From assembly GCA_010909165.1 (NCBI GenBank), contig MU008164.1:620001-684000 (forward strand): a DNA stretch of 64,000 nt, given 5' to 3'. The notes beneath the pieces were generated by a model. That model searched no databases. It was not told the DNA's origin and worked only from the letters and a program-made list of their open reading frames with translations. Positions 1 to 64,000 of this stretch are shown here, one piece after another. Source of the DNA: Anthoceros angustus. Its lineage: Eukaryota; Plantae; Anthocerotophyta. A program made the position numbers and the translations under genes. The first letter of the stretch is position 1. Each line of letters opens with the position of its first letter.

Positions 1-3000
1 TTCCCATGCATAGCTATCGATGGGACCCGCATAATCCCATCATTAGACTTATTTGTGGCGTGCCATGACATCATACTTGCTAGCTCGGACATCTAAACAT
101 TTGTTTCAATCTAGGAATCAATGGAAAATATCAAGTAGCTTAACGGTACACACTCGTTCTTCGTGTCAATTCGATACCTATGTTTCCACACATCTTGCGA
201 ATAGCAATTAAAACTCGCCTAAGATACAATCATCTTGACAAGCATGTATGGATGTATATGTTAGGCCAAACCCTTAAGCATCTTTTTAATTTCAGCCCTA
301 CTTTTGGCAACTTGTTGCCAGGAAACCTAATTTGCCTAGTAATGATAAAATTGAATTCAAAGATGCATCCGACCAGCCATGCCTCCTTTGGATGTTCAAT
401 AACAATAAAATGAATGCCAATAAACTTATCTTGGCTCCAACCCATAGAGGTGTAGTTGCTGCGATGTGCATCGTCTTTAATTCCTCAGGCAAGGAATCGA
501 CCTGTTCTTTAGTCATTTCTGCGATGCCAGAAACCCCACCAAGTGCCTCCACCAACTCTACGGTCACTTGTTCGTCGGGATGAATGTTGACATGTTCTTC
601 ATCAACCTCAAAATGATCATCAACCTCAATAAAATCTTGTTCCTCTTCAATCTGATTATTCAATCACACGCACAAAATAAATATCAAATAATTATATAAA
701 ATATTGTAGTACTATATAGAATAAATTATATTATAATTTAATAACTTTAGTATAACCACTATTATTAAGGAAATATTGAACAACATGCAAAACTAAAAGG
801 TTAAGAAGTCAAGTGATGATATATAATTGTTTTGTTGCGATATAGTCAATATACACAAGGTACAAGACCCTCAACATCAACTCTTCTACATCCTACAACA
901 AAAACTATTCCACATCCTCGTGCATCAACTTTGCCTTCAATTTCTTCCACTCCATCATGTAATTTAATGTGTCTATGTACTCTTCCCACGGCCTTCCTTT
1001 TGGCTTCAAATGGTTCGGGTTATACCAATTGTAATCAACAAACAACTCTTCCCAGCATTAATGGTCCTCACGCCCAAGTGCAAATCCAATCAAGATGGTC
1101 GTCACTTAGTAGCTCATGCCCATCCGACCTTTCTTCCCATATGCAATTTTGCTTGATTGCGATATTTCCACTACTACTATTCATATATCCGCCACATTCC
1201 CCATATGCAACATGCCCATCGAGGTACTCAATTGGGCCATCATTAACATCTTTACGCGAGTCTATTGAAAGTCAATGCATACTTAAAATCGGTAACTGTT
1301 GTAGTTCACTATCTTGTTATATTCTCCCTGTATACTTTGGACCCCAAACACAAACAAAGGAACTCCATTCACATTATCTTTTCTCACTACGATTTTCTCC
1401 ATGGAAAATAAACCCAACCCCATGGCTGGGTTTGTTGCCTCCTTCACTATCCACCTTCGCCCCAATATAGAAATGACTTGTTAATAGGAATAGGTCCCTT
1501 CTCCCACATTCCCCATTCTCTAGGGTACACGCCTTTCAAAAGATGCTTGTATAAAACAATAGCATCATGAGACTTTGGATCTTCCCCTCTTTTGGATGAT
1601 AAGGAGGTGCAATAAAGGGTCCATGTCCCGCCCTTTCCATCCAAAGGTTTTCCTACACCGCATAAAGCCATGTGTCCACTCCTCGTTACGTACTTGTTAT
1701 AACATGCAAACTCAAACTCCTTCCAACTATAAAAAAACAACCATAATTACACATATGAATAATTAAACTACCTTTAATATAACAAGAGAAACATACTTAC
1801 CACAATTAGTATGCCACATCAATTATTCTATAGATAATATTATATAATTGCTTTATTATTGTATTTTCTAGCATAGAAGAAAAGGGCTCCATAATTACTT
1901 CATTAGTTTATTTCCTAGCATAGAAGAAAAGGATTGCAACTCACGGTTGTGGCTACGGGTGGTTCTCCTTGTTCGCTATTTCTTCTCCTCCTCTCTCCTC
2001 CTCCTCCTTCTCCTCGTCCTCCTTCTCCTCCTCGTTGTTCTTCTCCTCCTCGTCCTCCTTCTCCTCGTTCTTCATCTCCTTGCGGTTCTCCACGGGACTT
2101 CATTCTGGGAGGTAAGGTCCATTCTTGCGCAAATGTTTACGTGCTTGGTTAGCTCACGAACTCGCCTTGCACTCTTTGCACCAACATTTTGGAAAATATA
2201 TTGGATATTTGGGCGCTTAAATCTACGAGCGCGATCCATAAGGACCTACCCTCAACAATGATCGTGGGTTAGCTTAAGCTCGACAACACTTGCCCTCTTC
2301 ACCGAGCACGTTGGAAAGTGCAGGCTACCTTCGATGAAGTGCTCCGGCCCTCGCTCCAACCTCCGTGTCGGCAATCCGGGCATAAATCGAGCCAATTCTA
2401 ATCTAGAGCAATTCCATGCAACCCGATAACGCGATACTCAAAACGCTTTACAAAGAGCATAGACCTGCAGCGGACTTGTAGCTATCTAGCATCCTGGATG
2501 GTCGATTTAGGTGTGCACCGTGTTTTTATTGACCCTTGCTACTAGAAGGCCCTCGCTACGCACGATGGAAGGCCCTTCTAGCTATGTAGTGGATGGTTAG
2601 TATGGGACAAGAGAAAGGCCTCTTACATCGGTGCTTGTTAGGCGGTCAATCCAAAGCGCTTTACAACACGAGGCGTTGCAAATCGGTTTGGGAAATTTGC
2701 GCTCTCTTATCAACGCACTCGCAACATTTGCAACGCTCGCAGCCAATTCTAATCATGAGCAATTGCATGCAACCGACAATACTCACGCTTTGCAAAGAGC
2801 ACCGACTGCAGCGGACTTGTAGCTATCTAGCATCGCGCGGATGGTGCGACCCTTGCTATGAGAAGGCCCTCGCCGCACAATGGGCGGCTTGGCCTCTTAC
2901 GATCGATGCGCGAAACAGCGCTTGGCCTCTTACAAGTGCAGCGGGTCCAAAGCGCTAGCTAGCGTTACCTTGATTTGGGCAATTTGCAAAGCATTCGTTG

Positions 3001-3015
3001 CAAAGCACCGTAGTA
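1..3015 (-). mobile_element. CACTA/En-Spm transposon, 5' part with degenerate Tnp2 (Transposase_21-type) transposase; continues beyond the window start
   Basis: ORF 298..663 has HGWSDASLNSILSLL, followed after a frameshift by LGLTYTSIHACQDDCIL, typical of the Tnp2 N-terminus. A terminus-like CCGTAGT(A/G) (reverse complement CACTACGG) ends at 3015, with an exact TAGTG in the duplicated copy at 4352. TTACAA/TTGCAA subterminal motifs occur at about 2440-3010. Confidence 0.7.
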
Positions 3016-5125
3016 TGCTATTGATATAGCCTTAGCTTACTTAAGGTCAAGCCTTTCCTTATTGCGTGGGACTCAAGATTGTGAAATGTGTGAGCAACTT
3101 TATATCAAAAGCTCGACGACTTTTACATCGATAGGATCGTCTTTGCCAACCTCGCGTGACTTGGGTAGACTACGAAACCACATTTGTGATGAGTTCATTA
3201 TCACTCGGATCCGCTCGGTCCGTATCGAGCATAGTCTTCACAAAAGCAGAAGGTGGCTCCGTCTATGCTCCATTCGTGATGCCGATTAAAACCTTGAGCC
3301 CTCAAACAAAAATCTACCTTATTAGCATTTATCATGCAAAGAAACAGATCACTCACAGACTTTTACACTTACGATAGAAGGAGATGATTAGGTTCTGGGC
3401 ACAAGATCTGTATTTCTCCCAGTCAAGTCGAGTCATCCAGAGTTCCGTTTCTTCACAAAAGTAAGCCCTTGGAGACCCCGGATCGAGAGTAGTACCAAGC
3501 TGTGATGATAGCACCCGAAGGCGTGCAGCGTGGAAGCATGTGACCAAAAACAAGGACGAGTTCCATCGGAAGGGTGGGACCCTTCTCTTTCTCCGAGGAA
3601 GGCTAGGAAGCGGACGCAATGTTACACAACCCTTGTCACAAGGGTCAAAGTTTGCACAATTCACATCACCTCCTCTTCATCACGCATCTCCTCCGACGGG
3701 ATCCACCTCCGGAAGGTCCTCGGCCGGCTCGCCAGTTGTCGGCGCCATCACCTCCGGATGGTTCTCGGCCGGCTCGCCAGTTGTCGGCGCCATCGCTGCT
3801 CAAAACGCTTTACAAAGAGCATAGACACCGCAGCGGACTTGTAGCTATCTAGCATCCTGGATGGTCGATTTAGGTGTGCAGTTTTTATTGACCCTTGCTA
3901 CTAGAAGGCCCTCGCCACGCACGATGGAAGGCCCTTCTAGCTATGTAGTGGATGGTTAGTATGGGACAAGAGAAGGCCTCTTACGGTGCTTATTAGGCGG
4001 TCAATCCAAAGCGCTTTACAACAGGTTGCAAATCGGTTTGGGAAATTTGCAACGCCTCTTATCAACGCACTCGCAGCAACATTTGCAACGCACTCGCAGC
4101 AGCCAATTCTAATCATGAGCAATTGCATGCAACTCGACAAAAACGCTTTGCAAAGAGCACCGACCGAACGGACTTGTAGCTATCTAGCATCGCGGATGGT
4201 GCTTTGCTATGAGAAGGCCCTCGCACAATGGAAGGCGGCTTGGCCTCTTACGATGCCGCGAAACCGCGGCTTGGCCTCTTACAGTGCAATGGTCCAAAGC
4301 GCTAGCTAGCGCATTTGGGCAATTTGCAAAGCATTCGTAAAGCACCGTAGTGTGCTATTGATATAGCCTTAGCTTAGGGCGCAAGCCTTTCCTTATTTGC
4401 GTGGGACTCAAGATTGTGAAATGTGTGAGCAACTTTATATCAAAAGCTCGACTTTTACATCGGGCCCCGATAGGCGATCGCCTTTGCCAACCTCGCGTGA
4501 CTTGGGTAGACTGTAAACCACATTTGTGATGAGTTCATTATCACTCGGATCCGCCCCGGTCCGTATCGAGCATAGTCTTCACAAAAGCGGAAGGTGGCTC
4601 GTGCTCCATTCGTGATGCCGATTAAAACCTTGAGCCCTCAAACAAAAATCTACCTTATTAGCATTTATCATGCAAAGAAAGATCACTCACGACTTTTACA
4701 CTTACGATAGAAGGAGATGATTAGGTTCGGGCACAAGATCAGATTTCTCCCAAGTCGAGTCATCCGTAGTTCCGCTTTCTTCACAAAAGTAAGCCCTTGG
4801 AGACCCCGGATCGAGAGTAGTACCAACTGTGATGATAGCTCGAAGGCGTGCAGCGTGGAAGCATGTGACCAAAAACAAGGACGAGTTCCATCGGAAGGGT
4901 GGGACCCTTCTTTCTCCGAGGAAGGCTAGGAAGCGGACGCAATGTTACACAACCCTTGTCACAAGGGTCAAAGTTTGCACACCATGTGCATCACCTCCTC
5001 TTCATCACGCATCTCCTCCGACTGGGATCCACCTCCGGAAGGTCCTCGGCCGGCTCGCCAGTTGTCGGCGCCATCACCTCCGGAAGGTCCTCGGCCGCCA
5101 GTTGTCTACCGCCATCGCTAAAACG
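2437..5125. repeat. Tandem duplication of a ~1.36 kb unit (2437-3798 and 3799-5125), including the CACTA terminus
   Basis: Both units start CTCAAAACGCTTTACAAAGAGCATAGAC and stay colinear, differing by many small indels. Confidence 0.9.
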
Positions 5126-7169
5126 CACTTGACGGCCGGGTCGGGCTTAACACAATCGGAGTTCACAACCGAGTTCACAATCGGGGTCGGACAAACACAA
5201 TCACTCAAAGTGTGTGCGGCTCACTTTGAGTCCGCATCGATTCGCGCAGGAACGGATCAGCTATAAAACTATAGTGTATCGAGTTGGAAAGCAGGAACAA
5301 AGTGACAGCCCCAAGGAGCCCCTTACTCTCAAACTCCATGGCGTCAAAGAAACCATATGTGGGTCTTTCAACTGCCTGTCATGAGTGGGTGTGGGCGGTG
5401 TGTCACGGAACCTCGAAATGCGTTACGGTGTGCGATCGAGGATTGAACTCTCATTAGGTACCGCCTAGCCGCTTCATCGCAACATCAACAAGCGGCATGA
5501 TGATGAGTGCCAAGAAGACTTAAATTCTTTAGCAGCCGTTTAAGGAGGCGAATCGAGGTTTTAAGACTCGGGCTCAAGTGGATGGCCGAGGAAGCATTGC
5601 CCCTTTAGCCCTTATTCTATTCATTCATTGGATCTTTTACACATTAAAGGGGCACGAGTCCCAAGCAATAGCCTTGAAAGCACCTAAGGGACAACATAGC
5701 TACGCTCCATACAATCCCTCTATCGCCATCAAAATATCTCCGAGGAGCACACTACGCTAAGCAGCCCCGTGCTCAAGCACTCCGTTGTCATATCTTGCCA
5801 TTTTCATGCCAATGGTTTCCCTCAAAAGGAAAGAAGCATTAAAGCTTTATTTGTAGGCTTGCATGGGTCACCATCAAAACCTCATCACTCATATGCTTTC
5901 ACCCGTTCTGACCGCCGGGTAATTGCGAGAGTTGCGGCATGGGGACCTCTTCCACTCCTCCAATATTGTGTCCAGATTGAGTTTGATCGGGATGACGAGC
6001 TATTTGCCCCTTCTTTGGAGTATCAAGGAGGATAAAAGTGTTTGAGTTTGCAACGGTGGTCAATGACATGGGCGATGTGCATTGTCCCATGGTAGAAATG
6101 TCTACCCGCTCCAAATTGAGTTGTCGAGTTGGAACAAGTACATAAAGTCGCACATTGCGCATGATTATGAAGGGATTGTTACGGATGGGATGTGAATACG
6201 TGCGAGCATCACGGAGTATGTGTACCCAGGCGCGCCTAAACCTCACCCGAAGTTTATTACTTGGTTCTCGAGGCGTCGGGATTCGTCCGCGCCGGCCGCT
6301 CCACTCCACCGGCTAGTTTGCAATCTAGTTTTCTCAACTAAGCCCGAAGTGTTCGCCACGGAAGAAGCCGAGAACTTTTGCACAGGCAAATGGAGCCGAG
6401 CATGTAACCCAGGCCGGCTGCCTTTTGCCCCATTTTGGCGTTTTTTGTTATTATGAATTTCTAATTACAAGAAAATCGACGCAATGTTCTCAACACCACA
6501 ATTACCGTGATGACCTCCTCTTTCCAACCATATGTTCGAAAAGCACCACCCCTCGGTGAACATGCACAAATTTCCATAGCCATTTCGATCCACCCTGGGC
6601 ACCAGCGTGAGGTGAGCATCTTTCTTTGCCTACCATGAACTAAGGTGAACTGTAGATATGTATGTACACAAGAATGTAGGGGATCAGTTTGTGTGCATGA
6701 CACTGGATCCTAAGCGCCCCGTGGCCAACCTTTCTTCGAGAAAGCAGAGAGACGGTGAAGAGAGGGTCTCTTAGTTTCCTTTTGTGCGTTCCATATGTGT
6801 ACCACTTTTACCTACTAGAGATTTTAGAACGTAAAAGTGAACCGCGTTGTAAATAGTAATAGTTTTCTAATTTTACAACGAGTGTTGTAAATGGTAATCG
6901 TTCCGACTTAACAACGGAGCGTTGCAAATAGTAGTTTCCAAAGTCGTTTCATACAAACTCACCAGCACCTGCAGGTGCACGAGGTAGGTGACGCAGGTGC
7001 ACAAGGCAGGTGAGGCGGGTGCAATGCATGCAAGATCTTGTCCAAGGCGGGAACATGCTTGCACACAAATACTGATATAAAGGCGGGTTCATGTCTGTAC
7101 AAGTAGATGTTTACATACTGCGACGTATGTGTTGAGAGCCTGTGTATGTCGATTGCCCTCGGGGTGTGT

Positions 7170-7400
7170 GAGAACCGGGCTTGCCATCGGTGTGTGGCGT
7201 GGGGAGCTTGTGCAGCTAGTGTACTTGAGGGCCATGCGGCTTGCCATCGGGGTATGTGAGGTGGGGGAGCTTGTGTAGCTAGTGTAATTGAGGGCCATGC
7301 GGCCTGCCATCGGGGTGTGTGAGGTGGGGGAGCTTGTGTAGCTAGTGTAATTGAGGGCCATGGGGCCATCGGGGTGTGTGAGAGCCGGGCTTGCCATCGG
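7170..7400. repeat. ~63 bp tandem repeat, 3-4 copies
   Basis: GAGCTTGTG(T/C)AGCTAGTGTA(A/C)TTGAGGGCCATG units start near 7204, 7267 and 7330. Confidence 0.85.
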
Positions 7401-8492
7401 GATGTGTGACGAGTGGGAGCTTCAGATGTAGTGTAATTGAGGCCATGCACGCCATTGGGGTGTGTGATGAGAGCCTGTGTGTATTATAATTGAGAGTCTA
7501 TGTGTTTGAGAGAAGCGCGGGAAGCCAACCATGCCTCTGCACATTTTAGAAGCGCGGGAAGGTCATGAGAAGTGCGGGAAGGCTTTGTAAAGCGCGGGAA
7601 TTTGGACGTCCATCCGTACACAAGGCCCGCTGCACCTTGTTTGCTTAAGATTGTCTGACTTGGCTTTGCAGGGCAGCTTCCAAGGATTGCTTGACTGAGA
7701 GAGATTGCCTGACTTTGCTTAGCAGGGCAGCAGTCACATGTTGAGTCGGCCTCCCTCTCTCACGCCGAGATCTTGGTCGCGGGCCTTGCGTTGTGTGTGC
7801 ACACACAAGCTCTAACAACGGCACATGGTGTTTAGTTAGTGACTACACACAAGCTCGTGTTTAGTTAGTGACGCAATTCGACCTACAACACAATTAGGGC
7901 TTACGAAATTGAATTCCTTGGATCAAGAAGGTTTGTGTGCATCCCCAATCTCTTATGCTTGGTGCTTTTTAGGCACGCACTTTCATGGGCAAAGGTTGCT
8001 AAGCGCCTTTCTACTAACCCCAACCACCTTGCAATGTAGATGGTGCGCACTACGTGCAAGTGCGGTTGGGTTTGCATTGTCATGCGACGCGATAAGGAAA
8101 CAAGACTTTTGGCCACATTAGTGGTGGGGGCCGGCGGTGGATGCCGTGGTGGAAGGATCCGCTCTAACGGCTCGGTGGTTGGGTTTAGTAGACAGCGCAA
8201 GCCAAGAGCTGCTCATCGGACAAGCCTAGCGTGTAAAAATGGGCCACCGTGAAGGCAAAGAAGCGGGAGGCGTCTCAAAGGAGCGGAAGCTGCAAGCTGT
8301 CGCCCCTCGAAATGTGAGTTGTGCATCAACGGCTTTGTCCGAGCGCACCGCGCCCCGAGTTTGAATCACGCCTTCAACTAGTTCTGCGAGCTCTAGGGTC
8401 GGTGATGATAATGAGCTCTAAACGATGGCTTTTCTTTTCTCACTTGTGTGTGGTAGGAAAGCGAGCGCCACCGCCCGTGCGGTGGAGAACAA

Positions 8493-8604
8493 GCCTCCTC
8501 CGATGCCGTGGAGGAGCAGCCTCCTCCCGATGCCGTGGAGGAGGAGCAGCCTCCTCCTAATGCCGTGGAGGAGGAGCAGTCGCCTCCTGATGCCGTGGAG
8601 GAGT
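8493..8604. repeat. 24-27 bp tandem repeat, 4 copies (reads PPPDAVEEEQ on the + strand)
   Basis: CCTCCT..ATGCCGTGGAG(GAG)..CAG units. Confidence 0.85.
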
Positions 8605-9147
8605 ACCGGGCGCCTGCCGCTAATCCCATGGCGGCGCTTCGCTGTGGAAGAGCTCGTGCCGTGCCACGTGGAGAAGCAAGACGCCGTCTCAAGTCACCAC
8701 CACCTCCTCTTAGGTCTTCGCGGATGAGAGAACAAGGGCCACCAGTAGTGGCTTATGTGCACACGCAGACCTTTTGAGAAAGATGATAGTGCGAAGAAGG
8801 CAAGCTGCTTCCTCCTTGTCCGTGACACTGGCTCAAAACTTACCTGGACCTTCAATCCAGGTATCCGTACTCCCATGCCACCTCCACCACTCCTACTCCT
8901 AACCCTTCCGTCAATGTTGGTTCTCGGCTTGAAGAAGTGCAGCCGGTGATGGAGCAGCCAAGAAGTGGAAAATCCAGTGGAGGAGGAGATGGCGGGCGGA
9001 GATCCGCCGCGTGCCAAGGAGAAATCGAATTAAAGGGAGGCGCCCAAATGCACGCACGTCATTCCACAATGGACATTCATCTAGAATCGTGTTCGGTTTT
9101 AGTTGAAAATGACTCCTTGCTTTTACTTTCATAAGCTTGTCTAGGCA

Positions 9148-9560
9148 TGTGTGTGGCCTTGACTGCCCAATGTTTCTCTTTTGGTCTCTCAAGCCTGAAC
9201 AGGCAAGTGTGTGGCCTTGACTGCCGATGTTTCTCTTTTTGGTCTGTCAAGCCTAAAGCCGCAAGTGTGTGGCCTTGACTGCCGTATTTTTCTATTGGTC
9301 TGTCAAGCCTAAACATGCAGGTGTGTGGCCTTGACTGCTGACTGCCCGTGTTTCTTTTTTGGTCTCTCAAGCCTAAACAGGCAGGTGTGTGGCCTTGACT
9401 GCCCGTGTTTCTGTTTTGGTCTCTCAAGTCTAAACTGGCAGGTGTGTGGCCTTGACTGCCCATGTTTCTCTTTTGGTCTCAAGCCTAAATGGCGGTGTGT
9501 GGCCTTGAGCCCATGTTTCTCCTTTGGTCTCTCAAGCCTAAGCAGTGTGTTTCTCGTTTG
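9148..9560. repeat. ~58 bp tandem repeat, about 7 copies
   Basis: GTGTGGCCTTGACTGCC..TGTTTCTCTTTTGGTCTCTCAAGCCTAAAC units. Confidence 0.9.
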
Positions 9561-9738
9561 TCTCAAGCTAAACATGCGGTGTGTGGCACCTTGGCTAACT
9601 GTACAAGGATGTACATGCCACATGCCTGTACAGGCATGTGCCTGTACAAGCATGTGGCCTATACATGCCACTTACAGGCCACATGCCTGCACGGCATGTA
9701 CAAGCATATTCTGATGTTTTCCTTCTCATGTGTGTCAG

Positions 9739-10271
9739 GTTGGATTAAAGAAGATTCATACAGTTATGAAGTGCTCCAATTTCGGTTGAGGTGGGTAATG
9801 CGGCACTTCATGGATCCATTGATTGGCAACTTCTGGGGAGAGAAACTAGAGACACAAGCAATTGTGGAGGCAGCCATTCGAAGAGATGTTGGTGGGATTT
9901 GGAGCATGGCTCATGTGTGTGACCAAATGTTCAACACCATGTTGCGCAATTGGAAGAACAATCTTGCAAGATGCGCAAGACAATTTCTTGAGGGTAATCA
10001 TCCACCTAAGTATAAGCCTCGTGATATCTCGGCTGACCAGTGGGATCGCATTGTGGAGAATGAAAAAGCCAAGGCCGGGATGGAGATGTCTGCACAAAAA
10101 CGCATAGCAATGTTGAGGAAGTTGAACTCGGATGCCCAGCCGTATGCCCACTTTGGTAATGGTGGGTTTGTGAAGTTTACAAATCGGTTTTACCAACTCT
10201 TTGGTAGACGTCCTACACGAGCAAGAGATGAGGTGTGGCAAGAAGGCCGGAAATTGGATAATAAAACTTGA
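9739..10271 (+). pseudogene. CACTA TnpA-like (Ptta/En/Spm, Transposase_24-like) coding exon; probably continues with frameshifts to about 10950
   Basis: PRDISADQWDRIVENEK...SAQKRIAMLRK...HFGNGGFVKFTNRFYQLFGRRPTR fits the W...S..NR....H..G..G...G..PTR pattern. It is preceded by a TGTCAG acceptor-like site. Confidence 0.6.
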
Positions 10272-11044
10272 AACATATTGACGCCAATCTTCCTCATCCG
10301 AGCGCGTTTGGCTCCAACCCCAGAATAGGTGCCAAACAATTGTGGCGGGACCTCAAGGATGCTGGTTACAAAGATGATGATTTGGATGGTAAGATTTTGA
10401 TTTGATGTCTTTGCAAGTTTTGATTGTCCTATTTTAACTCGCTTTTTGGATTTGCCATAGGAGCCGTAATGGCATTGGAGCGCAAGCAAGTGGACGATGA
10501 CTGGTTTTTGGACAATTTGGTGCCTAGATTGAAGCCCGGGTTAAGTGAGGATCTTTCTCCTCCTAGTTCTTATAGAAGATCTTTCAAGTCTTTGTTGTAA
10601 CACCGGCTTCTTGGTAACATATTCGATTCTTGCAGAATCGGGTGTGGCCTCCGCCTCGGGTGGGAAGCCTTAACCTCCCAAGTGTGGTCGACCTGTGGAG
10701 CAAGCCACGATGAAGTACTTGTTGAAGTTGAACCACTCCATCTCATGGAAGAGGTGGAAGAATTTGAAGAGGTTGAGGTATCCCTCTCTAAATGCAGGAA
10801 AAGTTTTTCAATCTCATGGCCTCTCATCGAACGACAGAACTTGAAGCTCAACGCCTTCGTGAAGCTAGGTCCGGACTACGCCAAAGAGCTCAAGTCATCA
10901 AGGGTGAAGAGCATGAAGAGGAAGGAAATGAGGCTTCAACTTCAAGTCCAATTTGAAGAGATCAAGGAGCGAGGAATTCTAGTTTGGTGCTTTCTTTTAG
11001 TTGCTCCTTAGAAACTCTTAGAAATTGATCACGTCGGCTTTTGT

Positions 11045-11188
11045 GGGAATGTCCCTTTGTGTGTGTCTGGGAATGGCCCCAATGTTTGTGAGTGTGTGTC
11101 TGGGAATGGCCCCAATGTTTGTGAGTGTGTGTGGGAATGGCCCCATGTTTGTTTGTGGGAGTCTGTGTGTGGGAATGGCTTCTATGTT

Positions 11189-11236
<48 letters not shown>

Positions 11237-11660
11237 TGTGTGTGTGTGAGTTTTATGCGAGCTGCAAGAGTGTGTCGAGCCTTGTGAGCAGTGAGAGCCT
11301 ATGAGCACTGTGAGAGCTTGTGAGCCGGGAGCTTGTGAGCCTTGAAAATTGAGCCTTGAGCTGTGAGAGGGAGAGTCTGTGAGCCTCTGTGAGAGGAGAG
11401 TGAGAGAGGCGAGAGCGAGAGCGAGCCTATGAGCTTGTGAGAGGCGAGGCGATAGCTTGTGAGCTTGTGAGGCGGCGGCTTGTGAGGCTGTGAGGCGAGA
11501 GCTTGTGAGGCGTGAGCGAGCTTGTGGTGTGGAGCTTGTGAGCTTGTGGTGAGCTTGTGAGCTGTGGTGAGCGAGCCTATGATGAGCCTGTGGCGCTGAT
11601 TATGTGAGAGCCCGTGTGGGTTTGTGCGAGTTTGTGGGCCGTTGTGAGTTTGTGTGAGTT
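11045..11660. repeat. Simple repeats: ~31 bp units, a (GT)n microsatellite (about 11193-11250) and GAGCTTGTGA-rich repeats
   Basis: Directly visible in the sequence. Confidence 0.9.
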
Positions 11661-11922
11661 GAATGTGTGGATTTGTGTGAGGATCATGTTCATTTTGGGG
11701 TTTAGAATCGCTTGCATTTGGTAGTAGCATTCCATTTCTCGTGTGTCCCACTAATGCACAACAAGGTGCATACAAAATTTACAACAAAGGCGTTGTAAAA
11801 CACTTGTTGTAAATATGCCCCATTTAAAGAAGCTGAAAATAGATATTTGTGTTATTAATAATATGTATTTTTGTTTAAAAGTCTTTATATATATATATAT
11901 ACTTAAAAGGCGTTGTAATTTA

Positions 11923-12810
11923 AATGTTGTAATTGCTTTGCAATTGGGATGTTGTAGATGGTTTTGTAAAGCAGTCGTTGTAAAGCGCGTTGTACCCACG
12001 ACGTCTCAAACTTAGATGTTGTAATTGCTTTCAATTGGGATGTTGTAGATGGTTTTGTAAAGCAGTCGTTGTAAAGCGTTGTACCCACGACGTCTCAAAC
12101 TTAGATGTTGTAATTGCTTTTGCAATTGGGATGTTGTAGATGGTTTTGTAAAGCAGTCGTTGTAAAGCGCGTTGTACCCACCGAGGCGTCTCAAACTTAG
12201 ATGTTGTAATTGCTTTGCAATTGGGATGTTGTAGATGGTTTTGTAAAACAGTCGTTGTAAAGCGCGTTGTACCCGAGACGTCTCAAACTTAGATGTTGTA
12301 ATTGCTTTTGCAATTGGGATGTTGTAGATGGTTTTGTAAAGCAGTCGTTGTAAAGCGCGTTGTACCCACGACGTCTCAAACTTAGATGTTGTAATTGCTT
12401 TTGCAATTGGGATGTTGTAGATGGTTTTGTAAAACAGTCGTTGTAAAGCGCGTTGTACCCCAGACGTCTCAAACTTAGATGTTGTAATTGCTTTTGCAAT
12501 TGGGATGTTGTAGATGGTTTTGTAAAGCAGTCGTTGTAAAGCGCGTTGTACCCACAGACGTCTCAAACTTAGATGTTGTAATTGCTTTGCAATTGGGATG
12601 TTGTAGATGGTTTTGTAAAACAGTCGTTGTAAAGCGCGTTGTACCCACCGACGTCTCAAACTTAGATGTTGTAATTCTTTTGCAATTGGGATGTTGTAGA
12701 TGGTTTTGTAAAACAGTCGTTGTAAAGCGTTGTACCCACACCGAGACGTCTCAAACTTAGATGTTGTAATTCCTTTTGCAATTGGGATGTTGTAAATGGT
12801 TTTGTAAAAT
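11923..12810. repeat. CACTA subterminal tandem array, about 10 copies of a 90-95 bp unit
   Basis: GATGTTGTAATTGC(T)TTTGCAATTGGGATGTTGTAGATGGTTTTGTAAA...GTCTCAAACTTA units start near 11923, 12015, 12104, 12200, 12292, 12385, 12478, 12572, 12665 and 12760. Confidence 0.95.
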
Positions 12811-13097
12811 GGCACCACGTCATCACATGGTGATGTGGCAATGAGGGCCATGTCATCAAATTATGCCGTCATCACGATGATGTGGCAATGAAGGCCATGT
12901 GGCAACAACATGCCATGTCATCACTTGGTGATGTGGCGATGATGTGGCGCCACATCACCACTTTAATGACATGGCAGGCCGCCATGTCGGCAATTTACAA
13001 CGTCATGAAGCTCTCGGTTTACAATTGTTGCGCGCGTTTACAACGCGCGTTGTAACACCCGTTGTAAAACCGTTGTAAAACCCTCATTTTCTTGTAG

Positions 13098-23262: not shown

Positions 23263-26200
23263 GAGAAGATGCATGTGTTCCATGCTTCATGCAATCTCCA
23301 ATTAGAGAAGAATTGCTGCAGCCACTAATGGAGAGCTGCCTAGAGGACTCTTAGTGATCAGCGGTTTGCAAGAATCCACCGAGTTTGTAGCTGCCTAGTT
23401 GAGGCGAGCCTGCGGGATATATAAGGGCTAGAGCAAAGGTTTAATATCATTTAGTTCATTGTGCGTTGCAAGGCTCGTGTTGAGAGAGTTGTGGAGAGCT
23501 AAGCTGGTGAGCTTGTCCTTGAGTCAAGGGCAGGAGCCAATTGGGTGTAGATAGCCAAACTCAAGGAGCTAGTTGGGCATAGATAGCCAGACTCAAGTGT
23601 CTATTTCAATCTGTACAATGTGATTAAAGAGTGGTCTGCGAGTCGTCAACGTTCGACGGCGGGCTATTTGGAGCACGAGACGGCGGGCTATTTGGAGCAT
23701 TAGACTGCGGGCTATTTGGAGCTTAGTGCATCGTGAAATTCAAAGTGTCGGTAGTTATGCAAGTCTCTTGATGTGGAGTGAATTGGGCGAAGTCCTAGAC
23801 CGCTAGGAAGCGGCTGCTTCTTTACTAGCTGCATAGTAGGGGCCGTTACTATTATAATTATTTTAAACATTAAATAGTTATTTACCGTTCCTTACATATT
23901 TCTAAGGAGGAGACTGCAAGAGACGAGAACAAGGATCAGTACAAAGCGTCAACCCTGTCAGAGCTGGTGGACAAGCACTGAAAGACTGGTGCATAATTTT
24001 TTGGTTCGGGAAGAGAAGCATCCCAAGAGTCGATGAATAGATGAAAGATCATACGTGTCGGCACAGTGAGAAGCTGGCTATTTCTCATGAGCCCTGAACA
24101 AGACACCACGAGGGGACACACCGTAAGCATCCCAGCTTTCCTGCTTGTGTGTCTTGGTTGTCAAACTTTCACCAAATTCATATCAGGCAGTAAGGCAGTG
24201 GACTGTCATCCTGCAGGGTTGTTAATTGATGGCGTGTACAAGGATAATGTTCTTGCTGGAGGTTCAGCTGTAACCAGACTCCATTTCAGTGTCAAATGGT
24301 CGGAGGGTGAATAGCAAGCTGACTTACTTCCCAAGAATCAGTGCACTGAATCTGGAGCATGGGTTGTAGCAGCCTGCAGCGATGTGCAACAGTCGTAAGC
24401 ATACCTCACATACTGGTGCGGGTTCAAGATCCACCAAATTGTAAGCAAGAACAATCCGACTCACAGTATTTTGTCATCTGCTCCCAGTTCTGATGCCTTT
24501 CCAAAGCATAGACATGGAACTAGTCTGGAAGCCCTGTAAAAGGTATCCACTGGTTTGAACACAAGAATAAATAGGACACAGGTCCTCGAGAAGATGTTTG
24601 ACTGACCTCAAAATCGACAAATGCCTCACCTAGGCAAATGACGTCTCGCCAACGTATGAAATTGATGATTCCCTGTAGCCCCATGCGTCAGATGTGCCTG
24701 CTATCTTCAGCTGTGAACTAACCTTCTCTAAGAGGTCGTACAGCTGTTCATTTTGTGGGTGGCTTCGGTCTCCGACAAAAAGCTGTGTGCTTCTTGCTCA
24801 TGCTGAATCCAGCTCCGTCCGGGCTCTTTCCAAGCACGCTCCCTCTTTCTCAGATTCTCCACACTCTTTGCTCTGTCCGGAAGGCCAGCATCTGCATAGA
24901 TATGTGACATCAGCACATATGCAGCAGGATGCTTTGGCCGCATTGTAATGCACGATCAAAGGCCTGTTGTCCGAGCATTAAGTTTCCATGCTTCCGACAG
25001 GCACCAAGCACACACAACCACGTTGCCAGATCAGGCTCCATTGGCATTTTGGACAGCCAGTCCTCTAACAGAAGGAAGCGTCCTGCACGGCCAAAGGGAG
25101 GTCCTCGAGAAGATGTTTGACTGACCTCAAAATCGACAAATGCCTCACCTAGGCAAATGACGTCTCGCCAACGTATGAAATTGATGATTCCCTGTAGCCC
25201 CATGCGTCAGATGTGCCCTGCTATCTTCAGCTGTGAACTAACCTTCTCTAAGAGGTCGTACAGCTGTTCATTTTGTGGTGGCTTCGGTCTCCGACAAGAA
25301 AGCTGTGTGCTTCTTGCTCATGCTGAATCCAGCTCCGTCCGGGCTCTTTCCAAGCACGCTCCCTCTTTCTCAGATTCTCCACACTCTTTGCTCTGTCCGG
25401 AAGGCCAGCATCTGCATAGATATGTGACATCAGCACATATGCAGCAGGATGCTTTGGCCGCATTTGTATTGCACGATCAAAGGCCTGTTGTCCGAGCATT
25501 AAGTTTCCATGCTTCCGACAGGCACCAAGCACACACAACCACGTTGCCAGATCAGGCTCCATTGGCATTTTGGACAGCCAGTCCTCTAACAGAAGGAAGC
25601 GTCCTGCACGGCCAAAGAGGTCTAACATGCTGACATGATGTTCAATATCTGGAGTCATGCTATGAACTGCGCTCATGGACCTAAAGTACTCAAGACCCTT
25701 GTCCACTTCGCCTGCATGACTGCATGCAGAAATGAGCGATAAGAATGTGACCCCATTCGGATTGATGTTTGACACTTGCATTTTCTCATAACATTCCAGG
25801 GCCTTCAGTGTGAGTCCATGCTGAGCATATCCTGATAGCATTGCATTCCATGTCACGATATCTTTAGTTGCAAGATTGTCAAAGACCCTTTGGGCTGCAT
25901 CTAAGCTCCCACATTTGGCGTACATGTACACCAAGCAGCTACCCACAACCATATGAGATTCAAGCCCTCTTTCCTGAATCTGGGCATGAATTTGTATCCC
26001 CTGAGGTAGTGCTGAAACGCTGGCACATGCTTTCAGCAAGCACACAAACGTAGCATAGTCTGCCGCAATGACACCTTCATGTTCCATATCTGTGTACAGA
26101 GCAAGAGCTTCGTGGTTATGTAGATCATCTCTAGGTTTCACTTGAAGATGTGCAACAGTCGTAAGCATACCTCACATACTGGTGCGGAGTTCAAGATCCA

Positions 26201-26363
26201 CCAAATTGTAAGCAAGAACAATCCGACTCACAGTATTTTGTCATCTGCTCCCAGTTCTGATGCCTTTCCAAAGCATAGACATGGAACTAGTCTGGAAGCC
26301 CTGTAAAAGGTATCCACTGGTTTGAACACAAGAATAAATAGGACACAGGTCCTCGAGAAGATG
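23263..26363. repeat. Complex segmental duplication of pieces of 26355-28683
   Basis: 23263-24596 matches 26355-27681; 24597-25096 matches 27682-28191; 25099-26115 matches 27665-28683; 26147-26363 matches 27464-27681. The copies are nearly identical. Confidence 0.9.
24660..26115 (-). pseudogene. Two 5'-truncated copies of the 3' end of the PPR gene at 27774-30841
   Basis: ORF 25248..26168 is identical to the C-terminal ~290 aa of the long PPR apart from a one-base indel near its end. A shorter copy lies at about 24660-25096. Confidence 0.85.
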
Positions 26364-27773
26364 CATGTGTTCCACATGCTTGCAATCTCAATTAGAGAAA
26401 TTGCTGCAGCCACTAATGGAGAGCTGCCTAGAGGACTCTTAGTGATCGGTTTGCAAGAATCCACCGAGTTTGTAGCCGCTGGATTGGCGAGCTGCGGGAT
26501 ATATAAGGGCTAGAGCAAAGGTTTAATATCATTTAGTTCATTGTGCGTTGCAAGGCTCGTGTTGAGAGAGTTGTGGAGCTAAGCTGGTGAGCTTGTCCTT
26601 GAGTCAAGGGCAGGAGCCAATTGGGTGTAGATAGCCAAACTCAAGGAGCTAGTTGGGCATAGATAGCCAGACTCAAGTGTCTATTTCAATCTGTACAATG
26701 TGATTAAAGAGTGGTCTGCGAGTCGTCAACGTTCGACGGCGGGCTATTTGGAGCACGAGACGGCGGGCTATTTGGAGCATTAGACTGCGGGCTATTTGGA
26801 GCTTAGTGCTGCATCGTGAAATTCAAAGTGTCGGTAGTTATGCAAGTCTCTTGATGTGGAGTGAATTGGGCGAAGTCCTAGACCGCTAGGAAGCGGCTGC
26901 TTCTTTACTAGCTGCATAGTAGGGGCCGTTACTATTATAATTATTTTAAACATTAAATAGTTATTTACCGTTCCTTACATATTTCTAAGGAGGAGACTGC
27001 AAGAGACGAGAACAAGGATCAGTACAAAGCGTCAACCCTGTCAGAGCTGGTGGACAAGCACTGAAAGACTGGTGCATAATTTTTTGGTTCGGGAAGAGAA
27101 GCATCCCAAGAGTCGATGAATAGATGAAAGATCATACGTGTCGGCACAGTGAGAAGCTGGCTATTTCTCATGAGCCCTGAACAAGACACCACGAGGGGAC
27201 ACACCGTAAGCATCCCAGCTTTCCTGCTTGTGTGTCTTGGTTGTCAAACTTTCACCAAATTCATATCGGGCAGTAAGGCAGTGGACTGTCATCTGCAGGG
27301 TTGTTAATTGATGGCGTGTACAAGGATAATGTTCTTGCTGGAGGTTCAGCTGTAACCAGACTCCATTTCAGTGTCAAATGGTCGGAGGGGTGAATAGCAA
27401 GCTGACTTACTTCCCAAGAATCAGTGCACTGAATCTGGAGCATGGGTTGTAGCAGCCTGCAGCGATGTGCAACAGTCGTAAGCATACCTCACATACTGGT
27501 GCGGAGTTCAAGATCCACCAAATTGTAAGCAAGAACAATCCGACTCACAGTATTTTGTCATCTGCTCCCAGTTCTGATGCCTTTCCAAAGCATAGACATG
27601 GAACTAGTCTGGGAAGCCCTGTAAAAGGTATCCACTGGTTTGAACACAAGAATAAATAGGACACAGGTCCTCGAGAAGATGTTTGACTGACCTCAAAATC
27701 GACAAATGCCTCACCTAGGCAAATGACGTCTCGCCAACGTATGAAATTGATGATTCCCTGTAGCCCCCATGCG

Positions 27774-30700
27774 TCAGATGTGCCCTGCTATCTTCAGCTG
27801 TGAACTAACCTTCTCTAAGAGGTCGTACAGCTGTTCATTTTGTGGGTGGCTTCGGTCTCCGACAAGAAAGCTGTGTGCTTCTTGCTCATGCTGAATCCAG
27901 CTCCGTCCGGGCTCTTTCCAAGCACGCTCCCTCTTTCTCAGATTCTCCACACTCTTTGCTCTGTCCGGAAGGCCAGCATCTGCATAGATATGTGACATCA
28001 GCACATATGCAGCAGGATGCTTTGGCCGCATTTGTATTGCACGATCAAAGGCCTGTTGTCCGAGCATTAAGTTTCCATGCTTCCGACAGGCACCAAGCAC
28101 ACACAACCACGTTGCCAGATCAGGCTCCATTGGCATTTTGGACAGCCAGTCCTCTAACAGAAGGAAGCGTCCTGCACGGCCAAAGAGGTCTAACATGCTG
28201 ACATGATGTTCAATATCTGGAGTCATGCTATGAACTGCGCTCATGGACCTAAAGTACTCAAGACCCTTGTCCACTTCGCCTGCATGACTGCATGCAGAAA
28301 TGAGCGATAAGAATGTGACCCCATTCGGATTGATGTTTGACACTTGCATTTTCTCATAACATTCCAGGGCCTTCAGTGTGAGTCCATGCTGAGCATATCC
28401 TGATAGCATTGCATTCCATGTCACGATATCTTTAGTTGCAAGATTGTCAAAGACCCTTTGGGCTGCATCTAAGCTCCCACATTTGGCGTACATGTACACC
28501 AAGCAGCTACCCACAACCATATGAGATTCAAGCCCTCTTTCCTGAATCTGGGCATGAATTTGTATCCCCTGAGGTAGTGCTGAAACGCTGGCACATGCTT
28601 TCAGCAAGCACACAAACGTAGCATAGTCTGCCGCAATGACACCTTCATGTTCCATATCTGTGTACAGAGCAAGAGCTTCGTGGCCAAGCCCATGGAGAGC
28701 ATATCCTGCGAGCATGGAATTCCATGTTACAACATCCTTTTTGGCTAAGTTGTCAAACACCTTGCGGGCATCATCCAAGCTCCCGCATCGTGCGTACATG
28801 TCCACCAGGCAGCTTGCAACAGCTAGATCAGATTCCAGACATCCTTCTTGAACCTGGGCATGCAACTGCTTTCCTCGATCTAATGCTCCAATGCCAGCAC
28901 ATGCTTTCAGGAGGCAAGCAAATGTAATATCACCTGCTGGAGTGATGCCCTCATGCTGCATACGTGCATGAAGCGCAAGGGCTTCTTCACCAAGGCCATG
29001 GTGAGCATATCCTGCCAGCATGACATTCCAAGTTACCACATCTCTTGTGGACATGTTGTCAAAGACCCTGCGGGCATCATCTAAGCACCCACATTTTACA
29101 TACATGTCCATCAGGCAATTGCCAATGACCAAATCAGATTCCAGTCCCCGTTCTTGTATCTGCAGATGCAGCTGCTTTCCCTGGTGTATAGCTGCAATGC
29201 TGGCACATGCTTTCAGGAGGCAAACAAATGTAATATGATCAGCTGTAGTGATGTTTTCCTCCTGCATTGTTGCATAGAGGTTGAGGGCTTCTTGACCCAG
29301 CCCATGCTGAGCATATCCAGCGAACATGGCATTCCATGTCACCACGTTTTTCTTCTCTAGATTGTCGAACACGTTGCGGGCGTTGTCTAATTTGCCACAT
29401 TTTGAATACATGTCCACCAAGCAGCTGCCAACAACAACATCACCTTGCATTCCCTGTTCCAAAATCTGAAAATGAAGATGCTTACCTTGATCTAATGCTC
29501 CGATGGATGAGCAAGCTCTGAGGAGGCACACAAAAGTAACATGATCAGCTGGAAATACGCCCTCAAGTTGCATACTTGCAAACAGAGCAAGGGCTTCTTG
29601 CCCGAGCCCATGTTGAGCGTATCCAGCAATCATCGCAGTCCAGGTGACCACATCCCTAAACACTAGCTTGTCAAACACGCTGCGAGCTTCATCCAAGCAC
29701 CCACATTTTGCATACATGTCCACCAAGCAGCTCCCAATCACCACATCATTTTCTAGACCTCTTTCTTGAATCTGAGAGTGAAGCTGCTTCCCCTGAACAA
29801 GTGTCGCACTGTTACCACATGCTTTCAAGAGGCACACAAATGTAACCTGGTCAGCTGGAGCGATGACCTCCTTCTGCATGCTTGCATACAGAGAGAGTGC
29901 TTCCAGCGCCAGGCCTTGCTGCACATATCCCGTGAGCATGGCATTCCAGGTAACAACATCTCTACTAGCTAAGCTATTGAACACAGTGCGAGCATCATCT
30001 AAGCTCCCACACTTTGCATACATGTCTACAAGGCAGCTCCCAACGAACTTATTGGGCTCCTCAGCACATCTCAGAACATCAGCATGGATCGTCCTGCCTG
30101 ATCTCAAATCCGATGTGTTAGCACATGCCTTAAGAACAGCTGCAAACACATGGTTGTCGGGCATGACAGTCGACTGCCGCATCCGCCAGTAAAACTGTAT
30201 AGCTTGTGCAGGCCGACCATGTTCAGCATAGCCCAAGATAATGGAAGACCACGAATGAGCATTTGGATCCACGAGTTTGCCGAATACCTGGAAAGCTTCC
30301 TGCAACTTCCCCTGAGAAGCGTACATGCGTATGATGTGGTTGGCCAAAAACCTGTCTGACTCATAGCCACATTTTACAGCAAGGGCGTGGATACCTCTGC
30401 CAAGAACCAAATCTTTCTTTGCAATACATCGCTTGAGAACCTCAAATAAGAGTGATCGGGGAAGACAAGATCCGTGCTGCACAATTAGCTCCAGAGCACC
30501 AACAGCTTGACTGAGCTCCCCTTCGTTAAGTTGTTTGCTCCAGCTTCCCCCTTCATAACCCACTTCAGCCTTCACTCTGCACGTTTCAGGGGACTGTCAC
30601 TGGAGCATTCGCAAGACACATCTGACAACTGTATACTACAGGCTACACGGCTATGCTTAGCTAAAGCATGTTCATCATGTGTTGACATCACACACATATG

Positions 30701-30841
30701 CACATTCAGAAACAGGTACCACAGCAGCAACGAACAAAACCTCGGCCGCCCAGAATTGTTGCTTTCAGTTCCACACGTTATGGGCATGTGTGTCTTTGTC
30801 CTTTGGACTTTCGATGATCGATGAAGGTGCCCTCTAAACAT
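27774..30841 (-). CDS. PLS-class PPR protein with 23 PPR motifs plus E1/E2/E+ (PG box, no catalytic DYW motifs); organellar RNA-editing specificity factor
   Basis: The 933-aa ORF reads L,S,(P,L,S)x6,P2,L2,S2,E1,E2 and ends WKEPGRSWI...GDRSHPQ...AGHI. Its track start at 30575 is GTG. Adding one base in the G4 run at 30589-30592 joins the upstream ATG ORF 30572..30841. Confidence 0.9.
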
Positions 30842-30950
30842 CGGTATACAGGAGCGCTTGCAGCATCACCACGTCAAGGGTGGCCTGACCGCTAGTGCAC
30901 GAAGAAGTAAAGAATCGTAACAGTTCCTCCAAAATGGATCACAGTCCGTT

Positions 30951-32880
30951 ATGTCCACATGCATTGGCGTACTACCGAGGATTTTTTTGAGGCTTGACTC
31001 AACAGTTCGTGCTCTCCTGCGAGTCATGGACCTCTTGTCGGGGAGGTGCTTAGACATGCGACAACCTGTTGGCTTAGCTGCTCCCGCTCAGCTGAGATCC
31101 ATGACAATGGAATTCCCGGTCGAGGAGAAGATTCTGGCGAATGAGCTTGGGTGGGATCACAGGCAACAGAAGAGGAGTTCCCGTTGGCCTGACTTCCAAG
31201 AGGTCCTCCGGGTAAACAAATTGCGCAAGTCAGCACCTCTCGATATGCTAATGGGTCGTGGTGCCCCTACGGATTCTGACCCTTGCAGACCTGGAGGTGC
31301 AGTAACGGCTGAAACAGTGGGCAGGTTATGTGAGCAGGGGCACCTCAGGGAGGCCGTTGAGGCTCTGGGAGTTTTGGTGCAGACAAGTGGTCTGATTTCA
31401 ACTGCTCTGGTTTATGCTGTCCTTCAGAAATGTGTGAGTAAGAGGGATCTGGTTCTGGGTCGGTGCGTTCATGGTCTCATTGTGAGAATTGGGTATGATT
31501 CGGACACGTTCTTGTGCAACCACATCCTGCGAATGTATGCTTCCCATACCAGGCTGCAAGAGGCTATGGATGTGTTCACCGTGGTTACCAAACCAGATGC
31601 CTTCATGTGGTCTTCCATTATATCTGCACATGTGCAACACGGAGAAGCCAAACTAGCAATCCGACTGTATTGTCAGATGCGCAGGTCAGGTGTGAAGCCA
31701 GATGGGCATGTGTTTGCAGCCGCCTTGCAGGCTTGTGCAAGGGGAGCAGACTTGAAAACTGGGCAACAAGTGCATGCTGATGTTTTGTCCAGTGAGGTTG
31801 AGCCTGATTTGTATATTTGCAATTGCTTGGTTGACATGTATGCAAAGTGTGGCAGCTTGGAAGATGCTCAACGAGTGTTTGATGGCCTTCCTCGAAAAGA
31901 TGTAGTAACGTGGAATGCCATGATAGCAGGATGCGCCCAGCAGGGAAAGGGTGAGGAAGCCCTTCGCCTGTATAGTGCTATGCAGGAACAAGGAGGTCTT
32001 GCACCCAGCCCTGTGACGTTTGTGTCTCTCCTGCAGGCATGTGCAGACGTGGCGGCTTTGCAAGTCGGAAGGCAGCTTCATGCGCAGATTGAGGAACAAG
32101 GGATGCAAGACCATGTGACTGTAGCTACCAGTTTGATGGAAATGTATGCAAAATCCGGAAGCATGCGCGATGCACAGCAGGTTTTTGATGCATTGCCAGA
32201 AAAAGATATAGTATCCTGGAGTGCGTTGATTGCAGGATACACCCGTCAAGGAGATAGTGAGGTGATATTTGACTTGATCCACAAAATGAGACAGGATGGC
32301 ATAGAGCCAGACAGGATCACATTCCTTAGCGTGCTAACAGCCTGCAGTCATGCAGGTCTAGTGAACAAGGGGCGAGAGTACTTTGAAGCTATGAGCAGAG
32401 AATATGGGATCAGTCCCACCGGGGAACACTTCTCATGCCTGGTGGATCTCCTGGGTCGTGCAGGCCAACTAGACGAGGCACTAGCGGTTGTGAAAACGAT
32501 GCCTGTACAACCTGACGCTGCAGTTTGGCGCACTCTGTTGGGTGCTTGTCGAAAGTGGTGCAATGTGGAGGTGGGACGCCATGCATTCTGTGAAGCAGTT
32601 AAGCTAGAAGAAAACAATCCTGCAGCATATGTGTTGATGTCAAACATATATACTGGTGCAGAGATGTGGCAGGATGCAGAGGGGATGCAGGCAAGGAGAA
32701 AAGGATTTGGGGTATGGAAGCAGCCAGGCCTAAGCTCTTGGACTGACATGGACGGACTGGTGCATTCTTTTTTGGTTGGTGATAAAAACCATCGGGAGTG
32801 AACGCATGTATGCAGGGCTGGAAAAGCTTCTGCACAAAATGCCGAGACTGGGTATGTGCCACATCTGGACTCCATATGTT
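30951..32880 (+). CDS. PLS-class PPR protein with 11 PPR motifs plus E1/E2/E+ (PG box)
   Basis: The 616-aa ORF (30951..32801) has PLS triplets and WKQPGLSSW...HSFLVGDKNH. The E+ continues in shifted frames (SERMYAGLEKLLHKM..GYVPHLDSIC), implying two probable indel errors. Confidence 0.9.
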
Positions 32881-33637
32881 GATGAGAAGGATTTATGTGC
32901 TAGCAGAACAAGCTGCACACCACCACTGACATATAAAGGAGGACCACCATATACACTTGCGCCCCTCCTGCAGACATGCAAGTGGGTACCCCAGCTTCAG
33001 ACGGGGAAGCAACAAATGCACTAGCCAGAGAAACAAAATTTACAACGTTGATGGTGAACAGCTATAGCATTGCCAACTTGAAGAATGAGGTGCACACTGA
33101 ACCTGCCACTCCAGATAGTTCGCTACTGAAGGTCGTTGCCTGTGAAGCTGCTACAGCGACGGCTGGCAAAATGCCTTCAAAGCAATCGAGTCCTCGGTGA
33201 TGGAAATAAGTAAGAGCCACTGAAAAGTACCATGACAGAAGTTCGTGAGATCTGGAGTTGCTAAAAGCTAGCCTATCACAATGCCTGAAGAAAGAACGGG
33301 GGACAGAAGAATGAAAGACGGGCGAGAACCTACCTCAGCAGTGGATTGACATATATGTGGATCCAAATTCTGAAGTGGACCACATTTCTTTCCTCTGAAT
33401 CTGGCGAGGATTGCTGATAGACCATTGCGGGGTGATAGACCATCCTCCCATTCCTCTACCGAGAAAAACTCAGCAATCTAACAAGGTCAGATGCAAAGTC
33501 AGGGACACGGCCTTATAAGATACAGCTCGATGACTTGCTTTAAAATTTGGCAACATCTTGAAGAAAGTTCAATTGAGCCATCTTGCAATCTCCTTGTGGG
33601 GCCAGAATCCTGGAAGGGATGGAGTCACAGCTTGCTG

Positions 33638-35935
33638 TCAATGCCTATCCAAACATGAACATGACCCATCCAGGAAACGATGCACTCTATGGGCATCTCT
33701 CACAATAATCTCTCGCTGTTCAAGACGTGACATGATCTTGGTGCTGCTGTGGCAGTCATTGCACATGCGAAGATTTTTTGTAACCAGCAAAGTTGTGCCA
33801 TCGGGGGTGTTCAGCAGACCATATGCCAAGGCAAGTTTTTCTGCATGTCCACACAAAGCATCTTCTTTCTCCTGCTCAGATACTGCCTTCAGCACCAACT
33901 CTGTTTGTGCTACATGCCCACCTTCCTCTTTCAACCTCCGGTTCACGCTTTCCAGCTTTGATGCGACGTCAGATCTCTCTTCTCCCACTGTGAACTCGTG
34001 CACCTTGTTTCCCACTTCAATGGACACCTTTGCAGGCTTCTTCCATGCATGTGCAGACTTCCTCAGGCTCTCTATTCGGTCTACATCATTCCACCTACTG
34101 GCATTTGCATAGATATTGCCTAAGAGGACATATGCGGATGCGCTTTCAGGTTCCAATTCGACAAGGTGGTCGAAGCAGCGCTTGCCCCGCTCGGAATCGT
34201 TGTGACTTTTGCAGGCACTTAACAGTGAGGTCCACCCCACCACATTGTTCTCACAAACCATAGTCCGCAATATAACCTCTGCTTCTGCGAGGTGCCCTGC
34301 CCGCCCAAGAAGATCAACCATGCAGTTATAGTGACACTCACTGGGCTCAATACCATGCTTCTCGAGCATCATCCTGAAACACCGCTGCCCTTCCTGGACC
34401 AGGCCTACGTGACTGCATGCTGCCAGAAGGCAGGTAAACGTAGCTTCGTTAGGCACAAAACCATCCTGATACATGTCTTCAAAACACTGCATAGCCTTCT
34501 GACCTTCGCCATTTTCAGCATAGCCATTAAGCAAAGCATTCCATGTCACAACATCTTTGGTGGACAAGTTGTCAAATACTCGACGAGCCTCCTCCATGCT
34601 CCCACATTTTGCATACATGTCAACCAAGCTGCCACCAACATACACCTTCGAATCTAGACCTCTTTCACGGGTCTGTGCATGAAGCTCTCTTCCCTGATGC
34701 AGTGCTCCAACATTAGCACATGCCTGAAGAAGGCAAGCGAACGTAACTTGATCAGCTGGACCGGCACCTTCCTGATCCATCTTCCTGTACAAAGCCAGTG
34801 CCTCGGCACCCTGTCCATGCTGCGAGTATCCTGCAATCATGGCATTCCAGGTAACCACATCTCTGTTGGGCAGTCTGTTGAACACTGTCCGAGCCTCTTC
34901 CAAGCTCCCACACTTTGAATACATGTCGACAAGGCAATTCCCAACACCCACATCAGTTTCCAGACCACTCGCACGAATCACCGCATGAAGCTGCTTCCCT
35001 TTTTGCAGATCTCGGAGTGTTGCACATGCATTCAGGAGGCACAAGAACGTAACAGGATCAGCTGAAGTCAGCCCTTCCTGTTGCATTCTGTCATATAGTG
35101 CCAGAGCTTCTCCCACGAGCCCATTCTGTGCATAACCAGAGATCATGGTCGTCCACGTCACCACATCCTTGTTCAGCAGACTATCGAAAACTCTGCGAGC
35201 ATCCTGCAACCGCCCACATTTCGCATACATGTTCACCAGGCTGCTGCCGACAAAGATGTTGGCCTTCATACCACTAGCCAGAACATCGGCATGCACCTCC
35301 TTCCCGGACACCAGATCCTCTGCACTGGAGCAAGCCTTGAGGACGGCCACAAACACGTGGCTGTCTGCCTTCACTGCTGAACTCCTCATCTGTCGGTACA
35401 GATCTATAGCCTCAATGGGCTGTCCATGCTGGGCATACGCCAAAATGATGGAAGACCACATGTAAGCATTTGGCCTGGCCACCTTTGTGAAGACGTGCCT
35501 TGCTTCCTCCAACCTCTTGTGAGAAGCATACATGGCAATGATGTGGTTAGCCAAGAACGGGTCTAACTCGTGCCCACTTCTTGCAGCAATAGCATGGATC
35601 CGCTTGCAAAGCAGCAAGTCCTTCCTGCATCTCTTCAGAACCCCATAAAACAGAGAGGTGTCAACATCAGAACCTCGCTGCACCAGGAGATCTAGTGCTT
35701 CAACAGCCTCCTTCAACCCTGCATCCTCACAACGTGTGCTCAAGGTTTCAGCCATCACATTGCCTGCATTCGTTGCCTTCCTGAGAGACCCACCATCATT
35801 TTTGTTCAGCCATAGCCCCTCCTTGAAGGTCTTGTACCTCAAGTCATGATGGTGAGCAGTTCTTTTACTTGCCTTGAAGTAGTACTGTATAGCACTAGAG
35901 GACAGTTGCTGCCACAAGAGCTCCTGCGCCACCAT
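33638..35935 (-). CDS. PLS-class PPR protein with 14 PPR motifs, E1/E2 and a complete DYW:KP domain ending DRH; candidate U-to-C RNA-editing factor, about 765 aa
   Basis: Uninterrupted ORF; the first ATG is at 35935 (the track start at 35995 is TTG). It has WKKPAKVSIEV in place of the PG box, the HAEKLA and CNDC zinc ligands, and terminal SCSCLDRH. Confidence 0.92.
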   Translation of the reverse strand: MVAQELLWQQLSSSAIQYYFKASKRTAHHHDLRYKTFKEGLWLNKNDGGSLRKATNAGNVMAETLSTRCEDAGLKEAVEALDLLVQRGSDVDTSLFYGVLKRCRKDLLLCKRIHAIAARSGHELDPFLANHIIAMYASHKRLEEARHVFTKVARPNAYMWSSIILAYAQHGQPIEAIDLYRQMRSSAVKADSHVFVAVLKACSSAEDLVSGKEVHADVLASGMKANIFVGSSLVNMYAKCGRLQDARRVFDSLLNKDVVTWTTMISGYAQNGLVGEALALYDRMQQEGLTSADPVTFLCLLNACATLRDLQKGKQLHAVIRASGLETDVGVGNCLVDMYSKCGSLEEARTVFNRLPNRDVVTWNAMIAGYSQHGQGAEALALYRKMDQEGAGPADQVTFACLLQACANVGALHQGRELHAQTRERGLDSKVYVGGSLVDMYAKCGSMEEARRVFDNLSTKDVVTWNALLNGYAENGEGQKAMQCFEDMYQDGFVPNEATFTCLLAACSHVGLVQEGQRCFRMMLEKHGIEPSECHYNCMVDLLGRAGHLAEAEVILRTMVCENNVVGWTSLLSACKSHNDSERGKRCFDHLVELEPESASAYVLLGNIYANASRWNDVDRIESLRKSAHAWKKPAKVSIEVGNKVHEFTVGEERSDVASKLESVNRRLKEEGGHVAQTELVLKAVSEQEKEDALCGHAEKLALAYGLLNTPDGTTLLVTKNLRMCNDCHSSTKIMSRLEQREIIVRDAHRVHRFLDGSCSCLDRH

Positions 35936-36971
35936 CGCGTCACGGCATACAATAGGCGATGGGCAATGTGATAGACCAAACTCGAAACTCTGCAATCAGA
36001 TTAATGTGAACCGCTGGTTTGTTTTTTTAATTTGGTAACTTCACATCAGATTTTAGTTGATCGTTTAAATTGTTTAAGAAAAGATCATATATGTAATATG
36101 TTATGTGGGAAGGTATGGAATACCGTTCTCGTCACGCGCCATTGTGTGTGTGACATTGTTTTTTTTTGCTGTACTATACTGAAATATGCTATGGCATCTT
36201 CTAGATTCTTTCGTATAATATATGTATAATATGTGGCACATCAACCTTGATAGGGTTGTACGTGAGCAAAAAACTTTTTATCACACACTTTTGGCCTGGT
36301 GTTCCTATCGTGTCATGGAGAAGATATGTTCTTTAGGGTTTTAGGATAACATCACCACACATACATGTTCATACACATGCGGCAGTGCACACATACACAA
36401 ATTTTTGGGTGAAAGTTTGGCCCGCATGCAGGCTTCGCTCTCGCCTGAAGGCAGCTTCATTCTCGCGCGACCGTGGCTACAACATGGAGGTAAGGCTTAT
36501 GCATCGTGCAGATAAGAGGCTCAACGTAGACACGGGTTTAGGGTCCCTTTGTGTCATTTCTCGTCACTCCCCAAGGCCTTCATCACATAGCATCTGATGG
36601 CATGGACAGGGAATCCAAGCCACTGAGGACAACCGTCATGCCTTATCCGGGCCATTAGAAGCATTCCAAGTGACACGCCAATTTCAAACAGAAAAGCCCA
36701 CACTTGGCCTCAGGCTTGCACAATTGCAGTCACAAAAAGCACATGTTCAAGTTTGCACTCCCACCTCATGGTGGGGAGCTCTCAAAACACCTTCCTACAA
36801 AACACCTACAAACCATGCTCCACTCAAGCTGGAAAGAGCTGTAGAGCAGGGCCACCATCCTCCTGTGCTCCAGAGCGTGGCCCCTGCGCTTGCGAGTTCG
36901 GAGGCTGCCTCGGCGCCGCATGAGGAGGAGGAGGCTGCAAGGGGGAAGAGGTGTGGACAACGGGCTCTCCT

Positions 36972-39900
36972 TGGGGTTAGGAAATAAGCTGGGTTTGTTT
37001 TTTTCGTAGGTATGGAGTGTAAAATAAGGCGGAAAAGGAGGAATAAGCCGCAGATGACTCCGGGACTATGCTCCGGAGTGCACTCGGACTCCGAGGTAAC
37101 GGACCCGGTGCACTCGAAGGACCCGGACCACACGGTCTGGGATAAGTCCGGACCCCACTCCGGTCAGAATGGGATCATCATGATGGGTAATTTAGAAGTT
37201 GGGGCGGAGGCGGTAGCGTGGGCCAGCCACAGATGGAAGGCGGGCATGCGAGGCGGGCATGCATTGCCGATGCCGTTATAGCGGTATTCACGCTCCATCT
37301 GCAGGCAATAAGGCGAGTAAGGCGGGCGTGGCGAGAAGTAAGCCATGCGAGCTCCCGGCGATTCTGACGGACAAGCCACCTCCGCGGCAGTTACCCAAGC
37401 GGCGAGAGGCAAGGCGGTCATTCTTCAAGCAACCGCGATCTTCGCATGCTCTCGCGCTCGAACACCGGCCCTCACGGCATTGTCTTTGTGATCGCTCGGG
37501 CACCCTCCGCGTCGCTCGACTTCGCGAAACAGCCCAGCCGGAGCGGACAATTGCGGAGCCTCACACTCGGCGGCGGGGCCCGGCGGGGTGGGAAGATGGG
37601 ACCTAAGAAGGCGGAGGTTTGGGAGCCATGGAGCTTGGTGGAGCATAACGCCGTCAAGCGCTACCGGACCCAGACGTGGTGGAGGAGGCGGGGGCTGGTC
37701 AAGGAATAGCACACAGACGTTTTCAGTGTCTGGACCTTGACAGTCGCCTAGTCCAGAATCGCCCGGAAGATGTTGGCACCAACAAGGAGGTTCGATCTAA
37801 GAGCCTTGAGAGGACCCTAGGAGGTGGGCCGTGGAGGTCCTGAGGCGTGTACAATCGTGGCGGAGGAAGTTGGGCGTGAGTTAGGCAGGCGCCACGTGGG
37901 CGGCCTGAATGGAAGGCAGCGGGCATGCACGGCGGGCGGGGCCGTAGCATTGCCGATGGCCGTTATAGCGGTATTCACGCTCCAGCGTGCGCGGCAGTAA
38001 GGCGGTAAGGCGGGCGTGGCGAGAGTAAGCCATGCGAGGCTCACAGCGATTCACGGACGAAGAGCCACCTCCTCCGTACAGTTGCCCGGCGAGAGGCAAG
38101 CGGTCATTCTTCAAGCAACCGATCTTCGCATGCTCGCTTTCGAGACACCCGGCCCTCTGGCGTTGTCTTTGTGATCGCTCGGGCACCCTCCGTCGCTCGA
38201 CTTGGCGAGGAAGCAGCCAAGGCGGACAATTGCGGAGCCTCACACTCTGGCGGGGCGGGAGGGGAAGATGGGACCCAAGAAGGCGGAGGTTTGGGAGCCA
38301 TGGAGCTTGGTGGAGCATAACGCCGTCACCAAGCGCTACGGACTTGGGCCGTGGGTGGAGGCGGGGGCTGGTCAAGGAGTGGCACTGGGCGTTTTCAGTA
38401 TGGACCTTGGCGTCGCCCTAGTCGGAATCGCCGGGGAAGATGTTCGGCGGCCAACAAGGAGGTTGATCTAAGAGCCTTGAGAGGACCCTAGGAGGTGGAG
38501 TGGAGGTCCTGAGGCGTACAATCGTCCGTGAGGAGAATTGGGCGTAGTCCGGAACCTCTCAAGGCCGGGGGAAGATAGGCGGCAAGGCCTGCTGGCAGGC
38601 GCAACGAACAACCAGCGGTGGTTGATGTCGGACTTCTTTGGGCCGGAGAGTGAGGCGATGGCAGGATCATTGTCCACTTGGAACATGCTCACCAAGGTAG
38701 ATCACCTTGGTGACAATCTGCTGAGTGTTCTGCATGTGCAGAGAGGAAGGAGGCGGGAGGAAGGATCATCTTCGCCGGGATCAATCGAGGCTCTGGGTGA
38801 GGTGTGAGAAGCCTCCTCCGTGTTGCTCGCGTTCTTAATTCATGTGGGGCACGAACCTCCCGAAGGAGGAGAGAGGAGCACGCACTCGGGAAGGGGCCGC
38901 CCCTGGGAGGCGGAGGAAGAGCGCGAGGTGGAGGCCCGTCCGTCCGGAGCAGAGCGCGGGAGGAAGGCGGAGGAGGAATCCCAGACTCCATACGTCTGGG
39001 CGGACTCCCTCGCCACCAGGGAAGTGTGGGAGGACATCCCTTCCCTCCTCCTACTTGCCCGGGCGGCCCAGGAGGAGGCGGCCCAGGCGGCGGCCGGCTC
39101 AGCTCCGAGACCGGCCGCCCGGCCGCGGCCCAGCGGACTCGTCGGGGACCGAAGAGGCGGAAGGCGGTGCCACCATAGCACCGGGCGGCGCCCATGCCCT
39201 TGCCCCTGCAGTGGCGAGGCGGGCGGTCTGAAGGCGGAAAGGCCGCCCAAGGCGGGAGGCCAGCGGCCCAGGCAGTCCTGTCTCCGGCCGGGAGAGGCAA
39301 AGGTCGACTCGAACCCCTCACCTCAAGGCCGGAGAAAGAGGCGGACAAAGGTGGCGGCCAAGAGGGCCAAGAAGGTGAGGCTCAGGACCTCGGCCTCGGG
39401 ACCTAAGGGTCTGATTAGGTCCAGAGCCAGTCCGGACTCACTCGGGCTGCGGTATGGAGGTCCTTGGCGGAAGAGATGCCCAGCGGACTTCTTGGGGGCC
39501 TCACTGGCGGCCGTGGAAGAGACACGGCGGGTCACAGCTCTGGTCATGGGCGGTATGCTCTGGGGACTCTGGGGCCGAAAACCCGGAGGTGGAGGCAACA
39601 GGAGGCGCATGGTGCTCCTCAGAGGAGATGGGCGGGAGGCGGGGAAGGCGGAAGTCCCGGCCGCATCGAGGAAGGAAGCAGCGGAGGCGGGCCGAGTCGG
39701 CGGTCAGAAGACGGACCAAGGTCCTCAGTTTATGTGGTGAGGCGGTATGAGAGGCCCAAGAGGTGAAGATCTCTGCGACGAAGGGGGGCGAGAAGGAGGC
39801 GGAAGGCTCATGACTGGCGGCAGTGGCTCGGACCAGTGACGGTGAAGGCAGCGAGAAGCGAAGCCGGCGTGGGATCACTATCGGCGTGATCGGGCCGGTG

Positions 39901-42008
39901 GAGGAGGCATGGGGTAGCCAACTGAAGGCGAGCAGTGGTGAGCAAGCAGTCGGCCGTGAGGAGGAGGCTGAGGTCCGGAAATGGGGACCTCGAGTGCAGT
40001 GCGGGAGGTAGAGGCGGCGGCGGAGGCTGGAGGAGCAGGATACCTTGGGCTGCAACTCCAACGCATCGAGGCGGGGGTTCTCAGAGAGAATCCAAGACTT
40101 CCGGGAGATAGGCGCCTCGGCTTGAAGCGCGGAGGAGAATAGGACAGTCCAAGGAGTTTGTCGCGGCTGAGTGGAAGCCGAGTCGGACGGGGATACCGGC
40201 CACTGGAGAAGGAAGTGGCGGACCTCGGGAAAGGATAAGCGGAGGAAAAGCTGGAGGAGAAGCGGTGCTCGTCCGATTCTGAGAAGCAGAGAGGAGCTCG
40301 GCTCCATGGCCGATAAGCTGGCGGAGGCGGAGGAGGAGGAGAGCGTCGGCGGCGAAGGCTGCGAGGTGTCGGAGGCCGCTTTGGTGGCATCGAGGGTCCG
40401 CTGCGGTTAGTAAGCACAGCAGCAGGCAGGTCGGCGGTGGGCGGCATGCCAGTGCCGACACCTCTGGCGGAGGAATACGGGTGCTCGGGCCCATGTGGAG
40501 GATTGGCAAGTCGATTGACTTTGCCTACTACCAGAGCTCCTCAAGGCTCGGAGGTCTTGCGCCACTCTGGCGGTGGCGGACTTCGGAAGGTCGGAAGGAG
40601 GCGAGGGAGGAAGGACCAGGGCAGCCACACAGGGACCCTAAGGTTTGATGACAACGGCGTGGCGAGGAGAGCGGGGGCAGACGGAGGAAGGGACCTGCCA
40701 GGTAGCACTCTGCACCTCCGGAAGGAAGGAGGAGGGCCTGGGAGGCCGTGGAAGGGGCGCAAGACTCGGGAACCAAGGGAGGCTCGGTGGGGTGAGCCGT
40801 GATCGCAGTGAGGCGAGCCGAAGAGCGTGGGTCGGACTTTGTCCGGACTCTTGAGGCCGATCCAGTCCGGCCCCCCAGAAGTCTGGACTTAGAGGTCAGG
40901 ACTCTAGTAGCGAGACGGACCACAGTCGGACTCCAAGGAAGGTTGGGCCAGGGCCGGACCCGAGGCAAGTCAGGCCCAGTCGAACTCCGGAAAGAAGGCG
41001 GACAGGACGGACCCGGAGGAAGGCCGGACCTAGAGGTGGGACTCGGAGTCGAGGCAGGTCTGAGGTCCCAAACTCGGGGAGTGGGGAGAGCCACCGATCC
41101 TGACGGATCCATCTCTTGGCGGGCCGCTATGGGGGCCAAAGATAAGAGAGGAGGAGGAGGACTTAGTGGTGGCCCGTTGTCGGGCCACCGCCGTGCGGCC
41201 AGCGGACCTCGGGGAGAGGTAGGAGTCCCGCCTCGCGGATCATCCGATTGGAGTCGCCCTGATCGTCGAGCTCGGCTTTGGGCCGCCCGGTGCCAAGGCG
41301 GAATCGGGGCCATCCAGCCCCACCACGGCGGAGATAGGAGAATAGAGAATAGTAGGCGGCCAATTAGGCGCGGTGACCTATTCGAATAGAGGTGTAATAA
41401 AGGCGCCGACCTTGGCGTAGTATAAGAGTGCACTGAAAGCATCTTTCTCTTGGTGTTGATCTGCGTCTTACAGCTCTTGAGTGCCTTCTTGTTACGAGTC
41501 TGAGTCATGGCGAGCTCCAGCCGGAGGCCGATCAAGGTCTTAGTAGCCGAGCCCTAACGTGTGTGGTGGTGTGTGTGGGAAGCGGCGCTGGACCCTTGCT
41601 CATCGGTAGCCCGGCGTTGGGCCGGGCCGGAGCAGTGAGCCGGAGGAACTCGGGAGGCGTCGAGCCGGACGGAGAGGCCAGTAGAGCTACGAAGGAGGTC
41701 CGGACCCTAGCCACCATTTCTTCCCAGACGATAAGTGTAGTGAGCGGTGAGAGGAGCGGACTAGATGGATGAGTGTGAACTTGGCGACACGTACGACGGG
41801 TCCTTAAGCGTTTGGCACTTGCCGGGCTGTCGGTGAACGCGTTAAGTAGTAGGGTGTGAAGCGATAAATAGGCGTGTTGAGAGACGGACATTAAGTGAGG
41901 TGAGGAATGATTGAAACGTAGCAAACAAAGCTGTCATTCTCTTGGAGCGGACCCCTTACTTCAACGACACGGGTTATGGCGGTGGCCATCGATGAAAGTC
42001 ACGCCACA
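36972..42008 (+). mobile_element. GC-rich element copy A: degenerate unassigned ORF region plus LTR-like end (40494-42008); internal ~675 bp tandem duplication at 37232-38520
   Basis: Homologous along its length to 46452-50962 (-). Both start TTGGGGTTA(G/A)GAAATAAG and share coding remnants such as KAEVWEPWSLVEHN / KLEVWEPWNLVERN. Confidence 0.7.
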
Positions 42009-43009
42009 AGCCGTCTGACCGGTGCCATAGCATGGCAAGGTGGAGCCCGGCTGTGCCTCTGGAATTAGAGAGGGAGCAAACTGCATTCCCTGCATGAAAG
42101 GGTATGGATAGCGGGGAAAGGGAAGGCTAAGCGGTGGCGAGGAGGGAGGGTCTTGGGTGTCCACCACCCCGGACATGGATGCGATGAACACGATAATTTT
42201 GAAGGGGGATATCGGCCTTGGCGAGACCTTGTCACGAAGAACACCTTACCTAGAACGACATATGTGCCCTACTTTGATAATGCACACCCTTTACGAGGTC
42301 ATCTTTGATAAAAGATGCACTTTCAAGTCTACACCGAGGCTGGAGCACGGTGGGGTGTGGGCCCGTTCGTTTAGTAGAATGCATAGAGGGCTGCCATTTT
42401 CATATGTTTATTACAAGAAAACTTTTACTTTCAAGTGGTGGAACACAATGAAAACAATCTTGTACTAGCGGAGTCTCATTTAAGTGGTCGTGAGAACATT
42501 GCAACAAACAAGCTAAAGGAGGAAGTGGTCATCGGACGACAATAGCCATTCAAGAGTGCGGCTGGCGACTCATCCATGCCTTGGCCAGTCAAGTACCACC
42601 GCCATATTCGGAGGCGGTCCATATCCTCCGCCTCGAAGTTGTCGTTCTCCTCCATTGCTTGCTCGTCTTCAATAGTATCATTCTTGGGCCCGGTCCGGTG
42701 TCGGCCACCGCCTGACATCTGTGCGACCCTCATCCAAAAGGTCACCAGTCGTGGTCTTCAACCTTCTGGTACTCAATGCAACCACTTGGGCTTTAAGGCA
42801 ATGCCAGCGTCCTTAAAATGAACAAAGTTAGTTGCCCATGCGCCCATGCAAGCATCCTTAAAATCAACAAAATTGAATTATTGAAGAGGCATGAGTTTTG
42901 AATACGAAACCTACCCGTTACTACACTTATTTCCCAAACACTAGACCAACGATCCATGGCTGTAATGCTCTTGAGGAGCTAAATATTTATTTTTGAAGAC
43001 AGCCTAGGA

Positions 43010-43345
43010 GGAGGCGGCCGGCCGCGGCAGGGGTGCTGGGGAGGCGGCCGGCCGGCCATGGGCAGGCATGGCGTGTTGGTGGGGGCGCGGCCGGCGCGCA
43101 GGTGTGCTAGGGAGGCGGCCCGGCCCGCCATGGGCGGGGTGTGCTAGGGAGGCGGCCGGCCGCGCCCATGGGCGGTGTGCTAGGGAGGCGGCCCACCCCG
43201 GCGGCGTGTTGGGCGCGGCCGGCGCCATGGCGTGTGCTAGGGGGCGCCGGCCGGCGGCGCCATGGGCAGTGTGCTAGGGGGCGGCCGGCAGTGTGCTAGG
43301 GAGGCGGCGGCGGCGCCCATGGGCGGTGTGCTGGGGAGGCGCCGG
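43010..43345. repeat. Very GC-rich degenerate repeats (GTGTGCTAGGGAGGCGGCC / GCCCATGGGC units)
   Basis: About seven GTGTGCT(A/G)GGG motifs are visible. Confidence 0.8.
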
Positions 43346-44548
43346 CGGCGCCCTCCTGCACCATCCTGCGGTGAAGCTAGGGGGACAAGAAGGGCAGCGG
43401 TATCCTATCACCGATGGAAGGTGTGGCCCATTTGCGGGAAGGGTTAAAAGATTTGCGTCCATAGGTATTGAAGAGTATAAGTGGTGGGAAGCCTTTTGGG
43501 TGGACGGAAGGAGATTGCTATCATTGTGGAGAATAACATTGGGCTAGTGCTACGTCCTTGGAAGTGGTTTTCACGTGCGAAGTGGATCATACTGACCACT
43601 TCAAGTGCGGATGAAGCTTTGCTAGATGAGGCATTATTGAGGGACCTCCACGTGATATGTAGGGGCATATCAAAATGCGGGAAGGCAAGCTGCGGAAATG
43701 GCGGATGAATGGGGACATAACGGAAATCAGAGGGATGTTTACGGCGGTGCCGTGCAATACGGACACGCATAGCCATTACGGATTGGGGAGGTCATTGGCG
43801 TGAAGCTAAGCACGACCTCACTTTCTTATCCACTAGTATCGGACCGAGCACATAGATGCGTATGAAGGAGATATGCGAGAACACATAGTCATGAGTGGTA
43901 ACCCATCGGTCCAATCTTAGGAAAAAGGGAATAAGATCCATTACCTAAAAACATCTGAGGTATTTGTAGATGAAACGTCATCTGTATTATGGGTTTGTGT
44001 TGAGCATACGGAAACATCTGTGTCACGGTGGACAAAAGCGATAAGGGATAAGCTCTGCGAGTTGCGTGGCTTCATACAACTGCGAGTGAAAGTGTCGGCG
44101 AAGATAGTGATGACAATGGAGGAGAATTTGGACCAAGTGATGACGATGGATTGAACTACGGGGATGAGTGGCGAAATCTCGTTTTCGGGGTCCCGAGTTA
44201 ATGTTGTAAGTCCGGTTCTTGATGTTTACGTGTTAGGAAATACCACATGTGGCTTTTGTGGTGTCATAACAAAACCACATTTCCATCCCAAAGCGAGTTC
44301 TGATCGTCCACGGCGAGCAGCCTTCCTCACCGTTCCTACTTTGCATCATTCCCTAGGTTCGAGTTTGCGACCACCATTCGACACAAACATTCTTTGGATG
44401 GAAAGTAGTAACTTTCTTGGGTGACACCCTTTTTTTGAATGTTTTCCAATGCCTTCAAAAGCATTTGTTTTAGGGCCCATCAAAAACCCCTTGAGATTAT
44501 TTGCGGAAAACCCCTTGAGATTATTACTTCAAAAATTATCGTGTTAGT

Positions 44549-45010
44549 GTCTTGCATAGCTCGTTCATGTATTCTGAATCACAAGCATGGCTTCCCGTCT
44601 GCATGTTAGGGGCGATGGGCATCCTTTCCATCATGCCCTCCACCATGCGCAACCTAAGATCACGCATCTTCTCCACGACCTCAAGGAGGGTGGACATGGC
44701 GCCGCTCATGGCTGCATCAATAGCAACCAAGGATGACCGGGTTGACGCCATAATGCCTCGAACTCGTGAGCAGGAGCTCGATGTCTTGCATAGCTCGTTC
44801 ATGTATTCTGAATGCACCTTGGAAGCTTCCCCGTGCATGTTAGGGGCGATCGCGGGCATCCTTTCCATCATGCCCTCCACCTCTGTGCATCGCAACCTAA
44901 GATCACGCATCTTCTCCACGACCTCAAGGAGGGTGGACATGGCGCCGCTCATGGCTGCATCAATAGCAACCAAGGATGACCGGGTTGACGCCATAATGCC
45001 TCGAACTGTG
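44549..45010. repeat. ~235 bp tandem duplication inside an unassigned minus-strand ORF (44536..45171)
   Basis: GTCTTGCATAGCTCGTTCATGTATTCTGAAT occurs at 44549 and about 44783, and the ORF repeats VRGIMASTRSSLVAIDAAMSGAMSTLLEVVEKMRDLRLR. Confidence 0.9.
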
Positions 45011-46451
45011 GCGCAGCTCTGATGTCCAAGTCTTTGGTGCGCCCATCTGATTGTCTTTGGCCCAAAGTGCACCTCTCGGCCCGAAATGAGTTCATATGCC
45101 TTGTCCCCCTTCCATCTTCCCTTTCCTCTGTTTTGGCCCCAAGGCTTGGGTTCTGCCGCCATGGTTCGCACCGCTTCTTCTTACGGCCACACGCTTACGC
45201 CTCGAGCTCCATTCGACCAACTGCTTGCAGTTGGCCACCTCCTCCTCGCGCGCCCCAATCGACACTCAATCAAGGTTACGCTCCACATTAGTGTACCCAT
45301 GTGGGCCGAAATTACATCCAAGTCGTAGGTGATATGGTATGGCCTGCTCTCGTCAACCCCTTCAACATTTGTAACCCCCAACCCATCAAGCATCTATAAG
45401 CAATCTTATCGAACCCAACTGCAGCCACATAGCAACCACAATGTGCCATTACCATCGGAGTCTTCAGAGATTTTGCACCCCGACTGCTCCACAGCTCCCT
45501 CGTAATCCACTTCTCCACCTCGCCTCCACCGCCTCGGCCATGGTGGCGCATCGACCCCTGAGGGCGCCTGCGCCATTGCCTCCTTGCGAATCGCGGGCGC
45601 CGAGCCGCCTCCGCCTCCGCCCTCTTCACCTCCATCGGCCGCGATTATCGAAGGAGTGGGCAAGGGAGGAGCTTGCTGTGGAGTGTAACCTTGCGTCCAG
45701 GGACACCGTGAGGACCACATTTACCCTCAATGTCGTTGTAGTCTTGGGATTCGGGCTCCCAAGGGAATGATTTATTGCGAGAGGGCCTTCTTCTATCGTT
45801 TGACCTTCACCTATCTATTCGTCTACTACCACTCCCAATTTGTCTAACTACCGGATCTTTCCACAACCTCATAGCTTATTCCGACCTCCATTCCGGCTAC
45901 TCTGGCGGTGGCTCTCACCACTCTTGGGGTGGTTACCGACCTGCGGTGGGTCCCACAAACCCTAGCGACTCACCTCAGGCGCCGCAGCCGCGGGCCCCTG
46001 TCACGGGAGGCTCATGCTCCGTCGAGTTTATTCTGCACCCCACTTGCAGCACACACACACACGATTCCCTGGGACCAGCGTTCCCAGATCCCTCTCAGCA
46101 GCCACTTTTTGCAGGCCGCCTCACACATTAAGGAGGAATGATATTCCCTTGTACTCACCTTCTGGCAACCATCTTGGGATCCCCTCCTGATCGCAATTTC
46201 CCTTTGTTAGTCGCTTAGTTAGTTCTCCTCCCCATCTTCTCACACCTTGCCCACCTCGTCGGCGTCTGATTGCTCAGCCCTCTTTCTTCTCCTCCTCGAT
46301 TCGCTTCTTCCACTTCTCTCTCTCTCTCTCGGCCGCCCCTCGGGGCTTTCATTCCACACACCACATACTCTTAATTTTGGAACATAGTCGACGAGAAGGA
46401 AGGGTGGGGAGGAAGAATTCTCGGGCGTCACACTTACGATGCAAGCGAACT

Positions 46452-49400
46452 TGTGTGCGCGACTTTCGGTGCAGCCAGCCCGGCCAGGCGCGCACAATCC
46501 GTGTCGTTGTAGGAAGGAGTCCGTTCCCAAGGAATAGCGGGCTCCGTTTGCGGCGTTCGAGGCGATTCTCGTCTTACTGCGTCCGTTCGGTCCGCGCACA
46601 TTCCCTTTTCCGTCTAACTACTCGCCGCGTTCACCGGTATGGCCAAGCGTTTAAGGACCCGTTCGCGTCCGTTTCGTTCCGTTAAATCCTCACCTCTCGT
46701 CCGTTCCTCTCTCCTACACTTATCGGTCTTAGGGAAGGCGCGGGTTACCGCAGGACCTCCTCTCGTTCTCTGGGCCTCTCAGACTCTGCGCCCTCAGTCC
46801 CTCGGCTCACCGCGTTCAGGTCCGTTCGGCGGGCGGCTCTGGGCGAACCGGTCCCGATCACCCTCCTGCACACACCACAACACGTTAGGTCCGTCACGGG
46901 ACCACAGTCAATCTCTCCGGGGTCGTGCACCTTTCGGTGACTCGGGACTCACGTTAGCAGAAGACACACAAGGTGCGAGCAGCGGCATCAACACCAAGAA
47001 AGATGATTTATTGAGGCGTGACCCTCTTATACTACATGTCGGCGTCTTTATTACACCCCTATTACGGTGATGGCCCATTTCGGTATACTAATCGACGCCT
47101 ACCATCCTATTCCTCCCCTATCTCCCGTCGGCGGTGGGGTGGGAAGGTCCGGGTTCCTTGGGATTGGTGGTCCAATCTCCCGTCACAGCGATTCTGGCGC
47201 GCAATCGGATGATCCGGCGGGACCTCCTCTCTCCGGAATCACAGCCGGGTTGGGCTCGTGGCGGTCGGCGCCGTTACCAACGTCATCCTCCCAGCCTCCC
47301 GTGGGTCCCTCCGGTGGGGCCATTATCTGCTCCCCTAAGCGTAAGTCGAAGGGGCTCCTCCTTCTTTCGGTCCGGACCTCGAGGTCGGTCTCGACTCAGT
47401 CTGAACTCCAGTCGGTCTTATTCTAGTCGGTCTGGTCGGCCTCGTCTCTAGGTTCGGACCTCGGGGTCCGAACTTCGAGTCCGGTCCCAAGCTCCGGACC
47501 CCTTGTCATGGACCTCGTCTTGCTAGGTCCTCATCCCTACCCAGACCCTTGTCTTGGGTGGGTTGGCTCCTCATACCCCCTTCGGGCCGTCACCTCCCTT
47601 CTCCAGGCGGGTTGCGGTGAACTTACCACAGGGTCCGTTGCGTCTCGCTCCTCTTGAGGCTCTTCTCCCCAGCGTCGTCTCCAAGCAGGGGCCACTAGAG
47701 TCCCGTCTTTGTCCCCATGCCCTTCTTCCCCTCAGGCCTTCCGGTCGTCTATTCGGTAGGAGGCCTCTGCCGGGGCTCGGCGTGGTAATAGGCAAAGTCC
47801 GAATCCACTTGTTGGATTGCCTCTTCCACGTGTGCGGGCACCGTACTCCCTTAGCCATAGGTGCTCGGGGTGAGCGTCTTTGCCGCTTGTTGGACCACCT
47901 CCCACGGGTTTGATATGGGCGGGGGCTTCCTTGGTGCAGTGCCTCGGTCACCTCCCATAGCCGCTGTTGCTCCACTGCTCCAACTCCGTCGCTTGCTCCG
48001 GCCGACTTACCGCCATAGCGCGTTCCCCTTCCCTTCCTCAAGCTGGACGGCTTCTTATGCGCTTCCGTGCTCTCTCTCTCTGTCCATTACATTAACTCGC
48101 CATCTCCCTCTCAGACGGTCGGGCAACTCTGCGGGGCTGAGCCGCCAGGCCCTTCTCCATCTCGGCGTCACTCCTGTTCCATCGCCGTCACTCCGTCGCC
48201 AGCAGGTGGGGCCGCTATTTCCCGTTCGCGTTCGCGACCGTCCTGAGACTACCATTCCTCTCAATGGTAGTTTGGGCTGACTCAAGGTCTCCTTGCGGTC
48301 TTCCATCTCACTTCTTGCTCCACCTCACGGTGAGTCAGGAGATCCTCCATCTCCTTGTCGCGAACTTCACAGGCTGGTGGTCGCGCTTGCTCGCCTCCTG
48401 CTCCATCTTGAGGTGGGCGCTCTATCTCGCTCGAAGTCTTGGATTCTCTCGTTGAGAACCCCTTGCTGCTCCGGCGTCTTGGGTTGTAACTCCAAGGTGT
48501 CCTTCTCCTCCGCTCCTGCCTCCCTTCTACCTCCTGCTGCGCCACAGGGTCCCGATTTCCGGGTCTTGGCCTCAGTGTTCTGCAGCTCGTCATGCTTGCT
48601 TTGCTTGCTCGGCCAGTTGGCGTGGCTACCGCCTCCCTCCACGGTTCGATCACGCCGATAGTGATCGCGGTGCCTTCGTGGCTTGCCTCCTTGGCCACCT
48701 TCACAGGCTTCTCCGGCTTGGCTCTGGTCTGGTCGGGCCGCCTCGCGGTCCCGCCTCTCTTGCGCCCGGGCCTCTTAGCCTCTGCGCTACCCTCTCACTG
48801 CGAGGTCCTCGGCCCGCTTGGCCTCCTTAGCTTGGTGCTCCTCGGTGAAGGAATTTAGTCGGTCCTTGCGGATGGACGGACTTCCCTCTCGGCCTCCGGC
48901 GTTTCCCTTCCTCAATTCGGCCGAGCTTGGCCTTCCTCCTTGCCTCTGGGCCCCTCAGCTGCTCACGGAGGTACCATGCGCCTCGGGTGGCTTCTACCTC
49001 CAGGTCTTCTCGGCCATCCATGAGACCCCAAAGCATCGTCCATGGCGGTAGCAGGACCGTGTTTCTTCCACGGCCGCAGTGAGGCTCCCACAAAGTCCGT
49101 AGTGGGAGGCATTTGATCCGAGGACCTCCATACCCAGTCAGGAGTAAGTCGGTTGGGTTCTCGGACCTAATCGGGACCCTTAGGTCACGAGTCTTGACTC
49201 AGGAGCTTCACCCTCCTTGGCCCTTTTGGCGAGCTCCTTCTCGCCCTTTTTCTCACAGGGCTCGGAGGAGGTGAGGGGTCGGGAGCAAGCCCTTTTGCCT
49301 CTTCACAGCCGGAGGCAGGGCTCGGTGCTGCGTCCTCCTGCTCACAGGCGGCGTCCCTTCGCCCTCCTTCCTTCCTCGCTTCTTGCCACTCAGGTAGGCG

Positions 49401-50962
49401 GTAAGGGGTCTTGGCACCGTCGAGGTCTGCGTTGGTCCATCTTGCGTCTCTTGGTTCCCTCCAGTCGGGGCTCAGGTGTGGTTGTGGTGGTGGTGGGCTA
49501 TTGGGTCGGGCCGCCTCTGCTTGGCTCGGGGGGCACCGGGAGGAGGAAGCGATTTCCTCCCATACTTCCACAGGTGGTGAGGGGTCCGTTCACGTATGGA
49601 GTCGAATTCCCTCGATCGTCCTCCTCCGGGTCGTTTGGCCTTGGTCGGCCTCCCACCTCGGGCGCCCTTGCGCTCCACTTGGCGGGCCTCAGTCCTTTCG
49701 GGCGCCCGCTCAAGCTCTCCCTCCTTGAGGAGCTCGAAATGTCCCCATACATGGATCGGGTATGGGGCGGCCAGATGGCGAGGCTTCTCGCTCCGAGCTT
49801 GCGGGCCTCAGCTAAGGCGAAGATAATCCTTCCCAGTCCGCCCTCTTCCCAGCGCGCGCATGCGAGAATACCAGCAGTTATCACCAAGGTGATCCACCTT
49901 GGTGGCGAGTTCAATGGACAATGATCCGGGCTACCGCCCTTACTCGGATCCAGCGGTCGGATATCAACGTTGGTGGTCCTCTGCGTTCGAGCCTCGGCAT
50001 CGCTGTTGCGGCCCTATCTTCCCCGCCTTGAGGGCTCGGCACCACCCCTTCTTCCTCCTTTGGGCGGTTGTAGGCGCCCTCGGGACCTCAAGGTCCATCG
50101 CCTCGGGTCCTCCGGAGGTTCTTGGACCGCACCTCCTTGTTGACCGCCCGCCAACATCTTGGGCGAACTCCGGACGGTGTGTTGTCGAGCGTCGGACCGT
50201 GGAACACATCCGGTGCCACTCCTCCACTAATTCTCCGCTTCCTCCGGCCGGGCCCAAAGTCCGGATAGCGCGGGTCACAATGTTGCGCTCCACGAGGTTC
50301 CATGGCTCCCAAACTTCCAGCTTTTGGGTGCCATCGCCTTCGTCTCCCCTTGTCGCTGGCTGGCGGCGGAGTTCGCGCACGTCGCCCTCCTCGCCCGCGT
50401 TCGCTTCTCCAACCCGGCGGTGAACTACGCTCGAGAAGCTTGGGCGCTCAAGAGATAAGCGAGCGGGTTGCGGGCGCAAGAGGCTGCGTGTCTCGGGCGG
50501 AAATGACCTTCCCCTTGACGCGCCTTGGGAGTAACGGCGGGAAGGCGCCTCTTCCACATCGTAGCGCGAGTGCATGGCTTAGCCGACCTTCGCCTCGCCT
50601 GCGGCCTTCGCGCGCGTACTACGGCCTTCGCCGCGCGCGTCAGGCGTGAATACTGCCTGCGGCCCAGCAGGTCGGTCTGGCGGTGCATGCCGACCTCCAC
50701 TCGGGGCCGTCCGTGGCGCCGCCTGTCGTCCTCACGGCTCAACTTCTAAGTTACTTTCCTGGCGTACTTATCTGCTTGGACACAGGTGGGTCGGACTTAT
50801 CCGTTACCCGGCGTAGTCGGTGCACCGCCATAGTAGGTCAGTCGTTGCCTCCAGTCCGGAGTATACTCGGTGCGGTCAGTGCTATCCGCTTATTCCTCCC
50901 TTTTCCGCCTTATTTTATCCTCCGCTCCTGAAAAACAAAACCCTACTTATTTCTTAACCCCA
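46452..50962 (-). mobile_element. GC-rich element copy B, inverted relative to copy A; LTR-like part at 46452-47573
   Basis: The reverse complement matches copies A and C. The LTR-like part starts TGAGGAGCC after a purine-rich stretch and ends GAAAGTCGCGCACACA. Confidence 0.7.
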
Positions 50963-53012
50963 AAGTCCGTAGTCACACATGTCTCCTATTTCCACCACGC
51001 ACATGGTGAAGTTAAGCACGCATTCCCCATTCACATATAGACCCGGGAACATAAGTTTCCTCATCCATGTGCCGCAACATAGGACCTCTGCTGTGAGGTG
51101 CTTACCCCTCCTCCCGTGGGCTACACAGTTGCTTGGCCCATGTCCTCGCGAGTGCAGCGTGCATCTGTCGCTCCGCTCATGGCGAGTTGGGCTCGCCAAT
51201 GCGTGCGGCTTCACTACGCGGTGGTGGACTCCACGTCGTCTGTTCGGCAACCCACGGTAGGTGTTTGGCTACATGATTCTTGCTGCTTCCTTGGGTAGTT
51301 CCTTCCACTACCCCGATCGTGGTCACTGCTACCTCGCTTCCCTTCCCCTTATCCTTTACGGCTACCACGTGCCTCATCCGCTCCGTTTATGTTCAGACAG
51401 GCCTTCCACGAGGCCCTCTTGCTCTGGGCTGCATGACTCTCCACCATCTCTGGTTGTCTCATGGGCATCCTTAATTTGAGCCATGGCGCTTCCTGTGACT
51501 CAGCATGGCAGTAACTTCTCCCAGCCACCGCACAAATCCTCCTGAATCTTGGCCCTTTTTCCTCTAGGTCTCGCTTGTCTTCCTCCGATTGCTTGCTTGG
51601 CCTCCCCCGTCAAACTGGCCTTCCTACTTCCTCCGTCGCCCTTGCACATTGAGCCATGTGAGAGCCAAGGCGCTTGATCTAACAAATCCGCTTGGGCGGA
51701 TCATCGATGTGGTCGGCTGCAAATCCACTGTTGTGGCGGCCCCGGCGACGCCATCCCCTGTCGAGCACTTTCCCCGGCAAGCGCACCCTCATGTGCATCC
51801 ATACATTGCCGGTGGGTCCCTTTGAAAATCTCCTCCCATCTTTGAGGAGGTCCTTCGGTCGGCCTAATTCCTCCGGGGTTGGTTCGCCATGCATCCAGTC
51901 GGCCTGCTTGGTCTTCCTCCGGGCGCCTCTTCTTCCGCCACCTCAACTGCCGATTGGCCTTTACTTTCTTGACCTGTAGCCGACCTTCAGTGGCCACGTC
52001 CACCTTTTTGGCGAGGCCGTTTGCCACCCGGTCTTCCTCTTCTTCTTTGGTGGAAATTTCCTTCTCTTCCTCAGGCTGTCGCCCGAGACTCCCGGTATCG
52101 ATTCCACCTCGATTTCCTCCTTGGGCTCCTCGCCTTCCACTTCACCTCCCTAACGGCTTCCACATGTGAAGGAGGCCACAATTTCTACCTACAGGCGGGC
52201 GGTTAGCATGCATAAAGATGGATAAAATGGTGAAATTAGAGGGTCGAGGGTAGGAGAAATCGGGTTCATCCTCTCTTCACACAACTTGTCGAGAGAATTG
52301 TCCCAATCGATTTTGCCCCTTGACAACTTCATGGAGGAATAGCGGCAAGTGGTCGGACAAATAATCACACTTCTTGTCTTTAGAAAACATAAGCCATCGG
52401 CGGGCCCATCAACTGTCTTGTTGCCAATCTCGTCGATAACCGTTGGGTTCCGATTCGCCCGCCTTAACGGGCGGCTGCTTCTTTTCTTGTGCTCCTTTAG
52501 GATGGTTCCATCACCAAACCACACCTCCTCCTTTCGCCCATACACCCCTAACCAATTCCAGTCCCAATCCACGGGGCTTCGCTCTAATCCCTTCGCCCGG
52601 TGCTTGCCTTCGGATGGCGGGCGCACTCCGATCCAGTTCACTAATTCCAGGCTTCTCCATGAAGCCCAGCTCCTTCACCAATTCCCAGCTCGGACTTTCC
52701 AATGATCCATGTTTGGCCATTAGGCAAGCACAATTGTTTGTGACCTTGGGCGCCATCCCCAATGAGTCTAGCCTCGCGCCTCAAATCCGTGGCACCTCGG
52801 TGAATTTCCTAAGCGTCGATCTCGGGTTCTTACCTCCTCGGCCAAGCCGCGCGCGCGCCGTGGCGCTTCCTTCCTCTAGCGGCGCGACTCGCGTGTCGAT
52901 GGGGGTTGGAGCTCCTTCCCGTGGTGGCGCCTCGCGCCCCTCCTGATCGCGGTGTCCCCAGGTGACTCCTCGGCTTGCGAGCCGTCGTCGCTCCGCCCGC
53001 TCGCTCAGTGCT

Positions 53013-53236
53013 TGATGAGAATCATACACAAGCTCTAGCAATATGTGTTGCATTACATTCATAATAGAAAGTACATGCCTTTATGTAGGCAAGGTAGTTG
53101 TAACCAATAAGTGGTTGTAACAACTAACCAATTAAATAACTACTAAAAGAAACTACCTAGAGCCCTAAGGACTAAATTAATTATTAAGTCCTAGGTGCCC
53201 TAGTGAAGAGTGCCCTAATAGTAAGCTATTTTATCA
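53013..53236 (-). repeat. 3' LTR of the copia element (224 bp, TG...CA)
   Basis: Direct repeat of 59810-60030; the PPT is adjacent at 53237-53245. Confidence 0.93.
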
Positions 53237-56200
53237 CTCCCACTCACTATGAACTAGGGGTGATTTTCGACCAAAAGAGGTCTAGGAAAACTAGTCTAGT
53301 AAAAACTAGTCCCTAACTAAACTTTACTTAAAGGCATAAAGTAAAACTTAAGGTAAAACTGAAAGTAATAATCACTATTAAAATAACTCCCACTTAAGGA
53401 GAACGAGATGAGAAACTAATAACTCAACTTGAATAGGTGGAATTAAAACTAATTAAAAGTATTTAAGCGGATTTATATATAGAGGAAAATCCAGAAAATA
53501 CCTAATTTCCGAAAAGGAAAATCAAAAGGATAATGGATAATACCCTTCTTCCTCAAACTTCACGAAGCGATCCCGACAACTTGGTGGTTGGTACATGCGG
53601 TGATGGCGATGGCGGGAGGGTGGCTACCGCAAGGCGCGCCATCCGCCCACGGAGGAGGCGCCCGGGGCGCCATCGCGCCGTGTCCGAGCCCGCCCCTCGC
53701 CGCCGTGGGCGGGCGCGCGCCTTCAAATCGCCGGGCGTCCTTGCAGGCGCTCACGCGCTGGCGCCCAAACAAAAGGAGGAGGCGCCCTACGCTGATGCAT
53801 CTCGTGTCCCCTGGTGATGAAGAGTCTCGCCTCCACGGACCTCGTCCTTGCACTTTCGTAAAGAAATCTCCGCATTTGTCATTGATCGACCTCATCCTCG
53901 GAGGATGAAGCGAACCGAGAGATGCCTAAGGATCCCTGGGGCCTCCAGCCGAGAAGAGGAAAGCAGTCCAGTGTAAGATTGCGTCTTCATTTTCGCCATG
54001 TCTTCATTTCCGCCATGTCTTCATTTGTGAAGCAATTCGGATGTGCTCACCAAAGGGGAGGCGCAGCCTAGGTGATGAGGACGTGCCCCTCCCCCTCAAT
54101 GAATGATGCCCGCCAAAAATACCCAAAAGTGTTTGTAGGAAAGATTGCTGCCCATCTTATGCTTCTAAGAAGAAGCTATGACACAAGTGGATTACAAGGA
54201 TGCTAACAACTTGATGGATAAGAGGTCGACACTTGTGTGGTGGCGTTTGCGAGATGGGTGGAGGCATGGGGAGGATATGACAAGGAAGGGCTGGAAAAGA
54301 AAGGTGCAATATATTAAATAAGGGTTATCCAGATTTTAAGCATCCTAATTTCTATATGAGTTTTAGGATCGTAACCTAGCATAAATTTTCTGCTTGATGC
54401 GGTTGTAAACACATTTTGTTTCCCTAAGTGTATTAAAGACAAAAACATGGGCTATTATAAGTAAGAATTCTACCAAAAGGTGACCAGAAAATAAAGTATA
54501 CATACTCACCTTAGGTTTAAGTGAAAAGGAGATGTCGACTCCTATATATGTGAAACTACCATCCACATGATAAAAATAGCAAGTCTCCCATGTGAGGAAT
54601 TTCCAGGACATATCAAACATATTTTCCAGGTGCCTTTGGTGCTAAGGGAATTTATTGTTTTAATCACATAAATACTGCTTAAATATTATTTTTATTTTTA
54701 ATATAAATATTCCAGGTTCTATGTTGGCCGTCTATGAAGAGGAAGGCGGGGATGACCTAAGCTATTTTGAGATAGAAGAAGAAAATGTTCAGAAAAATAG
54801 TAAGACAATAATTTTTGGGCTAAGATTTTAAGGTTATCTTAAATCGGCCCTAAGGCTACTAGGGGTGAGTATTAGGTTAAAGGTTTGGACATGTCCATTA
54901 TACCCAAACATTTCATGTGTTTCCTATGTAACTCAATTCCCAATGACTTTGTTAATAAATCGTGACATTGTCTAAAGTTTGAACATAACTAATATTTATG
55001 GTTTGATCTTCTAACTTTTCCCTTATGTAGTGATACTCAACAGCTATATGTTTAGTTCTATGAAAACAGATTTCGTGCAAGTGCAATGGCACCACAGCTA
55101 TCACTAAACAAAGATGTTGAGGATGGTGAAGTTCACTCAAAACTAACGACCACACTATGTCTTTAGAGGTTAGTACTGCATTCGACAAAGCTATAGTAGG
55201 TTGTTTCTTACTTGACCAGATATTGGTGCTCCTCCTAAGAGTAATACATACCCAATCTGATTTTTGTGTCGGGTCACCATAATCGGCATCGATATGCCGT
55301 TAGAGTTAATGTGTTGATAGCTGGTGTATGCTTGAACATCGATCTGTACATAGTGCCTTTAAGGTATCCGAATATACGCTTAAGACATCCAAACGTCGGG
55401 GTTCTCCAAGAATTGTGGCAGAACGACTTCAAAAGATATATCTCGTCTCGTAAAATTGCATAAATATATTAGAGTGCATGTCGGTATGGAACCGACATTT
55501 CTAGCTTTTCTTCACTGTTTTGGGACTCATATCGAGGTAAGCCTAACACCACTTGCAAAAGGTGTGGGTGCAGCTTTGCATCCTCAAGTCCAAATTTAGC
55601 TAAACTCTCCTTAATATACTTGGTTTGAACTATACTTAGAGTCTTATTACCTCTATTTCGTATAATATTAACACCAAGTGCATATGTCATTTCTCCTAGA
55701 TCGGACATCTCAAATAGAGTCCTAAGCCATGCTTTAGTTTCGCTAGGAGAGTGAGGGAGTTTGTTGCCATAAAAACATCATCAACATAAAGTAGAAGATA
55801 AATATATCATTGCGGATATTAGGATGTACATACAAGCATCACTTTGCTTAAATCCTCTCCCAATAAGTTGTACATGTATGGTTAAATTCCAATTCTTTTT
55901 TTTAAGGCCATACAAACCTTTGATGAGTCGGCATACCCAATCTTCTTTGCCTTTGACTTCAGAACCCTCGGGTTGTCTCATGTATATTTCCTCTTGCGGC
56001 GCCCATACAAATATCTGTCTTAACATCCATCATGTGGAGTTCAAGATCATGTTGGGCACATAAGGCAAATATCATTCAAGTGTGGCAAATTTATCTTGGG
56101 GCATAAGTGGCCCAAGGTATGTAATCTAGACCAGAATTTGTGTAAAACCTCTCGCTACTAGGCGTGCCTTATACCTTTCTATAGAACCATCTCCTTTTCT

Positions 56201-59200
56201 TTTAATTTTGAATACCCATTTCCACTATCTTCTACTATCTTCCTACCCCTAGGTGGTTTGACCAATTCCCATGTAGAGTTATTAACTAGGGAATTATATT
56301 CGAGAATCTCTTACCTTCCATAAGTCTTTTTCGGAGAAGAGAAAGCTTGTTTTAAGGTAAGAGGTTCTTGGGTCTATAGTTGCCTTGTAGACAGCTTGAG
56401 AATAAAGTGATATAGGGGTATAGGATCATCAAAAAGCTAGGTATCCTAAAGGAGGTTCCTTCCAACTGCAGGACTGAGATAGTAGGTCGGGATCTAAGGT
56501 TGTACCTTTGTGCAGTGCATCATCCAGGCGGGATCAACGGCGGATCTGGCTCCACAATGTCATCCTCCGAGGGTCATCAAACTCATCATCATGAGTGTCA
56601 ACCTCTGCTGGGATGTCAACATCAGTCGGTTGAGTTGTACCAGTTGTGGAATAGATGCTAACTCCTCCTCCTCCGCATAATAGGTTCAACTAAAGGAACA
56701 CGAGCGAGAATGGGAAATGGAGTGAAATAATCAGATCATCAAAATAAGAAGGGTCAATGGTCTCATCAAGAGGAGGACCAAGCCTATCGCTCACGTGGGG
56801 AAAAGAGGTAAGACTCATGAAAAGTAACACTCGGGCGTATAAAAGTTGCCTTGTAGAAGGGTTGAACAATTTGTACCCTTTGATACCTTCTGTAGCCAAT
56901 GAAAAGTGTACTTATGCTTTGGGATCCAACTTCGCAATGCTTTGGGAATAAAAACATATGCGGGGATCCAAAAATTCAAGGTGGTCAATAGAAGGCTTCT
57001 TGCCAATGAATGCTTCATATGGAGTCATACCTTGAACTGGATGTAGGCAATCGATTCATGAGATAGGTTCTTAGGAGGGCCTCGCCCAATAAGCCTTAGA
57101 TAACTTAGCTTGTACCAATAAGCAACCTGATCTCTTGGGCGTAGATTCTTGTTCTTCGCCATTTTGTTGAGGAGTGTAGACAAGCGTAAGTTGTTGAGCT
57201 ATACCACCTCGACAAAATCCTCAAATTCGATGATGTAAACTCTCCACCATTGTCGGAACGTAAGGTCTTGAGTTTGTGATCCAGAAGTCTCTCACCATTT
57301 CATGTAGTCCTTGAAGAAGTGAAAGGCATCACTCTTGTTTTTTGAGATGTAGGAAAAGACAAAGCGAGAGAAATCATCTGAAGGTCAAAAATATCTACTA
57401 CCACTAAAGGAGGGTGTAGACAAGGGTCCACAAATGTGTGTGCACTATCTCTAAAGGTGACTTGGCCCTTTGTGGAGATTTATTTTGAAAGGCTCTTGAT
57501 GTCGTTTAGTGAGGACACAAGATTCGCACCAAGGTAGGTGTTCAACCTTTGCAAGGCAAGGGTTCTATATAAAGCTCCCTTAGACATTTGGATTAATTTT
57601 GACTATTAGGATGACCAAGGCGACAATGCCAAAGCATGGTTTGGGTAGGTGTCATTTGGGTTTGGAATGGCAACATTAGCGTAATGGGTGGCTCCCACTT
57701 GTCGACAATCTATAGAGACCATCATCTAAAGTGCTGCATTGTATAGTTTCTATCACTTATGAAAGAGAGAAGACAACTATCGCATAAAGGATCACAGAGT
57801 GTGTTCTTGACAAAGACTTGCGGTGATACTAGATTCTTGCACATTGAAGGAACATGGAGGACGTGATGAAGATGAAGAACGACACGAATCACACTTGAAT
57901 ACAATAACCAACACCCTATGGGTAGGTTGTGATCATCTCCGGGGAGACGGTGATGTCCTGGGCTGGTGAGTAAGACTCAAAAGAGTTTCTGTTGTAACAA
58001 ATATGTGAAGTAGCTCCTCTAAGTACCATGAGGTATTGGAGGGCTTGGAAGAAGCCAAGCACAGTGAAACCCTGGAGTTGAGGAAGATTGTTTCTTCGCA
58101 ATGTTAGCTCGGTGGGGCCTCCTTGCGAGGTTCCCCATTCTTCTTCTTCGACAATCCTTTTCCATGTGATTTGGGATTCGCACCAATTACATATAATCCC
58201 GATCTTCTTGTTACCTCTTGCGGTGTTGAAGAAGATGCCTCTCCATCATGGAAAGTATGCGGGATATGGGGTCTGGAAAGTAGAACCTCGGCCTCGCGTC
58301 CTCTTCCTCTACCCCTTTGTGAATACATCACCGCTTGTTGGCTCGAGTGATGATGACGTCTTGCCTCCTCCTAGCAATGCTCCAATAAGTTCGGAAACAC
58401 GATGTCGGCTCTTCATTTGGATCTTCATCTGCGCTTTTCGACATTGCGAATCGCATTTTGAGTTGTAATGAAAGCCCTATAAGAAGGTGGCAATGAAGAT
58501 AAGAGAATGACGTAAGCCTCCATCTACGAGATAGGTACGATTGAAGATTCCAAATGGGATCGTGCCAATCGAAATGCATTAACATGATGTTCGATGGTGT
58601 CGGACTCCTTCATTGAGAGGTTGCGGAAGTTACGTGAAGTCGCAACAATACTCATTACATCTCGAGATGAATATAATTGAGCAAGGTGAGTCCACATATC
58701 CTTGGAGGTCTTTGCGTGTGCGACATGTCTCACCATATGTTGAGAAAGTCCACCAATAAATCTTGTGCCTTCTCGTCACAGCGTCCCGGAAGGTTGAAGT
58801 TCACGTTCAAATCGGGCGTGTGGCCTTGGAATTGATCCATCGACGATGCCCCAAAGGTCTCTTTGCCGCAAAGCTCCTCGCATTCTCAATGACCGATGTC
58901 ATAATCCCTTCCATTGAATCTATCTTTCTCTTTGAAGCTCACCATAATGATAATGCAATGAAGTGTTAGCATTATCATTACCCAATGGGGAATTAGGAGC
59001 AGTTTGTTCTTCATTATTGATCACTCCAGCCATTGTAGGTGATTTAGAGGACTAGGCCTCGGTACACCTCTCATCTTCTTTATTGCACGCGAAACTCTTC
59101 TCTTGCATCATAGTCGATTCGGATGATGATAGCATGCTCTCAAATCTGCGCATTATCAACCTTAGAGAGAATAGACAATTTTGTCCTTAATTCAGATAAT

Positions 59201-59798
59201 TCTCCTTAAGATCAAAGGATTGGATTCTAAGAGTTGCTAATTGACTATCAATTTCTTGAAATCTAAGAGTTTCTATGCTATTTTGTCTTGCGACTAGAAG
59301 ATAAAGGAGTACTAATACCGATTCAAATTTGGGATATGTTGGAGAGCTAATTCTAATGCCTTGACGTGAATTGGACTAAAACTTCTAGCAAATCACGTCT
59401 AGCTAGCTTGATAAACTTCCCTTGATCCGGTTTAGAAATTAAAATAGATGCAATGAAGTTTGCTATACAAGAGGAGGTTTCTACTCTCCCTCTATAGCTT
59501 GTTGTCTTCTATTGCTTCTATGTGTTGGGCTCCTAATTTGTTCTTGTTGTCTTGCGGACTACTTCTCTTCTTAACTCTATGCCTTCTCCTTCTAAGGGAA
59601 CACAAATCCATGGAGGAAGAACAAAGAATTAGTGCATAAAAGCATTGTTAGAAGAGAATGTTAGCATAAAAGAATGCATGCAAAGATAGCAATTCTAGGA
59701 TAAACACAATCCATCTAGGCAAATGCTAGATTAGAAAGTGTCTCCTAGATAAGCTACTTAGATGCATGAGGATGCACAAGCAAACAAAGAGCAAGTGT

Positions 59799-59809
59799 GC
59801 TCGATACCA
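59799..59809 (-). promoter_or_regulatory. Primer-binding site for initiator tRNA-Met
   Basis: TGGTATCGAGC directly follows the 5' LTR on the minus strand (canonical TGGTATCAGAGC minus one base). Confidence 0.85.
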
Positions 59810-60030
59810 TGATGAGAATCATACACAAGCTCTAGCAATATGTGTTGCATTACATTCATAATAGAAAGTACATGCCTTTATGTAGGCAAGGTAGTTGTAA
59901 CCAATAAGTGGTTGTAACAACTAACCAATTAAAATAACTACTAAAAGAAACTACCTAGAGCCCTAAGGACTAAATTAATTATTAAGTCTAGGTGCCTAGT
60001 GAAGAGTGCCTAATAGTAAGCTATTTTGTC
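59810..60030 (-). repeat. 5' LTR of the copia element
   Basis: Matches 53013-53236 except for homopolymer lengths and the terminal bases. Confidence 0.93.
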
Positions 60031-61289
60031 CGTTCGCTCGTTATGCGAGGCAGGCTTGTCATTTAGGGTTAAGTCTCCCGGGTTCCCCTACCCTGTTAAG
60101 CTTCTCGACGCTCGTTCCACTCCTGGAAGACCACATATACACTAACCCCTCTACGAGTGTCGGGATGAACGATTTTTTTTGTTTTGGGAGTGTTTGTATA
60201 GCAAAGTGCTTTGAGAATCGCCTGGGTAAGGTCTTTTATACGAGAATGGTCCTTGGCCCTTGGGATAATAATTTTCTTTTTTTTGGACCTTAGGTTTTTC
60301 GACCCCGGATAGGTAGGTCGGAGATAGAGTCCTTGGGTTTTGGTGATTTTAGAAATAAGAAAGTGTCTATATATGTTAGGGGTGCCTACATCTTGCCACG
60401 ATTCTTGTGATCAAGCGGGGAGTAGCGGTTCTACAGTGGCGAGAAGAGCCCAGGACGTCTGGCGCAAGGGGTTACAACCCTAGTGGCGGGCGGGCGGTGC
60501 CAACGATCGGGCGCAATTGAGAGGCGGACACACCTTGCATGGTCGGTGAATTTCGAGCCGGGCGTCGGGCGGAGGCTGACAGGCAGGCCTGGTAGCGCCT
60601 AGATGCTGGGCCGAATCTCTGTTTGTTTGCTGGTGATCTTGCGTCAGTCGAGGCAATGGTGCGGCGGAGGAAGGAAACCGGTATTTGGCCAGTAAGCGAA
60701 GGAAAAGAGCCGAAGGCGGGGCGCCCGGCGCAAGGGAGGTGGAGGAGGCGTGCGAGGTGGTGTCCCTTTTTACGACTAAGCGTCTGCCGGGGAAGTCGGG
60801 TTCTTTTCACTGGAGAAACAAGGAGAAGGGAGATGGGCGTGCCAGCTGCGGCCCGTCCCTACCATGTAGTAGCCCAACATGGACCTTTGGAAGGTGGTGG
60901 CGACACTGGTCACCGGGGCTGAGTGCAGGAATTTATGGAGAAGAAATGTGGATGTTCTGACAGTCGGACATTGGTTGCAAAGTCGTCCGACAATTGAGAA
61001 CCAAGTTGCAAGAGGGTGGCCGAGAAGGGCCACTTGGCGGGATTTAGGGGCTCTTCGGCGGTGTATGGTGCGAAGCATCGGAGGATGGAAGCTTGGTAAT
61101 TGATCCCAGGAGAAGAAGACCACGAGGCTCACGTCGCTGCGCTCATGAGCTGGAGAGTGAGGGTGAACAATGGATGTGTTCCGGCGTTTATGGAATTCGG
61201 CGGTTATCGTAGGACAAGTATCGCCGAAACAATTGTGTGTGTATGCAAAGGGAAAAACAAGAGACATATACATGTCCGTGAAAACGTTG

Positions 61290-64000
61290 CCATAACTAAC
61301 TAACCTCTAGGGTTTGCAAGAGTGCCTAGGTATATTCAATGTAGTTTTACTACTTGATTATAATTATTCAACACCCCTCTCATTGGATGTCTGATCATAA
61401 CCACGAAATGCAAACTTCACGTAAGCTAAGGGGGTAGCGGTCTTCACCATGCTTGACTCGCGTTACGCTGCTTGCACTCCTCAACACGAAATGGCGGCTC
61501 GCGCCACGGCTCCATAGACTTGACATCGTAGCACACCTAGTGGACTTAATGGTGTTGCCATAAGCGCTCCGCCGCCGATGCTGACCTCGTTCTTCAGTAC
61601 TCGGCCTAGAGAATCATCCGGTGCGAGCGATGAGGCCTTGGACTACTTGCACTGTCCGGCTATTGATGCGCGTGTCCTATCCATCACCGAACCGGAGAGT
61701 GGCGGAGGCGGCGCCAAATCTGGCAAGGGTTGCTAGCAAAGCTAAGGCCGAAGGCGACCAGCGACTGGCGACCTAAGAAGTCTGCATCTACATCCGTTGA
61801 CACCTCGGTCCTTCAACTACGGAAGACTAGGACGAGACACCAAGGACTTGATAAGGTTGTGCTGCAGGGACTTCAAGGCGAGAATACAAAGCACACCTTT
61901 ACGAGAAGAAGAGTGGTTCTGAGGCCGGTGACGGTGTGGACGATCCTGGTACTCCTGAAGTCTATATATGTCCAACCACTAAAATTATGATGTTCAGACA
62001 GAGCTGGTGGAGATGGGGAGGACATGACGGAAACTTTATTTCTTACTATGGTGAGCAGAGCACCTTACTTGTTTTCCCACTCTTGTTGTGGTGTGGTCCT
62101 GCCACATCTTGACCCAAGTACTGTGATGTCCGAGCAAGGATGGCGAGAGGTGTGTCGGATGGGACGGATGATGGCGAGACCCGATGTGAAGGGCGGACAA
62201 TGATCCTAATTTTGTTGAAGCTGCAGGCGGGAAATGGCAAGTCTAAGTTTCTGTCTCCTTCTACCTCTGAAGACGAAGGATCATCATAGTCTGGTTACCA
62301 TAGGTAGGACTTAGTAGGCAGGGTTAATTCCTGTACTTGGTGCCTACCGCTATAGCCTCTCAGACAGACTCCTTACTAGATGCTGGACTTGTTTGACGTG
62401 TGAAGTGGGTGTAACACCCCCAAAGCCTCTTTGAACTGATGGTGTTTCAGACGAGGTAAAGCTTTGGTAAGTATGTCTGCTGCATTTTGTTCTCTCGGAA
62501 TATACTCTAACCTCACTTGCTTAGTCTCTCTGACATGCCTTACAGTGGTGATGCACTTCTATGTGTTTGGTTCGGGCATGAAAGACCGGGTTTTGTGCTA
62601 GAGCCAAAGCAGTTATCACAAAAGATGAGTTGGAGTATATCTTGCTCTTGGCCCATCAGCTAGGAGTCGTCGCAACCATATGGCCTCTTTTGCTGCTTGT
62701 GTAAGGGCTGAGTACTCTGCTTCGGTGGAGGAAAGAGCATTGTCGCCTCTTTGGCGACCACGTGCCTCCACCTAACAAGAAGGCGTGGCGGAATCTTGAC
62801 CTTCTGGTATCTTGATCGGCCGCCCAATCTGCGTCGCAGTAGCCAACCAAGGTAAGTTCTTCTCCATTATATGCTCTCTTTGTATAGTGGATGCCGTGCC
62901 TCGTCCCCTTGGATACCTAAGTATTCTGGCTTTCGACTGGGCTCTTCCCGGCTCTTCGGATCGAGAAACCATACTCCGGTAAAGAAACATCCTGACGAGT
63001 ATGATTCGGCGAATATGAGGGAGCCATTGCATATGGGGGGACCTCCATATCAAGCCTCTTGGTCCGTCATGGAGGAAGGCGACAACTTGCATCCGACTTC
63101 AAGGGGTCTTAGCCTCATAACTATTTATGAAGCATGTCATAGATGTACTTTTCACGATGCGGACAAAGTTCCACTGGCAGGATCTCTTTGAAGCTGGGTT
63201 CCCAAACAATAGGAAAGTTCACCCACATCTACCATGTCGAACCTGCCCGACAGCAGACCCTTTACTCGGGTAATCCCTTCCAAGTGTGTGCCTAGTAGAA
63301 TACAATCATCTACATAAAGTGCCAAAATGACAAAACCACCTTTCTCTTGCAGCAGGTAAACATTGGTATCGGCAGAGCTTTTCACGAAACTAACCTATCG
63401 AAACTCATCTATGCACTCATACCAAGCACGAGGGCTCGCTTAAGGCCGTAAATGGTTTTCAGCAGTTTACATACCCACTCCTCACGCAGTAGCTCAAACC
63501 CCTCAGTGTGCATGAAAATCTCCTCCTCTAGTTTCGTGTAGAAAGCGGTTTAAAATCCATGCAGCTGCTACCGCTATGCTACGCCTTGTATTTCAATTTG
63601 AAGACCCACTTTGAGGTCACAATCTTCCTCCCAGTGGGCATAGCTCCCATGTCTTGTTCGTATGAGGGAGTCATATTACATTGTATTCGCTTTCCAATGC
63701 TTGGCATGGTCGAGAGATAGCTTCGATATGTGGTGGTTCATGTCCGGGATTGATGATGATATTCACCATGTCCACCACAACTTCATCGGCGAGACCCATG
63801 TGGCCCGGGTACCTTCCTAAAATCTTCACTGCGATAAGGAGGTTCGCCATGGTCGAGGTCTTCTCGATCGGGTAGAGCACGAGGTAACTGTTGGTGTAAC
63901 ATACTCCCTTTGGATCGTTAACTAGCCAGTCATCAGGAAGATCAGGATATCTTGGAACAGATGCTTGGTGATCGTCCTCATTGTCAATGTGACCACGGCC
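61290..64000 (-). mobile_element. Second Ty1/copia element, 3' half (RT, RNase H, PPT, start of 3' LTR); continues beyond the window end
   Basis: VILALYVDDCILLG (63152-63385) and VGYCDADWAADQDTRRS (62656-62850). PPT GAGAGGGG is followed by TGTTGAAT at 61373. The far end of this LTR was not resolved. Confidence 0.85.

Follow-up and report, generated by a model that had tools for sequence, protein, structure and literature searches.

Positions 33638–35935 on the minus strand of the window, as we call the whole 64,000-nucleotide stretch of DNA analysed here, raise the question of whether a natural factor for U-to-C RNA editing is encoded there. The original prediction was made from the letters alone. 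It described an intact PPR protein of the DYW:KP class and DRH type, proposed that it is an as yet unassigned U-to-C editor, and suggested profile-HMM classification and a search for RNA-seq expression among its checks. DYW:KP proteins are found only among hornworts, lycophytes, and ferns, and they are the accepted candidates for U-to-C editing (PMC9478123, PMC11845758, PMC13386178), which agrees with the prediction's statement that the class occurs in the lineages with this reaction. They fit U-to-C sites by the PPR code, and those of hornworts fall into two subgroups, DRH and GRP (PMC9478123). We asked whether the gene is real and transcribed, where its C-terminal domain belongs, and what the protein is likely to do.

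Open reading frame analysis found a single uninterrupted frame of 765 codons on the minus strand at 33638–35935, with its first ATG at 35935 and its stop codon at 33638–33640, just as had been predicted. The frame extends to 33638–35995 if it is read from a TTG. The complete coding sequence (33638–35935, minus strand; 765 residues plus the stop) contains no intron. Pfam matched the translation to PPR/PPR_2 (E about 1e-71), to the E_motif at residues 578–635, and to DYW_deaminase (PF14432) at residues 673–763 (E 2.9e-35). An open frame of 2.3 kb with these matches excludes a chance origin.

We then compared the locus with contigs from run X1, which derives from the same source sample as the DNA-sized run X2 and whose contigs total only 30 million letters. 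Contigs from X1 matched 33334–33755, 33749–34035, 34304–34616, 34603–35243, and 35222–35724 with zero differences; among the matches listed, no exact X1 piece fell in 34036–34303 or 35725–35935. The frame is thus not an accident of assembly over the covered parts, and the prediction's statement that it has no frameshift is borne out over most of the gene. One X1 contig, at a depth of 15.7, spans 33334–33755 and 33100–33219 and skips the 114 nucleotides between them. The skipped segment (33220–33333, minus strand) is present in the DNA runs and has the GT-AG boundaries of an intron (GAG/GTAGGT...TTTTCAG/TGG). At 33238–33274 the depth was 0 in X1, whereas it was 9.85 in X2. Because X1 lacks a GT-AG intron that is covered in X2, the DNA run from this sample, X1 is RNA, and the exact contigs that lack this intron show that transcription proceeds from the minus strand and that the transcript is spliced. 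The proposed check for RNA-seq expression therefore came out in favor of an expressed gene. For three bins in X1, depths of 11.3, 9.4, and 15.7 were predicted and depths of 11.1, 9.42, and 15.7 were observed. The depth of the transcript in X1 is similar to that of its flanks.

The same contig defines the 3′ end of the gene model. The first part of the 3′ UTR (33334–33637, minus strand) lies within the exact X1 contig over 33334–33755, and the second part (33100–33219, minus strand) is covered by X1 to the end of the stretch that was examined. Judging from the size of the X1 contig, the second part should continue as far as approximately 32759 and so overlap the end of the neighboring PPR gene in antisense. 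The intron begins 304 nt past the stop codon, a position that might subject the mRNA to nonsense-mediated decay.

At the 5′ end, the X1 depth stops approximately 18 nt above the ATG, with the end of the transcript contig at about 35953, and the DNA upstream of 35935 is AT-rich and contains stops in every frame. These observations make the ATG at 35935 the likely start codon and a single-exon coding sequence the likely gene model. We also considered an upstream exon joined through the acceptor-like ttgcag at 35990–35995 and rejected it, given where the transcript contig ends and the upstream stops in all frames. The likely 5′ UTR contains a two-codon upstream reading frame, ATG CCG TGA (35940–35948, minus strand), 13 nt before the start codon.

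A related organism carries a copy of the gene that is approximately 96% identical. Its coding pieces differ at 27 of 658, 10 of 334, and 30 of 683 letters and contain no indels, whereas 656 letters of its 3′ flank include 50 differences and 16 gap letters. Gap-free coding pieces beside a gap-rich flank suggest coding constraint, as read from difference counts and not from a dN/dS ratio. Six of the nine coding differences that were classified are synonymous, in a sample that is small, biased, and drawn partly from a paralogue. In this organism, too, a DNA contig continues through the intron, and a presumed RNA contig ends at about 33340.

To place the C-terminal domain, we built a tree from 112 non-identical DYW domains that had been extracted from homologue searches. 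The 44 KP-like rows (with HAE, HCE, or HVE) are split by a branch with 100% support from 68 HSE rows, nearly all of which end in DYW or DFW. The domain groups with the KP-like rows and not with DYW:PG proteins; clustering with the latter was an outcome that the prediction had named as one that would count against it. It lies inside a clade of 33 rows (31 HAE and 2 HVE) with 97% support. DRH is the end of each of its five nearest rows, of which P0002 (81% identical in the domain) is the closest, and four rows that end in GRP form a subclade within the same clade, also with 97% support. Profile HMMs were made from 30 KP rows and 25 PG rows, with the protein left out of both. The protein scored 233.4 bits with the KP profile and 156.5 bits with the PG profile. 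This difference, +77, is also the median for true KP rows, whereas PG rows range from −71 to −98. At 13 columns that are conserved in both classes and differ between them, the protein has the KP residue 12 times and the PG residue never. The tree, the profiles, and the 13 columns together place the domain in the DYW:KP class, DRH subgroup, as the original prediction had it.

The C-terminal part of the protein reads ...AHAWKKPAKVSIEV...LCGHAEKLALAYG...LLVTKNLRMCNDCHSST...GSCSCLDRH*. Canonical DYW:PG proteins carry a PG box and HSE and terminate in DYW or DFW; this protein has KP, HAE, and DRH in their place. The DYW:KP domain (residues 632–765; 33641–34042, minus strand), supported by the tree, the profile HMMs, and the column comparisons, opens with KKPAKVSIEV in place of the PG box, as had been noted. 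Counted from the K of KP through the last residue, it is 133 residues long. This is within the 132–133 residues of DYW:KP domains, which lack the xHP residues of PG-type domains; these residues are missing here, and the alignment has a gap at the PG-specific proline column. The HAE motif (33839–33847, minus strand), present as CGHAEKLA, supplies the zinc-binding His65, the KP-specific Ala66, and the catalytic Glu67, and is followed by Lys68. As the middle residue of this motif, 100% of KP rows have Ala and 100% of PG rows have Ser. At alignment column 81 the protein has Ala, as do 93% of KP rows, and 100% of PG rows have Gly there. Lys88 (33776–33778, minus strand) lies in TKNLRM, and its role is known from studies of designer proteins (PMC11845758, PMC11713852). 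The CNDCH zinc motif, Cys93 to His97 (33749–33763, minus strand), contains the intact CxxC that had been predicted, and the terminal tripeptide DRH (33641–33649, minus strand) is the signature of the hornwort DRH subgroup and of the nearest relatives. The HAE motif and the DRH terminus were likewise read correctly from the start.

The residues on which catalysis would depend are all in place. The deaminase-invariant H, E, C, C, H, H, C, and C are kept, and with them both zinc sites; Glu67, Lys68, Lys88, and every zinc ligand are present. Across 69 columns at which 85% or more of the KP rows agree, the protein departs from the KP consensus at three, none of them catalytic: a Gly in E2 that is invariant in 30 KP rows is Ser, Ala5 is Val, and Ser26 is Ala.

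An AlphaFold model of residues 565–765 had a mean pLDDT of 95.9, and Foldseek matched it to 9kfx, 7o4e/7o4f, and 7w86. The model superposes on 9kfx, a synthetic PPR-DYW protein with RNA, with a TM score of 0.87 and an rmsd of 2.2 Å, and OTP86 and DYW1 also superpose; the sequence match to 9kfx has an E value of 3e-63. The E1-E2-DYW module is thus confidently predicted to adopt a deaminase-like fold. An exact-sequence look-up of the 765-residue protein found no identical protein on record. In a full-length homologue search, whose results were dominated by long PPR proteins, the best identity was 58%, and a search for pieces of an orthologue with a 219-residue fragment found nothing above 56% identity; neither search turned up a recorded orthologue.

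A residue-by-residue manual motif parse covers all 765 residues and divides the protein into a 59-residue N-terminal region, the PPR array, E1, E2, and the DYW domain. By Pfam and the parse, the array (residues 60–564; 34244–35758, minus strand) consists of four P1-L1-S1 units followed by P2, L2, and S2, and the first P1 and first L1 are short, at 33 residues each. The parse recognizes 17 PPR-like motifs in canonical order. The E1 and E2 motifs (residues 565–631; 34043–34243, minus strand) were defined by Pfam, the parse, and the AlphaFold model. A PLS-type array that leads through P2-L2-S2-E1-E2 into a C-terminal DYW-type domain is among the features of DYW:KP proteins.

The N-terminus is less regular. 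Alignment to relatives identified a degenerate PDF-type motif at residues 4–45 (35801–35926, minus strand), directly after the start codon. In P0008, P0013, and P0015, the corresponding segment, ...LW..F...W.D.R..K....PDFRHK...E.LWL, lies 50–90 residues from the start; here YYFKASK stands for W.D.R..K, HDL for PDF, and RYK for RHK. Because the start codon abuts the motif, which in the relatives is preceded by 50–90 residues, a targeting presequence is not evident. With this likely start codon, no space for an organelle presequence remains ahead of the motif. A better copy of the PDF-type motif, WDHRQQKRSSRWPDF, occurs at 31101–31340 (plus strand) in the neighboring gene at 30951–32801.

We took the fifth and last residues of the P and S motifs as the code residues, and the base calls for the array follow the published PPR code. 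The register, with S2 at −4 and E1 at −3, is established (restated in PMC9478123). On this register, the predicted bases are G at −18 (TD), a pyrimidine at −16 (NN), G at −15 (SD), −13 (SD), and −12 (TD), U at −10 and −9 (ND at both), G at −7 (GD), and a pyrimidine at −6 and −4 (NN at both). The code residues of L2 and E1 are both TS and would favor A, weakly. The site predicted in this way, 5′-GnYGnGGnUUnGY(a)Y(a)nn[U]-3′, extends from −18 to 0 and has few specified bases.

The gene sits in a cluster of PPR genes. On the minus strand, 27774–30575 holds an intact 933-residue PLS-PPR gene of the PG type (KEPGRSW) that terminates as an E+ protein shortly past the point where the DYW region begins, and it is 50% identical to the DYW:KP gene over the shared N-terminal array. 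Two partial tandem copies of its 3′ end, nearly identical to each other in sequence (...ERAWKEPGRSWIQHEQEAHSFL...), lie at 25248–26168 and 24728–25203 (minus strand), and this part of the window (24728–26168) looks like the remnants of a segmental duplication. On the plus strand, 30951–32801 encodes a 616-residue PG-type PPR protein with a stop at 32799–32801, just past the PG box. In the same frame past 32801 a recognizable remnant, ...ETGYVPHLDS, occurs at 32850–32873 and is followed by two stops. The sequence would fit a DYW gene that has decayed or an E+-like gene that is truncated, and the stop may be either real or an assembly error. Elsewhere in the window, 38000–42000 and 46000–52000 have a G+C content of 0.59–0.65, a strong AT skew, and long open frames on both strands; Pfam searches at 38820–39740, 40528–41535, and 49217–49924 returned no match.

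The DRH- and GRP-type relatives and the E+-rich cluster point to a hornwort host, and we infer that its lineage is one in which U-to-C editing occurs. We conclude that 33638–35935 is a transcribed nuclear gene for a PLS-PPR protein of the DYW:KP class and DRH subgroup, and its membership in the DYW:KP family is, in our view, practically beyond doubt. It is an ordinary new member of an already known family. The original prediction had remarked on the intactness of the frame in a noisy assembly. Such intactness is nothing special, and published hornwort genomes hold from 1,600 to 2,300 PPR genes each (PMC13386178).

The best overall explanation is that the protein is a site-specific organelle RNA-editing factor of the DYW:KP DRH subgroup, which we consider probable. 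In a transcript of the plastid or the mitochondrion, the array would occupy approximately 17 nucleotides immediately 5′ of a single target, placing S2 at −4, E1 at −3, and E2 at −2, and the DYW:KP domain would convert the target uridine to cytidine. In the published model of the reaction, this would proceed at the zinc site (H65, E67, C93, and C96) through attack by Lys88. U-to-C editing in vivo is the most likely function that the sequence suggests, with a likelihood that we place slightly above even.

The evidence for this activity comes from designer proteins. The prediction had cited synthetic DYW:KP proteins as showing U-to-C activity, and this holds for three of the seven designs studied by Ichinose (2022): KP2 and KP3, which are GRP-type, and KP6, which is fern-type (PMC9478123). 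It does not hold for KP1, which was designed mainly on DRH proteins and gave 0% editing of U and C targets in both E. coli and HEK293T cells (PMC9478123). No activity has therefore been demonstrated for the DRH subtype. In the literature searched, we found no native DYW:KP protein that is tied to an editing site and no site assignment for this one. The protein thus stands as unassigned, as had been proposed, but given the result with KP1, the prediction was too confident in passing from a natural DYW:KP protein to a natural factor for U-to-C editing.

The inactivity of KP1 is also a hint that the DRH subgroup may differ in function. DRH proteins may need a partner or a particular RNA context, or may work in the other direction, and so differ from GRP- and fern-type KP proteins; we regard such a difference as unlikely. 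If the DRH subgroup does differ, an intact, expressed gene with a readable PPR code would be a good reagent for studying DRH-type function, and its product might be the first native factor to be linked with a particular U-to-C site.

A related alternative, which we consider rather unlikely, is that the protein binds RNA without autonomous catalysis, either because it needs a partner or because it stabilizes RNA or marks sites at which catalysis occurs in trans. KP1 was inactive in two heterologous hosts in which GRP- and fern-type designs worked, and the same cluster contains truncated E+ type PPR genes, a type that elsewhere in plants depends on DYW proteins in trans. However, KP1 is a consensus design, and its inactivity may be a fault of the design. 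In addition, all of the zinc ligands and catalytic residues are conserved and only 3 of the 69 family columns differ, which would be unexpected if catalysis were dispensable.

An active factor could also carry out C-to-U or bidirectional editing despite its KP-type domain, a possibility that we judge improbable. The direction of editing depends on few positions: KP6 edits in both directions, and single or triple substitutions switch its direction (PMC11845758). In triple mutants of KP6, G64, V113, and H133 bias the enzyme toward C-to-U, and Cys6, A116, and V119 bias it toward U-to-C (PMC11845758). Lys88 is essential for U-to-C editing by designer KP proteins, and its loss flips KP6 to nearly complete C-to-U editing (PMC11845758, PMC11713852). 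Changing HAE to HAA abolished U-to-C editing, and changing HAE to HSE abolished or lowered it (PMC9478123). Precise measurement of U-to-C editing is reported to require treatment with proteinase K, as the enzyme becomes crosslinked to the RNA that it edits (PMC11845758). The 765-residue protein has G64, V113, and H133 as well as A116 and V119, and it has Ser6 in place of Cys6. Apart from Ser6, however, these residues are the natural KP consensus, and so they do not decide the direction of editing. Furthermore, HAE, Lys68, and Lys88 are kept, and only lineages that have U-to-C editing contain KP genes. KP1 bears on both sides, as it showed no U-to-C editing but no C-to-U editing either.

It is similarly improbable that the gene is a young, redundant, or mis-targeted paralogue that is open and transcribed but decaying and without current function, as the degenerate N-terminal motif with no evident presequence, the Ser at the invariant E2 Gly, and the 3′ UTR intron far behind the stop might suggest, because the 2.3-kb frame is still open, its transcript is present at a depth similar to that of the flanks, the coding pieces of the related copy lack the indels that are frequent in its flank, and most of the few classified coding differences (a small, biased sample with a paralogue mixed in) are synonymous. 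We therefore retain the reading of the protein as a site-specific editing factor, probably for U-to-C. Knowledge of U-to-C editing still rests on designer proteins, and DRH, the commonest hornwort subtype, lacks demonstrated activity. A gene of the DRH type that is intact and transcribed and has a clean PPR array offers a usable candidate for a test, but by itself it changes nothing in the field.

Among known systems, the protein most closely resembles the hornwort DYW:KP proteins of the DRH subgroup described by Gerke et al. (2020) and Gutmann et al. (2020) (as summarized in PMC9478123). It shares with them the PLS-PPR array with P2-L2-S2-E1-E2, the 133-residue domain, the KP box, HAE, Lys88, Met92, CxDCH, and the DRH end, and its nearest relatives in the subgroup, all DRH-ending, are 72–81% identical to it in the domain. 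It differs from them in having Ser6 for Cys6, Val5 for Ala, Ala26 for Ser, and Ser for Gly in E2, and in the degeneracy of its N-terminal PDF-type motif. The designers KP2, KP3, and KP6 (PMC9478123, PMC11845758) have the same class of domain, with HAE, CxxC, Lys68, and Lys88. KP2 and KP3 are GRP-type, and natural GRP-ending proteins form a subclade within the clade of the 765-residue protein; unlike these designers, the protein has the DRH end of its own subgroup, whose designer, KP1, was inactive. The canonical DYW:PG factors for C-to-U editing, OTP86, DYW1, PpPPR56, and the synthetic 9kfx, are more distant, with 38–48% identity, but agree with the model in fold (over E1-E2-DYW, the TM score to 9kfx is 0.87) and in their zinc sites. 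In contrast to these factors, the protein has KP for PG, HAE for HSE, Met92 for Val, Val119 for Phe, DRH for DYW, and the three-residue deletion of xHP, and it lies on the opposite side of a fully supported split in the tree.
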